A DNA stretch of 64,000 nt from Myxococcota bacterium (GTDB lineage Bacteria; Myxococcota_A; Polyangia; Polyangiales; Sandaracinaceae), in NCBI GenBank assembly GCA_036149055.1, contig JAYZQJ010000078.1, positions 23,519-87,518 of the forward strand, in the 5' to 3' direction. Both the position numbers and the translations under genes were made by a program. The notes below the pieces were generated by a model. That model was not told the DNA's origin, ran no database searches, and saw nothing but the letters and a program-made list of their open reading frames with translations. This document shows, one piece after another, positions 1-64,000 of this stretch (its first letter is position 1; the number at the start of each line of letters is the position of its first letter).

Positions 1-1
1 G

Positions 2-1147
2 GAGATCTTCGACGCCGCGTACCTTCGGTACGCCCGGTACGTGGATCCCGAGACGGGGCGACGATGCACGATCGATCGCGTGGTCGAAGACCTCGCGCTG
101 CGGCGACGTCGAGCAGAGCTGGACCGGGGTGCGATCACCGGAGTCGGATTCTCCGCCTGGAAGCGACGCATCGTGCCCCGCTTCGTGGGCGGTCCCGGCA
201 CGACGCTACGCTTCGTTGGGGATGTCGACTCGACGACCGACGGCGAACGGCTCCTGGTGTGGGGCAGCCGCGAGGTACCCGAGGGGCGCGAGGTGTGGCG
301 AATGGAAGACGGCTTCCTTCGCTCGGTAGGATTGGGCTCGGATCTCTACTCCCCTTCATCCCTCGTCGTCGACCGACGGGGCATCTACTACGACCCCAGC
401 GTCCCCAGTGAGCTCGAGCACCTACTCGAGAGCGCAGATGTGAGCGAGACCGAGCTCGAGCGAGCACGGCACCTGAGGCAGGTCATCGTCGAACGCGGCC
501 TCAGCAAGTACAATCTCTTGGGGTCGCGTCGGCGCGTCGGTGTCGGTGAACAGGGGCGCCGCGTCGCGCTCGTCATCGGACAGGTCGAGGACGACGCCTC
601 CATCCGCCTGGGCACGGTGGATATCGCGCGAAACGAAGACCTGCTCCGCGCAGTCCGCCTCGTACGCCCGAACGCCCATCTGGTTTACAAGCCTCACCCC
701 GATGTGGTGAGTGGCAACCGACGCGACTCGTTGCCGCTCCGGCTGGCGAAGGTCCTGTGCGACGAGGTGGTCACCGACGGCACGCTCGCAGACTGCCTGG
801 CTGCTGCTCAGGAGGTCCACACGATGACCTCACTCGTGGGGTTCGAGGCCCTGCTGCGCGGCCTCTCGGTGCACGTATACGGGCTCCCCTTCTACGCCGG
901 GTGGGGCCTCACCTCGGACCGACACGCACACCCCCGCAGGACGCGACGTCGTACCCTGGACGAGCTGGTCGCCTTGACTCTCATCCGCTACCCACGATAC
1001 GCGAGCGCCGTCACCGATCGCCCCACCACACCGGAGGTGGTCGTGGCGCAGCTTGCTTCCGCGCGGATGGCGACGGGCGGCGGCAGGCCCGGTCGCGCCT
1101 GGACGAAGCTCTGGAATCTCCTCCGCGAGGTCAGCGGTGCTCCCTGA
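2..1147 (+). CDS. kpsC: Capsular polysaccharide biosynthesis protein KpsC (beta-Kdo transferase, Capsule_synth family), 5' part outside window
   Basis: Frame is open from base 2 (EIFDAAYLRYARYVDPETG). KpsC motifs: RMEDGFLRSVGLG, SLVVDRRGIYYDP, SKYN, GQVEDDASI, YKPHPDV, VHTMTSLVGFEALLRG, GLPFYAGWGLT. kpsS follows. Confidence 0.92.
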   Translation, partial: EIFDAAYLRYARYVDPETGRRCTIDRVVEDLALRRRRAELDRGAITGVGFSAWKRRIVPRFVGGPGTTLRFVGDVDSTTDGERLLVWGSREVPEGREVWRMEDGFLRSVGLGSDLYSPSSLVVDRRGIYYDPSVPSELEHLLESADVSETELERARHLRQVIVERGLSKYNLLGSRRRVGVGEQGRRVALVIGQVEDDASIRLGTVDIARNEDLLRAVRLVRPNAHLVYKPHPDVVSGNRRDSLPLRLAKVLCDEVVTDGTLADCLAAAQEVHTMTSLVGFEALLRGLSVHVYGLPFYAGWGLTSDRHAHPRRTRRRTLDELVALTLIRYPRYASAVTDRPTTPEVVVAQLASARMATGGGRPGRAWTKLWNLLREVSGAP

Positions 1148-2375
1148 TCTGAACATCAGCCACGCGCTACTCCTTCAGGGTCCCGCAGGCCCGTTCATGC
1201 GCCGCTTCGCCGATGAGCTTCGTGCGCAGGGCATCGCGGCCACGAAGGTGAACTTTCATGCGGGGGACGCGGTCTTCTTCCGCGGTCCCGATGCGCTGTC
1301 CTACCGTGGCCGCTTCGACGAGTGGCCCGCCTTCGTCGAACGACTCATCGTCGAGAGGGGCATCGATGGTGTGTTCGCGTTCGGCGATTGCCGTCCGCTG
1401 CACCGCATGGCGTTCGAGGTGTCCCGCGGCCTCGGGGTCAAGGTGTTCGCGTTCGAAGAGGGCTACCTGCGTCCCGATTGGATCACCCTCGAACAGGGCG
1501 GCGTCAACGGCAACAGCGAGATGCCGCGCGACCCCAGCTTCTACGAGAGCCTCTCGTTGCCGGACTTGCCGGAAGCCACGCCCATCGGCGCCAGCTTTCA
1601 CTACAACAGCTGGTACTCGACGCTGAGCGCCCTCGCCTTCACGCACCTCAACGGTGGCTATCCGCACTACCAGCATCACCGACCGCTGAACGCCTGGTAC
1701 CACACGTTCGTCTGGTGCCGGAACGTGCTCAGGAAGCGTCGGTTCGCGTGGCAAGAGCGCCATATGATGAGCGAGCTGACCGGACCGCTCTCCGGGCGGT
1801 ACTTCTTCGTTCCGCTTCAGGTGCACTGCGACTTCCAGATTCTCCACTCTCCGTACGACAACGTGTTGCAGTTCGTGGAAGAGGTCGTCGCCACCTTCGC
1901 CGAACACGGGAGGGCGTCCGACCACATTCTGTTCAAGCACCATCCCATGGATCGAGCGTACCGGGAGTACGGTGACCTCTTCCGGAAACACGCGCGCCAG
2001 TACGGCCTCGAGGGGCGGCTGCACTACTGCCACGACCTTCACCTCCCAACGCTCCTGAAGAACGCGAAGGGCACGATCACCATCAACAGCACGGTGGGCC
2101 TGAGCTCGATGTTCCACGGGACACCCGTCGTCTGTCTCGGCACCGCCGTCTACGACATGCCAGGACTCACGCATCGGGGAGACCTCTCCTCCTTCCTCGA
2201 CGCTCCCGGCACCGTCGACGCGCAGCTCTACGAGTCTTTCAGGCGCTACCTGCTACACGTGAACCAGGTGAACGGGAGCTTCTACAAGCGCCTCCCCGGG
2301 GTCCCCACACCGACCGGTGCTCGCTGGTTTCCTGGGCTCCCAGCGGAGCTCGCCGACGGGTCCAACTCCAGGTGA
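1137..2375 (+). CDS. kpsS: Capsular polysaccharide biosynthesis protein KpsS
   Basis: GTG at 1137 overlaps the kpsC end. Motifs LLLQGPAGPF, FEEGYLRPDWITLEQGGVNGNS, FVPLQVHCDFQI, FKHHPMDR, TINSTVGLS, QVNGSFY. Confidence 0.92.
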   Translation: MLPDLNISHALLLQGPAGPFMRRFADELRAQGIAATKVNFHAGDAVFFRGPDALSYRGRFDEWPAFVERLIVERGIDGVFAFGDCRPLHRMAFEVSRGLGVKVFAFEEGYLRPDWITLEQGGVNGNSEMPRDPSFYESLSLPDLPEATPIGASFHYNSWYSTLSALAFTHLNGGYPHYQHHRPLNAWYHTFVWCRNVLRKRRFAWQERHMMSELTGPLSGRYFFVPLQVHCDFQILHSPYDNVLQFVEEVVATFAEHGRASDHILFKHHPMDRAYREYGDLFRKHARQYGLEGRLHYCHDLHLPTLLKNAKGTITINSTVGLSSMFHGTPVVCLGTAVYDMPGLTHRGDLSSFLDAPGTVDAQLYESFRRYLLHVNQVNGSFYKRLPGVPTPTGARWFPGLPAELADGSNSR

Positions 2376-4645
2376 GCGCCCACCGTACGCTCGCCCTCGG
2401 CCGACGACGGTCACGCTTCTACCGTTCCATCCGATCGGCCATGTTCGCCTTCGGCGAGGTCGTCTTCCTGGACGAGCGCACGCGAGGAGCGGAGGCGGCG
2501 CTCGCCGCGTTTCACCGGGGCGGCTTCGATCAGGTGTTGATGCCCAACCCGTATGGCAACGCAACCAGGTTGCGGGTCTACCGGGAGCTGCGCGCCTCGG
2601 GAGCACGGGTGATCGCCAGCGATCGCGGAGCCCTCCCGGACACCTGGTTCTTCGACGGGGGCTTCAACGCCGACTCCGACTCGTACCGGCCCGAACACTG
2701 GGATCACCCCCTACCGCTCGAGGAGCAGGATGCGACTCGCGACTATCTCAGGAGGCTTCGTGGAGGGGGGCGCGCACTCGAGGAGCAGGGGCCGCGCCGC
2801 GGCGCTTCCAGGCTTCGACGCACACTGGGGCTCGAGGGCCAGCGGGTGCTCTTCGTGCCACTTCAGCGACCGCGCGACACCGTCGTTCGCTACTTCGCCG
2901 ACAACGTCGATGGTCTGGAAGGTTTCCTGACGTTCGTACGCGACCTGACGAGTCGACTCGCACGAGGCGGAGACCACCCGTGGGTCGTCGTCTACAAGAA
3001 GCATCCTCTCGAGCGCGACGCTCCAACCGTGCAGGGGGCGGTCCGAGCACCGGATGAGGCGCACGTTCACGACCTGCTCGACATGGCGGATGCCACGCTC
3101 GTGCTCAACAGCGGCGTCGGCCTACTGAGTCTCGCCTTCGGCAAGCCGACGCTACACGTGGGTGAGGTCTTCTATGGCGCGCCCGGCCTCTCCATCTCGG
3201 TGCGGAGCCCGGACGCAGCCGCTGAGCACCTGACGAATGCGACGCCACAGCCCGACCCCGAGAAGGTCGAACGGTTCGTCCATCACCTCACGCGCCGCGT
3301 CTACTCCTTCGTCGATCCGCGGACTGAGCTCGAGAGTGAGGCAGGTGGCGCCTTGCGCCGCGTCACGCGCTCGCTTCGCTTTCGCACCCTCAACGTCCTG
3401 GGTCGGGCCATCGAGGTCGACTCGCCGAGAGTGTTGGTGCTCTGTCCACTCACGCCATGGCCATCGAGCCGAGGCAGCCAGAGCCGAATGGATGCGATGA
3501 TCCGCGGGCTCATCGACCGGGGCGCTCGTGTCGACCTCGCGGTGCTCGACTCATCACAACCGGCGCCGACACAGACCGCGACTCGACTCCGCGAACGCTA
3601 CCCCGAGGCGGGCGCGGTGGTCGTTCATCCGCACCCGCACGGGCGCGGGTCCTGGCACCGACGCGTCGACCGCCTCCTCGACGCAGTGACGGGCGACCTT
3701 CATCGGATCGCCAACCGATCGACCTGCCCCCCGTCTTTCCGGCGGGCCGTCCGGAATCTGTGTGCTCGCCGCCAACCAGACTACATCCTGGTGAACTACG
3801 CGAAGCTGACCCCGGCGCTCCCTCGAGACCTCGACGCGATACGGGTGGTGGATACGCACGACCATCAGACGGCTCTTCTTCGCGAGGACCAATCGAAGAA
3901 CCGGATCCGCCGATGGGTGAACCTGTCGCGGTTCGCCGAGAGCGAGTCACGCGCGCTCGCGCGATACGACCGGCTCATCGCGATCGGCGAGTCGGAGGCG
4001 CGCACGTTCGCGTCGCTCTGTCCGACCGCCGAGGTCCACTGCATCCCTGCCTTCACACCGGCGCGGGTAGACGAGGGGGTGGAGACCGACATCGACATGC
4101 TCTTCGTCGGTTCGATCAGCAACTTCAACGTCAAGGGCCTCAGGTGGTTCGTGGACGAAGTCCTTCCCCTCGTCCGCCGTGACTTGCCCGACCTGGTCCT
4201 GACGGTCGTGGGCAGCGTCACGCGAGCCCGCGAGTTGAGCCTCCGGACTCGAGGGGTGCGCGCGCTGGGCGTCGTGTCCGATCTCGACAGCGTCTACGCG
4301 CGGTCGCGCCTGGTGATCGCACCTCTGCTCGGGGGAGCAGGCATGAAGATCAAGGTGGTCGAAGCGCTCTCGCGCGGAAAGCCGCTGGTCTGCACCCACC
4401 ACGCCGCAGAGGGCATCGCCCTGACGCACGGTGTCAGCGCGTGGCTCGCCGACGCGCCGCACGACTTCGCCCGCGGCGTGGTCGCGCTGTCGAGAGACGA
4501 AGAGCTTCGAGGACGGATCGCGGTCGGCGGGCGAGCTGTCCACGCGGAGGACCATTCACCAGAGGCAGCCGCGAGTCGGCTGTCGGCTGTGTTCCGTCTG
4601 GGCCCCGTTCAGCCGACGTCCGTGGGCGCCCACGGCACGAAGTAG
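2372..4645 (+). CDS. Two-domain glycosyltransferase: N-terminal Capsule_synth (KpsS-like) domain plus C-terminal GT-B/GT4-like domain
   Basis: GTGA overlap with kpsS. N-terminal half: DRGALP, LFVPLQ, KKHP, VLNSGVGL. C-terminal half: VDTHD, LFVGS..NVKGLRWF, PLLGGAGMKIKVVEALSRGKP. Confidence 0.8.
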   Translation: MSAHRTLALGRRRSRFYRSIRSAMFAFGEVVFLDERTRGAEAALAAFHRGGFDQVLMPNPYGNATRLRVYRELRASGARVIASDRGALPDTWFFDGGFNADSDSYRPEHWDHPLPLEEQDATRDYLRRLRGGGRALEEQGPRRGASRLRRTLGLEGQRVLFVPLQRPRDTVVRYFADNVDGLEGFLTFVRDLTSRLARGGDHPWVVVYKKHPLERDAPTVQGAVRAPDEAHVHDLLDMADATLVLNSGVGLLSLAFGKPTLHVGEVFYGAPGLSISVRSPDAAAEHLTNATPQPDPEKVERFVHHLTRRVYSFVDPRTELESEAGGALRRVTRSLRFRTLNVLGRAIEVDSPRVLVLCPLTPWPSSRGSQSRMDAMIRGLIDRGARVDLAVLDSSQPAPTQTATRLRERYPEAGAVVVHPHPHGRGSWHRRVDRLLDAVTGDLHRIANRSTCPPSFRRAVRNLCARRQPDYILVNYAKLTPALPRDLDAIRVVDTHDHQTALLREDQSKNRIRRWVNLSRFAESESRALARYDRLIAIGESEARTFASLCPTAEVHCIPAFTPARVDEGVETDIDMLFVGSISNFNVKGLRWFVDEVLPLVRRDLPDLVLTVVGSVTRARELSLRTRGVRALGVVSDLDSVYARSRLVIAPLLGGAGMKIKVVEALSRGKPLVCTHHAAEGIALTHGVSAWLADAPHDFARGVVALSRDEELRGRIAVGGRAVHAEDHSPEAAASRLSAVFRLGPVQPTSVGAHGTK

Positions 4646-7600
4646 GGGTCCAGAGCCCACTCCCCGCCCAACGGCCTCTGCCCGGTCACGACCAGGAGGT
4701 CCTCTCGTGAGCTCACGTCCCCGGACCCTCGCGAGATCCGAATCTCGACGTCTTCGGGGAGCTCCAGCTCTTCGCGCGCGCGACGCTCCAACCAAGCACG
4801 CGTCACGGGCTCCTCGAGCTTGCGGTAGGTGAGATCCAGACGATCGGTGGGCTTCAGGTTTACTTCCAGCGGAAGGTAGCCGCGCTCGATCGCGCCCCGC
4901 CTCACGGTGTCGGCGAACGCACGCCATCGACGCCACCACGCCCGAACATCGAGGTTGCCCGCGCTCACGTGGCGCCAGGACGTCGGGGCCACCTCGGGAA
5001 CGAGTCCTTCCAGATCCGCAGGCAGCCGGCGACTGCACCCCGTGTGGCGCTGCATGAGGTGACTCAAGTACGCGTCCACGTCTGCACGAGAGGGTGGGTC
5101 TCCCCCCGTGAGGCCCTTTCCGCTGTAGATACTCCGCCCGAACGCCAAGACCGGACGTTCGTGGAGCAGCGCGGTGAGCCCGACGGTGGAGTTCACCGTG
5201 ACCACGAGGTCTGCGAGCCGGATCCAGGCGTGCAGGTCTCCGCTCGCGTCCACGTACACTCCATCGAGGGTGGGTAGCTTGACGGTCGCGGTCTCCTCCG
5301 GGTGCGGTCGCACCACGATGGCCGTGTTCTCGTCGTGGTACTGGTCCCAGACGCGCTGAACGAGCGCCCCCATGCTGTCGATCTCCGGGCTGTGGAGCAG
5401 CAGGTTGGTGTCGGACTCCACCTGAAGGGGGACGAAGATGATTCGCCGGGCCGACCTCCACGGTCCCGCCCGACGCAGCGCGTCCATCTCGTCCTTCCCC
5501 ACCGAAGGCACCACGGACCGCGCCCGCGCCACGTCTTCGGCCGACACCACTTCCTCGCGAATGGAGCTCATCGGAGCGTCGGGCAACCGGCTGTAGCCAT
5601 TCACTCCGCTCCGGTCGACGAAGACGCAGCTCGGGAGCAGCGACCGCTCCATGAAAGCGCGCGGCAGCCCGCGAATCGACGCCGCCTGCCGCAGCAGGTT
5701 CGCGGTGATCCCCGTGTAGCCGTTCCAGACCAGCAGCACGTCCGGGCGCACCTCGTCGAGCATCCGGTCGATTCTGTGAATGTGTCGCAGCGCGTGCTTG
5801 CGAGACGCGCTCTTCTTGTGGGAGTTCCACCCCTTTGCAGCCGCCCGCGCGGCCGCCAGGTCGTCGAGATCGTAGTGCCGATGGAAGGCGGGAACGACGC
5901 GCTCGGCGAGGCCATAGACCCACTCGCGAGAACGGCGGACGGCCGTCGGTTCCTCGAAGGCCTGCAGGGACACGACATCGACGCCATGGGCGAGGAAGTA
6001 GTTGCGCCCCGTGGTTCCGTAGACGAGCGCGATCGGGTGGTGGCCTCTCTCGCGGATCACCTCCGCGAGGCCGACGCAGCGGTCCCAGTTCTCGTAGTGG
6101 TCGCCGACCTGCATGAGCACTCGCCGAGTCTGCGGAGCGAGCTCACCGATCTCGACGGCGGTCGGTCGCTCCAAGAGATCGATGAGTGGGGCGTAGGCGG
6201 CAGAGTCTCCGAACCGGCCGGCGGCCGCACGGCGCGTCTCCAGCCTCTTGGTGCTCCACGAGCGGGGCTCCTCGATCTCGCGCTCGAGCGCGCGGGTGAC
6301 GTCGTCCGCGCTCTCGGCGATCACGGCGAGGGTGTCATCGCCCAGACACCTCGCGCCCATCGGAGTGGTCACCAGGAGCCGACACGCCATCAGGCTCTCG
6401 ACCGCCTTGAAGTTCAAACCTCCTTGCACGACCAGCGGGTTCAACAGCGCGTCGATCGATGCGTAGAAGTCCCGCAGAGAGCTGACGAAACCAACGCGCT
6501 CCACCCCCTTCGCGAGGAAGGCCGCGTCGGCGACGGCAGGGACGTTGGAGATCGTACCGGCGAGGAGGAGTCGCGCCTCCGGCCAGCGAGCCACGACGGC
6601 GGGCCACCAACTCGAGAGCAGCAGCTCCACGGCCTTCACGTTCGCGTCCATCGCCCCGCCGATGAACCCGAACACCGGCCGCTCCGCATCGGGTTCGCGT
6701 GGCTCCATCTGCGCGTAGTCGAACCCGGTAGGCACCTCCAGCACGCGCTCTCGCGGCAGGTGCCTGCGAAGCACCTCGGCATCGGACGCGCTGATGGCCA
6801 GCACGTGGTCGAACGACCGGAGCACCTTCAGCTCCAGAGCTCTTTCGCGCTCCGGCGAGAACCCGAGACGAAGCTCACCTCGGTTGTGAGTCTCCGTGCG
6901 GACGAACTGCACATCGTGCGTGTCGCAGATCCACCGGTACCTCCCGAGCAGCCGCGGGGGAACGAGGGCCCGGATCCTCTCCATCCAGGCATAGTTCACG
7001 ATGATCGTGTCGTAGCCGCCTCGCTCGAGGAGACGACGAAGCCGGACCCGCCCCGAGAACGCCGCGGCGGTGTGGAGCCTCTCCTCGAACAGCTTGGGGG
7101 GGGGCCTGTTCACGCCCGCGACGCGACGCAGCGCCAGCTCGGCTCGTCGCCGCGTCTTCATGTGAGGCGGGAGCTTTCGCCCGCTGGGGCCGTTCACGTG
7201 GACGGCCGGACAGAGCTGAGACAACACCACACGCGCCCGGTCCGCGGTGCGCTCGTTGCCACAGGTGATGAGCACGTCACAGTCGTGGCCGGCTCGCGAC
7301 AAGGCCTCGAGCACACCGAAAGCCCGCTGATGCGAGCCCATCGACGTCGGCACGATCGGGCCAGGAAACACACTGAGGACGCGGCTCCGAGCGCGCGCTC
7401 GCGGCTCGTGGTCGGCCAACGCCCCGTCCGGCCCCGTGAGTCGTTGGATGGCCACGACGTCGAGCGCCGACAGCTGCCGGACCCAGACGAGCGGCAGCGG
7501 CTCCTCGGGGCCGAAGCCCACGAGAACGACTCTCAGCTCGCCCGCGGTCGGCGGCAGGACGCCGAGCGCGTCCGCATCGCCCAGAGCTCGATAGAAGGAT

Positions 7601-7740
7601 GTCGGTGCGGCGAGCGGCGGTCTGTCGGCCGAGCGAAGCACGACGGCGCGGCCGCCGGTCTCGGCTTCGAGGGCACTCACTTCGGCATCGGAGAGCAGCG
7701 CGCTCGGATGCTCGATCAGAAGCAGCAAAGGAGCGGTCAT
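4609..7740 (-). CDS. Large multidomain glycosyltransferase: GT4-like domain followed by a Capsule_synth (KpsS-like) domain
   Basis: Likely start ATG 7740 (MTAPLLLL); the upstream part of the 1238-aa ORF is low-complexity and overlaps the next gene. GT4 motifs CDTHD, FIGG..ANVKA, GGLNFKAVESL. Capsule_synth motifs MERSLLP, GVNGYS, FVPLQVESD, RPHP, TVNSTVGL. Confidence 0.8.
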   Translation of the reverse strand: MTAPLLLLIEHPSALLSDAEVSALEAETGGRAVVLRSADRPPLAAPTSFYRALGDADALGVLPPTAGELRVVLVGFGPEEPLPLVWVRQLSALDVVAIQRLTGPDGALADHEPRARARSRVLSVFPGPIVPTSMGSHQRAFGVLEALSRAGHDCDVLITCGNERTADRARVVLSQLCPAVHVNGPSGRKLPPHMKTRRRAELALRRVAGVNRPPPKLFEERLHTAAAFSGRVRLRRLLERGGYDTIIVNYAWMERIRALVPPRLLGRYRWICDTHDVQFVRTETHNRGELRLGFSPERERALELKVLRSFDHVLAISASDAEVLRRHLPRERVLEVPTGFDYAQMEPREPDAERPVFGFIGGAMDANVKAVELLLSSWWPAVVARWPEARLLLAGTISNVPAVADAAFLAKGVERVGFVSSLRDFYASIDALLNPLVVQGGLNFKAVESLMACRLLVTTPMGARCLGDDTLAVIAESADDVTRALEREIEEPRSWSTKRLETRRAAAGRFGDSAAYAPLIDLLERPTAVEIGELAPQTRRVLMQVGDHYENWDRCVGLAEVIRERGHHPIALVYGTTGRNYFLAHGVDVVSLQAFEEPTAVRRSREWVYGLAERVVPAFHRHYDLDDLAAARAAAKGWNSHKKSASRKHALRHIHRIDRMLDEVRPDVLLVWNGYTGITANLLRQAASIRGLPRAFMERSLLPSCVFVDRSGVNGYSRLPDAPMSSIREEVVSAEDVARARSVVPSVGKDEMDALRRAGPWRSARRIIFVPLQVESDTNLLLHSPEIDSMGALVQRVWDQYHDENTAIVVRPHPEETATVKLPTLDGVYVDASGDLHAWIRLADLVVTVNSTVGLTALLHERPVLAFGRSIYSGKGLTGGDPPSRADVDAYLSHLMQRHTGCSRRLPADLEGLVPEVAPTSWRHVSAGNLDVRAWWRRWRAFADTVRRGAIERGYLPLEVNLKPTDRLDLTYRKLEEPVTRAWLERRAREELELPEDVEIRISRGSGDVSSREDLLVVTGQRPLGGEWALDPYFVPWAPTDVG

Positions 7741-7829
7741 CACGGGGCTCGTGCAAGAAAGTAAGGGCGACGTGTTCTCCACGCCGGACCAAGATGGTGT
7801 ACGCGGAGAAACTGCCTCCGTCGAGGCCG

Positions 7830-9191
7830 TCAGTTCGCTCCGTCTCCGCACGTGTTGCCAAGCGACTGGATACAACCGCCCTCGCTGCGATTCCCGCGCA
7901 CCGTCAACTCGCGAGGGGTGCCGTGGCGAAGCTGCAGACGGCACCCCGGCGCGAGTTGGTTCCCGATGACCTCCGTTCCACGCAGGTTCGCCCCCGGAAG
8001 CAGACGGCCTCGAAAGGCGACCGGCTCGAGGTGGACTGCGAGGCAGGAGTCGGAGGTCTGGCCCGGAGCGAACGTGTTCCCGATCACTCGGTTGCCCAGG
8101 GTGTGGATGGCGACGGCCGCCCATCGTTCGGGCGCCACGAACACGTTGTCGCGAATCACGTTCCCACGGGCCTCGTCGGGGGCGGAACCGGCACGCCCGC
8201 CGAGGGTCGCGCACCAGCCGGACTCGTAGGCGTGGCCCTGGCGTGAACCGACGATGATCCCGTCCTCGATCCGACTCTCCGCGACCAGATTGAAGGAAGC
8301 CCCGCGGGGCCGGATGATGGGACACACGGTGCCACGCAGCTCACCGCAGTTGTGAAAGAGCCGGATTCCCGCTCCGTGGTTGCCCCGGGTGAGCGTGCGG
8401 AGCACCTGGGTACCCGTGGAAGAGTCGATCGCGATCCCTTCGCGCCGACGCGTGTCCTCGACCACCGAGTCCATGACGCGCGTGTCCTCACTGGAAGCAT
8501 CGACGTAGACGCCGACCTCGTGGGCTCCGTGCACGCGAACCCGCTCGAGAACGACCCCTCGACTGTAGGCCCCCACGTAGACGCCGAACTTGGCGTCCGA
8601 CACCTCGACGTCCTCCACGCGAACGTCGCGATGGCCTCGTAGTCGGTCGTTCAGCTCGTCGCCCCGGAAGTAGCGCATCAGCTCGACCGCCGCGTGTCCG
8701 GTTCCCGCGATCGTACAGCCAGCGATCGTGACATCGCGAAGCGACCGGTCTTTGGGAGCGCGCACCCCCGGGTGCGCCTCGGCACCCGCATGCCGGATCG
8801 TCTGGCCTGCGCAGTCGACCCGAACCCCATCCTGGTCGAGGAGCACGGTCACGTCGAACGTACCGCCGCCGCGGCAGAGCTCGACGTCCGAGTCCGCCAG
8901 CAGGCAGCCCCACTCCGCGAAGTCCTCCGCGGGGACGCAGCGCCCCGCGTAGTCGGAGGCGCGTCGGACCACCGGACAGGCCGCGGGATAACGATCGGCC
9001 ACTTGCCTGTCGCATTCCAGGCGGGAGAGCTCTGCCTGTTCCTCCCCGAGCCTGGAGCCGACCGACGCTGCGGCGGTCTCCGCTCCTCGTCCACAGCCCG
9101 AGAGAAGCGCGATTGCCAGGAGATGAACGATGACCAATGTATTGGTCGGCAACCGCGGACACCTCACGACCAATGAAACCCGGTTGCCCAT
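7830..9191 (-). CDS. Right-handed parallel beta-helix (pectin-lyase-like fold) protein, probable lipoprotein; start may be TTG 9137
   Basis: Lipobox-like LLAIALLSGC. Repeating beta-helix rungs (DVTIAGCTI, DVRVEDVEV, GVVLERVRV, GNVIRDNVF, GNRVIGNTF, VIGNQL, VRGNRS). Confidence 0.7.
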   Translation of the reverse strand: MGNRVSLVVRCPRLPTNTLVIVHLLAIALLSGCGRGAETAAASVGSRLGEEQAELSRLECDRQVADRYPAACPVVRRASDYAGRCVPAEDFAEWGCLLADSDVELCRGGGTFDVTVLLDQDGVRVDCAGQTIRHAGAEAHPGVRAPKDRSLRDVTIAGCTIAGTGHAAVELMRYFRGDELNDRLRGHRDVRVEDVEVSDAKFGVYVGAYSRGVVLERVRVHGAHEVGVYVDASSEDTRVMDSVVEDTRRREGIAIDSSTGTQVLRTLTRGNHGAGIRLFHNCGELRGTVCPIIRPRGASFNLVAESRIEDGIIVGSRQGHAYESGWCATLGGRAGSAPDEARGNVIRDNVFVAPERWAAVAIHTLGNRVIGNTFAPGQTSDSCLAVHLEPVAFRGRLLPGANLRGTEVIGNQLAPGCRLQLRHGTPRELTVRGNRSEGGCIQSLGNTCGDGAN

Positions 9192-9212
9192 GGGTGGCAG
9201 ACGAGCGCTGAC

Positions 9213-9497
9213 TCAGCCGATCATCCAGATGACCATGGCGAGGGCGGAGACGCGGAGCACGAAGAGGAAGGCGACGAGCTTGTAGGCCTTCGTGTGGGCG
9301 TGGGCGCGGCTCTTCAGCAGGCCGAGGAGGACCGGGACGTTCATCGCCAGGACGACGGTGATGAGGCCGCCGATCGCGGCGTGGAGCGCGGCGCCGTCGA
9401 GGCGGAACTTCGTGATGAGCACGAAGCTGCCGACGAGCACGAGCCACGTGTAGCGGCTCAGCGCGCGGGCGAGCTTCGGGTCGTCGAGTCTGGGCAT
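9213..9497 (-). CDS. Small integral membrane protein (94 aa, about 3 TM), unknown function
   Basis: ATG 9497 (MPRLDDPK). Three hydrophobic stretches and host-like high GC3. Lies directly downstream of pstA. Confidence 0.6.
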   Translation of the reverse strand: MPRLDDPKLARALSRYTWLVLVGSFVLITKFRLDGAALHAAIGGLITVVLAMNVPVLLGLLKSRAHAHTKAYKLVAFLFVLRVSALAMVIWMIG

Positions 9498-9537
9498 CTG
9501 CGCCCGGAGGGTGAGCCCGCCCGCGGGTCCCGGCAAG

Positions 9538-10422
9538 TCACCGCCGGCTGCGAGCCCGGATGATCATCGCGGTCAGGTTCAGGGTGAAGGTGATGACCAG
9601 GAGCACGAGCACGGTGCCGAAGAGGCTCCCCCGCGCGGCGTCGACGTTCGGGCTCTGCGTGCTGAGCGCGTACACGTGGTAGCCGAGGTGCATGTACATG
9701 TCGCGGAGGTCGGTCGGCAGCTGCGGGAGGTAGCTCGCCGCGCCGGTGAAGATGATCGGCGCGACCTCGCCCGCCCCGCGGCTGACCGCGAGGATGATGC
9801 CGGTGAGGATGCCGCCCTTGGCGTTGGGCACGGCGATCCGGAAGACGGTCTGGAAGCGCGTCGCGCCGAGCGCCAGCGCCGCCGAGCGCAGGTCCTGGGG
9901 GACGGACCGGAGCGCCTCCTCGGTGGTGACGATGACCACCGGGAGGGTGAGCACCGCCAGGGTCAGCGAGCTCCAGAGCACGGCCGGCTTCCCCCACACC
10001 GGCTGGCCGTCGTAGAGCAGGGCGTCCACGCCGCGGCCGAGGAAGAGGATGAAGAAGCCGAGCCCGAAGAGGCCGAAGACGATCGACGGGACGCCCGCGA
10101 GGTTGACCACCGCCGCGCGCACCCAGGCCGCCAGGCGGGAGCCCCGGGGCGCGTACTCCGCGAGGTAGACGCCGGTGAGGATGCCGACCGGGACGACCGC
10201 GACGGTCATCAGGAGCGTCATCAGCACCGTGCCCCAGATGGCGGGCCAGATGCCGCCGCCGACGAGGTCGCTGGACGGGCCCTCGGTGAGGAAGGTGGCG
10301 CTGATCGACGGCGCGCCGAGGATCGCGACCTGGCCGAGCACGACGAGCATGAGCGCGAGGACGAGCACGACGCTCGCGCCCGTGGCCCCCGCGAGGAGGA
10401 GGTCGCCCTTGACCCACTTCAC
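9538..10422 (-). CDS. pstA: Phosphate ABC transporter permease PstA
   Basis: GTG 10422 overlaps the pstC stop. Motifs GGIWPAIWGT, GVYLAEYA, NLAGVPSIVFGLFG, TTEEALRSVP, ALGATRFQT, SRGAGEVAPI. Confidence 0.93.
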   Translation of the reverse strand: MKWVKGDLLLAGATGASVVLVLALMLVVLGQVAILGAPSISATFLTEGPSSDLVGGGIWPAIWGTVLMTLLMTVAVVPVGILTGVYLAEYAPRGSRLAAWVRAAVVNLAGVPSIVFGLFGLGFFILFLGRGVDALLYDGQPVWGKPAVLWSSLTLAVLTLPVVIVTTEEALRSVPQDLRSAALALGATRFQTVFRIAVPNAKGGILTGIILAVSRGAGEVAPIIFTGAASYLPQLPTDLRDMYMHLGYHVYALSTQSPNVDAARGSLFGTVLVLLVITFTLNLTAMIIRARSRR

Positions 10423-11447
10423 GCCTCGACCCCCGCGGTCAGGCGACGGTGGAGGCGCGCGATGACGGCCGCGCCGAGGCGGTTGAGCGCGAACGTGATG
10501 ACGAACAGGAGCACGCCGAGGAGGAAGAGCACCCGCCAGTGAGGGTCGCCCTGCGCGACCTCGCCCAGCTCGGCGGCGATGGTCGCGGTCACCGTGCGCG
10601 CGCTGGTGGTCGGGTCGAAGAGCTCCATCACCGCGGCGTTGCCCGAGGCCATGAGCACGACCATCGTCTCGCCGATCGCCCGGCCGAAGCCGAGGATCAC
10701 GGCGGCCGCGATGCCGGGGAGCGCAGCCGGGACGACGACGCGCAGGGTCGTCTGCCACTTGCGCGCGCCCAGGGCCATCGCCGCCTCGCTCAGCTCCCGG
10801 GGGACGGCGCGCAGGGCGTCTTCGCTGATGGTGAAGATCATCGGGATGACGGCGAGGCTCAGGCCGCACGCCGCGACGATGGCGTTCAGGCGGTAGGCCA
10901 GGCCGAAGGTCTCCTGCATCCAGGTCGCGAGCACGATGAGCGCGAAGAAGCCGAGCACGACGCTCGGGATCGAGGCGAGCAGCTCGAGCGCCGGCTTGAT
11001 GACCTCCCGGAGCGAGCGCGGCGCGTACTGCGAGACGAAGATCGCGGCGCCCACCCCCGCCGGCACGCTGATGAGCATGGCCAGGACGGTGACCTTGAGG
11101 GTGCCGACGAGCAGCGGCACGACGTTCAGCTTCGAGGGCGTGCCCACCGGCTGCCAGACGAAGACCGCCTCCGCGTAGCCCGCCCACTGCTTCGGCAGGA
11201 ACAGCGCGTCGAGGCCGCCGATCTCTCCGTGCAGCTCGGTCTCCCAGAGGAGCGGCAGCGCCTCCTTCAGGATGAAGACGAAGATGAGCACGATGGCCGC
11301 GATGGCGACGAAGGCCACCCCGGTGATCGCCTTCTCCGCCAGGCGGTGCGCGAGCGGGGTCTCGAAGCCCTGCCCGAGCGGGACGACGGCGCGCGGCGCG
11401 CCCGGCTCCGAGAGCTCTCGCTCGCCGGATCGCGCGCCGCGGCTCAT
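10419..11447 (-). CDS. pstC: Phosphate ABC transporter permease PstC
   Basis: PLLVGTLKVT, ELLASIPSVVLGFF, SEDALRAVP, ALGARKWQT, GRAIGETMVVLMASGN. Confidence 0.93.
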   Translation of the reverse strand: MSRGARSGERELSEPGAPRAVVPLGQGFETPLAHRLAEKAITGVAFVAIAAIVLIFVFILKEALPLLWETELHGEIGGLDALFLPKQWAGYAEAVFVWQPVGTPSKLNVVPLLVGTLKVTVLAMLISVPAGVGAAIFVSQYAPRSLREVIKPALELLASIPSVVLGFFALIVLATWMQETFGLAYRLNAIVAACGLSLAVIPMIFTISEDALRAVPRELSEAAMALGARKWQTTLRVVVPAALPGIAAAVILGFGRAIGETMVVLMASGNAAVMELFDPTTSARTVTATIAAELGEVAQGDPHWRVLFLLGVLLFVITFALNRLGAAVIARLHRRLTAGVEA

Positions 11448-12301
11448 CGCGTGACTCGCTCCGCGGTGCGCACGCGGGGCAGCGGGTAGTAGCCCGCCGC
11501 CTCCACCAAGCTCTGGCCCCGAGGGCCGCGGGTCCAGGCGATGAAGTCGGCCGCGGTGCCGCGCGGCTCGCCGGCCGTGTAGACGAGGAGCGGCCGCGCC
11601 AGCGGATAGCGACCGTCGAGCGCGCTCTGGGCGCTCGGCGCCACCGGGTCGCCGCCCTCGGTGGCGATCGGCACCGCGCGCACGCCCCCGCCGAAGCCGA
11701 TCCCCCCGTAGCCGATGCCGCTCGGGTCGCGGCTCACCGCGTGGATCACCGCCGCCGTGCCCGGGAGCGTCTGGGCCTCGCTAGCGAAGTCGCGGTCCTC
11801 GAGCACGCGCTCCTTGAAGTAGGCGTAGGTGCCCGAGCTGTTCTCCCGGCTGTAGAGCACGATGCGCCCGGGCGGGCCGCCGACGTCGCGCCAGTCGTCG
11901 ATGCGCCCGCGGTAGATCGCCGAGAGCTGGGCCAGCGTGAGCGACGCGACGGGGTTGTCCTCGTGCACGTAGACGGCGACGGCGTCGATCGCGACCGGCA
12001 CGGCGTGCGCTTCGGCGTCCCGGTTGCGCCGGAGGTTGCGTCGCTCGCGCTCGGTGATGGTCCGGCTCGCGGTGGCGATGTCGGTCGTCCCGTTGATCAG
12101 CGCGGCGAGGCCGGTGCCGCTCCCCCCGCCGGTGACCTGGATGGTCGCCTCGGGGTGGGCGCGCATGTAGTGCTCGGCCCAGCGCTGGGTGAGGATCACC
12201 ATGGTGTCGGATCCCCGGACGCTGACACGTCCGGCGGCGTCGCCGTCGCCCGAGCAGGCGGCGGCGGAGAGCGCGAGCAGGATCGCGAGCAGGGTCCTCA
12301 T
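11444..12301 (-). CDS. pstS: Phosphate ABC transporter substrate-binding lipoprotein PstS
   Basis: ATG 12301 with GGAG upstream and lipobox SAAAC. Motifs VRGSDTM, GGGSGTG, ASR, SRENSSGTY, YPLARPL. Confidence 0.92.
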   Translation of the reverse strand: MRTLLAILLALSAAACSGDGDAAGRVSVRGSDTMVILTQRWAEHYMRAHPEATIQVTGGGSGTGLAALINGTTDIATASRTITERERRNLRRNRDAEAHAVPVAIDAVAVYVHEDNPVASLTLAQLSAIYRGRIDDWRDVGGPPGRIVLYSRENSSGTYAYFKERVLEDRDFASEAQTLPGTAAVIHAVSRDPSGIGYGGIGFGGGVRAVPIATEGGDPVAPSAQSALDGRYPLARPLLVYTAGEPRGTAADFIAWTRGPRGQSLVEAAGYYPLPRVRTAERVTR

Positions 12302-12426
12302 GGGCTCCCTCGACGTACGACACATCCGATCACGGGGAAGCCCGGCATATGTAACAGGATGGAGAAATCTTGCGAGTGCATCTGCGCGCATCGGCGTGGT
12401 CGGATGCCACCGTTTTTGGTATCTCC

Positions 12427-14865
12427 ATGCCCGTGTGGCGGTGGGCCTGGCTGCTCGCGTTCGTGCTGGCGACGGCGCCGGGGTCCGCGGCGTTGGGGCA
12501 GGACGCCCCTGCCGAAGGCGCCGAGGAGGGCGAGCCGGCCCCGCCGACGCGGCCCGCGCTGACGCCGCCCAGCCTGATCGAGGCGCCGCCCGTCTCGCTC
12601 CCGGAGGGCGCCGAGCCGCTCCCCGAGGACGCGGCGGTCGAGCTGCAGATCACGATCGCCCCCGACGGAACCGTGAGCGAGGCGCAGATCCTCACCCCGG
12701 TGCGCGACGACGTCGACGCGCTCGTGCTCGAGGCGGCTCAGGGCATGCGGTTCGAGCCGGCCACCCGCGACGGAGAGCCGATCCCGGCGCGGGTTCGCTT
12801 CCGCTACCGCATCACCCCGCCCCCGCCGCCGCCCGCGCCCGAGGAGCCGCTCGAGAGCGCGGCCGAGGCGATGGAGGCGGAGGCGCCGCTCGGCGGCGAG
12901 CCCACCGGGCTGGACGTCTCGGAGATGGAGACCGACGTCGAGGAGCTCGGGGTGACCGCGGTGACCGAGCGGCCCGAGCCAGGCGCCGCCGAGCGCATCA
13001 CCCTGTCGGCGGAGGAGCTGACCACGGTGCCCGGCACCTTCGGCGAGCCGCTGCGGGTGGTGGCCACCCTCCCCGGCGTCGCGCGGAGCCCCTTCGGGCT
13101 CGGCTTCTTCCTCGTCCGCGGCGCGGCGTTCAACAACACCGGCTTCTTCGTCGACGGCTTCCCGGTGCCGCTCCTCTACCACCTCGGCGCGGGCCCGGCG
13201 GTGATCTCGAGCCGGCTCGTCTCGGAGCTCAACTTCTACCCCGGCGGCTACCCGGCGATGTTCGGGCGGTTCAGCGCGGGCGTGATCGCGGTGGAGACCG
13301 AGGCGCCCGAGGTGCGGAGCCCGCGCGGGGAGCTCGAGATCGACATCTTCCGGGCGAGCCTGCTCGCGGTGATCCCCTTCGACGAGAACCGGGGCTCGAT
13401 CGCGGTCGCCTTCCGCCGCAGCTACTACGATCTGCTGCTGCCGCTCGTCGTCGACGGGCTCGACATCAACTACACCGACTACCAGGTCCGCACGAGCTAC
13501 CGGGTCGACTCCCGCATGGAGCTGAGCCTCTTCGTCTTCGGCTCGGACGACGTGCTCGACCAGAGCGGCAGCTTCGGCGGCGGCATGGCGAGCGAGGGCG
13601 TGCAGACGCGCCTCGGCTACGACTTCCAGCGCATCATCGGCCGCATCGACCTGCGCCTCCCCGAGCGGGTCCGGGTCCGCCTCAGCGGCATGCTCGGCCG
13701 GGACGGCAACACCTTCACCAACGCGTCGCCCGGCACCGACGGGCTTCGCTTCGCGCTTCAGAACAGCTACGCGGCGTTCCGGCTCGACGCGCAGATCCCC
13801 TGGATCGACGAGCTCGAGACGCGCGTCGGCTTCGACATCAACGCCACCCTCTTCGACGTCGAGGCGTCGGCGTTCACGCCCATCGGGCTCGGCCAGTACC
13901 CGACGCCGCTGTTCACGCCGCAGGCCACCCCGGTGGACCTGACGGTCGTGCGCGCGCTCGCCGCCTTCTACATCGACCAGATCATCCGCCTCGGCCCGGT
14001 CGAGATCAGCGCGGCCGGCCGCTTCGACTACATGCGCTACGGCACCGTCTCGGAGGTCTTCCCCGACCCGCGCCTCGTGGTGCGCTGGCAGGTGGTTCCC
14101 GAGCTGAAGCTGAAGGCCGCGACCGGGCTCTTCACCCAGCCGCCGAGCGTCTTCCAGATCACGCGACAGACCGGGAGCACGGATCTCGCGCCCAACCGCG
14201 CGTGGCAGAGCTCGGCCGGCCTCGAGCTGATGCTGCCCGAGCGCATCGAGGTGCACACGACCGGCTTCTACAGCCAGATGTTCGACATCTCGCGGCAGGT
14301 GAATCGGGTCATCGACACCCCGGAGGGCCCGCGCCGCCAGTTCTTCGTCGCCGACGGCGAGGGCCGCTCCTACGGCCTGGAGCTGCTGGTCCGACGCAAG
14401 GTGGATCGCGGGCTCTATGGCTGGCTGAGCTACACCCTGAGCCGGAGCGAGCGGCGGACCGGCGCCGGCACCTGGGAGCCCTTCGTCTTCGACCAGACGC
14501 ACATCCTCAACTTCGCGCTCAGCTACAGCGTGGACGGCTGGCGCTTCGGCGCGGCCTTCCAGCTCGCGACCGGTCGGCCGAGCGACACCCTGGTCGGCAC
14601 CATCTACGACGCCGACGAGGACGAGTTCGATCCGTCGTTCCGCACGCTCGGCGGCCGGCTCGACACCTTCACGCGGCTGGATCTCCGCATCGACCGCGAC
14701 TTCGAGGTCGGCCCCATCCGCGGCTCCGTCTACCTCGACGTCCAGAACGTCTACAACGCGACCAACAACGAGGGCGTGCTCTACCAGCACGACTACCTGC
14801 GCACCGCCAACCTCCCCGGCCTGCCGATCATCCCGGCGATCGGGGTGAGGGGGATCATCGAATGA
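12427..14865 (+). CDS. TonB-dependent receptor with N-terminal TonB_C-like domain (myxobacterial type)
   Basis: Signal peptide; TonB_C-like segment (ITIAPDGTV...MRFEPATRDGEP); Pro-rich linker; plug motifs (VPGTFGEPLRVVATLPGV, VRG, YHLG, FYPGGYP); barrel end GRSYGLE, FDQTH, RLDLRID, YLDVQNVYN, LPIIPAIGV. Confidence 0.88.
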   Translation: MPVWRWAWLLAFVLATAPGSAALGQDAPAEGAEEGEPAPPTRPALTPPSLIEAPPVSLPEGAEPLPEDAAVELQITIAPDGTVSEAQILTPVRDDVDALVLEAAQGMRFEPATRDGEPIPARVRFRYRITPPPPPPAPEEPLESAAEAMEAEAPLGGEPTGLDVSEMETDVEELGVTAVTERPEPGAAERITLSAEELTTVPGTFGEPLRVVATLPGVARSPFGLGFFLVRGAAFNNTGFFVDGFPVPLLYHLGAGPAVISSRLVSELNFYPGGYPAMFGRFSAGVIAVETEAPEVRSPRGELEIDIFRASLLAVIPFDENRGSIAVAFRRSYYDLLLPLVVDGLDINYTDYQVRTSYRVDSRMELSLFVFGSDDVLDQSGSFGGGMASEGVQTRLGYDFQRIIGRIDLRLPERVRVRLSGMLGRDGNTFTNASPGTDGLRFALQNSYAAFRLDAQIPWIDELETRVGFDINATLFDVEASAFTPIGLGQYPTPLFTPQATPVDLTVVRALAAFYIDQIIRLGPVEISAAGRFDYMRYGTVSEVFPDPRLVVRWQVVPELKLKAATGLFTQPPSVFQITRQTGSTDLAPNRAWQSSAGLELMLPERIEVHTTGFYSQMFDISRQVNRVIDTPEGPRRQFFVADGEGRSYGLELLVRRKVDRGLYGWLSYTLSRSERRTGAGTWEPFVFDQTHILNFALSYSVDGWRFGAAFQLATGRPSDTLVGTIYDADEDEFDPSFRTLGGRLDTFTRLDLRIDRDFEVGPIRGSVYLDVQNVYNATNNEGVLYQHDYLRTANLPGLPIIPAIGVRGIIE

Positions 14866-15833
14866 GGCGCCTCCTCCCCGTGCTCTGCCTGCTGCTGTCG
14901 ACCGGGTGCCTCGACATCGACTTCGACTCGCCGCACCTCATCCAGTACGAGCGCATCATCGGCCTCCGCGCCGAGCCGCCCGAGGCGCAGTTCGGCGAGG
15001 ACGTGGTCTTCACCGCGCTGGTGGTCGACGAGACCGGCGCCAACCTGGCGATGGAGCCCGACGTCGAGCTGCGGTGGTCGGTCTGCGTGAGCCTGGCCGC
15101 CATCGTGCGCGGCGCGGGGCTCGGCGCCGGGAGCGACCTCGAGGACGACTGCCGCGAGGGCGGCGACGACCTCGTCCGGTTGAGCGCCGAGGGCCTGCCC
15201 CCCGACTCGGCCCGGCTGCCCGGCGCGGCGGTGGTCGCGGTCATCGCCGAGCTCATGGCCCCCGGCGGCGGCGGCGGCCTGCCCTCGATCCCCGGCCTCG
15301 ATCCGGGCAGCGCGCGGTCGCTGCTGACGGTGATCGCCGAGGTCGGCGTGCCGCTCAGCGTGCGCCTCGAGGTCTACCGGCAGGGCGAGCTGATCCAGAC
15401 CGGCTTCAAGCGCTTCGCGATCGTGATGCGCGAGGACCCGACCACGAACCCGCCGCCGCCGCGCTTCGCGCTCGACGGCGCCTTCGTGAGCGCGCGGGGC
15501 GAAGGCGACCCCACCCGGTGCGTCCCCGAGGAGGGCCCGATCGTGCTCGACGCCGGCGCCGAGATCGCGCTCGACCCCGACGACGACGAGGAGGCCTGGC
15601 TCGAGACCTACCCCGTCTTCAACTTCGACGGCGAGGTGCAGGAGAACGAGGAGAGCGCCTACTACTCCTGGTTCGTCACCGCCGGCTCCATGGCCGACGA
15701 CATCACCCAGCGCCCCGAGGACGACACCGCCTGGACGACCCCCGAGGAGCCCGGCACCTACCCGCTCTGGCTCGTCGTGCGCGACGGCCACCTCGGGATG
15801 TCGTGGTGCCAGGTCGACGTGGAGGTGCGCTAG
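14862..15833 (+). CDS. Lipoprotein partner of the TonB-dependent receptor, function unknown
   Basis: ATGA overlap with the receptor; lipobox LSTGC; RIIGLRAEPPE and C-terminal SWFVTAG...LWLVVRDGHLG. It is the 3' part of ORF 12189..15833. Confidence 0.75.
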   Translation: MRRLLPVLCLLLSTGCLDIDFDSPHLIQYERIIGLRAEPPEAQFGEDVVFTALVVDETGANLAMEPDVELRWSVCVSLAAIVRGAGLGAGSDLEDDCREGGDDLVRLSAEGLPPDSARLPGAAVVAVIAELMAPGGGGGLPSIPGLDPGSARSLLTVIAEVGVPLSVRLEVYRQGELIQTGFKRFAIVMREDPTTNPPPPRFALDGAFVSARGEGDPTRCVPEEGPIVLDAGAEIALDPDDDEEAWLETYPVFNFDGEVQENEESAYYSWFVTAGSMADDITQRPEDDTAWTTPEEPGTYPLWLVVRDGHLGMSWCQVDVEVR

Positions 15834-16711
15834 GCGTTCGGGCCGAAGCTCGTGATGATGTAGCCGCCGCTGCGCTCGTCCTTGCTCAGCTCGAGAAGGC
15901 CCTTCTTCTCGGCGTCCTCGAGCATCTCGCTGAAGGTGCGGTAGCCGTGGAAGCGCTCGGAGAAGTTCGGGCGCTTGCGCTTGAGGGTCTGCTTGACCAT
16001 CGAGCCCCAGAGGTGGCTGTCGCGGTCCTGGAAGAGCGCCTCGACGGTGTCGAGGATGTGGTCGAGCCCCTCCTGCTGGCGCTCCTGCTCCTCCTCCTTC
16101 GACAGCTCCTTGTCCTTCGGGCTGGCGTCGGACTGGGTGACGGCGGGCTTGTCGTCCTTCTTGGGCGCCGGCCGGTCGTTGTTGCTCGACTTCTTGCGCG
16201 GCTTCTTGGCGTGCCGCTTGTGGCCGCGCTTCGCCCGCACGAGGTCGTCGTAGTAGATGAACTCGTCGCAGTTCTCGATCAGTAGATCGCTGCTCGAGTT
16301 CTTCACCCCGAGCCCGATGACGATCTTGTCGTTCTCGCGCAGCTTGCTGACGAGCGGCGAGAAGTCGCTGTCGCCGGAGATGATGACGAAGACGTCGATG
16401 TGCCGCTTCGTGTAGCAGAGGTCGAGCGCGTCCACGACGAGGCGGATGTCGGCGCTGTTCTTCCCCGAGTAGCTGACGTGCGGGATCTCGATCATCTCGA
16501 AGCCCGCCTCGTGCATCGCCCGCTTGCTGCTCTTGTAGCGGTCCCAGTCCGAGTAGGCCTTCTTGACGACGATCTTGCCCTTGTCGAGCAGCCGCTCGAG
16601 CACGAGCTCGATGTCGAAGTCCTTGTAGTTCGCGTCCCGCACGCCGATGGCCACGTTCTCGAAGTCGGCGAAGATGGCCAGGTTGGGCGCGGAGTCGTAG
16701 TTGTCGCTCAA
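15830..16711 (-). CDS. NYN (PIN-like, LabA/DUF88) domain protein with C-terminal OST-HTH/LOTUS domain
   Basis: TTG 16711 after GGAGA. Motifs AIFADFEN, KAYSDW, GKNSADIRLVVDAL, ISGDSDFSPL, CDEFIYY; C-terminal PNFSERFHGYRTFSEML. Confidence 0.9.
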   Translation of the reverse strand: MSDNYDSAPNLAIFADFENVAIGVRDANYKDFDIELVLERLLDKGKIVVKKAYSDWDRYKSSKRAMHEAGFEMIEIPHVSYSGKNSADIRLVVDALDLCYTKRHIDVFVIISGDSDFSPLVSKLRENDKIVIGLGVKNSSSDLLIENCDEFIYYDDLVRAKRGHKRHAKKPRKKSSNNDRPAPKKDDKPAVTQSDASPKDKELSKEEEQERQQEGLDHILDTVEALFQDRDSHLWGSMVKQTLKRKRPNFSERFHGYRTFSEMLEDAEKKGLLELSKDERSGGYIITSFGPNA

Positions 16712-16771
16712 AGCGCGTTCTCCAATGGAAGAGTTCGAAGTCAGGTAGGTCGCCGCCACGCGACCGTCAAA

Positions 16772-17494
16772 TCAGGCCCCGAGGAGCTGGACGATCTCGG
16801 CCGGGCTGACCTCGTCGCCGCACGGCAGCCAGGTCTGGGTGTGGGGCACGGCCTCGTTCAGCCGCTGGCGCTCGGCGAGGGGCATGCGCCAGACCACCAC
16901 CCGCACGCCCGAGGTGCCCTCGGCGAGCACCGCGACGGTGCGGTCGACGGGGATCGAGGGGCTCCGCGCGTCGAGCACGACCGCGCTCGCCGGCTGCTCG
17001 CCCCGCGAGAGCGCCCCCTTGAGCACCGCCATGCTGGTGACCGCGATCACCTCGGTGCCCTGCGGCGCGGCCGCCATCGCCATCTCCACCATCGTCCGGT
17101 CCACGGTGACCAGGATCCAGAGCGCCTCCTGCGCGCCCGGATCGGTGCCGCCCTTTCGCAGCCCCCACGCGGGCGTCGCGCGGGTGTGGATGGCGCCGCT
17201 GATCAGGTCCTCGTAGGCCTGCCGGGCGGAGGCGTCGTCGGCCGGCGGCCGGGCGGTGATCGGCTGGGTCCGCCCCGGGATCTCCTCGAGGATGGCGTCG
17301 ACGATCTCGTCGGCGGTGCTCGGGTGCACCCGGCCCACCAGCGCGTGGCCGAGCGGCCCCCGCACGAAGGCGGCGAGCGAGTCCGGCTGCTCGGGCAGCG
17401 CCGACAGGCCCGCGCCCTCCAGCGCCTCGGCGAGCGCCCCCAGGGTCCCGGTCTGCTCGAGCACCCGCTTCACCCGCTGCTCCGGCTCGCTCAT
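16772..17494 (-). CDS. Hypothetical protein, C-terminal half resembles a degenerate receiver fold
   Basis: ATG 17494 (MSEPEQRV) with host-like codons. Alternating beta/alpha pattern WILVTVD...AVVLDA...VVVW...SPAEIVQLL. Confidence 0.6.
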   Translation of the reverse strand: MSEPEQRVKRVLEQTGTLGALAEALEGAGLSALPEQPDSLAAFVRGPLGHALVGRVHPSTADEIVDAILEEIPGRTQPITARPPADDASARQAYEDLISGAIHTRATPAWGLRKGGTDPGAQEALWILVTVDRTMVEMAMAAAPQGTEVIAVTSMAVLKGALSRGEQPASAVVLDARSPSIPVDRTVAVLAEGTSGVRVVVWRMPLAERQRLNEAVPHTQTWLPCGDEVSPAEIVQLLGA

Positions 17495-17551
17495 CGCCGG
17501 CCGAGCATAAGTCGAAGGCCCCGCGCTCTCCAAGGTGGCAGACTCCGCGCG

Positions 17552-18688
17552 ATGAGCGCCCCCCATGACCTCTTCGCCGCCTGCGCCCCCGGTCTCGAGC
17601 CCCTCCTCGAGGCCGAGCTGTCGTCGCTCGGCACCCTGTCCCCCAAGGCCGTGCCCGGCGGGGTCGTCTTCGGCGGGCACCGACGCGTGCTCTACCGGGT
17701 GAACCTCGAGAGCGGGCTCGCGAGCCACGTGCGCGTGCGGGTCGGCCGCTTCCTCGCGCGCTCCTTCGAGGAGCTGGAGCGCGAGGCGGCCCAGATCCCC
17801 TGGGAGCGCTACCTGAGCCCCGGGGTGCCCCGCCGCTTCCGGGTCACCGCTCGCAAGAGCCGGCTCCATCACACCGACGCGCTCGCCGAGCGCCTCTCGA
17901 AGATCATCGCGATCCGCCTCGGCGATCACCTCGCGGTGCCCGATCCGGGCGGCGTTCGGGTGCACCTCCGGATCGAGCGCGATCGCGCGGGCTGCTCGAT
18001 CGACAGCTCCGGGGAGCCCCTCCACCGCCGCGGCTGGCGGACCCACGTGGGCCCGGCGCCGCTCCGCGAGGACCTCGCGCGGGCCCTGATCGTGGCCAGC
18101 GGCTGGGAGCCGGGCCAGGCGCTCTGGGATCCGCTCTGCGGCAGCGGCACGATCGCGATCGAGGCGGCGACGATGGCGCGCGGCATGGCGCCGGGCCGCA
18201 TGCGGGGCTTCGACTTCGAGCGCACCCCGCTCCTGCACGCGCCGACCTGGGACGCGGTGAAGGCCGAGGCCCGGGATCGCGTCGGCGAGAGCGCGTCGAG
18301 CTTCGGCGCCAGCGACCGCGACGAGGCGGTGCTGCAGGCGGCCCGCGCCAACGCGGAGCGCGCCGGGGTCGAGATCGCGTTCGAGCGCTCCAGCGTCACC
18401 CAGGCCGTCCGCCCCGAGGGCCCGCGCGGCGCGCTGGTCACCAACCCGCCCTACGGGCATCGCCTCGGCGAGGGCGAGGACCTGCGCCCGCTCTACGACG
18501 CGCTCGGCCGGCGGGCCGAGGAGCTGCCGCCCGGGTGGAGCGCCGCGCTCTACGCGACCGATCGCAAGCTCGGGCACCGCGTGGGGCCCGGGCTCACGAC
18601 CGCCTTCGTCGCCGACGCGGGCGGCCTCAAGGTGCGGGCCCTGGTCAGAAGCCCTGCTGAGAGCCGACCAGCAGACGCACCGAGCTGA
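17552..18688 (+). CDS. THUMP-domain class I SAM-dependent RNA methyltransferase (RlmL/UPF0020-like)
   Basis: FAACAPGLE, IDSSGEPLHRRGWR, APLREDLA, LWDPLCGSGTIAIEAA, VTNPPYG. Confidence 0.88.
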   Translation: MSAPHDLFAACAPGLEPLLEAELSSLGTLSPKAVPGGVVFGGHRRVLYRVNLESGLASHVRVRVGRFLARSFEELEREAAQIPWERYLSPGVPRRFRVTARKSRLHHTDALAERLSKIIAIRLGDHLAVPDPGGVRVHLRIERDRAGCSIDSSGEPLHRRGWRTHVGPAPLREDLARALIVASGWEPGQALWDPLCGSGTIAIEAATMARGMAPGRMRGFDFERTPLLHAPTWDAVKAEARDRVGESASSFGASDRDEAVLQAARANAERAGVEIAFERSSVTQAVRPEGPRGALVTNPPYGHRLGEGEDLRPLYDALGRRAEELPPGWSAALYATDRKLGHRVGPGLTTAFVADAGGLKVRALVRSPAESRPADAPS

Positions 18689-20249
18689 CCTGCGCGCCCT
18701 GGTCGAAGGGCTCCGATCCGAAGGCGAGCAGGATGTTGAACGACTGGTCGCGATCCCCGATCGAGCGGAGGCCGAAGCCGAAGCTCATCCGGAGTCGCTC
18801 GACGTGGAAGTTCGACAGGCGCTCCTCGAAGACGTTGCCCACCGAGAAGTGCAGCGAGCCGTCCAGCCAGACCCAGACCGGGTAGCGGTACTCGAGGGTC
18901 GCCACGAGCGCGCTCCGGTCGACGAGCTGGTTCTGGATGAAGCCGCTCATGATCATCGGATCGCCGCCGAGGTTGACCTGCTCGAGCCACGGGACCGGCG
19001 CCGTGCCGAGCGGGTCGGCGAAGCGGGCGAGGCCGTAGAGCCCGAAGATCCGGTTGGCGCCGACGTCGAGGAAGCCGCCGATGGCGCCGCCGTACTGGAT
19101 CCAGCGGTTCTCCACCGGTTCGTTCAGGTCGAAGCCGAGCCCCGTGTAGGCCTCGACGCGCACCCCGTGGCCCGCCGCCGGGCGCGGCTCGCGGGTGTCG
19201 ATGACCACGTCGAGGCGCTGACGGTAGGCGGTGTAGCCCTCGAACCCGGGCGGCAGCTCGTACCAGCCCTGATCGTCGACCGCCTGCTGGAGGGTCGGGT
19301 CGCCGCGTCGGCCCCAGTTGTAGCCGTCGGGCGCGAACTGGTTCCAGATCACGCCGGCCCGGAACCGGACCTCGCTCTCGCGCCAGGGCATGAAGCGGAA
19401 GTCGAGCCGCCCCTCGAGGTAGTCGCGGCGGTACCGCGAGCGCTGCGAGCGCTCCGAGTCGTAGCCGGTGCCCTGGTAGACGAAGTCCGGGCGGTGGAGC
19501 GCGTCGAAGGTCAGGCCGAGCTCGGTCTCCTCGCTGAGCCGGAGCCGGTCGCTGATGGTGCCGCGCAGCCAGTCGATCCCGCCGAACGCGGCCGACACGC
19601 GGAAGAAGTTGCCCTCGAGGACGTCCGGCGCGTTGTGCCAGAAGAAGAGCCCGACGCTCGGCTGGAAGCCGAAGTCGAAGAAGGCGGTCGGCACCAGGCC
19701 GGCGCGTCGCTCCTCGAAGGTGAAGAAGTCGATGAGCAGCGCGGTCCAGTTCTCGCGCTCCGCGGTGGTCAGGAACCACCCGAGCGGCTGACGGATCACG
19801 TACTCGAAGACCAGGTGGATCGGGAAGAAGAGGATGCGGGGGACCCAGAGCAGGACCTCGCCCGCGTCCGGCCCCGGCTCGGCGCGCCCGTCGTAGTCGG
19901 GGAGCTCGCGGCGCGCGATGGTGGGCTCGGTCGGCTCGTCGCCCTCCTCCGCTTCGCCCTCCTCCGCTTCGTCCTCGGCCTCGTCGTCCTCGTCGTCAGC
20001 GGCCTCGTCGTCTCCGGTCCGGAGCTCGGCCTGGTCCTCGTCGACCTCGACCGGCGCCTCCTCGACCGGGATCGGCTCCTCGGGGTCCGGGTCGCCGTCG
20101 GCGCCCGAGTCCTCGACCGTCTCGACCGGGAGCGGGATCTCGCCGCCGTCGTCGGCGTCCTGCGCGGCCGCGGAAGTGCTGATGGCGAAGAGCGCCGTGC
20201 TCGCGGCCAGGAGGGCTGCGAGACGGAGGTTGAAGAGCGCGGGCTTCAT
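18645..20249 (-). CDS. Omp85/BamA-superfamily-like outer-membrane beta-barrel with acidic N-terminal extension
   Basis: Signal peptide (AAAQ), then a D/E-rich tract and amphipathic beta-strands. Late motifs LGGDPMIMSGF..NQLVDRSALVATLEYRYPVW, GNVF, SFGFGLR; terminal Phe. Confidence 0.72.
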   Translation of the reverse strand: MKPALFNLRLAALLAASTALFAISTSAAAQDADDGGEIPLPVETVEDSGADGDPDPEEPIPVEEAPVEVDEDQAELRTGDDEAADDEDDEAEDEAEEGEAEEGDEPTEPTIARRELPDYDGRAEPGPDAGEVLLWVPRILFFPIHLVFEYVIRQPLGWFLTTAERENWTALLIDFFTFEERRAGLVPTAFFDFGFQPSVGLFFWHNAPDVLEGNFFRVSAAFGGIDWLRGTISDRLRLSEETELGLTFDALHRPDFVYQGTGYDSERSQRSRYRRDYLEGRLDFRFMPWRESEVRFRAGVIWNQFAPDGYNWGRRGDPTLQQAVDDQGWYELPPGFEGYTAYRQRLDVVIDTREPRPAAGHGVRVEAYTGLGFDLNEPVENRWIQYGGAIGGFLDVGANRIFGLYGLARFADPLGTAPVPWLEQVNLGGDPMIMSGFIQNQLVDRSALVATLEYRYPVWVWLDGSLHFSVGNVFEERLSNFHVERLRMSFGFGLRSIGDRDQSFNILLAFGSEPFDQGAQVSSVRLLVGSQQGF

Positions 20250-21952
20250 CGTCCGGGCGCCTCCACGCTGGAGGGCCGCTCGAGCCCGACGAGCTGGATG
20301 TCACCGGGCCCCTTGGCGTACAGGTGGACCCGCGCCGGCAGGGTGGTCTCGCGTCCCGGGGTCTGGGCGATCACGTCCACCACGACGTAGGTCGGGTCGG
20401 CCGCGCTCGCCGCCACGTCGGGCAACGCCGCGCACACGTAGTGCTCGGCGGAGCGCGTCAGGCCGGGGCTCTCGACCGGCTCGAGGGCGTCCCCCGCCCA
20501 CGCCCGCGCCGAGTAGCGCCGGGTCGCGCGGTCACGGATTCCGCTCCATGTGGCCAGGTCCTGCATACAGAGCTCGCTGCCGCCCTCCTCTCGGGGACGT
20601 ACATAGGGCCACGTCAACGGTGACAAGCGCGTCAGGTAGCGCTCGAGGATCCGGTCACGGCGCCCCGCGAGGATGCGCGCCAGCTCCTGCTCGACCACCG
20701 GATCGTGAAAACGTCCCTGCGCCGCGAGCGCCGCCAGGTGAGGGTCTCGGAAGCGCGCGATGATGCGCGCCATCCAGGCCGCGTCGCGCTCGGTGTGGCG
20801 GTCGAACGAGGGGTTGGGGTAGCCCGGGCGCCAGGCGTCGGGCTCGAACCGGAAGACGTCGTAGTAGCCGAGCGTGCGGCCGGCCGGGCCCTCCTGGGCG
20901 ACGAACCAGGGGCGCGCCGCGAGGTCGAGGGTCAGCCAGTCGGTGACCACGTGCTCGAAGTCGAGGTAGCCCGAGTGTCCGAAGCGGCGGACGAGGTACT
21001 CCCACTCGTGCACGATGCCGAAGCAGTCGCCGAAGTCGATCATGTAGTGGCGCACGTAGCCGTCGTCGGCGCCGTCTTCGGTCATCCACGCGGCGAGCGT
21101 GTTCTCCTGCCGCGAGTCGATGTGGTCGGTCCACGCGGCGAGCACGACCATGCCCCGGGTCTCGCGGCGGTGCTGGTGCGGGACGACGTCGTTCGGGTCG
21201 TCGGACCGGACGCCCTCGTAGCGCCAGGGGCTGATCGGCCGGCCCTCGATGAAGCGGCTGACGCTCGCCCGGTAGCGCCCGTCCGGGAGCTGGAGCGCCG
21301 CCTCCATCACCGCGTCGATGTGATGCTGCTCGAGCGGCTCCTCGACCCCGTTCGTGCGCTCGATGGTGGCCTCGGGATCGACGACGAGGATGTCGCGGTC
21401 GAAGTGCACGACGCGGTTGCAGGGCGTCCAGTAGCCGGCCGCGTGGTAGATGGCCGCGCCGATCGTGTCGGCGGCCCCCGGGCGCCACGGCTGCCGGGTG
21501 CCTTCGGTCTTGAGCAGGTAGCGCTGCCCGTTCGCGTCGCGGATCTGGAAGCCCGGGTTGGCGCCGTCGGGCTTGCCGCCGACGATGGTCCACGGCCCCG
21601 GGATGTCGAAGCGCTCGCCGCACGCCCCCTGGGCGACCTGCTCGGGGCTCATCAGCCGCCGGCTCAGCCGGTTCTGGAACCAGCTCGAGTCGGGGACCTC
21701 GTCGACCGAGTTGACGTTCACCGCCTCGCGCGAGGGCTCGAAGAGCCAGAACTCGCTCACCGGACGGAAGAAGGTGTTGTCCGCCCCGTCCCACATGTAG
21801 GGGGAGTAGAAGGACTCCGGCATCGGCCGGAAGCGGCGCTGATCGGCGTCCTCCCACATCACCTCGGCGAGCGGGTACCGGCGCAGGCCGGTGGTGGCGC
21901 AGCCGGAGAGCGCGGCGATCAGCAGAGCGAGCAGGGGGGCGGGTCGGGTCAC
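20246..21952 (-). CDS. Lipoprotein with predicted atypical protein-kinase-like (HipA/PI3-4K/CotH-like) fold
   Basis: GTG 21952 and lipobox ALSGC. Kinase-like motifs in order: GGKPDGANPGF, RYLLK, HIDSRQENTL (D-x4-N), MIDFGDCFG. Its stop overlaps the barrel gene start (ATGA). Confidence 0.7.
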   Translation of the reverse strand: MTRPAPLLALLIAALSGCATTGLRRYPLAEVMWEDADQRRFRPMPESFYSPYMWDGADNTFFRPVSEFWLFEPSREAVNVNSVDEVPDSSWFQNRLSRRLMSPEQVAQGACGERFDIPGPWTIVGGKPDGANPGFQIRDANGQRYLLKTEGTRQPWRPGAADTIGAAIYHAAGYWTPCNRVVHFDRDILVVDPEATIERTNGVEEPLEQHHIDAVMEAALQLPDGRYRASVSRFIEGRPISPWRYEGVRSDDPNDVVPHQHRRETRGMVVLAAWTDHIDSRQENTLAAWMTEDGADDGYVRHYMIDFGDCFGIVHEWEYLVRRFGHSGYLDFEHVVTDWLTLDLAARPWFVAQEGPAGRTLGYYDVFRFEPDAWRPGYPNPSFDRHTERDAAWMARIIARFRDPHLAALAAQGRFHDPVVEQELARILAGRRDRILERYLTRLSPLTWPYVRPREEGGSELCMQDLATWSGIRDRATRRYSARAWAGDALEPVESPGLTRSAEHYVCAALPDVAASAADPTYVVVDVIAQTPGRETTLPARVHLYAKGPGDIQLVGLERPSSVEAPGR

Positions 21953-22087
21953 GAGATGGCTCCACCTAGCTCCAAACGGGCGCCGGAGCACGCGGGCGGC
22001 GGCGATGGTGAAACATCTCCGGCTCTGCGGTAAAGAGACGCCAGGATCCGGGGGACAAGCATCCGGGGGGGCAAGCGAGGTGACGAG

Positions 22088-23587
22088 TTGAGCGAGAGCG
22101 ATTCCTTCGGCGAGCTCCGGGCCCACGTCCGGCGCATCGAGACCCTCTCCGGGATCGAGGGCACCCTCGACTGGGACCAGCAGACGATGATGCCGCCCAA
22201 GGCGGCGGCGCTCCGGGGCGAACAGCAGGCCCTCGTCGCGGGGCTGGCGCACGAACACATCTCGGATCCTCGCATCGAAGGCTGGCTGGCGGACCTGGAG
22301 GGCACCGAGGACCCGGTGCGCGCGGCCGCCGAGAGGAACCTGGGGCGGACCTACCGCCGTGAGAAGCGGGTGCCGGCGGATCTGGTCGACGCGCTCGCCC
22401 GCGCCAAGAGCGAGGGCTTCGGCGTCTGGGTCGCCGCCAAGAAGTCCGACGACTGGGCGAGCTTCCAGCCGAAGCTCGAGCAGCTCGTCTCGCTCTCCCG
22501 CCAGCGCGCGGCCGCCATCGACCCCGATCGCCACCCCTACGAGGTGCTGCTCGAGGAGTTCGACCCGGGCACCACGGTGGCCTCGCTCCGCGACACCTTC
22601 GGCCGCCTCCGCGACGGCCTCGTGCCGCTGCTCGAGGCGATCGCCGGCGCCCCCGCGCTGCCCGCGGTGGACCGCACCTTCGACGTCGCCGGGCAGGAGG
22701 CGCTGCACCGCGAGGTCGCGGCCGCGCTCGGCTACGACTTCGAGGCCGGTCGGCTCGACCCCGCCGAGCACCCCTTCACCAGCGGCATGGGCCCCGGCGA
22801 CGTGCGCATCACCACCCGCCTCGCCCCCGACGACTTCTTCGGCGGCCTCGGCAGCACGGTGCACGAGACCGGCCACGCCCTCTACGAGCAGGGCCTGCCC
22901 CACGCGCATCGCGGGACCACGGTGGCGGAGGCGGCGAGCTTCGGGCTGCACGAGTCCCAGTCCCGCTTCTGGGAGAACACCATCGGGCGCTCCGAGGCCT
23001 TCTTCCGCTGGCTCGCCCCGAAGCTGCCGGGCCACTTCGAGGGCGCGACCCCCGACGCGTCGGCGCTCTACCGCGCGGCCAACCGGGTCGAGCCCAGCCT
23101 GATCCGGGTCGAAGCGGACGAGGTCACCTACAACCTGCACATCGTCGTGCGGTTCGAGCTGGAGCTCGCGCTCTTCGAGGGGACGCTCGCGGTCGCCGAC
23201 CTGCCGGCGGCGTGGAACGAGAAGTACGCCGAGTACCTCGGGGTCACCCCGCCCGACGACACCCGCGGCGTGCTCCAGGACGTGCACTGGTCGAGCGGCG
23301 CGTTCGGCTACTTCCCGAGCTACACCCTCGGCAACCTCTACGCCGCGTCGATGGGCCGTGCGATCGAAGCCGCGCTCCCGGATCTCTGGGACCGGGTGGC
23401 CGACGGAGACTTCGCGCCGATCCTCGGCTGGCTCCGCGAGCGCGTCCACGCGCGCGGCCACCTGCTCGAAGCCCCCGAGATCGTGCGGGAAGCGGTCGGA
23501 GAGCGGGACCACGTCGCCGACCTGCTCGGCTACCTGTGGAGCCGCCACGGCGCCCTCTACGGGGTGTCGCGGCCCGAAGGCGTGTAA
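22088..23587 (+). CDS. Carboxypeptidase, peptidase family M32
   Basis: WDQQTMMP, HPFT, VRITTR, HETGHALYEQG, HESQSRFWEN, IRVEADE, GVLQDVHW, GYFPSYTLG. Confidence 0.95.
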   Translation: MSESDSFGELRAHVRRIETLSGIEGTLDWDQQTMMPPKAAALRGEQQALVAGLAHEHISDPRIEGWLADLEGTEDPVRAAAERNLGRTYRREKRVPADLVDALARAKSEGFGVWVAAKKSDDWASFQPKLEQLVSLSRQRAAAIDPDRHPYEVLLEEFDPGTTVASLRDTFGRLRDGLVPLLEAIAGAPALPAVDRTFDVAGQEALHREVAAALGYDFEAGRLDPAEHPFTSGMGPGDVRITTRLAPDDFFGGLGSTVHETGHALYEQGLPHAHRGTTVAEAASFGLHESQSRFWENTIGRSEAFFRWLAPKLPGHFEGATPDASALYRAANRVEPSLIRVEADEVTYNLHIVVRFELELALFEGTLAVADLPAAWNEKYAEYLGVTPPDDTRGVLQDVHWSSGAFGYFPSYTLGNLYAASMGRAIEAALPDLWDRVADGDFAPILGWLRERVHARGHLLEAPEIVREAVGERDHVADLLGYLWSRHGALYGVSRPEGV

Positions 23588-23596
23588 GCTGACGGC

Positions 23597-25696
23597 GTGA
23601 AGGGGTGGTGGCGCTGGCTGTCGCCCGACGTGCCGCGCGACGACCCGGAGGAGGCGACGGCGGCGCGGCGGGCGGCGGGGCTGTTCGCGATCGTGACGAT
23701 CGCGTGGCTGCTCTTCGCCGCCCAGTACGCGCTGCAAGGTCGGTGGCTGACCGTCGGGATCGACGTCACCGTCGCCGCCCTCACCGCCCTCGGCCGCAGC
23801 TGGACCCTCCGGGATCCGAGCCTGCGCCGCGTGGCCACCGGCACCGCGCTCGTCACCCTGCTCTCGCTCGTGGGGCTGGTCGGCGCGGCGATCCTCAGCG
23901 GACAGGACCGGGCGATGGCGGTCTGGTACATCGCCATCGCGCCGCTCTTCCTCGGCTACGTGGTCGGCCCGGGGAGCGCGCTCGGGGCGGCGGCGCTCGC
24001 CTCGCTGGGCATCGCGCTCGTGCACGCCTCGACCGCGGTCGTGACGGTGGAGCCCGAGTTCGTGGCCGACGGCTCCGAGCGCATGCTCGGCCAGATCCTG
24101 CTCGCCTGGGTGGTGGCCGGCTTCGCCTGGACGGCGCGCAAGGCGATGGACACCCAGGTGAGCACCATCGAGCGACAGCGCGCGATCGCGCTCCGGAGCG
24201 CGGCCGCGCTCGAGACGGCGCGGGATCAGGCGATGACCGCGGACCGCGCCAAGAGCGAGTTCCTGGCCAACGTCAGCCACGAGCTGCGCACGCCCCTCAC
24301 CGCCATCCTCGGCATGGCCGACCTGCTCGCCGACGACACCCTGGCGGGCGACCAGCGGCACCGGGTCGAGCGGATCCAGGAGGCCGGGCGCACGCTGCTC
24401 GCGCTCCTCGACGACGTGCTCGACCTGTCGCGGGTCGAGGCGGATCGGCTCGAGCTGTCGCCCGAGCCCTTCGAGCTGCGGGCCGAGGTCGAGCGCGTGG
24501 TCGAGATGCTCGCGCCGAAGGCCGCGCGCGGCGTCTCGCTCGAGCTGGAGCTCGAGGGCGAGGTGCCCGAGTGGGTGCGGGTGGACGGGCGGCGCCTCCG
24601 GCAGATCCTCGTCAACCTGGTCGGCAACGCGGTGAAGTTCACCACCAAGGGCCAGGTCACCGTCCGGGTGACGACCGAAGGCGCCCGCACCCGGCTCGCG
24701 GTCGAGGACACCGGCATCGGCATCCCGCAGGCGGCGCAGGCCCGCATCTTCCAGCCGTTCCAGCAGGTCGACGCGTCGACCAGCCGGCGCTACGGCGGCA
24801 CCGGGCTCGGCCTGGCGATCAGCGCGCGCCTGGTCCGCTCGCTCGGCGGTGACCTCCAGCTCGAGAGCCGGGAGGGCGAGGGCAGCGTCTTCCACTTCAC
24901 GCTCGCGCTCGAGCCGTGCGCCCCCGGTCAGGCCCCCCGCGCCGCCGACGACCTCACCCCCATCGCCGAGCAGCGCCCGCTCTCGATCCTGGTGGCCGAG
25001 GACAACCCGGTGAACCGCGAGGTGATCACCGGCCTGCTCGAGCGGCTCGGCTACGCGCCGGTCGTGACCGAGAACGGGGTCGAGGCGGTCGCCGCCCTCG
25101 ATCTGCAGCCCTTCGACGTGGCGCTCGTGGACATCCAGATGCCGCTCATGGACGGCATGGCGGTGGCGCGCGCGGTCTCGGACCGCCCCGACCGCCCGGC
25201 GCTGATCGCGCTGACCGCCAACGTGATGGCGCACCAGCGCGAGCGTTATCTCCGCGCGGGCTTCGAGCGGGTGCTGCCCAAGCCCATCGATCCGCGGGCG
25301 CTGCGCGACGCGCTGCTGGATCGCGAGGGCCCGGGCGAAGCGCGCAGGGCCGTCACCGGCTCGTTCGACGAGTCCCGCCTCGAGCCGCTCGAGAAGATCA
25401 GCGGCGATCGCTTCCCCACCCTGCTCGCCGCGCACGTCGACAACGGCGGCGCGCTGGTGACGGAGGCGCGCGAGGCGCTGGCGGCCGGCGACCTGGAGAC
25501 GCTCGAGCGCGCCGCCCACTCGCTGAAGTCGAGCAGCGCGCAGTTCGGGTCGATGCGGGTCAGCGACTGCTGCGCGGCCCTGGAGCACGCCGCCGAGCGC
25601 GGCGATCGGGCGGCGGCCGAGGAGGCGATGACGGCCCTCGAGGCGGCCTGGGAGCGCGCCGCCGGCCGCCTCCGTTCACGGATCGACGCCGCCTGA
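23597..25696 (+). CDS. Membrane hybrid sensor histidine kinase (TM-HisKA-HATPase-REC-Hpt)
   Basis: Multiple N-terminal TMs; FLANVSHELRTPL; NLVGNAVKFT; DTGIGI; GGTGLGL; REC AEDN...VDIQMPLMDG..KP; Hpt AHSLKSSS. Confidence 0.94.
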   Translation: MKGWWRWLSPDVPRDDPEEATAARRAAGLFAIVTIAWLLFAAQYALQGRWLTVGIDVTVAALTALGRSWTLRDPSLRRVATGTALVTLLSLVGLVGAAILSGQDRAMAVWYIAIAPLFLGYVVGPGSALGAAALASLGIALVHASTAVVTVEPEFVADGSERMLGQILLAWVVAGFAWTARKAMDTQVSTIERQRAIALRSAAALETARDQAMTADRAKSEFLANVSHELRTPLTAILGMADLLADDTLAGDQRHRVERIQEAGRTLLALLDDVLDLSRVEADRLELSPEPFELRAEVERVVEMLAPKAARGVSLELELEGEVPEWVRVDGRRLRQILVNLVGNAVKFTTKGQVTVRVTTEGARTRLAVEDTGIGIPQAAQARIFQPFQQVDASTSRRYGGTGLGLAISARLVRSLGGDLQLESREGEGSVFHFTLALEPCAPGQAPRAADDLTPIAEQRPLSILVAEDNPVNREVITGLLERLGYAPVVTENGVEAVAALDLQPFDVALVDIQMPLMDGMAVARAVSDRPDRPALIALTANVMAHQRERYLRAGFERVLPKPIDPRALRDALLDREGPGEARRAVTGSFDESRLEPLEKISGDRFPTLLAAHVDNGGALVTEAREALAAGDLETLERAAHSLKSSSAQFGSMRVSDCCAALEHAAERGDRAAAEEAMTALEAAWERAAGRLRSRIDAA

Positions 25697-26497
25697 CTCG
25701 CTCATGTGCGGCGGCGGGCCGTCGCTCGTCAGGATGTGGTCGGGGTCGCCCAGGAACTCGAAGTGCATCGTGTCCATGAGCCGGTCGTGGCCGAGCCAGT
25801 AGAAGCCGTACTTCTCGAAGCCGCGCACCCAGCACTCCGGCATGATCATGCGGTCGAAGATCGAGTCCGGCTGGCCCTGGCACTGCGGGTGGAGACGCCA
25901 CTCCTTCACGCAGTTGCAGCAAGTGTTCTCGCGCGGGTCGAGGTCGATCGCGATCCCGTAGACGTGATTGCTGACCTCGCCGTTGTGGTAGGTGTTGCGG
26001 TCCCGGATCCCGCTCAGGCGCCCCGGCTGGTAGTCGTCCTGACAGGTCCGCGCGATCTCGCGCTCGGCGCAGCGAGCCGCCGGGATGATGCGCTCGTTGA
26101 GGCGGATGGGCCGGTCGAAGAGCCGGAGCCCGCGGGCGTTCTGCATCGGGCTGCGGTCGTTCCAGGACGCCTGGCCGAAGCCCGTGAAGAAGCCGTACTG
26201 CTCGGTGCGGAATCGGATGGCCCGCGCGTGCGTGCCCCGGCGATCGCGCACCTCGTCGCGATCCATGCGGCGGTTCACCTGCCAGTTGGCGCGGATGAGG
26301 AACGCCTGCGGATCCTGCGGGTTGCAGTCGATCTCCTCCGCCGCGGCGCGCTCGCGCCACGTGGTCTCCTCCGCGTCGTCCTGGGCCCCGAGCGGGAGCG
26401 CCAGCGCCGCGCCGAGCGCGAGCAGCGAGGACAGAGCGGAGAGGGCGAGGCCCAGTCGGGAGCGGGGTCGGGATCGCACGCGCCGAGGGTAGCTCAC
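25676..26497 (-). CDS. Secreted M15-family metallopeptidase (peptidoglycan peptidase-like)
   Basis: Signal peptide; SNHVYGIAIDLD (SxH-x6-D) and DTMHFE zinc-ligand motifs; GFYWLG. Confidence 0.82.
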   Translation of the reverse strand: MSYPRRVRSRPRSRLGLALSALSSLLALGAALALPLGAQDDAEETTWRERAAAEEIDCNPQDPQAFLIRANWQVNRRMDRDEVRDRRGTHARAIRFRTEQYGFFTGFGQASWNDRSPMQNARGLRLFDRPIRLNERIIPAARCAEREIARTCQDDYQPGRLSGIRDRNTYHNGEVSNHVYGIAIDLDPRENTCCNCVKEWRLHPQCQGQPDSIFDRMIMPECWVRGFEKYGFYWLGHDRLMDTMHFEFLGDPDHILTSDGPPPHMSESGGVDP

Positions 26498-26524
26498 CGT
26501 CCCCCGGACGCGAGCCCCCCGAGG

Positions 26525-27103
26525 TCACGCGCCGCGGATCCGGTCGAGGTCCGTCCAGAGCGCGTCCACGTCCAGGGCGATCCCGATGGAGTCGAGCGGG
26601 AGCGCGCCTCCGCGGACCAGGGTCACGAGCCACTGATCGGCGGACACGCGGCGGTGATGCTCGACCAGGCGCGCTTCCCAGGAGACGACCACGTACTCGG
26701 CGAAGCTCTCGAGCGTCCGGTAGTGCGACAGCTTGCCACCGCGGTCGTAGTCGGCGGTGGTGGGCGAGGCCACCTCGACGACGAGCGTGGGGTTCACGAG
26801 GGCGTTGGGGTCGCGCTCGTCGTACCGGGGCGTCTCGCAGACCACGAGCGCGTCCGGGTAGTGGTACGCCTCGGTCGCCGGGGTGGAGACCTTCTGGCCG
26901 TCGGGGAACGCGACGCAGTCCCTCCCCGCCAGCCCGTTCGTCAGCTGCACGATCACGTTGCGCGTGACGATGCCGTGCTCGGGCGTCGCCCCCCGAGAGG
27001 CCCACGCGAGCCCGTTCGCGTACTCCCAGCGCTCTTCGCTCGCCGCGTCGAGCGCCACGTACTCGGCCACGCTCATCCGTCGCTCGTCCCGCGCCTCCAC
27101 CAC
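26525..27103 (-). CDS. Uma2 (DUF820) PD-(D/E)xK-family endonuclease-like protein
   Basis: MSVAEY, YPDALVVC, NPTLVVEVASPTTADYDRGGK, EYVVV. Confidence 0.9.
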   Translation of the reverse strand: MVEARDERRMSVAEYVALDAASEERWEYANGLAWASRGATPEHGIVTRNVIVQLTNGLAGRDCVAFPDGQKVSTPATEAYHYPDALVVCETPRYDERDPNALVNPTLVVEVASPTTADYDRGGKLSHYRTLESFAEYVVVSWEARLVEHHRRVSADQWLVTLVRGGALPLDSIGIALDVDALWTDLDRIRGA

Positions 27104-27125
27104 CCGAGCATACCGCGCGACGCGG

Positions 27126-27170
27126 GCTCGGGCAGGGCGCGCTCGGGCAGGGAGCGCTCAGGCAGGGAGC
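27126..27170. repeat. Three tandem copies of a 15-bp unit GCTC(G/A)GGCAGGG(C/A)GC
   Basis: Units at 27126-27140, 27141-27155 and 27156-27170; the third contains the stop codon of the SUFU-like gene. Confidence 0.8.
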
Positions 27171-27730
27171 GGGGCGCGGTCGGGGCGGGTGACGAAGAGC
27201 GGGGTCGCGGCGCGCAGGCGGGCGATCAGCTCCTTCCAACCGTCGTCGGCCATCGAGGGCAGCTCCCGCTCGTGCAGCGCCACCACCTGGTAGTAGACGG
27301 GCAGCTCGCTCGCGCCGAGCTCGGGGTCCTTCACCAGCGCGGCGCAGCGCAGGCGCCCGCCCGGGTCGACCGGGGTCGGGAGGCAGAGGTAGTGCCCCTC
27401 CTCGAAGCCGACGCCGCTCTCCACCACGTGCCGGGCGAAGCGCTGGAGCAGCCCGACCGGCCAGGCGGGCGGGCCGACGGGGCCCTCCGCGCGGGGGACG
27501 CGAGCGAGGCGGAACGTCAGCTCGAGCGCGAATCGGTCGCGCAGGCCGAAGCCGACGTAGTGCCAGTGCTGCGGCGCCTCCTGGGGCGCGGCCTCGAACA
27601 CGCCGACCGTGGTCAGCGGCTCCTCACGCGTCCCCGGGCCGGAGAAGATCTCCGGCTCCTGCTCGCCGTAGAGCGCGGCGAGCGGCCCGGTCTCCAGCCG
27701 GGTGCGGATGCGTATGGGCGGGAGGCGCAT
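27158..27730 (-). CDS. Suppressor-of-fused (SUFU)-like domain protein
   Basis: HWHYVGFGL, ELTFRL, PPAWPVGLLQRFARHV..SG..F..GH, DPEL, YQVVALHEREL pattern. Confidence 0.72.
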   Translation of the reverse strand: MRLPPIRIRTRLETGPLAALYGEQEPEIFSGPGTREEPLTTVGVFEAAPQEAPQHWHYVGFGLRDRFALELTFRLARVPRAEGPVGPPAWPVGLLQRFARHVVESGVGFEEGHYLCLPTPVDPGGRLRCAALVKDPELGASELPVYYQVVALHERELPSMADDGWKELIARLRAATPLFVTRPDRAPLPA

Positions 27731-27740
27731 CAGGGGAGGT

Positions 27741-28202
27741 CTACGCCTCCCCGGTCGATTCCTTCCCGCCCTCGCGGTAGTGAGGTGCCCAGCCGCTGGG
27801 GTCCTGGAAGAGCCGCACGCATCGGATGGTCTTCCGATCCGTCAGGAAGAAGCGGTGGTGACGGTCCTTCGGCACCACGATCAGGTCGCCGGGCTCCACC
27901 GTCACCCGCATCCAGCGATCGTCCTGGCTGCGGATGTCGAAGACGCCCTCCCCCTCGAGCACGAAGCGGACCTCGTCCTCGGTGTGGAGGTGCTCGTCCA
28001 CGAACTTCGCGCAGATGGCCTCGAGGTTCTCGGTGTCCGGCCGGAGCGCGACCTCGTCCTGGTGGACGTAGCCCTGCGCCGCCTTGAGCGCGTCGATCGG
28101 GCCCTGGTAGGCCCCGAGGTCGAGCCGCTCGTAGTGGACGCCCTCGGCGCCGAGTCGCTGCGGGTCGATGGTCTCTTCGGTCTCGAGCCAGTGCGCGCGC
28201 AT
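27741..28202 (-). CDS. mtnD: Acireductone dioxygenase (ARD cupin)
   Basis: KFVDEHLHTEDEVRFVLEGEGVFDIR...WMRV..EPGDLIVVP..HHRF; adjacent to mtnB. Confidence 0.92.
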   Translation of the reverse strand: MRAHWLETEETIDPQRLGAEGVHYERLDLGAYQGPIDALKAAQGYVHQDEVALRPDTENLEAICAKFVDEHLHTEDEVRFVLEGEGVFDIRSQDDRWMRVTVEPGDLIVVPKDRHHRFFLTDRKTIRCVRLFQDPSGWAPHYREGGKESTGEA

Positions 28203-28211
28203 CGCGTGTCC

Positions 28212-28874
28212 TCAGTGCTTGAGCAGCGGCTGTCCCTCGAGCTCGGGGGCTCGCGGCGCCTGGGTGGGATCGAAGCCGAGCTTGCGCATCTGCACCGCGG
28301 CCTCGAAGAGGTAGTCGTAACACTCGGCGTGGGTCTTGGCCTTCACCCAGTCCTCGCCCCACACGTACACGCCGTGGCGCCGCACCAGGACCGCGTGGCT
28401 CTGGGGGTAGGCCTCGATCGCGGCGGCCATCGAGTCGGCGAGGTCGTGCTCGTGCGCCGTGTTCTCGATGATCGGGACGACCAGCTCGTCGTGATATCCG
28501 ACGCCGGTGATGCCCTTCATCATCTCGAGGTGCGTGACCCGGAAGGCGTCCTCGAAGAGCAGGGTCGCGAGCATCGCGTTGACGCTGTGGCTGTGCAGCA
28601 CCGCGCCGGCGTCCCGCAGCCGGAAGGCGTTGTAGAAGAGCGGCGCGCAGGCGCTCACCTTCGCGGCGCCGGCCGGCGCCTCGACCACCTCCCCCTCCGC
28701 GTCGAGCACGAAGAGGTCCTCGGGCCGGAGGCGCTCCTTCTGCACCCCCGACGGCGCCATGTAGACGCGCTCGCCCTCGCGGACGCTGATGCCCCCGCCG
28801 GTCCCGCTGACCCAGCCCAGGTCGTAGAACTGGCGGCACAGCTCACAGATGATCTCGCGCGGGTCCTGGGTCAC
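28212..28874 (-). CDS. mtnB: Methylthioribulose-1-phosphate dehydratase (class II aldolase fold)
   Basis: GTG 28874. [71 protein letters not shown]. Confidence 0.93.
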
Positions 28875-28980
28875 GACGTCCTCCGAAGCGAGAGAGGGTA
28901 TCGAACCGGCCGTGAGGCGCAACCGCCGGCTGGACGCCGATCGGCGGCGTGTCATGAGACGGGGCGGCGGTGACGGACGC

Positions 28981-30243
28981 GTGGGCTGGGAAGGCTGGGT
29001 CGTCTCGGGGATCGTGGTCGCGCTGGTCACCGGGCTGGCGCGCGAGGTGGCGTCGCCCCCGAAGGTGTTCGCCGCGGCGCTGGCCGCCCTGGTGGCGCTC
29101 TCGCCCGCCTCGCCACGCCTGCCCGACGCGGGCGCCCTGCTCGCGGCGTTCGGCAACGAGGCGCTCTGGACCATCGCCGCGCTCTTCGTGCTGAGCGGCG
29201 GCGTCACCCGCTCCGGCGCGCTCGCGCACGTGACCCGCTGGCTCGGCCGCCCGCGCTCGGTGGCCGGCGCGCAGCTGCGGCTGATGGCGCCGGTGATCGG
29301 GGCGAGCGCGGTGCTGAACAACACCCCGGTGGTCGCGATGATGATCCCGGTCGTGAAGGGCTGGGCTCGCGAGGCGGGGCTCGACCCGCGCAAGCTGCTG
29401 CTCCCGTTGAGCTACGCCGCGGTGCTCGGCGGGGTCTGCACCCTCATCGGCACGAGCACCAACCTCGTCGTGCAGGGGCTGCTCCGCCAGGCCGACCTGC
29501 CCACCTTCGGCTTCTTCACGCTCGGCTGGATCGGCGCCCCGGTCGCGGCGGCCGGCGTGCTCTACGTGCTCGCCGTCTCCCGCTTCTGGTCGCCGCGCCC
29601 CCGAGACGGCGCCCCGGACGTGGACCTCCCCGAGACGGTCGAGGGCCACCCGGGGCGCGCCGCCGTTCTGCTCGCGCTCTTCGTCGCCTCGGCCGCGCTC
29701 GAGCCGATCACCGGGGTCCCGGTCGTGGTCAGCGCGGTGGTCGCGGCGGCGCTCTCGGTCGCGCTCCGGGTGCTGTCCTTCGAGGCGGCCTGGCGCAGCG
29801 TCGACGGCGGCCTGCTCCTCTGCATCGGCGCGGCGCTCGCGCTCGCGAAGGCCCTCGAGCAGAGCGGGGCGGCGGGCGCGGCGGCGGACGCGCTCATGTC
29901 GCTCCTGGCTCCGCTCGGCGCCTGGGGCGCGCTCGCCGGCGTCTATCTCGTGACCTTGCTCTTGACCGAGGCGGTGACCAACAACGCGGCCGCGGCCCTC
30001 GGCTTCCCGCTCGCGGTCGCCGCCGCGGCCCAGGTCGACGCGCCGATCACGCCCTTCGCCATCGCCGTCGGCATCGCCGCGAGCGGCGGCTTCGCCACCC
30101 CGATGGGCTACCAGACCCACATGATGGTCTTCCTCGCCGGCCGCTACCGCTTCCGCGACGTCGCCCTGCTCGGCCTCGGCCTCGACCTCGTCGTCATGGC
30201 GGTCGCGCTCACCCTGATCCCCCTCGTCTTCCCCCTCCGTTGA
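28981..30243 (+). CDS. SLC13/CitMHS (DASS-like) anion transporter lacking TrkA-C domains; start may be ATG 28954
   Basis: Many TMs; [60 protein letters not shown]. Confidence 0.85.
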
Positions 30244-31242
30244 TCACGGGAGGCGGAGGCCGACGCCGATCTGGAAGATGAGCTCGGCCGGGTCGTCGGC
30301 GTCCTCGGGGGCGTCGGTGGGGAGCGGGATCCAGTCGTCGACGACGAAGAAGCGCGGCGTGATGTCGAGGGCGACGTCGTGGTCGAGCAGGATCGAGACC
30401 GGGGCGTCCCAGGCGATGTACCAGGTGGGGTCGCGGTCGCTGCGGAGCATCAGGCCGAGCTCGGGGCCGACGATGGAGCTGAAGGTCGGCAGCCGGACGA
30501 CGGTGCGCTCGTAGCGGTTGTAGAGCGCGTCGCCGATGCCGATCGCGGCGATCCACTCCGCCTCCTGGCCGCGGTCCGCCCGGTAGAGGAAGTGCGCCTT
30601 CAGCGAGGCGCCGATCTGGTCGCCCACGATCGCGTCGACCAGCGAGTCGCCGAAGTCGCGCTCGTCGGAGTCCCGCGCGCGGTGGAGGAAGATCCAGTCG
30701 GCGGCGACGCTGCCCCCGACCCAGGTGCCGGGGGTCTCGGCCAGGGTGGCCACCGCCAGCTCGATCGACAGCTCGAGGCGGTCGCCGCGCTCGCGGTGCT
30801 CGCTCACCCAGCGCGGGTCCTCGGCGTGGCGCGCCTCCTCGTCCCGCGTCGCCTCGCGCCAGGCGCCTTCGCCCGGGTGGCTCTGGAGCCCGAGGAGCTG
30901 CACGCGGGGGTCGCCCCGCAGCGCGTCGAGCTCGGCGGAGTAGCCGGCGACGTCGGTGGGCCAGCCGGAGACCCGCGCGATCGGCGCGGCGACGCGATAG
31001 ATCGAGCCGGTCCCGGGGCAGGCGGGCGGCGCGCAGGCGATCTCCTCGACCACCGGCGCGCAGCGCTCGGCGCAGGCGCTCACCGGGTCTGCGCCCGCGC
31101 GGCTGAAGGCGCGGTCCGGGGCGATCCAGATCGCGGGGACCTCCGCCTGGAGGGAGAGCAGCCCGCCGACCCGGGCCGCGCCGTCCTGGGCGGCGGCGGG
31201 GGCGGCGAGGAGCAGCGAAGCGAAGAGCGGGAGCCAGCGCAT
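30244..31242 (-). CDS. Hypothetical exported protein, C-terminal part probably beta-strand rich
   Basis: ATG 31242 with signal peptide MRWLPLFASLLLAAPAAAQ; Cys cluster near the N-terminus; ends ELIFQIGVGLRLP. Confidence 0.6.
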   Translation of the reverse strand: MRWLPLFASLLLAAPAAAQDGAARVGGLLSLQAEVPAIWIAPDRAFSRAGADPVSACAERCAPVVEEIACAPPACPGTGSIYRVAAPIARVSGWPTDVAGYSAELDALRGDPRVQLLGLQSHPGEGAWREATRDEEARHAEDPRWVSEHRERGDRLELSIELAVATLAETPGTWVGGSVAADWIFLHRARDSDERDFGDSLVDAIVGDQIGASLKAHFLYRADRGQEAEWIAAIGIGDALYNRYERTVVRLPTFSSIVGPELGLMLRSDRDPTWYIAWDAPVSILLDHDVALDITPRFFVVDDWIPLPTDAPEDADDPAELIFQIGVGLRLP

Positions 31243-31300
31243 GGGCGGCTCCGACGCGCCGCTCGGGCAAACGATCTCCGTTTTGATAGGCTCCGCCCCG

Positions 31301-32596
31301 ATGGCACGTCGCAGTCCCAACAAGCACATCAACCTGAACGTCCGAGGCATGCGCGCCTCGGCGACCGTCGCGATCAACGAGCACAGCAACGCGCTGCTCG
31401 CCGAGGGCCGGACCGTCTACAAGCTGGGGCTCGGGCAGTCGCCCTTCCCCGTGCCGCGCTCGGTGGTCGACGCCCTGCGGGACCACGCGCCCGAGAAGGA
31501 CTACCTGCCGGTCCGCGGCCTCTACGATCTGCGCCGCGCGGTGGCCCACTACACCGAGCGCAAGGCGGGCATCGACCGGACCGCCGAGGACGTGCTCATC
31601 GGCCCCGGCAGCAAGGAGCTGATGTTCCTGCTCCAGCTCGTCTACTACGGCGACCTGCTCATCCCGACCCCGGCCTGGGTCTCGTACGCGCCGCAGGCGC
31701 AGATCATCGGACGCAAGGTCGAGCTGGTGCAGACCCGCGCCGAGGACGGCTGGATGCTGACCCCCGAGGCGCTCGACGAGGCGTGCTCGCGCGACTCGGA
31801 CCGGCCGCGGGTGGTGATCCTCAACTACCCCTCCAACCCGACCGGCTCGACCTACAAGGTCGACCAGCTCAAGGCGATCGCGAAGGTCGCCCAGAAGCAC
31901 GGGGTGCTGCTGCTCTCGGACGAGATCTACGGCGAGCTCCACCACAAGGGTCAGCACGTCTCGATCGCGCGCTACTACCCCGAGGGCACCATCATCAGCG
32001 CCGGGCTCAGCAAGTGGTGCGGCGCGGGCGGCTGGCGGCTCGGCACCTTCGTCTTCCCGGAGTCGCTGCGCTGGCTGCTCGACGCGATGGGCGCGGTGGC
32101 GAGCGAGACCTACACGTCGACCAGCGCGCCGATCCAGTACGCGGCGGTCACCGCCTTCGAGGGCGGCGCCGGCATCGAGCGCTACCTCCAGAACTCGCGC
32201 CGCATCCTCAGCGCGCTCGGCCGCTGGTGCGCGCGGCACCTGCGCGGCGCGGGCGTCGAGTGCCCGCAGCCGGTCGGCGGCTTCTACCTCTTCCCCGACT
32301 TCAGCGCGCACGCCGAGGCGCTCGCGGCCCGCGGGATCACCGACGCGCCGACCCTCTGCGCGCGGCTCCTGGACGAGACCGGGGTGGCGATCCTGCCGGG
32401 CTCGCAGTTCGGGCGGCCGCCGGAGGAGCTGACCGCGCGGCTGGCCTACGTCGACTTCGACGGCGATCGCGCGCTGGAGGCGGTGGCGGTGATCCCGAAG
32501 GAGCAGCCGCTCGACGAGACCTTCCTGAAGCGGCACTGCGGCAAGGTCGTGGCCGCCATCCAGGCGATGGCGCGCTGGGTGGAAGCTGGCGCCTGA
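31301..32596 (+). CDS. PLP-dependent aminotransferase, class I/II
   Basis: LGLGQSPFP, GPGSKE, PAWVSY, NYPSNPTG, SDEIY, GLSKWCGAGGWRLG (PLP lysine), GGFYLF. Confidence 0.92.
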   Translation: MARRSPNKHINLNVRGMRASATVAINEHSNALLAEGRTVYKLGLGQSPFPVPRSVVDALRDHAPEKDYLPVRGLYDLRRAVAHYTERKAGIDRTAEDVLIGPGSKELMFLLQLVYYGDLLIPTPAWVSYAPQAQIIGRKVELVQTRAEDGWMLTPEALDEACSRDSDRPRVVILNYPSNPTGSTYKVDQLKAIAKVAQKHGVLLLSDEIYGELHHKGQHVSIARYYPEGTIISAGLSKWCGAGGWRLGTFVFPESLRWLLDAMGAVASETYTSTSAPIQYAAVTAFEGGAGIERYLQNSRRILSALGRWCARHLRGAGVECPQPVGGFYLFPDFSAHAEALAARGITDAPTLCARLLDETGVAILPGSQFGRPPEELTARLAYVDFDGDRALEAVAVIPKEQPLDETFLKRHCGKVVAAIQAMARWVEAGA

Positions 32597-32621
32597 TCCA
32601 CCCCGGCCCTATCTGGGCCGC

Positions 32622-33455
32622 ATGCGACATCTGTGGGTGGGAGTCCTCGCGTGGGCGCTGGCGGCGCCGGCCCTCGCGCAAGACGCGGAAGAGGCGGAGC
32701 CGGAGTTCGGCGTGCGCGGCACGGTCGAGCTCGGGTTCCTCGCGGTGCTGGATCACGACATCCAGCTCGGCACCGACGGCACGTTCATCGACTACCCGAG
32801 CGACCTCGAGCAGTCGAACCTCTACTTCGTGCCGCGCCTGTCGGTCGAGGTCGACATCTGGCGGCAGCATCACCTGACGTTCCTCTACCAGCCGCTCGAC
32901 ATCACCTCGACCGCGACCCTGCGGCGGGATCTGAGGATCGACGGGCTGGACTATCCGGAGGGCACGCCGGTGCGCGCGCGCTACGGCTTCCCCTTCTACC
33001 GGCTGAGCTGGGACTTCGACGTGCTGCCGGAGCGCGACACGCTGCTCGCGTTCGGCCTCGGGCTGCAGCTCCGGAACGCGACCATCGAGTTCGAGAGCCT
33101 CGACGGCGAGCGCTACCGGAGCCGCAACGACGTCGGCCCGGTGCCGCTGCTCCGCGCGCGCGGCCGCTTCCCGGTGGCCAACCGCTTCTTCTTCGCCTTC
33201 GAGATCGACGGCTTCTACGCGCCGATCAGCGTGCTCAACGGCAGCGACACCGAGGTGCAGGGCGCCATCCTCGACGCGAGCCTCCGCTTCGGCTGGCGCT
33301 TCATGGACCACGCCGACGCGTTCCTGAACGTGCGCTACCTGGCCGGAGGCGCGTCGGGCGCGGGCGATCCCACGCCGACCAGCGACGGCGTGCAGAGCAA
33401 CTGGCTGCACTTCCTGGTGGTCAGCCTCGGCGCGACGATCGACAGCCGGCCCTGA
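32622..33455 (+). CDS. Hypothetical exported protein, probable outer-membrane beta-barrel
   Basis: Signal peptide (ALAQ) and alternating hydrophobic beta-strands throughout. Confidence 0.6.
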   Translation: MRHLWVGVLAWALAAPALAQDAEEAEPEFGVRGTVELGFLAVLDHDIQLGTDGTFIDYPSDLEQSNLYFVPRLSVEVDIWRQHHLTFLYQPLDITSTATLRRDLRIDGLDYPEGTPVRARYGFPFYRLSWDFDVLPERDTLLAFGLGLQLRNATIEFESLDGERYRSRNDVGPVPLLRARGRFPVANRFFFAFEIDGFYAPISVLNGSDTEVQGAILDASLRFGWRFMDHADAFLNVRYLAGGASGAGDPTPTSDGVQSNWLHFLVVSLGATIDSRP

Positions 33456-33462
33456 CGTCCGG

Positions 33463-33490
33463 TTGACTTCGGTCCCCCAGGTGATACAGA
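33463..33490 (+). promoter_or_regulatory. Possible sigma70-type promoter for speD-speE
   Basis: TTGACT at 33463-33468, then TGaTACAGA (extended -10-like) at 33482-33490; the -10 match is imperfect. Confidence 0.3.
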
Positions 33491-33620
33491 CGCCACCTCG
33501 TTCGAGGCAGGACGCGGACGCTCCATCGTGAAGCACACCGCTCCGGCCGACGGCGGGGCTTGGTGACCGGAGGCGCGCTCGGCGCCAGCCGCCGGTCTTC
33601 CTCTCGACAGGAGGGCGAGG

Positions 33621-34078
33621 ATGGACACCCGGGGACGACATCTGCTGGTCGAGTACCACGGCTGCAGCGAGGCGATGCTCGATGACCTGGAGGGGGTCGA
33701 GGCGCTCATGAATCGCGCCGCGGTGGCCGCGAACACGAGCGTCGTGGCCTCCGTCTTCCATCCCTTCCAGCCCCAGGGCGTGAGCGGCGTGGTGGTGATC
33801 GAGGAGTCCCACCTCTCCATCCACACCTGGCCGGAGTACGGCTACGCCGCGGTCGACTTCTACACCTGCGGCCAGGGCGTCCCCGAGGAGGCGCACGCCG
33901 TGCTGCTCGAGGGCCTCGAGGCCACGGGGGCCGAGGTGATGACCGTCGACCGTGGGCTCGGGCTGCCCGGCCGCGGCTGCCGGATCCGGAGCCACGTGGC
34001 GAGCTCCCCGCGCGGCGGCACCGTCAGCGTGCGCGCCCCCGAGACGATGCCCCCGCCGGCCTCCGTCGAGGTCAGCCC

Positions 34079-34082
<4 letters not shown>
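33621..34082 (+). CDS. speD: S-adenosylmethionine decarboxylase proenzyme (short, class 1B type)
   Basis: RBS AGGAGG; GRHLL, FHPFQPQGVSGVVVIEESHLSIHTWPE (ES cleavage site), AAVDFYTCG; coupled to speE. Confidence 0.9.
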
Positions 34083-34905
<823 letters not shown>

Positions 34906-34927
<22 letters not shown>

Positions 34928-35988
34928 CGCCGGGCGTGCTCGAGCAGGGCGCCCTGCACCGACACCCGCTCGTCGCCGGCCACCACCTCGACCGCGTGCA
35001 GCGCGAAGCGCCCCTCGGTCCAGTCGAGCAGGCTCAGGAGCGACTCGAAGAGGCTGGCCCCCAGCTGGCCGCCGGGGAGCTCGACGCTGACGATCATTCC
35101 GTCGACGAGGCCGATCTTGGCCTCGCCGCCCGGGCGCGCGATCGCCAGCACGCCGGTCCGACGCTCGGCCTCGGCGAACGCGAGCAGGCTGGCGAGCGCG
35201 ACCTGCTCGAGCGAGCCGCTCATGCCCTCGTCCGAGACGCCCTCCCGGCGGGCTCGGGCGACCACCCGCCGCACCCGCGCGAGCAGCTCCTCGGCCGCCG
35301 ACGGCTTGGCGATGAAGTCGTCGATGCCGAGCTCGTAGCCTTTGATGCGGTCGGCGTCGGAGTCGAGCGTGGTCAGGAAGACGACGGGCACGCTCTTGGT
35401 CTTGTCGCGCGCGCGCAGCAGCCGCAGCAGCTGCCAGCCGTCCATCACCGGCATGGTCACGTCGGTGAGGACGAGGTCCGGCGGCTCCTTCATCGCCTTG
35501 CCCAGCGCGTCGAGCCCGTGCTCGGCCTCGGTCACCCGGTGCCCCGCGCTCTTCAGCGCCGTCGCCACCGCGCCGCGGTAGCTCGTGGAGTCGTCGACCA
35601 CCAGCACGTGGATCGGCGCGTCGCCCGCCTGCTCCTCCGCGTCCACCGTCGCGCTGAGGAACACCGCGATCCGGGCCGCGAGGGGCGCGATGTCCGCCTC
35701 GAGGAACTTCATGCCCATGCCGGGCTGACGGCCGGTCTTCTCGGCCTCCTCCGGCGAGAGGGTGTAGGCGACCTCGGCCGGCACGCGCGCCGCGGGGCCC
35801 TCGTCGGGCAGCTCCATCTGCAGCTGCACCCGCGAGCCGGGCGGGAGCTGGTGGGTGGAGGTGACGAAGAGGCCGCCCCGGCTGATGTCGTCGGTGTAGG
35901 CGGTCACCAGCTCCTCGACGGAACGGAAACGCACCTTGATGCGCGCCGCGAAGCGCGGGGCGCGCCTGCGATCGGTCCCGTCGGTCAT
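34906..35988 (-). CDS. PilZ-receiver-DUF4388-like response regulator
   Basis: ATG 35988. PilZ motifs RRAPR and DISRGG; REC VVDD, TDVTMPVMDG, FLTT, KP; C-terminal MSGSL..VALASLL...LLDWTEGRF. Confidence 0.88.
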
Positions 35989-36062
35989 GCGGCCCGCATT
36001 CTGCCACACATCCACGAATGGGGGCGTGATTGCAGCTGCGAGGGCGCGCAGGGTCGAGGGCG

Positions 36063-37058
36063 TCAACTCCAGCTGAGCACCAGCTTGCCGAAGGTGTCGT
36101 TCTTCTCCATGCGCGCGTGCGCCTCGGCGATCTCGGTCATCGGCATCACGTCGTCGACCACCGGCTGAAGCGCGCCGCCCTCCCCGAACAGCGGGGCGAT
36201 CCGACTGGCGAAGGTCTGGGCCAGCGCCGCCTTCTCCTCGAGCGGCCGGCTCCGCAGCACCGATCCGTGGAGCGTGAGCCGCTTGCGCAGGAGCGCGCCC
36301 ATCGGGAAATTCGCCTCGCGCCCGCCCATGAGCCCCAGGGTCACCATGCGGCCGCGGACGGCGAGCGCGGCGAGGTTCTCCTCGAGGTAGGCGCCGCCGA
36401 TCAGATCGAGCACGACCTCGACCCCATGGCCTCCGGTCAGCTCGCGGGCCTGCTCGGCGAACTTCCCGCCCTTCACGTGCACGGCGTGCGGCAGGCCGAG
36501 CTCGGCGCAGCGATCGAGCTTCTCCTCGGTGCGCGAGGTGCCGATGACCCGCGCGCCGGCGAGGCGGGCGAGCTGGAGCGCCGCGGTGCCGACGCCGCTC
36601 GCCACCGCGTGCACGAGCACGTGCTCCCCCGCGGCGAGGACGGCCTGGGCGAAGAGCGCGTCGTAGGCGGTGAGGAACGCCTCGGGGATGGCCGCGGCGT
36701 GCGAGAGCGCGAGCCCCTCCGGCACCCGGATCAGCTCCCGCTCGTGCACCAGGAGGTGGGTGGCCATCGCCCCGCCCCCGACGATGCCCATGACCGCGTC
36801 GCCGCTCGTGAAGCTGGTCACGCCGTCTCCGACCGCCGCCACCCGGCCCGCGAACTCGAGCCCGGGCACGTCGGCGGGCACGCCGGGAGGCGCCGGGTAC
36901 AGGCCGCGCCGCTGCATGAGGTCGGCCCGGTTCAGGCCGGCGGCGGCGACCTCGACGAGGACCTGTCCGGCGCCCGGGTCGTCGACCGGGACGCGGTCGA
37001 TGTGCAGGACCTCGGGCCCGCCGGGCTCCTTGATGCGGACTGCGCGCGCGATGGGCAT
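36063..37058 (-). CDS. NAD(P)H-quinone oxidoreductase (MDR/PIG3 family)
   Basis: GGPEVL, AAGLNRADLMQRRGLYP, PGLEFAG, AAIPEAFLTA, VHAVASGVG, GSVLRSR, GKLVL. Confidence 0.92.
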   Translation of the reverse strand: MPIARAVRIKEPGGPEVLHIDRVPVDDPGAGQVLVEVAAAGLNRADLMQRRGLYPAPPGVPADVPGLEFAGRVAAVGDGVTSFTSGDAVMGIVGGGAMATHLLVHERELIRVPEGLALSHAAAIPEAFLTAYDALFAQAVLAAGEHVLVHAVASGVGTAALQLARLAGARVIGTSRTEEKLDRCAELGLPHAVHVKGGKFAEQARELTGGHGVEVVLDLIGGAYLEENLAALAVRGRMVTLGLMGGREANFPMGALLRKRLTLHGSVLRSRPLEEKAALAQTFASRIAPLFGEGGALQPVVDDVMPMTEIAEAHARMEKNDTFGKLVLSWS

Positions 37059-37095
37059 GCCGCGATGATAGACCCACGCGCCCGGGGCGCGAGCG

Positions 37096-38769
37096 TCATT
37101 CCCGACCCGGCCGGGAGCGCAGCACGACCGCGGCTCGCCCGGGCAAGCGGATCGACAGCACCCCGCGCGCCCCGACCCGCCACGGGACGTCCGTCGCCTC
37201 GAGCGCGTCGAAGAGCAGCGTCCCTTCGCCGAAGCCGGTCGGCACCTCGGCGACCGAGTCGTCGAGCGAGGCGTTGAGCACGGTCAGGAGTCGCTCGTCC
37301 TCGAACGCGCGCTCCCACGCGAGCATGCCCGCGTCCGCCTCCGGCGCCTCGTCCGCGCCGCCCGAGCGCGACGCGTAGCGCACCTCGAGCGTACCCCGGC
37401 GCAGGGCGAGCGAGCCCCGGCGGAGCGCGGTCAGCCGCGCGACGTGGGCGAACATCGGGTGGCCCTCGTCGAAGCCGGCCGCGCGCCACAGCGGCTCGCG
37501 GGAGAGGTGGTGCCGCGTCCCGTCGAGCCCCTGCTCGGTGCCGTAGTAGATGACCGGCATCCCGTCGACGGTCATCACCGCGGTGAGCGCGATCTCGACC
37601 GCGAGGGGATCGTCGAGCTCGCCGCGCAGCCGGAAGACGTCGTGGTTGTCGCCGAACACCGCGCGCGCCGACCACGGATCGATCCCGATCCCGCCCGGCT
37701 GGCCCGAGGCCGGGAAGAACGAGCGGTTCGTCGACAGCGCCGGGACCGCGACCGAGGGCGGGCGGCCCTCGAGGATCACGCCGTTGATGAGCGTCTCCTT
37801 GAGGTCGAAGGCGAACACGCTGTCGAGCTGGTCGAGCTCGGTGTAGCGGGCGAGCGTCTCGGGGCGGGTGACGAAGACCTCCCCGAGAAGCAGGAAACGC
37901 TCCTTGCCGATCTCGGCCAGCCGGCGCCGGAGCCGCGCGTCGAAGCTCGCCCAGAACGCCCGGCCCGCGTGGGGCACCGCGTCGATCCGGAAGCCGTCCA
38001 CGTCGGTCTGCTCCACCCACCAGACGTGCGTGTCGACCAGCAGGTCCACCACCTCGGGGCGCTCGGTGTCGAGGTCGCGCAGCCCGGTCGGGAAGTCGCC
38101 GAGCTCCTTCTGGAGGGGATCCGAGAGATCCCCGAAGCCGCGGCGGTGGAAGTGCTCGGGGCCCAGGGTCACGCGCTCGTATCCATCGCCCACCGCTCGC
38201 CACATGCGAGGCGCGTGCGAGAAGAGGAGCGGCGCCTCGTAGGGCGGGTCGGCGTAGGGAGGCTCGACCTCGCCCGGGTCGATCTCCCCATCGGCGTCCA
38301 GGTCGTAGGTGAAGACGCGCCCCGCGTGGTTGGGCACCACGTCGAGGATCACCAGCATGTCCCTCGCGTGCGCCTCGTCGACCAGCCCGCGCAGCTCCTC
38401 GAGGGTGCCGAAGCGAGGGTTCGCCTCGGTGAAGTCGCTCGGCCAGTACCCGTGATAGCCGTCCTCGCTCTCGGTGCGCTGCACGTTGGCGTAGGGCGGC
38501 GAGAGCCAGATCGCGGTGACGCCGAGCGCCTCCAGGTAGTCGAGCCGCCCGCGCACCCCCGCCCAGTCGCCCCCCTGGAAGCGCGCGAGGTCGTCCGGCT
38601 CGGGCCCGATCCCCTCGAGCACGTCGTTGCCCGGATCGCCGTCGTCGAACCGGTCGACCACGATCTGGTAGACGATCTCGTCCCGCCAGTCGTCCGCGTG
38701 CGTCCGCACCGCCGCGTCGGCGGGCGGCTCACAGCCGGCGAGACAGACCAGGAGAAGCGCCCAACGCAC
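37096..38769 (-). CDS. GH13 alpha-amylase-family lipoprotein
   Basis: GTG 38769 and lipobox LAGC. YQIVVDRF, GGDWAG, YHGYW, DVVPNH, catalytic DGFRIDAVPH, GEVF and DNHD, GMPVIYYGTEQ. Confidence 0.92.
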   Translation of the reverse strand: MRWALLLVCLAGCEPPADAAVRTHADDWRDEIVYQIVVDRFDDGDPGNDVLEGIGPEPDDLARFQGGDWAGVRGRLDYLEALGVTAIWLSPPYANVQRTESEDGYHGYWPSDFTEANPRFGTLEELRGLVDEAHARDMLVILDVVPNHAGRVFTYDLDADGEIDPGEVEPPYADPPYEAPLLFSHAPRMWRAVGDGYERVTLGPEHFHRRGFGDLSDPLQKELGDFPTGLRDLDTERPEVVDLLVDTHVWWVEQTDVDGFRIDAVPHAGRAFWASFDARLRRRLAEIGKERFLLLGEVFVTRPETLARYTELDQLDSVFAFDLKETLINGVILEGRPPSVAVPALSTNRSFFPASGQPGGIGIDPWSARAVFGDNHDVFRLRGELDDPLAVEIALTAVMTVDGMPVIYYGTEQGLDGTRHHLSREPLWRAAGFDEGHPMFAHVARLTALRRGSLALRRGTLEVRYASRSGGADEAPEADAGMLAWERAFEDERLLTVLNASLDDSVAEVPTGFGEGTLLFDALEATDVPWRVGARGVLSIRLPGRAAVVLRSRPGRE

Positions 38770-38820
38770 GCCGCCACTATGAGGCCTGGGCTCCGGAGCG
38801 CCCACTCCCGGAAGCCACCT

Positions 38821-39687
38821 TCAGAGTGAGATCGAGCCGAGCAGCGGCACGGTGCCGACCCGGACGCTCGGGTCGATCGCGGTGAGGGCGTCGACGAGCC
38901 GGGGCATGCGCATCGCGGGGAGCGGGCGGGCGCCGGCGTCCATGGGGCGGAAGAAGTTGTCCCAGTGGCTCAGGAGCACGGCGCCCGGGCGGAGCGCGCC
39001 CATGACGCGCGGGGCGAAGCGCTCGGTGGTGGTCCAGCCGGCCACGCACATCAAGAGGAGGTCGACGTCCCGCTCGGGGTAGGCGTCGAGCAGGTCCGCG
39101 CTGCCCAGGTGGTAGAGCCGCCGACCGGCGACCCGGATGTCGACCCCGAAGACCGCGCCACAGCGATACTCGTGCGTGCGGAGCGGGATCTGGTCGCAGT
39201 CGCTGATGTCGCCCGGCGACGGGATGCGCCCGAACGCGAAGGCGGAGTGCACGCTCGGCACGAAGCGGAGCTCGAACGGCCCGACCTCGGCGCGGGAGGG
39301 CTCGCGGCCGCGGCTCTCGACGTCGACCACCTGCGTCTCGGGCACGCCCTCGAGGCGGCAGAGGTGCACGCACGAGCGGGAGCCGTAGACGGTGGCCCCG
39401 GTGCGCTTCGCGATGGCCGGCACGTCGAGCACGTGGTCGAAGTGGGTGTGACCGGCGACGATGGCGTCGGCGCGGGGGGCGTGGCGCGCGACGAGCGCGG
39501 GGTCGCTCGACAGGCCCCCGAGGAGCCGGCGCAATGGAGCGCGCGTCACGTAGGGGTCGACGAGCACGGTGAAACCGTCGTGCTCGATCGCGAAGCCGGC
39601 CGTGCCCAGCCAGGTCACGGTGATGGGGCCGCGCTGGGCGGGGACCTCGAAGTCGCGAGGGCCGAACGAGAGGTCTTCGGGGCGCAC
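38821..39687 (-). CDS. Metallo-beta-lactamase-fold hydrolase
   Basis: GTG 39687. WLGTAGF, VDPY, GHTHFDH, SVHS, GSAD, SHWDNF. Confidence 0.88.
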   Translation of the reverse strand: MRPEDLSFGPRDFEVPAQRGPITVTWLGTAGFAIEHDGFTVLVDPYVTRAPLRRLLGGLSSDPALVARHAPRADAIVAGHTHFDHVLDVPAIAKRTGATVYGSRSCVHLCRLEGVPETQVVDVESRGREPSRAEVGPFELRFVPSVHSAFAFGRIPSPGDISDCDQIPLRTHEYRCGAVFGVDIRVAGRRLYHLGSADLLDAYPERDVDLLLMCVAGWTTTERFAPRVMGALRPGAVLLSHWDNFFRPMDAGARPLPAMRMPRLVDALTAIDPSVRVGTVPLLGSISL

Positions 39688-39742
39688 GGCGCGGAGCGTA
39701 TCACCTGGACAGCGCGCGAGCGGCCGTGCGTCAATGCGCGCG

Positions 39743-42187
39743 ATGAGGCGCCTGCTGACGTTTGCCCTGGTCTGCGCCGTCACCGCGCCCGCGGCGGCGC
39801 AGGAGCGCCCGACGGCCGACCCGACGCCAGCCTCGGAGCCGCTCCGCGCCGTCGAGCGCATGGCCGAGCCGGAGGCCGAGCTCGAGCCCATCCCCACCCC
39901 CCAGATCGGGCGGCGCATCGAGGAGACCTTTCGCGAGCTGCAGGACGTGGCGCCGCGGCTCCGTCGGCAGCGCGAGATCAAGGTGATCCGGGACGCCCTG
40001 CCCCCGTTCACCCGGGAGGTCGACCTGATGCGCGCCCTCCCGGCGCTCGAGCGGCTGCACGGCCTGTCCCCGCGCGCGCTGCTCGACCTGGAGCAGGAGT
40101 GGGAGCGCATCTCGCGCCGGCTCTCGGCGTGGCAGTCGGCCCTCGAGGCGCGGGTGACCTCGCTCGCCGAGGAGCGCTACCACGTGGGCCGCGCCAAGCG
40201 GCAGTGGCGCATGACCATGGAGGCGGAGCGGGAGGAGCCGCTCCCCGCCTCGCAGCTCGAGCGCATCCAGCGGCTGCAGGGCGAGATCCGGCGCGTGAAC
40301 CGCCGCCTCGAGCGCCGCATCGACGAGGTGCTCGAGCTCCAGGGGCAGCTCTCGGACGAGGGCCTGCGGATCGCGGCGATGCTCGCCCGCATCCAGTCGG
40401 CGCGGCAGCAGGCGCGGGACGAGCGCGTGCACCCCGACCACCGCGCGCTCTGGAACGGCGGCGGCTGGCTGCCCGACGCGCGACCGGAGGCCATCCCGAG
40501 TCAGGTCGCGGAGGAGCACGCGGCCACCCTGGCCACCTTCCTGCGCCGGGAGCGGGTCATGCTCGGGGTGCACGCCGCGCTCTTCCTGGCGATCGCGCTG
40601 CCGCTGCTGTGGCTCCGTCGGCGCTATGGCGACGCGTCGCCCCGGGCCCACGTCGCGCCGCTCCGGGCGCTGCGGGCGCGGCCGCTCGCGAGCGCCGCGG
40701 TCCTCGCGCTGGTGGCCACCCCGGTCGTGCACGCCTACGAGCCATCGGTCGTGCGGGCGCTGGTGCTGCTCCTGTTCGTGCCCGCGATCCTCCGACTCGC
40801 GCCCTACCTGTTGTCCGAGCCGCGCCGACCGATCCTGGGCCTCATCGGCCTCGCCGCGGTGAGCACCGTCGTCGCGGTGGGCTACGCGCCGCCGATGCTC
40901 CGTCGGGCGCTGCTGCTGCTGCTGCCCTTCGGCGGCGTCGTGTTCGCGTGGCTGCTCCACCGCGGGCTCGCGGGGCGCGCTCCCCTCACCGGCGGGCAGC
41001 GGCTGGTGGGCTGGATCCTGCGGCTCTCCGCCTTCCCCTTGGTCCTGGCGAGCTGGTACGGCGCCGCCGGCTACGTCGAGCGCGCCGCGGTGTGGATCGA
41101 CGGCACCTTCACCGTGATCGAGATGACGGTGGTGGCGATGATGGCGGTCGACCTCGCCTCGGCGATGATGCGGCAGGCGGCCCGGACGCGCTGGGCGCGC
41201 GCGCTCTGGACGTTCCGCAAGCGCCGCCTCGCCGCGACCCGCACCCTCGCCCGCGTGTTCCGATGGGTGGGCCTCGGCGGCGTCCTCTACGCGGCCCTCG
41301 TCGGCTTCGACGTGCTCGACCCGCTGGTCGACGGCAGCCGCCTCGTGCTCCGCAAGAGCTACGCCTTCGGCTCGATCGAGCTGTCGGTCGGCGAGGTCAT
41401 CGCCTTCGTCTCAGTCATCGCCGGCACCTTCGTCGTCGTCCGCCTCGTGCACTTCCTGCTCTCGCAGGAGTTCCTGCCGCGCTTCGATCTCGGCCAGGGC
41501 ACGGAGGCCGCGATCTCGCTCACCGTCAGCTATCTGCTGGTCGCCCTCGGCGTCGTGCTCGCGTTCGGCAACGCGGGCGTGAACCCGGAGCAGCTCGCCC
41601 TGCTCGGCGGCGCGCTCGGCGTCGGCATCGGCTTCGGCCTGCAGAACGTCGTCAGCAACTTCGTCTCCGGCCTCATCCTCGTGGCCGAGCGCCCGATCAA
41701 GGTGGGCGACGTCATCGAGATGGAGGAGCTCGTCGGCACCGTGCAGCGCATCGGCATCCGCTCCAGCACCGTCCGCGCGCTCACCGGCGCCGAGGTCATC
41801 GTGCCCAACGCCGACCTGATCAGCGGCAACCTCGTCAACTGGACGCTCAGCGACGCCCGCCGCCGCGTCGACGTCAAGGTCGGCACCGGCTACGCGCACG
41901 ACCCCTCCGAGGTGAAGCGCATCCTCGAGGGCGCGGTCCGCGGCCAGCGCGGCGTGCTCAACGATCCGAAGCCCGAGGTGCTCTGCACCGGCTTCGGAGA
42001 CAGCAGCGTCGACTTCGAGGTCCGCGTGTGGACGGGCAGCTACAGCGAGGGGGTGCGGGTGTACTCGGAGCTCGCCCAGCGCATCCACCGCGTGCTCGGC
42101 GAGGAGGGCATCGAGATCCCGTTCCCGCAGCGCGACCTGCACCTCAAGTCCGGCGCCGAGGCGCTGGGCTCCGAGACCGCCGAGTAG
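39743..42187 (+). CDS. MscS-family mechanosensitive channel, MscK-like with periplasmic coiled coil
   Basis: Signal peptide, coiled-coil region and multiple TMs; GALGVGIGFGLQNVVSNFVSGLIL..ERPIKVGD, IGIRSS, VPN, GIEIPFPQRDLH. Confidence 0.93.
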   Translation: MRRLLTFALVCAVTAPAAAQERPTADPTPASEPLRAVERMAEPEAELEPIPTPQIGRRIEETFRELQDVAPRLRRQREIKVIRDALPPFTREVDLMRALPALERLHGLSPRALLDLEQEWERISRRLSAWQSALEARVTSLAEERYHVGRAKRQWRMTMEAEREEPLPASQLERIQRLQGEIRRVNRRLERRIDEVLELQGQLSDEGLRIAAMLARIQSARQQARDERVHPDHRALWNGGGWLPDARPEAIPSQVAEEHAATLATFLRRERVMLGVHAALFLAIALPLLWLRRRYGDASPRAHVAPLRALRARPLASAAVLALVATPVVHAYEPSVVRALVLLLFVPAILRLAPYLLSEPRRPILGLIGLAAVSTVVAVGYAPPMLRRALLLLLPFGGVVFAWLLHRGLAGRAPLTGGQRLVGWILRLSAFPLVLASWYGAAGYVERAAVWIDGTFTVIEMTVVAMMAVDLASAMMRQAARTRWARALWTFRKRRLAATRTLARVFRWVGLGGVLYAALVGFDVLDPLVDGSRLVLRKSYAFGSIELSVGEVIAFVSVIAGTFVVVRLVHFLLSQEFLPRFDLGQGTEAAISLTVSYLLVALGVVLAFGNAGVNPEQLALLGGALGVGIGFGLQNVVSNFVSGLILVAERPIKVGDVIEMEELVGTVQRIGIRSSTVRALTGAEVIVPNADLISGNLVNWTLSDARRRVDVKVGTGYAHDPSEVKRILEGAVRGQRGVLNDPKPEVLCTGFGDSSVDFEVRVWTGSYSEGVRVYSELAQRIHRVLGEEGIEIPFPQRDLHLKSGAEALGSETAE

Positions 42188-42221
42188 GACACCGCCCGGG
42201 CGCCGCGTTATACCGCTCGAC

Positions 42222-44507
42222 GTGGGCGCGGCGGCGGAGATGTTCTTGCTCACCCGCGGCCTCCGGCAGCGCGCCGACGGGCTGGAGCTGACCTACTGGG
42301 GCTGGAGCGCGGACGGCCCGATCCGCGTCATGCTCACCGGCGAGCGCGCCCGCTTCTTCGTCGAGCGGGACGTCGAGACCCGGGCCGGCGACCGGGCCGA
42401 GAGCCCGCTGACGACGCTCGACGGCGCGCCGGTCGACGAGGTGACCTTCGCCGACCGCCGGGCGATGCGCGCCGAAGCCGATCGGCTGCGGCGCCAGGGC
42501 ACGCCGGCGTGGGAGGACGACGTCAAGCCCGCCGACCGCGTGCTGATGGAGCGCTTCATCACCGCGGGCTGCCGCGTCGAGGGCGAGGCCCGCCGCCGCC
42601 GCGGCTTCGTCGAGTACGTGAACCCGACGCTCTCGCCGGCCGACGTCACCCCGCAGCTCGTCGTCTCCTCGTTCGACGTCGAGTCGGAGGGCGCGGACGG
42701 GCCGCTCCTCTGCGTCGCCATCGTCACCGGCGACGAGGAGCGCGTCTTCGTCCGCGGCCGCGGCCCCGCGCTGCCGGGCGTCCGCTACTTCGACGACGAG
42801 CGGGGCGCGCTGAGCGCCTTCCTCGGCTACGTCGAGGCGCGCGACCCCGACGTGCTCATCGGCTGGAACGTCATCGACTTCGACGTCGACTATCTGTCCA
42901 GGCGCTGCGAGGCGAACGGGCTGCGCTTCTCGCTCGGACGGGACCGATCGCGGGCCCGCGTGCTCCGCGGCCACCAGCCCAACGCGCCCGCGGTGGCCAT
43001 GGTCTCGGGCCGCGTGGTCCTCGACGGCATCGCCACGATGCGCGCCGCCACCTGGAGCTTCGAGCGCTGGAGCCTCGAGCACGTGGGCCACGCGCTGCTC
43101 GGGCGCGGCAAGGCCATCGCGAAGGTCGAGGACAAGCTCGGGGAGATCCTCCGCATGTACCGCGAGGACCTGCCCGCTCTCATCGGCTACAACCTCGAGG
43201 ACTGCCGGCTGGTGCGCGACGTCTTCGACGCGGCGCACGTGCTCGACTTCGCGATCGAGCGACAGCGCCTGACCGGCCTGACCATGGATCGCCGCGCCGG
43301 CGCGGTCGCGTCCTTCGACTACCTCTACCTCCCCCGCCTCCACCGGCGCGGGCGGGTGGCCCCCTCGAAGGGCATGCGCGGCGAGCCCCTGACGAGCCCG
43401 GGCGGCTACGTGATGGACTCGGATCCCGGGCTCTACGAGAACGTGCTCGTCCTCGACTTCAAGAGCCTGTACCCGAGCCTGATCCGCACCTTCCTGGTCG
43501 ACCCGCTCGGCCTCGCGGTCTCGGACGGCGACCAGGTCCAGGGCTTCGCCGGCGCGACCTTCTCGCGCACCGAGCACATCCTGCCCGGCCTCATCGAGAC
43601 GCTCTGGGCGGCCCGGGACGAGGCCAAGCGCAAGGGCGACGCGGCGCTGTCCCGCGCCATCAAGATCCAGATGAACTCGTTCTACGGGGTGCTCGGCACG
43701 CCGCAGTGTCGCTTCTACGACCCGCGCCTCGCGACCTCGATCACCCGGCGCGGTCACGAGGTCCTGCGCGGCAGCCGCGAGGTGGTCGAGGCCGAGGGGC
43801 ACCGCGTGATCTACGGCGACACCGACTCTCTCTTCGTGCTGCTCGGCCCCGGCCTCGACGCCGCCGCCTGCGAGGCCCGGGGCGCCGCGCTCGCCGAGAC
43901 GCTCAACGCGCACTGGCGGGAGAAGGTGCGCCTCGAGCACCGCCTCGAGAGCGCGCTCGAGATCGAGTACGAGACCCGCTACGCGCGCTTCCTGATGCCG
44001 ACGATGCGAGGGAGCGAGCAGGGGAGCAAGAAGCGGTACGCCGGCTGGGTGGACACCGCCGAAGGCGGCGGCAAGCTGGTGGTCAAGGGCCTCGAGGCGG
44101 TGCGCACCGACTGGACCCCGCTCGCGCGCCGCTTCCAGAAGGAGCTGCTCCGGCGCGTCTTCACCGACCAGCCCTACGAGGCGTGGATCCGCGAGCTCAC
44201 CGACCGCCTCTACCGCGGCGAGCTCGACGACGAGCTCGTGTACCGCAAGCGGCTCCGGCGCGACCTCGACGACTACACCCGCAACGTCCCGCCCCACGTC
44301 GCCGCCGCCCGCCAGCTCGGCAGGCCGGTGCGCGAGATCGAGTACGTCATCACGGTCCGCGGCCCGCAGCCGTCCGAGCTGCGCTCCGCGGCCCTCGATC
44401 ACGCCCACTACCTCGAGCGTCAGCTCGCGCCCGCCGCGGCCGCCGTGCTGCCGTTCCTCGGCGCCGACTTCATGAAGCTCGGCGGCCGACAGCTGTCCCT
44501 CTTCTGA
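42222..44507 (+). CDS. polB: DNA polymerase II (family B); start may be ATG 42240
   Basis: Exonuclease FDVES, GWNVIDFD, YNLEDC; polymerase DFKSLYPS, KIQMNSFYG, YGDTDS, KKRYAG, KGLEAVRTDW; C-terminal QLSLF clamp-binding motif. Confidence 0.94.
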   Translation: MGAAAEMFLLTRGLRQRADGLELTYWGWSADGPIRVMLTGERARFFVERDVETRAGDRAESPLTTLDGAPVDEVTFADRRAMRAEADRLRRQGTPAWEDDVKPADRVLMERFITAGCRVEGEARRRRGFVEYVNPTLSPADVTPQLVVSSFDVESEGADGPLLCVAIVTGDEERVFVRGRGPALPGVRYFDDERGALSAFLGYVEARDPDVLIGWNVIDFDVDYLSRRCEANGLRFSLGRDRSRARVLRGHQPNAPAVAMVSGRVVLDGIATMRAATWSFERWSLEHVGHALLGRGKAIAKVEDKLGEILRMYREDLPALIGYNLEDCRLVRDVFDAAHVLDFAIERQRLTGLTMDRRAGAVASFDYLYLPRLHRRGRVAPSKGMRGEPLTSPGGYVMDSDPGLYENVLVLDFKSLYPSLIRTFLVDPLGLAVSDGDQVQGFAGATFSRTEHILPGLIETLWAARDEAKRKGDAALSRAIKIQMNSFYGVLGTPQCRFYDPRLATSITRRGHEVLRGSREVVEAEGHRVIYGDTDSLFVLLGPGLDAAACEARGAALAETLNAHWREKVRLEHRLESALEIEYETRYARFLMPTMRGSEQGSKKRYAGWVDTAEGGGKLVVKGLEAVRTDWTPLARRFQKELLRRVFTDQPYEAWIRELTDRLYRGELDDELVYRKRLRRDLDDYTRNVPPHVAAARQLGRPVREIEYVITVRGPQPSELRSAALDHAHYLERQLAPAAAAVLPFLGADFMKLGGRQLSLF

Positions 44508-44542
44508 CCGGGGCCTCGCGTTCGACCGCCAGGTGATCCAGC

Positions 44543-46585
44543 ATGGCGCCCATGCGCACCTCGCTCGGAGCCCTCGCCCTCGCCGCTCTCCTCTCCGCCT
44601 GCGGCGGCTCGACCGCCGACGAGGCGACGCTGCGCGCTCAGCTGCGAGAGGAGGTGCGCGCCGAGATGGAGGCGGAGGCGGCGCAGGCCGCGCGCCGCAA
44701 CCAGCCCCAACACGTCGACGTGGAGATGCCCGAGGTCGAGCGCTACCTCGTCGACACGGCGCACGCGCCGGCCCGGGGCGCCTCGGCGCCCCTCGTGACC
44801 ATCGTGACGTTCAGCGACTTCCAGTGCCCGTTCTGCGGGCGCGTGCAGCCGACGCTCGAGCGGCTGCTGCGGGCGCATCCCGACGAGGTGCGGCTGGTCT
44901 TCCGGAACAACCCGCTGCCGTTCCACCAGGAGGCGATGCCGGCCGCCGAGGCCGCGCTCGAGGCCTACGATCAGGGCGGCGACGCGATGTTCTGGCGCTA
45001 CCACGACCTGCTCTTCGCCAACCAGCAGTCGCTCGACCGCGCCAGCCTCGAGCGGTACGCGGCCCAGGTCGGCATGGACGCGACGCGCCTCGCGGACGCG
45101 CTCGACCGGCACACCCACCGCGCGCGCATCCAGGAGGATCAGGCGGAGACCAACGCCCGCGGGGCCCGCGGCACGCCGGCGTTCTTCCTCAACGGGCGTC
45201 AGCTCATGGGCGCGCAGCCCTACGAGCGCTTCGAGGAGATTGTCGAGGAGGAGCTCGCGCTGGCGCGCCGGCTGATGGAGGCGGGCGTGCCGCGCGGCGG
45301 GCTGTACGCGCACCTCATGCAGGACGCGCGCACCGAGGCCGCGCCGGAGCCCGAGGCCGCGCCGCTTCGCGCCCAGAGGCGCCCCGACCCCGACGCCATC
45401 TACCGCGTCCCGGTCGGCAACCAGCCCCAGCAGGGCCCGGACGACGCGCTCGTCACCATCGTCGAGGTCGCCGAGTTCGAGTGCCCCTTCTGCGCCCGCG
45501 TGCAGCCGACGCTCGAGCAGCTCCGCCAGCGCTACGGGAGCGACCTCCGGATCGTGTTCCGGCACAACCCGCTGCCCTTCCACCAGAACGCGATGCCCGC
45601 GGCGGAAGCGGCGGCCGAGGTCTACGCGCAGGGCGGCGCGAGCGCGTTCCATCGCTACGCGGCGATCCTCTTCGAGAACCAGCGCGAGCTCACCCGCGAC
45701 AACCTGCTCGCGTGGGCGACCCAGGTCGGCGTCAGCGCGGCAGACGTCGACCGCGCCCTGTCCGACCACCGCCACCGGCCGACCATCGAGGCCGACCAGC
45801 GCCTCGCGCAGAGCCTCGGCGCGAGCGGCACCCCCAGCTTCTTCATCAACGGCCGCCTGCTGCGCGGCGCCCAGCCCTACGAGGCGTTCGAGCGAGCGGT
45901 GAACGACGCGCTGACCCGCGCCCGGGCCGAGGTCGCCCGTGGCACGCCCCGCGCCCAGGTCTACGCCCGCCTCATCGAGGACGGCGCGACGAGCCCGCAG
46001 CTCCTCCCCGGCGGCGAGCCGGAGCCCGCGCGGCCGGCTCCCGACCACGTCTACGCCATCCCGGTCCCCAGCGGCGCCCCCTCCCGCGGCCCGGCGGACG
46101 CCCCGGTCACCCTGCAGCTCTGGAGCGACTTCCAGTGCCCGTTCTGCAACCGCATCCGGCCGACCCTCGACCAGATCGTCCAGCACTACGGCAACCAGGT
46201 GCGCGTGGTCTGGCGTGACTACCCGCTGCCCTTCCACCAGAACGCGATGCCGGCGGCCCGCGCCGCCCGCGAGGTCCACCGCCAGGGCGGCGACCGCGCC
46301 TTCTGGGAGTTCCACGACCTGGTCTTCGACAACCAGCGCAACCTCACGACCGACGAGCTCGTCCGCCTCGCGGGCACGGTCCGCGGCGTCAACGCGCGCC
46401 GCGTCCGCCAGGTGCTCGAGTCGGATCGCTACGAGGCGGAGGTCCGCGCCGACATGCAGGCCGTCACCGACGCCGGCGCCCGCATCGGCACCCCGAGCGT
46501 CTTCGTCGAAGGCCGCCTCATCCAGGGCGCCCAGCCCTTCGCCGCCTTCCAGGCGGCCATCGACGCCGCCCTCGCCGCTCCCTGA
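44543..46585 (+). CDS. Lipoprotein with three tandem DsbA/thioredoxin-fold domains
   Basis: Lipobox LSAC; three (DFQ/EFE)CPFC motifs, three PLPFHQ segments and three GTP...G..GAQP cis-Pro loops. Confidence 0.9.
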   Translation: MAPMRTSLGALALAALLSACGGSTADEATLRAQLREEVRAEMEAEAAQAARRNQPQHVDVEMPEVERYLVDTAHAPARGASAPLVTIVTFSDFQCPFCGRVQPTLERLLRAHPDEVRLVFRNNPLPFHQEAMPAAEAALEAYDQGGDAMFWRYHDLLFANQQSLDRASLERYAAQVGMDATRLADALDRHTHRARIQEDQAETNARGARGTPAFFLNGRQLMGAQPYERFEEIVEEELALARRLMEAGVPRGGLYAHLMQDARTEAAPEPEAAPLRAQRRPDPDAIYRVPVGNQPQQGPDDALVTIVEVAEFECPFCARVQPTLEQLRQRYGSDLRIVFRHNPLPFHQNAMPAAEAAAEVYAQGGASAFHRYAAILFENQRELTRDNLLAWATQVGVSAADVDRALSDHRHRPTIEADQRLAQSLGASGTPSFFINGRLLRGAQPYEAFERAVNDALTRARAEVARGTPRAQVYARLIEDGATSPQLLPGGEPEPARPAPDHVYAIPVPSGAPSRGPADAPVTLQLWSDFQCPFCNRIRPTLDQIVQHYGNQVRVVWRDYPLPFHQNAMPAARAAREVHRQGGDRAFWEFHDLVFDNQRNLTTDELVRLAGTVRGVNARRVRQVLESDRYEAEVRADMQAVTDAGARIGTPSVFVEGRLIQGAQPFAAFQAAIDAALAAP

Positions 46586-46920
46586 CCTCCTCCTCGGAGG
46601 TCGTCGGGGCCTTCATGTTCTCTCGCCGAGGCGCAAAGGTGCAGGCGACAGGATGTCCTTCGTGTGAGGTCTTCGGCGGCTTCAGAATTTCACGCAAAGA
46701 CGCAAAGGTCGATGCAGGCAGCGGGATGGACGCACGCCACCCTCGTCACACCTCCTTCGTGTGAGGTCTTCGGGGCCTTCATGTTCTCTCGCCAAGGCGC
46801 AAAGCCGCAAAGGTCGATGCAGGCAGCGGGATGGACGCACGCCACCTTCGTCAGACCTCCTTCGTTCGAGATCTTCGGGGCCTTCTGAATTTCACGCAGA
46901 GGCGCAGAGACGCAGAGATG
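46586..46920 (+). repeat. Left arm of intergenic repeat array: about 4 imperfect units of 70-105 bp
   Basis: TCCTTCGT recurs at 46656, 46753 and 46858. Cores TCTCGCC(G/A)AGGCGCAAAG and TTTCACGCA(A/G)AG(A/G)CGCA(A/G)AG alternate. GGCAGCGGGATGG occurs twice. Confidence 0.85.
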
Positions 46921-47109
46921 GGTCGGGGGGCAGGGTCACTCACGCTCCCAGCTCGACCTCGGCCACGGACTCCGCGTCCACCGCGGCGACGCCGCCACGT
47001 CGACTCTCCCGAGCCCCACCGCCAGTCGACCCGTCACGGACTCCCACGGACTCCCTCCCCACCCCGGCGACGCTCCGCCCACGTCGCCACAGCACGGCAC
47101 CCGCCGGCC

Positions 47110-47475
47110 TACGTCCATCCCGCTGCCCCCCGCCCCTTTGCGTCGTTGCGTCATTGCGTGAAACTAATTGCGGCCACCAAGCCGCTCACAGCACGCCCCA
47201 CGCCGGCCACCCGCCATCCCGCTGCCACCCCACCCCTTGGCGGCTCCGCGCCTTGGCGAGAGCAAGTCGCCGCCACCGAGCCGCTCACCGCAGCCCCACG
47301 CCGGCCACCCGCCATCCCGCTGCCACCCCACCCCTTGGCGGCTTCGCGCCTTGGCGAGAGCAAGACCGCGGCGACCGAGCCGCTCACAGCACGCCCCACG
47401 CCGGCCACCCGCCATCCCGCTGGCACCTCTTGGCGGCTTCGCACCTCGGCGAGAGCCAGTTCGCGGCGACCGAAG
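47110..47475 (-). repeat. Right arm of intergenic repeat array: three 99-bp units plus a partial unit, inverted relative to the left arm
   Basis: GCCGCTCAC at 47181, 47280 and 47379 (period 99). Cores CTTGGCGGCT(C/T)CGC(G/A)CCT(T/C)GGCGAGAG and CCATCCCGCTG(C/G)C are reverse-complement matches to left-arm motifs. Confidence 0.88.
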
Positions 47476-47498
47476 CGCGAGGAGGCGCGACGGGAGGG

Positions 47499-49622
47499 TC
47501 AGCGGGGTCCGAGGACGAGGTAGTCGCGGGGACCGATCGAGACGGAGCCGCCGGAGACGTCGCCGCCGGAGAGGAGGTCGACGTAGCTGCCGGCCGGGAT
47601 CGACACCGTGCGGGGTGAGTCCGCGCGGTTGATGGCGACCGTCACGTCCGGGGCGCTCTCGCCGCAGCCGCCCATCGCGTAGACCCACGTGTTCGCGTCG
47701 ACCGAGAGCGTGCGGCGGCGGCCGCGGGTCAGCGCGCGGGTCTGGGTGCGGAGGCGGGCGAGGGCGCGCACCCGGTCGCGGAGCGCGAGCTGGTGCGGGT
47801 TCAGGGACGCGTCCGACGTCGGCATCATGCGCCGGTTGTCGGGGTCGCCGCCGCCGGCGAGGCCGATCTCGTCGCCGTAGTAGAGGAGCGGGATGCCCGG
47901 GTTGGTGAAGAGGATGGCGTAGGCCACCGCGAGCCGCTCGTAGGGCGCGGCGTCGCTCGGCTGCGGCGGGCGCCAGTCCCAGCCGTTGCCCGGGTTGCTC
48001 CCCTCGCGGCAGTTCGCGATCTCGCCGCTCGCGAAGTGGATCACGCGCGGGATGTCGTGGTTGCCCGCCCAGGTCGTCATGATCGCGCTCGGGCCGTAGA
48101 ACGCGTCGTTGCCGTCCATCCAGCTCGAGAGGCTCCCGAGGTTGCCGTCGGGGCGGAAGACCGCCTCGCAGAGGCGCGCCTTGAGCGGGAAGTCGAACTG
48201 CCCGTCGAGCATCGTGTCCGGGTCGACGAAGCTGCCGATGAGGCCAGGGTCGTCGTAGGCGAAGGTCTCGCCGACGAGGTAGAAGCGGTCGCCCGGAGAG
48301 TCGGTGATCTCGCGGTTCAGCCGGTCGCGCAGGTCGGTCAGCCAGCTGAGCGGCACGTGCTTGATCGCGTCGAGGCGGTAGCCGTCGAGGTCGTACTCGC
48401 GGGCCCACCAGAGCGCGTCGTTCACGCTCCAGCGGCGCGCGTCGGCGTTCTCGAACTCGAACGCGGGCAGGTAGTCGGTGAAGGCGCAGCGGGTGCCCCA
48501 GTAGGGATCGTCCCAGAGGTTCTCCGGGCCGCAGAGCGGGAGGCGGCCGTCGCCCCGGCGCGCGAACCAGTCCGGGTGCGCCGCGTGGAGCCCGCTGTCG
48601 ATGTCCACGTGGTTCATCACGTAGTCGAAGAGCACCTTCATCGGCCGGCCGTCGGCGCCGGTCGTGGCGTGCGCGGTGTCGACGAAGGCGCGGAGATCCG
48701 CCTCGGTGCCGATGCGGCTCTCCACCTCGGGGCGCGGCACCGGGTTGCGCGGGTCCGAGTAGTCGATGTTCGCCGGCGACGGCCAGTAGCCGTGGTAGGC
48801 GCTGTACTGCCGCGGGTCGGAGGCCGGATCGATGGCGGCCCCCGCGGTGTCGCGGTTCTCGTACGGCGCGCTGAGCCAGACCGCGGTCACGCCCAGGTCG
48901 GCGAGGTAGTCGAGCGCGCCGGTCGCGCCCCGCAGGTCTCCGCCCTCGTACTGCCCGCTCGGGCCGCGCGCCGCGTCGCCGTCGGTGGCGCCGGGCACCG
49001 GGTCCGCCCGGCCGTCCGCGTCCCGGAAGCGATCGACCATCGCGAAGTACATGACGGCGTCGCGCCAGTCGAACTCCTCGAGGTCGCCGCAGCCAGTGGT
49101 GCAGACGAACATCACCGAGTTCTGGCCGCCGAAGCCGTCCGGGACGAGCTCGTCCGCGTTGGGGTCGGCGATCCAGTCGGTGCCGTCGATGATGAGCTTG
49201 TACTCGTGGCGGCCGAAGGGCTCGATGAGGGTGGTGAGCGTCCAGACGCCCGTCCCGTCGTTCATCATCTCGAGCGCGCCCTCGGCCGGGGTGCGCGCCC
49301 ACTCGCTCGGGTCGCCGGCGCGCGGCGTGAACGAGCCGCTGACCCACACGCTCGAGGCGCCCGGGTTCACGTAGCGGAAGCTGATCTCGTTGCAGGGCGG
49401 GGGCGGCGGCCCGGCGTCGACCGGCGGCGGCTCCACGCTCCCGTCTCCGCAGCTCGCGTCGCCCGCGCCACCGTCGCCCCCGCGGCAGCGGCGCCACCCC
49501 GGGACCGGCTCGGCGTCGCGATCGATCACCGGGCCGCCGTCGACCACCGGCGGGGTGACCATGCCTTCGAAGGTGCAGCCCCCGGCGATGAGCACGGCGG
49601 CGGTGAGGGTGAGAGCGCGCAT
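47499..49622 (-). CDS. GH13 alpha-amylase-family lipoprotein with N-terminal CBM48-like domain
   Basis: ATG 49622 and lipobox AGGC. CBM48-like ASSVWVSGSF...GVWTL...EYKLIIDGTDWIADP; YFAMVDRF, YHGYW, DYVMNH, catalytic DGYRLDAIKH, GETF and GNHD, GIPLLYYGDE. Confidence 0.92.
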   Translation of the reverse strand: MRALTLTAAVLIAGGCTFEGMVTPPVVDGGPVIDRDAEPVPGWRRCRGGDGGAGDASCGDGSVEPPPVDAGPPPPPCNEISFRYVNPGASSVWVSGSFTPRAGDPSEWARTPAEGALEMMNDGTGVWTLTTLIEPFGRHEYKLIIDGTDWIADPNADELVPDGFGGQNSVMFVCTTGCGDLEEFDWRDAVMYFAMVDRFRDADGRADPVPGATDGDAARGPSGQYEGGDLRGATGALDYLADLGVTAVWLSAPYENRDTAGAAIDPASDPRQYSAYHGYWPSPANIDYSDPRNPVPRPEVESRIGTEADLRAFVDTAHATTGADGRPMKVLFDYVMNHVDIDSGLHAAHPDWFARRGDGRLPLCGPENLWDDPYWGTRCAFTDYLPAFEFENADARRWSVNDALWWAREYDLDGYRLDAIKHVPLSWLTDLRDRLNREITDSPGDRFYLVGETFAYDDPGLIGSFVDPDTMLDGQFDFPLKARLCEAVFRPDGNLGSLSSWMDGNDAFYGPSAIMTTWAGNHDIPRVIHFASGEIANCREGSNPGNGWDWRPPQPSDAAPYERLAVAYAILFTNPGIPLLYYGDEIGLAGGGDPDNRRMMPTSDASLNPHQLALRDRVRALARLRTQTRALTRGRRRTLSVDANTWVYAMGGCGESAPDVTVAINRADSPRTVSIPAGSYVDLLSGGDVSGGSVSIGPRDYLVLGPR

Positions 49623-49741
49623 GTCGTCGAGTCCCGGTCGAGGTCGGAGCGTCACTCAGGCCGGAGACACTCTCGAGCGGAGACACTGTGAGGCGTTTTC
49701 CGGCCTCTGTCCAACCCGGGAGATCGGGCTAGACCCCCCGG

Positions 49742-51055
49742 GTGCACGAGCTCCGCGCGCTGCTCCGGCTCACCGGCCCGCTGCTGATCACCCAGCTCGG
49801 CAACATGCTGCTCGGCGTGGTGGACACCGCGGTGGTGGGGCGCCTCGGCGAGGTGCCGCTCGGCGCGGTCGGGCTCGGCAACGCCGTCTTCTTCACGCTC
49901 AGCGTGCTCGGCTTCGGGTGGATGCTCGCCCTCGATCCGCTCATCGCGCAGGCGGTCGGCGCCGGCGAGAAGCGGCGCGCGCGGCACCTCCTCTGGCAGG
50001 GCGTGTGGGTCGCCGCCGGCGGGGCGGTGCCGCTGACCCTGCTGGTCGTCCTGGTGACCGAGAACGTCGGCCGCTTCGGGGTGCCGCCGGAGACCGTGCG
50101 CGAGGTCACGCCGTACCTCTACGCGCGGCTCATCGGGCTCGCGCCCTTCCTCGTGCTCGCCGCGTCGCGCGCCTTCCTGCAGGCGCGCGAGGTGACGCGG
50201 CCGCTGGTGATCGGCGTGATCCTCGCCAACGTGCTCAACCTGCCGCTCACCTGGGGCCTCGTCTTCGGGGAGCTCGGGCTGCCGCGGCTCGGCACCGCGG
50301 GCGCCGGCTGGGCGAGCGCGTTCGCGACCTGCGTGCAGCTCGCCGTGGCCCTGCTCGCGGTGACCAAGCTCTGGGGCCCGCACCGGCGGTTCCACCCGCC
50401 CGCGCTCGCGCCCATCCGCAAGGTGCTGAAGCTCGGCACGCCCATCGGGCTGCAGCTGGCGGCCGAGGTCGGCTCGTTCGCCATCGTCACCGTGCTGATG
50501 AGCCGGCTGGGCACGCTGGCGCTCGGCGCGCACAACGTCGCGCTCACCCTGATCAGCACCACGTTCCAGGTGGCGGTGGCGCTGGGCGCGGCGACCGCGG
50601 TGCGGGTCGGCCACGCGGTCGGGCGATCCGACGCGCCGGGAACGCGGCGGAGCGGGCTGACCGGGATCGCCGCCGGCGCCGGCGCGATGCTGGCGGGCGC
50701 GGCCCTGTTCCTCACCGTGCCCGCGCACCTCGCGCGCGTGATCACCGACGAGGCCGAGGTGATCGCGGCCGCGGTGCCGCTCTTCGCGGTGGCCGCCGCC
50801 TTCCAGATCTCCGACGGCGTGCAGGCGGTGGCCGCGGGCGCGCTCCGGGGCGCGGGCGACACGCGCTGGCCGCTCGTCGCCAACCTGGTCGGGCACTACG
50901 CGATCGGCGTCCCCCTCGGCGCGACGCTCGCGTTCACGCTCGAGATGGGCGCGGTGGGGCTCTGGTGGGGACTCAGCGCCGGGCTGACCGCGGTGGCCAT
51001 CGGCCTCACCGCGCGCTTCGCCTGGCTGTCGCGGCGACCGATCGCGCGCGCCTGA
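49742..51055 (+). CDS. MATE-family multidrug efflux transporter (NorM-like)
   Basis: About 12 TMs; GVVDTAVVGRLG, IAQAVGAG, LGTPIGLQ..EV, RVGHAVG, FQISDGVQ, GALRGAGDT. Confidence 0.93.
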   Translation: MHELRALLRLTGPLLITQLGNMLLGVVDTAVVGRLGEVPLGAVGLGNAVFFTLSVLGFGWMLALDPLIAQAVGAGEKRRARHLLWQGVWVAAGGAVPLTLLVVLVTENVGRFGVPPETVREVTPYLYARLIGLAPFLVLAASRAFLQAREVTRPLVIGVILANVLNLPLTWGLVFGELGLPRLGTAGAGWASAFATCVQLAVALLAVTKLWGPHRRFHPPALAPIRKVLKLGTPIGLQLAAEVGSFAIVTVLMSRLGTLALGAHNVALTLISTTFQVAVALGAATAVRVGHAVGRSDAPGTRRSGLTGIAAGAGAMLAGAALFLTVPAHLARVITDEAEVIAAAVPLFAVAAAFQISDGVQAVAAGALRGAGDTRWPLVANLVGHYAIGVPLGATLAFTLEMGAVGLWWGLSAGLTAVAIGLTARFAWLSRRPIARA

Positions 51056-51121
51056 AAGGTCCCCGGAAGCTTGATCGGGGAGCGCCGCCGTCGCAGGCTC
51101 CGCGCCCTCGGAGGAAGACCA

Positions 51122-53446
51122 TTGCCGACGCTTCGGTTCCACACGACCGCCTCTCTCGTCGCCGCGCTCGCGTCGGGGCAGCTCTTCGGCTGCGACGCCA
51201 GCTCGGAGGATCCCGCCGATCCAAACCCCAGCGGCGGCGGCGGCGGTAGCCGCGCGGACGACGGGCCGCGCCCCGCGCCCCCCGCGTCGGCCGACGCCTC
51301 GTTCCTCGACGCCTTCGCCGAGACCGGGCGCTTCCGCTACGGACACCCGCGCGCGATCGAGGTCCTGCCCGACGGCAGCGGCGTGCTCTACCTCCGCTCC
51401 GGCGGGCGGGACGCCGAAGGCAAGCTCTACGTCTTCGACCCCGCGACCGGCGAGGAGCGCGAGCTGCTGACCGCGGCCCAGCTGCTCGGCGAGGGCGGCG
51501 AGGAGGAGCTCAGCGCGGAGGAGCGCGCCCGGCGGGAGCGCATGCGCCTCACCGCCCAGGGCCTCGCCAGCTTCCGCCTCTCCCCCGACGGCGCGCAGAT
51601 CCTGGTGCCGCTCTCCGGCCGGCTCTTCCTCGTGGACCGGGCCCGCATCGGCGAAGACGGCGCGATCCGCGAGCTCGAGTCCGACGCCGGCCGCGCGATC
51701 GATCCACGCTTCAGCCCCGACGGCTCCCACATCGCGACGGTGCGCGGCGGGGATCTGTACGTCATCGACGTCGCGACCGGCGCCGAGGTCCGCCTCACCA
51801 CCCGCCCGAGCGAGCAGGTCGAGAACGGCCTCGCCGAGTTCGTCGCCCAGGAGGAGATGGGCCGGATGCGCGGCTTCTGGTGGTCGCCGGACTCGCGCTC
51901 CATCGCCTACCAGCAGACCGACCACGCGGGCATGGAGCGCATGCACATCCTCGATCCGATGCACCCGGAGCGAGAGCCGCAGGCCTGGCCCTACCCGCGG
52001 CCGGGCGAGGCGAACGCCGCCGTGCGCCTCGGCGTGATCCCGATCGCGGGCGGCGCCACCCGCTGGATCGAGTGGGACCACGACGCGATGCCCTACCTCG
52101 CGAGCGTGGAGTGGCCCGCGCAGGGCCCGCTCACCCTCCTGGTGCAGAACCGCGAGCAGGAGCAGGAGACGCTGCTCTCCGCCGACCCGTCGAGCGGGGC
52201 GACGACGACGCTCCTGACCGAGTCCGACGAGGCCTGGATCAACCTCGACCAGTCCACGCCGCGGTGGCTCGCCGACGGCTCGAGCTTCCTCTGGAGCAGC
52301 GAGCGCGAGGGCGACTGGCGGCTGGAGCTGCGCGGGGCCGACGGCGCGCTGGTGCGGACGCTGACCCCCGAGGGCTTCGGCTACCGCAAGCTGCTGCACG
52401 TCGACGAGGCGGCGGGCGTCGTCTGGGTGGCGGCGAGCGCGGAGCCGACCGAGACCCACCTCTACACCGTGCCGCTCTCGGGCGAAGGCGAGCCGACGCG
52501 ACGCAGCGAGGCGGCCGGCGAGCACGAGGCGGTGCTGGCGAGCGGGACCGACGTCTGGGTACACGCCTGGCAGACCGAGGACGGCGAGGTCGCGAGCGTG
52601 GTGAAGCGCGGCGACGAGACGATCGGCGCGCTGACCTCGAGCCTCGAGGAGCCGCCCTTCATGCCGAGCCTGTCGTTCGAGACGGTCGGGCGGCGCGAGT
52701 GGCGCGCGGTGGTGGTGCGCCCCCGCGACTTCGACGAGAGCCTCCGCTACCCGGTGATCGTGCACGTCTACGGCGGGCCCCACGTCCGCTACGTGACGAA
52801 GACCCCCCGCCGCTACCTGCTCTCGCAGTGGCAGGCCGACCACAACTTCATCGTCGTGACGATCGACGGACGGGGCACGCCGGGGCGCGGCCGCGAGTGG
52901 GAGCGCGCGATCGACGGCGACTTCATCTCGGCGCCCCTCGAGGATCAGGTCGAGGCCCTGCAGCAGCTCGGCGATCGCCACCCCGAGATGGACATGGAGC
53001 GGGTCGGCGTCTGGGGCTGGAGCTTCGGCGGCTACTTCAGCGCGATGGCCGTGCTCCGTCGCCCGGACATCTTCCGGGCCGGGGTCGCCGGGGCGCCGGT
53101 GAGCGAGTGGCGCGACTACGACACGCACTACACCGAGCGCTACATCGGCCTACCCGAGGAGGAGGGCGCCGAGGGCGCCTACCACCGGAGCAGCGCGCTG
53201 ACCTTCGCCGGCGAGGTGCCCGAGGCGGACCACCGCCCGCTCCTGATCGTGCACGGCACCGCGGACGACAACGTCTACTTCAGCCACGCGCTGAAGCTCC
53301 AGAACGCGCTCTTCTCGAGCGGCCGGCCCGCCGACCTGCTCGCGCTCAGCGGCCTGACCCACATGGTCCCCGACGCCAACGTCGTGCGCCGGATGCATCA
53401 GCGCATCATGGCCTTCTTCGAGGGCCACCTCAGACGAACGCCGTGA
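51122..53446 (+). CDS. Dipeptidyl-peptidase IV-like S9B peptidase, probable lipoprotein (start uncertain)
   Basis: LFGC lipobox-like; propeller motifs FSPDG, GLAEFVAQEEM, WWSPDS; catalytic GWSFGG, HGTADDNV, H in GLTH; YDTHYTERY. Confidence 0.92.
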   Translation: MPTLRFHTTASLVAALASGQLFGCDASSEDPADPNPSGGGGGSRADDGPRPAPPASADASFLDAFAETGRFRYGHPRAIEVLPDGSGVLYLRSGGRDAEGKLYVFDPATGEERELLTAAQLLGEGGEEELSAEERARRERMRLTAQGLASFRLSPDGAQILVPLSGRLFLVDRARIGEDGAIRELESDAGRAIDPRFSPDGSHIATVRGGDLYVIDVATGAEVRLTTRPSEQVENGLAEFVAQEEMGRMRGFWWSPDSRSIAYQQTDHAGMERMHILDPMHPEREPQAWPYPRPGEANAAVRLGVIPIAGGATRWIEWDHDAMPYLASVEWPAQGPLTLLVQNREQEQETLLSADPSSGATTTLLTESDEAWINLDQSTPRWLADGSSFLWSSEREGDWRLELRGADGALVRTLTPEGFGYRKLLHVDEAAGVVWVAASAEPTETHLYTVPLSGEGEPTRRSEAAGEHEAVLASGTDVWVHAWQTEDGEVASVVKRGDETIGALTSSLEEPPFMPSLSFETVGRREWRAVVVRPRDFDESLRYPVIVHVYGGPHVRYVTKTPRRYLLSQWQADHNFIVVTIDGRGTPGRGREWERAIDGDFISAPLEDQVEALQQLGDRHPEMDMERVGVWGWSFGGYFSAMAVLRRPDIFRAGVAGAPVSEWRDYDTHYTERYIGLPEEEGAEGAYHRSSALTFAGEVPEADHRPLLIVHGTADDNVYFSHALKLQNALFSSGRPADLLALSGLTHMVPDANVVRRMHQRIMAFFEGHLRRTP

Positions 53447-54314
53447 CCACGGTGACGTTGTCGTGCGTGCTGGCGTCCATCGCCGCGCGCACGAGGAGGT
53501 GACAGGTCTCGTCGGCGCTCGACGCCGATCCGATGAGCCCGCACAGGGTCTCGTCGGGCACGACGTCGGTGAGACCGTCGGAGGCCAGCACCACCCGATC
53601 GCCGGGCTGGAGCCGCACCCACGCGCCGTCCACGCGGGGCTCCTGCCGGTCGCCGCCGATCGCGTTGACCAGGATGTGGCTCAGGTGGGAGAGGTCGATG
53701 TCGGCGCCGTCGTTCCCCGACTCCTTGCGCACCCGCTCGGCGAGGCTGTGGTCCTCGGTGAGCTGGTCGAGGCGCCCCTCGCGCCAGAGATAGGCGCGGC
53801 TGTCGCCGACGTGGGCGACGAAGAGCTCGCGGTCGAGCAGGTAGGCCATCACCAGCGTGGTGCCGAGCTTGGGGCTCGCGTGCTTGCGCTCCGCGACCGA
53901 CCAGAGCCGCTGCTGGACGCGCCGGGCCATCTGCCCGACCCCGTCGATGAGGGCGCGGCGGTGCTCGTCGTCCAGCGACTCGCTCCAGGGCATGTGGTGG
54001 GCGAGCCACTCGACGACTCCGTCGACGGTGACCGCGCTCGCCAGATCGCCCGAGCCGTGGCCGCCCATGCCGTCGGCCACGACGAGCACGGTGCCCTCCG
54101 ACGCGGCGAGGTCGGCGCCGGGATCGCGCGCCAGGCTGGAGGCGCGCACCGCCACGCAGCGGCTCACGTCGGCGACGAGGAACTGATCCTCGTTGCGCTC
54201 GCGGCCGCCGACGTGGGTGAGCCCGCCGGCGTCGCGGCGCGGTCCCTGGGTCTCGTTTCGGCCGCGGAGGTTGGGGAGCGTCTGCGGGCCGGGATCGAAC
54301 TGTGCCTGAGCCAT
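53430..54314 (-). CDS. PP2C/PPM-family Ser/Thr protein phosphatase
   Basis: ATG 54314. THVG.RERNEDQF, VADGMGGH, GTT, HVGDSRAY, LTEDHS, ASDGL, HDNVT. Confidence 0.93.
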   Translation of the reverse strand: MAQAQFDPGPQTLPNLRGRNETQGPRRDAGGLTHVGGRERNEDQFLVADVSRCVAVRASSLARDPGADLAASEGTVLVVADGMGGHGSGDLASAVTVDGVVEWLAHHMPWSESLDDEHRRALIDGVGQMARRVQQRLWSVAERKHASPKLGTTLVMAYLLDRELFVAHVGDSRAYLWREGRLDQLTEDHSLAERVRKESGNDGADIDLSHLSHILVNAIGGDRQEPRVDGAWVRLQPGDRVVLASDGLTDVVPDETLCGLIGSASSADETCHLLVRAAMDASTHDNVTVVTAFV

Positions 54315-54408
54315 CGATCGACGGACCCAGCAAGCCACGCGCCGGACTGCCCTACGGCGGCCCGGCGCGTGGATCCCGTGTCGGGTCGCCCCGACGGGTC
54401 GAAATGCG

Positions 54409-54864
54409 TCAGCCCTCTTCGGCCGCGGGGTCGCCCGCGTCCATCTCGTCCATCGTGTCGTCCGCGTCGTCGCCGCCCTCACCCCCGGAGGTGGCGGGCT
54501 CCGCGCCGCCCGGGAGCTCGCCGCTCACGCCGCCGGTCGTCGTCATGTACGCGAGGATCGCCTCGAGGTCGTCGTTCGAGAGGCGGCTCTCGCGGATCGC
54601 CGGCATGCCGTCCTCACCCTCGCGGACCTGCTGGCGCATGCGCGCCGGGTCCCAGCCGAGGTTGTCGAGCGTGGGCGCGCCGCTCGCGTGGCAGGCCATG
54701 CAGATCTGGTTGTAGACCGTCTCGCCGCGCGCGATGTCGTTCGAGGCGATGGGCCCCGCGTAGTCCGCGCTCGTCTCGTGCGCCTCGTGCGCTCCTTCAC
54801 CGCCGCTCCCGCCGCACGCCCCGAGGGTGAGCGCGAGGGCCGACATCCAAGCCAATCGGGTCAT
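54409..54864 (-). CDS. Monoheme cytochrome c lipoprotein
   Basis: Strong RBS (GGAGGAGG) before ATG 54864; lipobox LGAC; CMACH heme motif; distal GMP Met; acidic tail. Confidence 0.88.
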   Translation of the reverse strand: MTRLAWMSALALTLGACGGSGGEGAHEAHETSADYAGPIASNDIARGETVYNQICMACHASGAPTLDNLGWDPARMRQQVREGEDGMPAIRESRLSNDDLEAILAYMTTTGGVSGELPGGAEPATSGGEGGDDADDTMDEMDAGDPAAEEG

Positions 54865-54940
54865 CTCTTCCTCCTCCAGGCCCCGTCCAGCGGGGCGGCG
54901 GCATGTCACCACGCAGAGAGGAACGGGGCAAGTCCGCGGG

Positions 54941-56182
54941 TCAGGCGAGCTCGCGCAGAGCGGCCTTGCGGACCTTCTTGCGGTCGCGCGGCGAGCCCTC
55001 GAGCGCGGCGCTGGCGTCGAACCCGAGCCCGGCCAGCTCGTGCACCGCGGTTTGGACCAGCATCGGATCGTCGCCGACCAGGGCGTCCGCGAGCCATCGC
55101 CCGCGCGGCTTGCCCGCCTGCTTCTTGACCCACTTCGCCCAGTCCTCGGGCCGCTTGCCCAGGTCGTGCCCGGTCAGGGTCCGCAGCGCGAGGTGGGCCC
55201 GCTCGGCCATCTCGGCGTCGAAGGGATCGAGCGCCCGCGCGAAGGCCTCCAGCGCCCTCGGATCGCGCAGGCGATGGAGCGCGGTCACGTAACGGAGCCG
55301 AGGGCCGCGATCGACGTGGGCGAGCGGCAGCGCCTCCCGCATCGGGGCGAGCACCGCCTCGATGGGGCCGCGCTCGTCGCGCCAGCGCTCGAGCGAGACG
55401 ACCGCCGCGTCGAAGGTCTGGAGGTCGGAGTCGAGGATGCGCTCGGCCAGCGCCTCGAGCACCGCGTCGCCGCCCACGTCGACGCCGAGCAGCGTGGCGT
55501 AGAAGCGCTTGTCGGTCTCGGGCCGCCGCATCAGCTCGGCGACCGTCGCCGACGCCTCCGCGCCGAAGCCGGCGAGGACGCGCGCGAGCGGCCCGGTGTC
55601 GCGCCCCCGCGCGAGCGACTTGAAGGGCAGCCGTCGGTCGAACCAGCACAGCCCGGGGAACGCCTCGGCCACGAAGGGGAGCGCCTCGACGCCGAGCGAC
55701 CGGAAGGCGGCCACCGCGGGGCCCTCGTCCTCGGGCCCGACCGAGCGGAGCTGCTCGATGAGCTTCTTCGCTCGGTGGCGCACGGTCGGCGCGGGCACCG
55801 CCGGGGGCGCGGGGCGCTCGGGCTGCCGCGCGTCGAACCCCGGCACGACCAGCCGCTCCTCGCTGTGCACCCGGCGCTCGCGCGGCTGTTGCAGCTCGAG
55901 GGCCTCGTCGACGTCGAGCGCGGGCAGCTCCAGCGCGTCGTCCACGTCGAGCCCTTCGCTCGCCTCGGCCTCGTTCTCGGCCTCGTTCCGAGGCTCGGCG
56001 GGCGGAGCCTTTCGGGCGCCGGGGCGCGCGGTGGGCGCCGGCGCGGTCGCCTCGGTCGGGGGCGGCGCGGTCTGCTTCAGCGACTCCGGCCGGGCGTCGA
56101 ACTTCGGGACCGCGACGACCTCCTCGCACACCGCCCCGCTGGGCCTGCGCAAGGAGTACCGGCCATCGTTCGCGCCGCCCAT
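54941..56182 (-). CDS. Hypothetical protein with low-complexity N-terminus and HEAT/alpha-solenoid-like C-terminus
   Basis: Pro/Glu-rich N-terminus; helical repeats (RFYATLLG...LAERILDSD, ALRTLTGHDLG..W.KW). Confidence 0.6.
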   Translation of the reverse strand: MGGANDGRYSLRRPSGAVCEEVVAVPKFDARPESLKQTAPPPTEATAPAPTARPGARKAPPAEPRNEAENEAEASEGLDVDDALELPALDVDEALELQQPRERRVHSEERLVVPGFDARQPERPAPPAVPAPTVRHRAKKLIEQLRSVGPEDEGPAVAAFRSLGVEALPFVAEAFPGLCWFDRRLPFKSLARGRDTGPLARVLAGFGAEASATVAELMRRPETDKRFYATLLGVDVGGDAVLEALAERILDSDLQTFDAAVVSLERWRDERGPIEAVLAPMREALPLAHVDRGPRLRYVTALHRLRDPRALEAFARALDPFDAEMAERAHLALRTLTGHDLGKRPEDWAKWVKKQAGKPRGRWLADALVGDDPMLVQTAVHELAGLGFDASAALEGSPRDRKKVRKAALRELA

Positions 56183-56395
56183 GCCGGGTTCAGACTAGGC
56201 CACGCATTCGTCATTCGCATCACTTTTCATACTGAACGGAATCCGTCAGACTGGCACCGTCCAGATGATGAACACGCAGCACCGTTCGTCTCCCCTCGGG
56301 ATCTCAGGCTCCAAGACCCCAGCGGCGTGCGTTTCTGGCACGGCTTGCGGCGCCGCGATCGCAGTCGCGGACGCACGACCTCCGGTCACGTCGCG

Positions 56396-56411
56396 TGGCG
56401 CGTCCCTTGCT
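56396..56411 (+). promoter_or_regulatory. Putative sigma54 (-24/-12) promoter
   Basis: TGGCGCG-TCCC-TTGCT matches TGGCACG-N4-TTGCW with correct GG/GC spacing and one mismatch. It lies just upstream of GTG 56424, and an enhancer-binding protein gene is adjacent. Confidence 0.55.
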
Positions 56412-56423
56412 CGATGGAGGCCC

Positions 56424-57962
56424 GTGCAGCGCCTCGGCTTCGTCCTCCTCGCCTCGCTCCTCACCGCTTGCTTCGGGGAGCCGCCCATCGAGAACGCCGA
56501 CCTCGGCATGAAGCAGTCGTCCCTGACGGCGGCGGAGCGGCGGGTCCGCGCGGCGCAGATCCGGGACGCGGCCTTCGCGAACGGCATCACGCAGGGCTGG
56601 CTGCTGGCGGGCATCGCCGACGCCGAGACCCGCATGAGCCACTGCTGGAGCGAGCTGACCTGGGCGTGTCAGGGCCCGAACAGCGCGGACTGCGGCGGCG
56701 GGCCGGTGGTGGCCGGCGCGGGCGACGGCCCCTGCTCGGCGCGCCAGGGCGGCCTCGGCATGTTCCAGTTCGACGCCGGCACCTTCGACGACACCCTGCG
56801 GCGCGAGGGCGACCGCATCCTCTCCATCGCGGGCAACGTCGCGGCCGCGGTCGACTTCGTCGTCAACATGGTCATCCGCTCGACCTACGTCTCCGGCGTC
56901 GACAACCGGACGCAGGCGATCGACTGGATCAACGGCGTGCGCATCGGCAACGGCCGCTGGGACGCCTGGGTCCGGACCGTGACCCACTACTACAACGGCT
57001 GCCGCCCGAGCTACTCGTGCTTCCCGTCGCGCTACGCGCACTACCGCGACAACACGACCGGCGTGTACTCGGAGATGGGCGCCGACTTCTGGGACCCGAC
57101 GCCGGACTTCGGCGCCGAGTACGTGAGCCAGAGCTTCCCCCTCGCCCGCGACCCCTTCGAGCTCTACCCCGGCCAGGAGCAGGCGGGCTACATCGAGCTG
57201 CGCAACGTGGGCTCCGAGACCTGGACGCCGGGGGCCACCCTGCTCGGCACCACCGGCCCGCGCGACGTCGAGAGCCCGATCGCCGGCAGCGACTGGGTGG
57301 CGCCCAACCGCGCGGCCACCGTCGACGCCCCGGTCGCCCCGGGCGAGGTCGGCCGCTTCTCCTTCTCGGTCCGCGGGCCCGACGCGCTCGGCGACTACCC
57401 CCAGTACTTCACCCTCGTCCAGGAGGGCGTGGCCTGGTTCAGCGACCAGGGCGGCCCGCCCGACGACCAGCTGCAGATCCGCGTGACCGTCGTCGCCTCG
57501 CCGCCGTGCGCGGACGCCGGCCCCGAGTGGGGCTGCGACGGCGCCGACCGGGTCCGCTGCCAGCACGGCGAGACGCTGCGCGAGGCCTGCCCGCACGGCT
57601 GCGTGCCGATGGGCGGCGGCGCGGTCTGCGCGGGCCCGCCGAGCGACACCGACCTGGACGGCGACGGCGCGCTGGCCGACGTCGACTGCGACGACGAGGA
57701 CCCCGGCGTCTACCCCGGCGCGACGGAGATCTGCGGCGACGGCCGCGACCAGGACTGCGACGGCAACGACGTGCTCTGCGGGGGCGGCGACGGCGGCACC
57801 TTCGTGTCGGTCGACGCCGGCCCCGGAGGCGGCGGCCTCACCGGCGGCTGCGTGGCGTCGGGCTCCCGCGCCCCGCGCGGCGGCCTCGCGCTCCTCCTGC
57901 TCGCCCTCGGCCTGCTGGCGATCAGGACTCGAGGTCCTTCACGCGAAGACCGAGCTGATTGA
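56424..57962 (+). CDS. Cell-surface protein: lysozyme-like N-terminal domain, NBR1-like Ig domain, Cys-rich/MopE-like repeat, MYXO-CTERM-like tail
   Basis: GGAGG then GTG 56424; lipobox LTAC; AGIADAET...GLGMFQF...YYNG; YVSQSFP..LRNVGSETW..VAPGEVGRFSF; DCDDEDPGVYPGATEICGDGRDQDCDG; GGC...LALLLLALGLLAIRTR. Confidence 0.75.
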   Translation: MQRLGFVLLASLLTACFGEPPIENADLGMKQSSLTAAERRVRAAQIRDAAFANGITQGWLLAGIADAETRMSHCWSELTWACQGPNSADCGGGPVVAGAGDGPCSARQGGLGMFQFDAGTFDDTLRREGDRILSIAGNVAAAVDFVVNMVIRSTYVSGVDNRTQAIDWINGVRIGNGRWDAWVRTVTHYYNGCRPSYSCFPSRYAHYRDNTTGVYSEMGADFWDPTPDFGAEYVSQSFPLARDPFELYPGQEQAGYIELRNVGSETWTPGATLLGTTGPRDVESPIAGSDWVAPNRAATVDAPVAPGEVGRFSFSVRGPDALGDYPQYFTLVQEGVAWFSDQGGPPDDQLQIRVTVVASPPCADAGPEWGCDGADRVRCQHGETLREACPHGCVPMGGGAVCAGPPSDTDLDGDGALADVDCDDEDPGVYPGATEICGDGRDQDCDGNDVLCGGGDGGTFVSVDAGPGGGGLTGGCVASGSRAPRGGLALLLLALGLLAIRTRGPSREDRAD

Positions 57963-59580
57963 AGCGGAGGCGGACCTTGCGGGCGGCGCCGGGGTCGTCG
58001 CCCTCGAGCAGCCGCGCCGCCATGCGCTCGAAGTCGCCGCCCGTCTCGCGGAAGAGCCGCACGAAGAGCTGACGCTCGAGATCCCGCGCGACGTCGCGGA
58101 GCTGGGCGCGCGGGCGGAAGCTGAAGCCGCCGGCTCGCTCGGGCTCGTCGTCGGTCGACGCACGCCACCCCGCGCCGAGCAGCTCCCGCACCAGCTTGGC
58201 GGGGATCGGGATGGTGTCGGGCGCGCCGGTCCGTCGCCCGCTCTGCGCCGCCTCGAGCGCGTCGGCGAGCGCGAAGACGATGGCGTTCGCCAGCAGCAGC
58301 TCCAGCTCCCGCACGTTGCCCGGCCAGTCGTGCGCGCGCAGCTCCCCGGCGCTGTGGCGCGAGAGGACGAAGCGCACCCCGCCGCCCGAGGGCGCCTCGC
58401 CGAACGACAGGCGCGCCTGCGGCGGCCCGTCGAGGTCGACCGCCTCCATGTAGTCGGCGAGCAGCGCCCGGTCGGGCCCGGCGGCGAGCTTCTTGCGCAC
58501 GAACGCCTCGGCGAGCTCCGGCAGGTCCCGGGCGCGCTCGCGGAGCGGCGGGAGGCGCACGCGGGCCGCCGGGTTGAGGCGGGCGTAGAGGTCGGCGCGG
58601 AAGCTCCCCTCGCGCACCTTGGCCTCGAGGTCGGCGTTGGTCGCCGCGATCACCTTCACGTCGACCGGCCGCGGCGCGCTCTCGCCGAGCCGGGTGATCC
58701 GCGCGTCCTGCAGCGCGAGCAGCAGCATGCGCTGCGCCTCGGGCGGGAGGTTTCCGATCTCGTCGAGGAAGAGCGTGCCGCCGTCCGCCTCCTCGAACCG
58801 CCCTCGCCGATCGACCGCGCCGCTGAACGCGCCCTTCGCGGTGCCGAAGAGCTCGGAGGCCATGAGCGTCTCCGGGAGCGCCGAGAGGTCGACGGCCACG
58901 AAGGGCCCCTCGCGCCGGGTCGCCGGGTGCACGACCCGCTCGGCGAGCGCGCTCTTGCCGGTGCCGGTCTCACCGAGCAGGAGCATCGGGAGCGAGGTCC
59001 GGGCCAGCACCGAGACGTCGCGCCGGACCCGGGCCATCTCCGGCGAGCTGCCCCACGCGTAGCCTCCCGCCTCCGGGGCCTCGCGCCGGCGGGCCAGCAC
59101 CCGCTCCACGAGCAGCCCGAGCGCGCGGGCGTCGAACGCGTCGGCGCCGGCGAGGGTGGCGAACTCGTCGACGTCGAGCGCCTCGGCCGCGTCCTCGTAG
59201 GCGAGCTCCTCGCGGCTCGTCATCAGGATCACCGGCAGCTCGCCGCGCGCCCGCCGGAGGTGCGCGAGGATCTCGATCCCCTGCAGCCGCTTGCGCGCCT
59301 TCTCGGGCACCCGCCTCGCGGGCAGCAGCCGCTCCTCCGGCACGTCGAAGGCGACGTCGAGCAGCACCACGTCGACGTCGGGGTTCTGCGCGAGCGCCTC
59401 GTCGGTCTCGGCCGCGTCGTGGGCGTGGGTCAGCGTGCAGCCCGGCCGCTGGGGACACTCCCAGCAGGGGCCCGGGAGATCGCAGCGGGTCGCGTAGTCG
59501 TAGTCGCGCAGGAGCGCGTGGGCGAGCTCCACGTAGCGCTCGCCGTCGTCCACCACGAGCAGCTTCGGCCGATCGCTCAC
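57922..59580 (-). CDS. Sigma54-dependent enhancer-binding protein (NtrC-like REC-AAA+) with Cys-rich insertion in the receiver
   Basis: GTG 59580. REC LLVVDD, VLLD, ILMTS; Walker A GETGTGKS; ELFG..KGAFSGA; Walker B FLDEIG; FRADLY; WPGNVREL. Confidence 0.9.
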   Translation of the reverse strand: MSDRPKLLVVDDGERYVELAHALLRDYDYATRCDLPGPCWECPQRPGCTLTHAHDAAETDEALAQNPDVDVVLLDVAFDVPEERLLPARRVPEKARKRLQGIEILAHLRRARGELPVILMTSREELAYEDAAEALDVDEFATLAGADAFDARALGLLVERVLARRREAPEAGGYAWGSSPEMARVRRDVSVLARTSLPMLLLGETGTGKSALAERVVHPATRREGPFVAVDLSALPETLMASELFGTAKGAFSGAVDRRGRFEEADGGTLFLDEIGNLPPEAQRMLLLALQDARITRLGESAPRPVDVKVIAATNADLEAKVREGSFRADLYARLNPAARVRLPPLRERARDLPELAEAFVRKKLAAGPDRALLADYMEAVDLDGPPQARLSFGEAPSGGGVRFVLSRHSAGELRAHDWPGNVRELELLLANAIVFALADALEAAQSGRRTGAPDTIPIPAKLVRELLGAGWRASTDDEPERAGGFSFRPRAQLRDVARDLERQLFVRLFRETGGDFERMAARLLEGDDPGAARKVRLRFNQLGLRVKDLES

Positions 59581-59918
59581 GCGCCCTCCCCCGCGAGCCC
59601 GCGCAGCAGCCGCTCCACCTCGAGCGCGCGGCGGCAGGCCTCGACGCACGCCGCCGGATCGGCCTCGCGCACGGCCCCCTCGAGGGCGTCGATCGCCGCG
59701 AGGTGCGCCCGGGCCTCGTCGAGCGCGTCGCTCGCGGGCAGCGCGGCGGCGAGCGCCTCGAAGCGCGCGCTCGGGCGCCCTCCCCCCGGCGCCTCGTAGA
59801 GATCCTTGGCGAGCAGCGGGGCGAGCGCCGACGGGAACGGGCCGCCCGCCGGGACGTTCCGGGCGATCCGCGCGATGTACTTGCCCACGTCGTGCGCGAG
59901 CGCGGCTCTGGCGCTCAA
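59577..59918 (-). CDS. Small alpha-helical protein with an H-box-like N-terminus (possible stand-alone phosphotransfer protein)
   Basis: TTG 59918, with 4-bp overlaps to both neighbours; ALAHDVGKYIARIARN; predicted all-helical by eye. Confidence 0.65.
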   Translation of the reverse strand: MSARAALAHDVGKYIARIARNVPAGGPFPSALAPLLAKDLYEAPGGGRPSARFEALAAALPASDALDEARAHLAAIDALEGAVREADPAACVEACRRALEVERLLRGLAGEGA

Positions 59919-60364
59919 ACCGGCTCCTCCGCCAGCCCCTCGAGGGTGCGCACGATCGCGGCGGCGTCGAAGGCGCGCACCGCGCCGACCCGGCCGTAGA
60001 GCTTGCGCAGGTTCGACAGGCGGCGCGGCGGGAAGTCGTGCACGAAGACGGCCGGCTGGTGATGGCCGGCCTCCCGCAGCGCGCCGAGGATCAACGTGCC
60101 CTGCTGCTCCTTGAGCCAGCGGGCCGCGCGCGCCTCGTCGCCGGCGAAGAGCTTGTCCGCCATGCCCTTCACGTCCCCGATCAGGTCCTCCTTGGGCGCG
60201 CGCTCGAACCGCAGATCGATGAGCATCGCCTCGGCGCCGTCCCGCATCAGGGCGAGCGCCTCGTCCGCCGAGTGGGCGGCGACGATCTCCCAGCGCTCGG
60301 CGAGGAAGAGCCGCGCGAACTCCTCGTACTCCCCACCGTCCTCGACCACCAAGAGCCGGCTCAT
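59915..60364 (-). CDS. Atypical single-domain receiver protein
   Basis: ATG 60364. LLVVED, AHSADEAL, MLIDLRF (acceptor Asp), then an insertion; the conserved Thr/Lys positions are not evident. Confidence 0.75.
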   Translation of the reverse strand: MSRLLVVEDGGEYEEFARLFLAERWEIVAAHSADEALALMRDGAEAMLIDLRFERAPKEDLIGDVKGMADKLFAGDEARAARWLKEQQGTLILGALREAGHHQPAVFVHDFPPRRLSNLRKLYGRVGAVRAFDAAAIVRTLEGLAEEPV

Positions 60365-60387
60365 GGGGCGGATGATACCCCGAACGA

Positions 60388-61938
60388 TCAAGCCGCGAGC
60401 TCGTCCTCGGCGTAGGCGCGGAAGAAGCGGAGGGTGACGGACTTGGCGAAGCCCTGGCCGCCGTCCTCCACCAGGATCGCGCCGTCGTAGCGGGCGAGCG
60501 CCGCGGTCACCAGGCCCAGGCCGCGATCCATCTTGCGGGCGTAGAGATCCGTCGTGCTGAAGCGCTGCACGCTGGTGTCGCGGACGTGGACCCGCACCAC
60601 CTCCTCGCCGGTGATCTCCACCGCGGTCTCGACGTCGAGCCCGATCCGGCGAGGCGCCTCGTCCTGCCCCACCGCGAGGATCGCGTTGCGCACGACGTTC
60701 TTGAGGATGAGCACGAGGTCGACCCGGAAGACCTCGACCATCGGCGCGGGCGAGGGGCCGCGGATCACCACCTCGTCGAGGGTCACCTGCCCGGCCGCGT
60801 ACTCGCCGCGCACCTCGTCGACGACCTCGCGGAAGAGCGCGCCGTCGACCGGGGTGCGGACCAGGCGCGCGACGAGTCCCGAGAGGTGGCGGTCGAGGGC
60901 GCGGAGCTCGGCGTGCGCGGCCGCGAGCTTGGCCCCGGCGCGAGCGTCCCCGCGGCTGACGCCCTGCTCGAGGGCGGAGATGGTGTGGATCGCGCGGTCG
61001 GCGCGTCGAAAGGCGGGATCGCGGCGCGCGAGATCCAGCTCGGGGCCGAGGGCGCGCTCGAACGCCGCGAGGTGACCGCCCCAGGCCTCCGTCAGCGGCT
61101 CGCCGCCGTAGAGCCGGTTCTGCAGGAAGGCGCGCTGCCCCTCGGTGGCCCCGCCCCGCCGCAGCGCGTCGACCGCGTCGCCCACCGCCCCGATGCGGTG
61201 CTTGAGCAGCTCGTGGCGCAGGCTGCCCACGAGGTAGGTGATGGCGGGGTGCAGCTCGGGGCGGCGATCGGCGAGCACGTCGAGCGGCACGAGGGAGACC
61301 CGCACCCGCCAGAGGAGGCGCGCCACCGCGGCGATCGCGAGCACGAGCGCGGCGAGCGCCACCCAGAGGGGCCAGGTCGGTGTCTCCGCGCGGGGCACCG
61401 CGGCCTCCGCCTGCGCCTCCGCCGCCGGCAGCTCGAAGCGAGCGGTGCCCTCCGGGTCGAGCTCGAACAGCTCCGACAGCGCGGTCTCCGCGTCCGGGTG
61501 GCGCGGGTTCAGCAGGACGAACTTGCGGTAGTACTCGATGGCCCGGAACTTCAGCTGCTCGTTGTCGGGCTCCTCGCGATACCGGCTCCGGAAGGCCCGG
61601 GCGAGCGGCAGGTAGAGCGCCGGATCCATCGGGGCGATGCGCGCCGCGCGCTCGAACTGCTCCCACACGTCGGGCTCGCCGCCGCGGACGCTCTCGATGA
61701 ACGCCCGGTAGCGCGGCTGGGCCTCCCCGAGGAGCTGCCTCGCCTCTCGCCCCTCCGGCGACTCTGGCTCGATCGCGCGCCAGTCGGCCCACGCGTCGGG
61801 CTCTCGCTCGATGTGCCAGCGGGCGCGCGCCCGGGCCCAGCGCTCGGCGGCCGAGGCCTGCCCCTCCTCCGGCGGGCCCCCATGACAGCCGGTCAGGACC
61901 AGCAGGGCCAGCGCCCCCGTCCAGCTCAGAGCCTTCAC
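60388..61938 (-). CDS. Atypical sensor histidine kinase with lipoprotein-like N-terminus, TPR-like periplasmic domain and one internal TM
   Basis: GTG 61938 after GGAGA; LVLTGC; TPR-like (RAIEYYRKFVLLNP); TM WPLWVALAALVLAIAAVA; H-box SLRHELLK; N-box LKNVVRNA; degenerate G1 VRDTS; G2 RGLGL. Confidence 0.78.
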   Translation of the reverse strand: MKALSWTGALALLVLTGCHGGPPEEGQASAAERWARARARWHIEREPDAWADWRAIEPESPEGREARQLLGEAQPRYRAFIESVRGGEPDVWEQFERAARIAPMDPALYLPLARAFRSRYREEPDNEQLKFRAIEYYRKFVLLNPRHPDAETALSELFELDPEGTARFELPAAEAQAEAAVPRAETPTWPLWVALAALVLAIAAVARLLWRVRVSLVPLDVLADRRPELHPAITYLVGSLRHELLKHRIGAVGDAVDALRRGGATEGQRAFLQNRLYGGEPLTEAWGGHLAAFERALGPELDLARRDPAFRRADRAIHTISALEQGVSRGDARAGAKLAAAHAELRALDRHLSGLVARLVRTPVDGALFREVVDEVRGEYAAGQVTLDEVVIRGPSPAPMVEVFRVDLVLILKNVVRNAILAVGQDEAPRRIGLDVETAVEITGEEVVRVHVRDTSVQRFSTTDLYARKMDRGLGLVTAALARYDGAILVEDGGQGFAKSVTLRFFRAYAEDELAA

Positions 61939-62104
61939 GTTCTCTCCGACCCGCCGTTCGTCATTCGCTTGGGGGGCGAGGGTAGCAACCGACGCGATTG
62001 ACGGGGCGAGCACGGCGCGATTAGCCTGCTCCTCTCGTCGCACCCGAGAGCGTCGTACGGCGAGCGGCCGCAGCCACATGGGCGAGGGCCGAAAGGGGGG
62101 CTAG

Positions 62105-62533
62105 ATGCTCGATGTGAATGGATCCCGGATGCCGCTGGACGGAGCTTCGAACGACGCGCCGGAGTCGGAGGCGCGCACGATGCGTGTGCTGGTGATCGAC
62201 GACGAGCCGCTCATCGGGACGACCCTTCGCATCCTCCTCGACGACCACGACGTCGAGGTGGTGACCTCGGGCCGCGCGGCCCAGGAGGTGCTCGCCGAGG
62301 GATCCTTCGACGTGATCCTCTGCGACCTGATGCTCGACGATCTATCGGGCATGGATCTGTCGGCCTGGCTCGACGAGGCGCGCCCGGACCTCACGGAGCA
62401 CGTCATCTACATGACGGGCGGCGCCTTCACCGAAGACGCGCGGCGGTTCCTCCGCGAGGTGCCCAAGCAGCGGCAGCTCGAGAAGCCGTTCAGCGCGTCG
62501 GAGATCCAGGCGGTCCTCTCGCAGTTCGCCTGA
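62105..62533 (+). CDS. Single-domain response regulator (CheY-like)
   Basis: VLVIDDE, ILCDLML..SGMD, YMTGG, LEKPF; start may be ATG 62180. Confidence 0.9.
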   Translation: MLDVNGSRMPLDGASNDAPESEARTMRVLVIDDEPLIGTTLRILLDDHDVEVVTSGRAAQEVLAEGSFDVILCDLMLDDLSGMDLSAWLDEARPDLTEHVIYMTGGAFTEDARRFLREVPKQRQLEKPFSASEIQAVLSQFA

Positions 62534-62579
62534 CCGATCCCGCTTGGAAGCACGCGAGGATTGAGAGATCCTCGCGCGC

Positions 62580-63629
62580 ATGCGTCATTGGATCGCGATC
62601 ACGGCCTGTCTCTGCGTCGCCGGCTGCGGCGGCCTGCGCCTGAACATCATCGACAGCGCCTACCAGCGCCCGAGCAACGTGGCGGTGTACTTCACCGTGG
62701 ACACGGCCACCGGCGACCCGGTGACCGGGCTCGAGGCCGACGACTTCCGTATCTACGAGGACGGGACGATCGTGAGCGTGGCCGAGAGCCAGCAGACGAT
62801 CGTCAACCCGGAGGTCGCGGCCGAGCACTACACGCTCGTGCTGGTGGACATGAGCGGCAGCGTCTCGGAGAGCGATCAGGTGCCGCTGATCGAGGCGGCC
62901 ACCCAGCAGCTGACCAGCCAGCTCGCCGATCACCAGCGGGTGGCGATCTACGCGTTCGACGGCTCGGAGGACATTCACCGCATCACGCCCTTCACCCAGA
63001 GCGAGGGCGCGGCGAGCGCGGGCGCGGGCCGGCTCTCGGGCTTCCGGCCGCGGGACCCGTCCACCAACCTGCACGGCGCGGTGGTCGCGGCGATCACCGA
63101 GCTCGACTCGGCCCTCGAGCGCTCGCGCACGCCGCTGCGCTTCGGCACGGTGGTGGTCTTCACCGACGGCACCGACCGCGCCTCGCGCGTCAGCGCCGAC
63201 GAGATGTCGGACGCGATCGAGAACAGCCCGTACGACTTCTTCGCGATCGGCGTCGGCGACGAGATCGACGAGGGGGTGCTCGGCAACGTGGGGCGCGAGG
63301 GATACGTGATGGTGGACGACACCGAGGCGATCGACGCCGCTTTCCAGCGCATCGGCGAGCGCATCCTGCGCATGACCCAGCGCTACTACCTGCTCAGCTA
63401 CTGCAGCCCGGCCCGCGCCGGCATGCACACGGTGACGGTGGAGGCGCTCGCCGACGGAGCCAGCGGATCGGTGAGCTACGAGTTCGACGCCGAGGGCTTC
63501 GGCCCGAACTGCAACTCCGAGCGGCCCCCGCCCTTCGACACCAGCCAGGGTGGCGCCACCCCGCGCGCCCGACAGCGCCGCGACCGTGGACAGCGCTTCG
63601 AGATCCGAGCCGAGGCCGTGGTCGAGTAG
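62580..63629 (+). CDS. VWA-domain lipoprotein
   Basis: Lipobox VAGC; GL..DDFRIYEDG; MIDAS DMSGS, STNLHGA, VVFTDG. Confidence 0.88.
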   Translation: MRHWIAITACLCVAGCGGLRLNIIDSAYQRPSNVAVYFTVDTATGDPVTGLEADDFRIYEDGTIVSVAESQQTIVNPEVAAEHYTLVLVDMSGSVSESDQVPLIEAATQQLTSQLADHQRVAIYAFDGSEDIHRITPFTQSEGAASAGAGRLSGFRPRDPSTNLHGAVVAAITELDSALERSRTPLRFGTVVVFTDGTDRASRVSADEMSDAIENSPYDFFAIGVGDEIDEGVLGNVGREGYVMVDDTEAIDAAFQRIGERILRMTQRYYLLSYCSPARAGMHTVTVEALADGASGSVSYEFDAEGFGPNCNSERPPPFDTSQGGATPRARQRRDRGQRFEIRAEAVVE

Positions 63630-63779
63630 GGAGTCCGAGGAGGCTGCCCCTTCGTTCATCTGGCGGTGAGGGAGGGGGGAGAGTGGAGGCGGGAGGAAGG
63701 GTCGCTGCGCGACCCGGTGGGTGCGGCGGCGGGATGGTGAGACGCCGCCGGTGACCTGCTCGCCCTCGCGGAGCCGCGC

Positions 63780-63910
63780 GGCAGCGAGGGCGGCAGCGGG
63801 GCCGGCAGCGGCGGCGGGGCCGGCGGCGGCAGCGGGGCCGGCAGCGGCAGCGGGGAGCGGCAGCGAGGCCGGCAGCGGGGAGCGGCAGCGGGGAGCGGCA
63901 GCGGGGGCCG
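63780..63910. repeat. Degenerate short tandem repeats of GGCAGCGG(G)
   Basis: Many imperfect GGCAGCGG/GGCAGCGA units with variable linkers. Confidence 0.7.
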
Positions 63911-63924
63911 GACTCGGTCGAGGA

Positions 63925-64000
<76 letters not shown>

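Follow-up and report, generated by a model that had tools for sequence, protein, structure and literature searches.

A kinase-like lipoprotein encoded with a POTRA-less Omp85 barrel in a myxobacterial genome, and its possible supply of periplasmic ATP

The window, that is, the whole 64,000-nucleotide stretch of DNA analysed here, carries two overlapping genes, P0001 and P0002, which encode a kinase-like lipoprotein and an Omp85-type barrel (Table 1). Neither product matched a Pfam or NCBIfam family. P0001 also stayed below the curated cut-offs of the HipA, HipA_2, CotH, Fam20C and PI3_PI4_kinase profiles; a weak HipA_2 match was obtained with 4 of 40 homologues (best E 0.019), and atlas neighbours carrying these families, with scores of 0.78-0.80, serve as leads only. 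Searches of solved-structure sequences with the kinase or with a 40-row profile returned chance rows only, and a plasmid search gave no match to the kinase. Homologues amounted to 1916 out of 8000 scored candidates, and to 3458 clusters at 50% identity. Outside Myxococcota, the distribution is known from labels only, those of atlas clusters (Acidobacteriota commonest) and of one named protein; a second genome sample, aimed at another phylum, gave the same phylum (38/301 matches, largely from the earlier genomes).

Table 1. Features of the kinase-barrel locus, in window positions
Feature	Position	Strand	Remarks
Omp85-type barrel gene without POTRA (P0002)	18645..20249	-	534 aa
16-stranded barrel, residues 183-534, terminal Phe	18648..19703	-	structure model and conservation
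N-terminal arm with conserved R114, P117 and Y119, and the three helices preceding strand 1	19722..19931	-	predicted kinase-docking site
Acidic disordered linker	19926..20162	-	39/79 residues D or E; pLDDT <50 over most
Barrel signal peptide, residues ~1-29	20163..20249	-	sequence, model helix 7-27; cleavage site by eye
ATGA stop/start overlap	20246..20249	-	kinase TGA over barrel ATG; putative translational coupling
Kinase-like lipoprotein gene (P0001)	20246..21952	-	568 aa, GTG start; translation
C-terminal fibronectin-III/Ig-like domain, residues ~441-551	20300..20632	-	many FN3/Ig chains match at Z 6.5-7.3; the fold is common
Atypical kinase domain, residues ~111-441	20630..21622	-	VIA-align of predicted structure
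DFG motif, D306	21029..21037	-	kept in 147/150 homologues
Catalytic loop H277-x-D279-x-R281-x-x-N284	21101..21124	-	D279 146/150, N284 142/150, R/K281 136/150
beta3 lysine K148	21509..21511	-	121/121 close, 142/150 diverse homologues
Gly-rich loop, residues 125-134, with invariant K127	21551..21580	-	sequence and conservation
Lipoprotein signal peptide and lipobox L-S-G-C18	21899..21952	-	sequence; Cys18 probably lipidated
Ribosome-binding-like site AGGTGGAG	21960..21967	-	7 nt 5' of GTG start

The signal peptide with its lipobox cysteine marks P0001 as a putative lipoprotein. C18 was found in at least 90% of 40 homologues, and a loose lipobox pattern in 180 of the 237 full-length ones. Other cysteines behave as pairs: among 150 homologues, Cys111 and Cys178 occurred together 79 times, were jointly missing 70 times and were split once; of 106 ungapped rows, 97 had both C462 and C507 and 9 had neither, and a C462-C507 disulfide in the fibronectin-like domain is likely. 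Lipobox and paired cysteines together point to export of the kinase into an oxidising compartment. As for the active site, K127, K148, D279, R281, N284 and D306 were invariant in 121/121 close homologues. Of 150 diverse homologues, 139 retained the full Lys/Asp/Asn/Asp set in its canonical order, catalytic residues being lost in the other 11, and P0001 thus appears, by its residues, to possess the beta3 Lys, catalytic Asp and metal-binding Asn and Asp of the protein-kinase-like superfamily.

The AlphaFold model of the lipoprotein (pLDDT 96) was aligned to solved structures with VIA-align. The best matches were CtkA (Z 13.5, rmsd 3.8, 229 aligned), Fam20C1 (Z 13.3, rmsd 4.0, 255 aligned), PI4K2A (Z 12.7, rmsd 4.4, 232 aligned) and CotH (Z 12.0, rmsd 4.5, 232 aligned), and the top 13 rows were kinases of the PI3K/PI4K/Fam20/CotH/HipA branch throughout (Z 10.3-13.5). 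P0001 is therefore predicted to adopt the bilobed fold of this branch of the superfamily. By sequence it falls outside the families concerned: the fold is common to Fam20C, CotH, CtkA, PI4K2A and HipA (Z 10.7-13.5), whereas identity to solved kinases is 8-13%, Foldseek with the same model gave no match below E 0.001, and the protein studied here differs from all of them in being lipid-anchored, in its predicted binding to a barrel, in its FN3-like tail and in its D-x-R-x-x-N loop. Such a loop is that of classical protein kinases, while HipA, PI4K and CotH carry D-R-H-x-x-N. Fam20C and CotH act outside the cytoplasm; CtkA, Fam20C, CotH and MavQ, all among the nearest folds, have roles there or in host cells.

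Although P0002 itself lacks a family match, PF01103 (Omp85) is present on its homologues. The model shows 16 long strands and matches BamA, TamA and Sam50 (best Foldseek E 3.6e-10). The loop-6 M-x-G-F motif is kept, with G436 in 100/102 and F/Y437 in 102/102 homologues, and the terminal Phe is found in 96/102. By these features the protein is predicted to be an Omp85 barrel. No POTRA domain of the BamA/TamA type was found, disorder and three helices preceding strand 1 and no Pfam match being obtained. In Omp85 proteins, the lid-lock pair consists of a loop-6 Arg and a strand-13 Asp (FxDxG) (PMC11358297, in excerpt); P0002 has Ser at both positions and so lacks this trait of the BamA/TamA insertases, the homologues showing Asp in 0/102 and Arg in 50/102, in columns assigned by motif. 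A search for NF047779 gave no match, a fused PF00149 domain, the hallmark of Metallo-Omp85, was absent in the Pfam search, and neither a patatin domain nor a fused POTRA of the PlpD type was found. The model best fits the noNterm Omp85 group, a default category of barrels without a folded N-terminal domain (PMC11358297, in excerpt).

An adjoining barrel gene on the same strand was found at 61 of 80 genome loci of kinase homologues, in both gene orders, and at 56 of 79 metagenome loci; 10 of the 80 genome loci had full flanks yet no such neighbour. The loci are kin, with near-duplicates among them, and these counts overstate independence. One fusion of kinase and barrel was seen (P0270, 1000 aa). 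A search for longer kinase forms yielded 12 proteins, among which there was no clean fusion above 1076 aa: P0411 and P0401 were rejected as apparent read-throughs of adjacent genes, and a group of 1160 aa carries an extra C-terminal part without assigned identity. Other flanking genes (M32 peptidase 3, RlmL-like 1, NYN 1 and M15 peptidase 2 of 159 loci) were discarded as parts of the module.

A model of the kinase-barrel complex scored 0.76, the best of 3 controls scoring 0.00. This score is a model confidence, and 0.76 was reached by 116/157 solved complexes and by 2/215 mismatched pairs. At least 89% of contacts agreed between runs, and partner pLDDT was at least 87. On the barrel side, contacts involve residues 107-165, 357, 397-400 and 454-466, that is, the arm before strand 1, where they are closest, and those turns that lie away from loop 6, on the other side of the barrel; loops 4, 6 and 7 have no predicted kinase contact. 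The arm is highly conserved (R114 100/102, P117 98/102, Y119 97/102). As loop 6 of Omp85 proteins is extracellular (PMC11358297, in excerpt), the kinase is predicted to dock on the periplasmic face of the barrel.

What the sequence-only reading saw in this gene pair is borne out by these data, and its interpretation in part. It had described a 568-aa lipoprotein with kinase motifs in canonical order, which translation and motif positions bear out, and an ATGA overlap with the gene of a signal-peptide-bearing Omp85-like barrel, which proved correct (534 aa, PF01103 on homologues). It had proposed checks by structure, conservation and complex modelling: the kinase fold was found (Z 12-13.5 to CtkA, Fam20C, PI4K2 and CotH), the K/D/N/DFG residues are conserved as given above, and binding is predicted. 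The dedicated two-gene module that it had supposed is likewise seen in the adjoining genes and in the one fused form. The atypical HipA/PI4K/CotH signature that it had invoked stands for the fold and fails for the catalytic loop.

Relatives of the module also have phosphatases and ATP/ADP carriers as neighbours. A PAP2 gene was present in 26 of 159 kinase loci, and in a paralogue pair of this genome (C88) the gene of a PF00149 lipoprotein is coupled behind kinase and barrel. Metallo-Omp85 and noNterm Omp85 proteins have a POTRA-less 16-stranded barrel as here (PMC4104836 and PMC11358297, in excerpt), and the middle domain of a Bacteroidota PF00149-barrel protein matches the kinase-like domain of L187; C88 looks like a split form of this protein. 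Compared with the studied kinase, the Metallo-Omp85 middle domain is weakly similar (hhalign probability 10%, E 0.003), and the fused kinase-like domain gave no significance against the studied family in a single-sequence comparison. The word kinase has 0 occurrences in the available text of PMC4104836 and PMC11358297, and in four Bacteroidota plasmid examples of the PF00149-barrel protein no carrier was annotated or found adjoining.

Concerning carriers, TLC (PF03219) was detected in 10 of 11 scanned neighbours of kinase loci. Carrier genes of this TLC/NTT family lay in the fetched flanks (<=6 kb) of 29/80 genome and 27/79 metagenome loci; for loci with full flanks, a carrier was within 6 kb in 29/60, while 13.7-kb segments drawn at random from this genome hold one in 0.32% of cases. 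The linkage of such genes to a kinase-barrel module is a finding of this analysis. In a phylum sample of 200 genomes, chosen without regard to likeness to the query, a carrier was found in 17 of 18 strong-kinase genomes versus 109/200 overall, among the matches listed, besides which there were 45 weaker ones; it lay within 6 kb in at least 11 of the 18. Two genomes with weak kinases (G065, G175) had been dropped before this count, and one kinase genome (G097) had no carrier match among the matches listed. Many more genomes have a carrier than have the kinase (109 vs 18 of 200), and the link changes 13 times on the kinase tree, indicating that it is not one inherited block. In kinase-less genomes, 10 of 20 carrier regions hold another exported ATP-using enzyme, 9 of them a PEP-synthase-like gene with a signal peptide and 1 a kinase-like domain fused to Omp85; no recognised exported ATP enzyme was found in the other 10.

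The window holds the kinase-barrel core only, and the carrier link comes from relatives. No carrier adjoins the studied locus or the five other paralogues of the genome, whose three carriers lie elsewhere than the kinase loci; none was in view in any row of the query's six-row subclade, 3 of which have short flanks. In a quick tree, the single-domain carrier of this genome clusters, with support of 93, with two carriers encoded next to a kinase.

The linked carriers match PF03219, with distant likeness to the solved NTT1 (best E 4.7e-40) and 38.6 bits for TIGR00769 against a cut-off of 387. At the positions corresponding to K155, E245, E385 and K527, which we take to be the charged residues of ATP/ADP exchange in the plant carrier, they have R/K in 36/36, Gly in 31/36, E/D in 36/36 and K in 36/36, so that three of the four charged positions are kept. 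Their distance from NTT1 and the Gly in place of its conserved Glu mean that their substrate may be other than ATP. Moreover, reconstituted PamNTT1 favours ATP import, and its ADP import against ATP is barely above background (PMC1951785, in excerpt); the linked carriers would have to differ from it. NTT/TLC proteins of this kind from free-living bacteria, including a HEAT fusion followed by a cNMP-binding gene as at kinase loci, have been described, the function of the NTT-HEAT-cNBD carriers being called unknown, and the available text does not connect them with any exported kinase or barrel (PMC5381601).

The conserved kinase-barrel pair and the neighbouring carriers suggest ATP-driven phosphorylation in the periplasm. 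The whole reading that we prefer, in which a periplasmic kinase supplied with ATP works at the outer membrane, is in our judgement an even call. Against it count the absence of a carrier beside the studied locus and its paralogues, the import preference of PamNTT1, the Gly at the NTT1 Glu position, the many carriers in kinase-less genomes and the loci without an adjoining barrel. The coupled genes would provide a kinase exported as a lipoprotein and a barrel exported via its signal peptide, as their sequences indicate; the kinase would be held under the barrel by the conserved N-terminal arm and periplasmic turns, as predicted, and the barrel would serve as a platform, in a similar way to PlpD, rather than as a secretion pore. 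From its fold and invariant residues, the kinase would be an active ATP-dependent phosphotransferase. Gene neighbourhoods suggest that ATP would come from inner-membrane TLC/NTT antiporters working ATP-out/ADP-in and encoded elsewhere in the genome; strict exchange would cap the ATP leak at kinase consumption, and NTT-HEAT and cNMP-binding proteins may regulate the supply. The weakest step is the substrate, which would be located on the inner side of the outer membrane. Membrane lipids or lipid-linked glycans come a little short of an even chance, an envelope protein is somewhat less likely, and a solute passing through the barrel is rather unlikely. Exported PAP2 or calcineurin-like phosphatases could perform the reverse reaction.

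The same periplasmic complex could also work with nucleotides moving inward, ATP or nucleotides from prey lysis or the surroundings entering via the barrel to be used or sensed by the kinase, and the carriers importing them as they do in parasites, which we consider unlikely. Myxobacteria are predators, and with lid-lock residues distributed as above the pore could stay open. Characterised carriers, too, are importers (PMC5381601 and PMC1951785, in excerpt). Inward flow, however, does not account for the carriers found near unrelated ATP-consuming enzymes that are exported and have no adjoining barrel match, and the phosphatase partners suggest a regulated cycle. Furthermore, external ATP is scarce and is destroyed by periplasmic nucleotidases.

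It is improbable, to our mind, that the kinase fold serves other chemistry or none, as a sensor of nucleotides, as an AMP transferase or ligase, or by gating the barrel as a scaffold: the low identity to solved kinases, the Foldseek result, the 11/150 homologues without full catalytic residues and the precedent of SelO and SidJ, kinase folds catalysing other reactions, speak for it, but the canonical set in canonical order in 139/150 and the recurrence of phosphatases as neighbours do not. If the barrel translocated the kinase or displayed it on the outside of the cell, for action on prey, the matrix or surface targets with external ATP, this would accommodate nearest folds that include proteins active outside the cytoplasm or in host cells, and the 79-residue acidic linker as a flexible tether. 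Adjacent Omp85-family and passenger genes do recall two-partner secretion (PMC11358297, in excerpt), but the barrel lacks POTRA and the kinase a TPS domain, the predicted contacts are periplasmic, the kinase is globular with likely disulfides, unlike beta-helical passengers (PMC11116518, in excerpt), and the carrier link has no place, which makes surface display unlikely and the least probable of the readings. The sequence-only reading had favoured display or secretion fed by external or prey ATP; besides these objections, the carrier genes of related loci offer an internal source. For PlpD, which it had cited as an analogue for translocation, later work has shown that the enzyme domain stays in the periplasm (PMC11116518, in excerpt).

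Two-partner secretion and BamA/TamA share with the present module an Omp85-superfamily barrel encoded beside its partner, but here there is no POTRA, TPS domain or lid-lock pair, and the partner is a lipoprotein enzyme; the type Vb hallmarks, two POTRA of the TpsB type and a TPS domain or beta-helix of TpsA, were not found. The periplasm is regarded as ATP-free, and known phosphorylation there, as by LpxT, draws on lipid donors. LpxT phosphorylates lipid A on the periplasmic side, where ATP is stated to be unavailable, and uses undecaprenyl pyrophosphate as donor (PMC2229476); PAP2-family genes recur beside the kinase-barrel module. PlpD of Pseudomonas aeruginosa resembles it in layout only: below its Omp85 barrel lies a periplasmic enzyme domain, for which outer-membrane lipids have been proposed as targets, but PlpD is a single chain with POTRA and an ATP-independent lipase, whereas a separate lipoprotein kinase without POTRA would need a phosphate donor (PMC11116518, in excerpt). 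No description of a kinase-barrel system was found in the literature searched, in line with the sequence-only reading, and two kinase surveys leave Omp85 and BamA unmentioned.

If a conserved kinase is indeed exported and has ATP carriers as partners, the view of an ATP-free periplasm would fall for several lineages, and two groups that are orphans so far, the barrels of the POTRA-less Omp85 type and the free-living bacteria's NTT carriers, would gain a function. More tentatively, and somewhat short of an even call, many free-living diderms may deliberately export ATP to the periplasm via NTT antiporters and so run a cycle of phosphorylation and dephosphorylation at the outer membrane, with a Fam20C-like kinase on its own Omp85 barrel, an exported phosphatase and a cyclic-nucleotide-controlled carrier. 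Such a cycle would parallel, in bacteria, the secretory kinases of the ER and Golgi, and ATP export would be the general function of the unexplained free-living NTT carriers, serving at least three unrelated exported ATP-using enzymes.

RNA-library contigs from 4 runs covered both genes, one bridging the junction; the flanks were covered too and a DNA origin is possible, so that the contigs do not establish expression. Finally, and against the preferred reading, the query's own six-row subclade has W156 where 107/150 homologues have Glu, and E150 replaces D150 in step with it.

The gene pair, a kinase-like lipoprotein gene whose stop overlaps (ATGA) the start of an Omp85-type barrel gene, is flanked by a convergent RlmL-like methyltransferase gene and a divergent M32 peptidase gene. 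The lipoprotein ORF, lipobox, kinase motifs and overlap described in the sequence-only reading are all present in the sequence. No match to either protein was found in Pfam or NCBIfam. The two flanking genes were ruled out as module members because they recur so rarely, the RlmL-like gene in 1/159 related loci and the M32 peptidase gene in 3/159.

Features located in the window (unqualified coordinates), in contigs (C) of its genome (G000) and in loci (L) around kinase or carrier relatives
Feature	Coordinates	Strand	Details
Kinase-like lipoprotein ORF, 568 aa	21952-20246	minus	GTG start; lipobox ending in Cys18
Ribosome-binding-like sequence	7 nt upstream of the GTG start of the 568-aa ORF	minus	AGGTGGAG
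Omp85-type barrel ORF, 534 aa	20249-18645	minus	signal peptide, 79-residue acidic linker, strand-rich body, terminal Phe
Overlap of barrel and convergent RlmL-like genes	18645-18688		44 bases, 3′ ends
TonB-C-fused TonB-dependent receptor, then lipoprotein of unknown family	12370-15833		4-base overlap
Region of lower G+C	1-10000		66-69% vs 70-76% elsewhere in the window; possibly foreign DNA
Barrel remnant of C69 kinase paralogue	G000:C69:6098-6451 (in L002)		signal peptide, docking arm, first helices, clean stop
Coupled kinase, barrel and lipoprotein calcineurin-like phosphoesterase genes	G000:C88:27043-31123 (L234)		directly behind a convergent Ser/Thr kinase gene
PAP2 neighbours (examples)	L117:526-1584, L104:1825-2778, L094:7601-8782		few strongly hydrophobic segments
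PF01326 carrier-linked cluster	L175:10665-13739, L176:10842-14270, L177:10867-14022, L178:10756-13860, L179, L182-L185		
Large NAD-glutamate dehydrogenase gene	L182:8523-13313, L183:1979-6853, L184:8575-13689		directly adjoins carrier
Proteins with a kinase-like middle domain	L187:9325-12129; L194:8819-12499; L197:6771-10529		

The two-gene module proposed from the sequence is real and conserved. Of the 80 best among 337 genome loci, 61 have a barrel gene next to the kinase gene on the same strand, upstream of it in 44 and downstream in 17, and the same holds for 56/79 metagenome loci; one record, P0270, is a kinase-barrel fusion. The remaining 19 of the 80 loci, 10 with full and 9 with short flanks, have no adjacent same-strand barrel. 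Among the six kinase paralogues of the window's genome, four have a full barrel, that on C69 a partial one and that on C4 stands alone. The C69 remnant is the product of a deletion or else an anchor that works without a barrel.

In the most likely mechanism, to which we give an even chance, the barrel would anchor the lipoprotein kinase on the periplasmic face of the outer membrane, ATP-out/ADP-in exchange would feed it and exported phosphatases would oppose it. Of this picture the genes, the fold, the conservation and the gene neighbourhood are shown and the docking is a prediction, while inference covers the kinase activity, the substrate and the direction of transport. By neighbour clustering of 159 loci, TLC/NTT carriers are the next commonest partner after the barrel (PF03219 in 10/11 scanned neighbours). 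They occur within the flanks of 29/80 and 27/79 loci in many gene orders, and in 29/60 loci whose two flanks each reach 5 kb or more, counts that come from profiles derived from the same loci, picked by likeness to the query and including some near-duplicates; in random windows of the window's genome the background is 0.32%. In an even phylum sample of 200 genomes, 18 had a strong kinase match (two weak matches were left out); a carrier is present in 17/18 of these vs 109/200 overall, and lies within 6 kb of the kinase in at least 11/18. The kinase-carrier link changes 13 times on a tree of 85 kinases. PAP2 phosphatase genes occur in 26/159 loci. In 13/15 of these neighbours the C-terminus is a short beta-hairpin-like tail in which Gly lies 2-3 places before a terminal Phe/Trp, resembling an outer-membrane signal.

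Kinase-linked carriers are of two forms, single-domain or HEAT-fused with a cNMP-binding gene. ATP/ADP exchange needs four charged carrier positions; these carriers retain three of the four and may transport other nucleotides. Several observations count against the supply step. No carrier lies beside the window kinase or its five paralogues, the three carriers of the genome being located on C283, C128 and C14, and carriers far outnumber the kinase in the phylum sample (109 vs 18 genomes of 200). In the window kinase's subclade a carrier was seen in 0/6 rows; L009, L011, L016 and L074, in the enclosing clade, have the order carrier-kinase-barrel. In PamNTT1, moreover, import of ATP is preferred, even when it runs against a gradient (PMC1951785). 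As an alternative reading, we consider an inward nucleotide flow unlikely. Carriers of free-living bacteria are described in Major et al. (PMC5381601) as of unknown function.

The kinase family is large, with 1916 proteins among 8000 candidates scored and, in a separate count, 3458 clusters at 50% identity, the closest named homologues being mostly from Sandaracinaceae and other Myxococcota. The kinase fold suspected from the motifs was borne out: with the AlphaFold model (pLDDT 96, from a 150-row alignment), Foldseek gave no match under E 0.001, and in a wide structural search the top 13 ranks were atypical kinases. Among them were CtkA (Z 13.5, rmsd 3.8, 229 aligned), Fam20C1 (Z 13.3, rmsd 4.0, 255 aligned), PI4K2A (Z 12.7, rmsd 4.4, 232 aligned), CotH (Z 12.0, rmsd 4.5, 232 aligned) and HipA (Z 10.7, rmsd 4.2, 217 aligned). 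Residues 441-551 resemble FN3/Ig domains (Z about 7). K127, K148, D279, R281, N284 and D306 are kept in 121/121 close homologues, and the catalytic K/D/N/D are all retained in 139/150 diverse ones. The protein belongs to the kinase-like superfamily; it fails the membership tests of named kinase families, and with its catalytic residues so retained, a kinase fold serving non-kinase chemistry or sensing seems quite improbable. W156 of the window kinase, where 107/150 homologues have Glu, is a subclade trait accompanying E150 in place of D150. Cys111/Cys178 occur both in 79, neither in 70 and split in 1 of 150 homologues, Cys462/Cys507 both in 97 and neither in 9 of 106, covarying in the way expected of disulfides in an exported protein. 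A loose lipobox pattern matches 180/237 full-length homologues; the others, by eye, mostly carry a different signal peptide or are truncated at the N-terminus. In P0402-P0410 (~1160 aa, one from a named Acidobacteriota), the kinase continues into a C-terminal part of 600 aa that, in the members scanned, gave no Pfam match.

As to the substrate, the PI4K2-like fold, the PAP2 and undecaprenyl-diphosphate phosphatase neighbours and the analogy with PlpD would slightly favour a lipid; the classical-type catalytic loop and many paralogues would favour a protein.

In the barrel model, nothing but disorder and three helices comes before the 16 long strands, and BamA, TamA and Sam50 are its structural matches; PF01103 was found on homologues. 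Lacking POTRA domains, it belongs to the POTRA-less Omp85 group. The loop-6 motif is retained as M-x-G-F, and the lid-lock Asp/Arg pair (PMC11358297) is not kept (Asp 0/102, Arg 50/102). The arm preceding the helices is among the most conserved parts (R114 100/102, P117 98/102, Y119 97/102). Complex prediction, proposed in the sequence-only reading, gave 0.76 against 0.00 for the best control, a level attained by 116/157 solved complexes and 2/215 mismatched pairs, with at least 89% of contacts agreeing between runs and partner pLDDT at least 87; this supports kinase-barrel binding without showing it. Sequence, profile and Foldseek searches of solved structures found no comparable complex. On the kinase side, predicted contacts include the invariant D-x-N-D stretch (252-255). 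Those of the barrel (residues 107-165, 357, 397-400, 454-466) fall in the periplasmic arm and turns, none in an outer loop, with strands counted in the model and loop 6 (414-445) taken as outside. The kinase would on these contacts most likely sit under the barrel, so that of the original proposal the module stands and its surface orientation is turned to the periplasm; surface display of the kinase is the least probable alternative.

PlpD offers a likeness, its enzyme domain, formerly thought secreted, being in fact periplasmic (PMC11116518), as predicted for the kinase. The pair fails the membership tests of PlpD, of BamA/TamA and of two-partner secretion. LpxT, a known periplasmic phosphotransferase, differs in that ATP is not its donor (PMC2229476). 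The system is apparently undescribed so far: searches of open-licence literature yielded no description, and a term search of two kinase surveys gave neither Omp85 nor BamA. How new the system is could also depend on the family tables of PMC5381601 and of a kinase preprint (10.64898/2026.09.18.752743).

In a reverse test that started from 20 high-scoring carriers whose genomes lack a strong kinase match, the surrounding regions held a PEP-synthase-like gene (9/20), an Omp85 barrel with a fused kinase-like domain (1/20) or neither (10/20). The nine PEP-synthase-like regions count as one event, since those of their carriers in the tree form one clade. These PEP-synthase/rifampin-phosphotransferase-like enzymes (PF01326, in 4/4 scanned, and PF00391) bear a signal peptide, by eye in all six viewed, and form a second carrier-linked cluster, which also holds exported class-A beta-lactamase-like hydrolases and a transglutaminase-like lipoprotein. 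The NAD-glutamate dehydrogenase genes, which lie in related loci, are a hint of possible NAD transport by some carriers.

The fused kinase-like/Omp85 form follows a carrier in 3/5 genomes, and its kinship to the window kinase is weak. It matches the central part of a metallophosphoesterase-barrel protein from Bacteroidota, of the Metallo-Omp85 subfamily (PMC4104836); the four Bacteroidota examples inspected showed no adjacent carrier. This middle domain, also found in shorter myxobacterial forms, has no Pfam match and shows a kinase-like Gly loop, Arg, D-R-H and D-R-D. On C88 of the window's genome, the kinase-barrel pair is itself followed by a PF00149 lipoprotein gene with a GTGA overlap.

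Follow-up and report, generated by a model that had tools for sequence, protein, structure and literature searches.

Receiver domains are usually seen as pure phosphorylation switches. The closest described system is FixT of Caulobacter crescentus, published in 2020, a receiver whose four-Cys site, probably occupied by a [4Fe-4S] cluster, controls its own Lon-dependent turnover; its authors present it as the first Fe-S-binding receiver (PMC7078487). FixT is a stand-alone kinase inhibitor that was never seen phosphorylated, and its motif is restricted to Caulobacter. A redox-sensing [4Fe-4S] cluster in an N-terminal domain also controls a σ54-dependent AAA+ activator, OrpR of Desulfovibrio vulgaris, which has three cysteine residues in a PAS domain, no receiver, and a one-component architecture (PMC8359166). 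The spacing C-x5-C-x2-C-x5-C occurs in the N-terminal domain of Escherichia coli RseC, which acquires an O2-sensitive [4Fe-4S] cluster on reconstitution (PMC11729352).

The window (the whole 64,000-nucleotide stretch analyzed here, from a Myxococcota bacterium of the Sandaracinaceae) encodes a σ54-activator-type protein whose receiver contains an insert with this same cysteine spacing. A sequence-only reading of the window, which pointed to the insert, knew of no described receiver that contains it. The statement stands for the insert itself, but FixT is a published four-Cys Fe-S-binding receiver (PMC7078487). In the open-licence PMC and bioRxiv literature, no description of the insert or of the activator family was found.

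Results

A four-Cys insert splits strand β2 of an atypical receiver

The only cysteine residues of the 552-residue activator are C33, C39, C42, and C48, which lie within 16 residues in the arrangement C-x5-C-x2-C-x5-C (Table 1). The segment 59419–59484, in which the sequence-only reading had placed a Cys4 loop inside the receiver, translates to residues 33–54, exactly as claimed. The spacing given there (C-x5-C-x2-CP-x4-C) was also correct, but the proline after the third cysteine is not general (52% of 163 insert sequences). The loop had further been placed between helix 1 and strand 2; it does lie inside the receiver, but rather than preceding strand 2 it splits β2. In the AlphaFold models of the domain and of the full protein, the flanking residues 28–29 and 53 are in strand conformation, and residues 39–41 form a short helical turn. 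Both models show an ordered insert (pLDDT 85–88) that bulges from the middle of the edge strand β2.

The receiver-domain model (mean pLDDT 86.7) has the (β/α)5 CheY-like fold. Its best structural match was NtrX (Z 14.3, rmsd 2.3, 126 aligned residues; VIA-align), and NtrC1 was matched with Z 13.9. Fold searches with this model were filled by receiver domains, and the matches reflect the whole domain, not the fold of the insert itself. Queries of the ESM Atlas likewise matched the domain to generic receivers, and the insert to a single unnamed entry at 0.76. The neighboring stand-alone receiver has a similar N-terminus and lacks the insert, as the sequence-only reading had stated. Both receivers share a long β3-α3 insertion (residues 79–99 of the activator) with a conserved terminal (Q/E)G, which marks them as paralogues.

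Table 1. Features of the locus, with positions counted from the first letter of the window.
Feature	Position	Strand	Remarks
σ54-activator-type gene	57922..59580	-	552 aa; receiver, AAA+, and a family-specific helical C-terminal domain at the HTH position
Atypical receiver domain, aa 1-170	59071..59580	-	D11, D12, D75, T121 kept; β5 Lys absent; long β3-α3 insertion
20-residue insert, aa 30-49, in receiver β2	59434..59493	-	From alignment to insert-less relatives and AlphaFold; probably one metal or cluster site
Insert Cys codons	Cys33 59482-84; Cys39 59464-66; Cys42 59455-57; Cys48 59437-39	-	
113-aa His protein	59577..59918	-	Invariant H9, D10, K13; stop overlaps activator start
Stand-alone receiver	59915..60364	-	Paralogue of the activator receiver; without insert, without Lys
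Histidine-kinase-like protein	60388..62079	-	His box, N box, G box conserved in 72 aligned sequences

The four cysteine residues are conserved

Conservation of the cysteine residues in orthologues was the point on which the sequence-only reading had staked its proposal, and they are kept. When homologues were ranked on the C-terminus (residues 345–552 as the query; 120 matches listed, 11 of them without the N-terminal region), all four were present in 108 of the 109 scorable sequences, the remaining one having serine at the first position. Ranking on the N-terminal domain, which favors Cys carriers, yielded four cysteine residues in all 120 matches listed. GTDB loci were also retrieved by a C-terminal motif, and the best 80 of 196 confirmed loci comprised 41 with the Cys motif, 26 without it, and 13 unscorable ones. 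Finally, 146 receiver sequences were sorted by loop length alone: at least four cysteine residues were found in 76 of 78 long forms (the exceptions having 2 and 0), and 0 or 1 in 68 of 68 short-loop receivers.

The most diverse insert alignment (20 rows) left only T31, the four cysteine residues, and A53 invariant. The cysteine residues persist at about 35% identity; in a distant family (33–42% receiver identity) all four were present in 8/8 genomes, and His21, His52, and Pro38 were lost. Histidine at position 21 (28/33) and histidine or cysteine at position 52 (27/33) otherwise accompany the insert, and proline precedes the second cysteine in 32 of 33 sequences. Extra cysteine residues adjoin the motif in some clades. 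Besides 5-2-5, spacings of 5-2-6 (one subtype), up to 5-2-10, and once 4-2-4 (P0168) were observed, and a few members have lost cysteine residues (P0133, P0228, and P0248).

Spacing alone proves nothing, because the bare pattern occurs 53 times in the six-frame ORFs of this Cys-rich genome, many of the matches lying in Cys-rich repeats. What lifts the insert above chance is its conservation, both in the homologues ranked on the C-terminus and in the long β2 insertions. The four-Cys loop is a real, well-conserved feature grafted into a receiver fold. It is present in only 1 of 46 bEBP-like ORFs of the genome. The activator family is widespread in the genomes sampled: of 401 from the phylum, 98 have a match with an E-value of at most 1.5e-9 (106 when the limit is 0.001), and in its own family 25 of 32 genomes have one at E below 1e-40.

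The activator is the last gene of a four-gene cassette

On the minus strand, the genes for the kinase-like protein, the stand-alone receiver, the His protein, and the activator follow each other in this order, the last three being joined by stop-to-start overlaps of four bases. The AAA+ domain of the activator matched PF00158 (E 6.6e-56) in the Pfam profile search, the receiver match was weak, and scores against NCBIfam models were under every listed cut-off. Walker A and B motifs are invariant in the homologue alignment, and the full-length AlphaFold model has a mean pLDDT of 90.3. Instead of the usual GAFTGA, the σ54-contact loop reads GAFSGA (residues 250–255; window 58816–58833). This variant was found in 114 of the 120 close homologues listed, and GAYTGS or GAYTGA in most insert-less relatives. 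Judged from the loop, σ54 activation by this protein is putative. The loop type follows the tree and not the insert: the main Cys4 clades have GAFSGA or GAYSGA, and one Cys4 subtype has GAYTGA.

Named homologues of the activator come from Sandaracinaceae and other Myxococcota; Sandaracinus amylolyticus has an orthologue (P0030). Longer proteins (967–2760 aa) with the activator N-terminus were absent among 69 candidates, which is weak evidence. In a lone database protein (P0213), probably an assembly chimera, the N-terminal part of the Cys4 receiver is followed by a canonical receiver motif together with unrelated sequence. Downstream of the cassette, a convergent 565-aa ORF (window 56265–57962, plus strand) with an Ig-like (N_BRCA1_IG) domain and a putative metal-binding motif of the MopE type overlaps the 3′ end of the activator gene by 41 bases. 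The window ends in a run of six-base tandem repeats (about 63920–64000) that reads ET, RD, or RP depending on the frame.

A predicted His-Asp relay to a receiver without the β5 lysine

The acidic pocket is intact: D11, D12, and D75 were found in 76 of 76 non-redundant receivers and T121 in 72 of 76. None of the 76 had a lysine at positions 141–150, and the canonical lysine after β5 is thus absent. This residue is normally universal, and receivers without pocket residues are often unphosphorylated (PMC4125116). Because the lysine is missing, phosphorylation of the receiver is itself putative.

Complex prediction placed the His protein on helix 1 and the β5-α5 loop of the activator receiver, with His9 beside residue 77. 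The pair scored 0.88 versus 0.01 for the best control, and the mark on this scale is attained by 116 of the 157 solved pairs and by 2 of the 215 mismatched ones; contact agreement among the runs was at least 82% and partner pLDDT at least 91. The score may echo likeness to solved complexes of His donors and receivers. In one family, 8/8 genomes encode a fusion of the two proteins, with the His protein at the activator's N-terminus, in open frames of 737–849 aa (L174–L181, P0185, P0219, and P0228). Two 19-kb loci examined in this family (L115 and L116) contained no cassette kinase or receiver. Together, predicted docking and fusion count against a dead Asp pocket.

A lysine four residues after the histidine was present in 72 of 76 small His proteins and in 61 of the 72 kinase sequences compared, some of which come from unrelated kinases. 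In the complex model, K13 of the His protein touches receiver residues 148–149; the lysine may thus be supplied in trans by the His donor. Insert residues 30–49 were not among the confident docking contacts, although unnamed residues may still touch. On this evidence, weak as it is, gating of donor docking by the insert was dropped.

The insert is an accessory module and probably ancestral

For the AAA+ core tree, 112 rows were reduced to 77 (four long rows dropped, near-copies thinned) and rooted with six other bEBPs of the genome. The deepest-branching rows are Cys4 forms. All 31 rows without the insert group together in a single nested clade (95/90) whose sister is a Cys4 subtype (100/94), and the insert decayed separately in two members of another clade. 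The tree favors an ancestral insert with two or more losses. An AU test did not reject the opposite scenario, in which insert-less forms are basal and the insert was gained once, later (p 0.08). A single origin of the insert suffices under either scenario.

By profile search, the His protein was found near all 42 loci of the Cys4 type and near 22 of the 26 that have no insert; the cassette kinase was near 39 and 19, respectively. BLAST clustering had seemed to tie the small His protein to the insert (39 loci versus 0), a link discarded as a divergence artefact, the profile having found the protein in both groups. The insert is an accessory module to the relay, because a large sister clade, from which it is cleanly missing, keeps the same four-gene cassette. 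When loci L070–L122 and L031–L068 were compared, gene order in the main Cys4 clade was kinase, receiver, His protein, activator; in insert-less loci it was His protein, activator, kinase, receiver, with a much longer kinase frame.

Genomic surroundings

Genomes that retain the four cysteine residues have as many as four COX1-family matches, yet the residues are also present in 7/7 genomes (six of them at least 93% complete, one 87%) of a genus in which no COX1 match, and so no heme-copper oxidase, was found. This weakens the case for O2-specific sensing. Between sensing of redox state, NO, or Fe-S supply and a structural role, the COX1 pattern is neutral.

Across 80 related loci, no Fe-S or redox gene was a conserved neighbor of the family. 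Recurrent neighbors outside the cassette (a small cytochrome c, a Na+/H+ antiporter, an S9 peptidase, and a FIST protein) occurred at 7–14 of the 80 loci, none of them insert-less, consistent with synteny among relatives. In the window, a gene resembling that of a small monohaem cytochrome c lipoprotein lies 3 kb downstream (54409–54912, minus strand), and a cluster that includes a similar gene recurs at 14 of the 80 loci. A σ54 promoter scan of the window gave one match versus 2.15 expected, nothing above chance, and a scan of the 80 loci (run without a shuffle control) revealed no shared σ54 promoter position upstream of the cassette.

Discussion

Nature of the site

The four cysteine residues very probably bind a metal centre. 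Structural disulfides are unlikely in a cytoplasmic regulator. That the residues bind no metal, and form disulfides or are neutral, is very improbable: their spacing is common in the Cys-rich proteins of the genome, and a few members have lost some of them, but in this cytoplasmic protein exactly four stay near-invariant even where identity falls to about 35%. A mononuclear all-Cys site fits best, because the distant family retains the four cysteine residues and has lost His21, His52, and Pro38. A binuclear Cys4His2 site was dropped for the same loss of its candidate histidine residues.

The sequence-only reading had called the loop EndoIII-like. The EndoIII/MutY loop (PF10576) also has four cysteine residues ending in C-x2-C-x5-C, but assignment to that family did not hold up: the first spacer is x5 instead of x6 (5 in all insert members seen except P0168, with 4), proline directly precedes the second cysteine, and PF10576 matched none of the insert sequences scanned (0 of 30 and 0 of 14), whereas EndoIII and MutY of the same genome pass its cut-off. 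The reference for this comparison was 20 EndoIII/MutY motifs from relatives, which had been collected with the x6 pattern. The tail C-x2-C-x5-C binds [4Fe-4S] in Dna2/AddB (PMC3439918) and NUBP1 (PMC10108433) and also occurs in NuoG-type [4Fe-4S] sites; it is found in zinc sites too, namely the zinc knuckle of EBF1 (PMC3990105) and the site of DnaI (PMC1636449). When 30 and 14 insert sequences were scanned against Pfam, there were four matches in all, sub-threshold without exception and each with a single member: LRV_FeS (E 0.014), NADH-G_4Fe-4S_3 (E 0.036), the Fe-hydrogenase Fe-S domain (E 1.8), and a CCCH zinc-finger family (E 0.032). A single insert sequence had no match among PDB sequences. 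By analogy with the characterized sites, [4Fe-4S] is somewhat favored over zinc.

Role of the insert

The reading we prefer, tentatively and at a little under an even chance, is a [4Fe-4S] cluster with a regulatory role in the β2 loop of this Lys-less receiver, acting in parallel to the His-to-Asp75 relay. The grafted loop would bind one cluster, the state of which would tune the stability of the receiver or its hold on the AAA+ domain. This input would run alongside the predicted phosphorelay rather than gate donor docking, and would report redox state, NO, or Fe-S supply rather than O2 specifically. Its mode could be that of FixT (stability) or that of OrpR (control over the output of the AAA+ domain).

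A structural Zn(Cys)4 knuckle, which would stabilize the receiver edge or form a protein-binding surface and sense nothing, is a possible alternative, if on the unlikely side. Insert profiles had one match among PDB sequences, the Zn2Cys6 finger of fungal Cep3 (7k7g_M; E 0.037 and 0.083), whose second half resembles the insert in having C-x5-C with proline before the second cysteine, then C-x2-C. A Zn2Cys6 finger needs six cysteine residues and two zinc ions; the insert has four, and its candidate histidine residues are not conserved. A knuckle would also agree with the CCCH match, the near-invariant proline, the variable third spacer, retention of the insert whatever the COX1 content, and the lack of redox neighbors. 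All zinc-finger matches are, however, sub-threshold, the insert is not needed for folding, as the sister clade has both the fold and the relay in its absence, and most characterized C-x2-C-x5-C loops in the literature compared bind [4Fe-4S]. If the site were structural zinc, the finding would come down to a new zinc knuckle that marks one subfamily of myxobacterial regulators.

Four cysteine ligands and a tail like that of the staple motif would suit a structural, redox-inert [4Fe-4S] cluster like the "iron staple" of AddB/Dna2, and the occurrence of the insert in aerobes that have several oxidases, in which a labile cluster would not survive, points the same way. We consider this unlikely, given that a short loop at the surface of an edge strand is probably exposed to solvent and that the clusters of RseC and FixT decay in air (PMC11729352, PMC7078487). 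Here, too, the insert is dispensable in the sister clade, and this speaks against a structural cluster. The remaining candidate is a zinc-thiolate redox switch, in which oxidants would release zinc, disulfides would form, and the receiver would change. Hsp33 and RsrA follow a similar logic. The compact Cys4 site and the extra cysteine residues beside the motif in some clades would fit such a switch, and a metal-release switch is used by PexR, a bEBP of Myxococcus with a GAF domain (PMC12754779). Against it stand the absence of peroxide-defence genes among the conserved neighbors and the retention of the insert in the genus without a COX1 match, and it is quite unlikely.

Returning to the preferred regulatory [4Fe-4S] cluster, a bolder claim would be that these proteins constitute an undescribed ancient family of σ54 activators in which one receiver is both a phospho-acceptor, with lysine supplied in trans, and a grafted [4Fe-4S] sensor. 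This is doubtful as a whole. If true, phosphorylation and redox or Fe-S status would be detected in coincidence within one domain, and the insert-less orthologues would be built-in controls. Nature supplies insert-less, degenerate, and His-donor-fused versions of a receiver that is small (170 aa).

Comparison with known systems

Like NtrC-type (group 1) bEBPs such as NtrX and NtrC1, the activator combines a receiver, an AAA+ domain, and a C-terminal helical domain; it differs from them in the absent β5 lysine, two receiver insertions, and the GAFSGA loop. RseC, despite its identical spacing, is a membrane protein of the SoxR-reducing system in which the first cysteine is dispensable, whereas this residue is nearly invariant in the insert; the likeness between the two is one of spacing (PMC11729352). 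With FixT the activator shares a receiver with a four-Cys motif that is present in one lineage and absent from orthologues, and, as proposed here, a redox input to two-component signaling (PMC7078487). The comparison, made by motif spacing and architecture, also revealed differences: FixT has C53-x2-C56-x2-C59-x4-C64, that is, 2-2-4 versus 5-2-5 (PMC7078487), and the activator has a discrete 20-residue β2 insert, AAA+ output, a kept Asp pocket, and a distribution over several families. The insert and the activator family appear to be new; an Fe-S receiver and an Fe-S σ54 activator have precedents in FixT and OrpR, respectively. A cofactor loop in an activator receiver that keeps its Asp pocket would be a second way of placing a single domain under the control of two inputs. 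By analogy, the activator would work like FixT and OrpR combined, while being a member of neither group.
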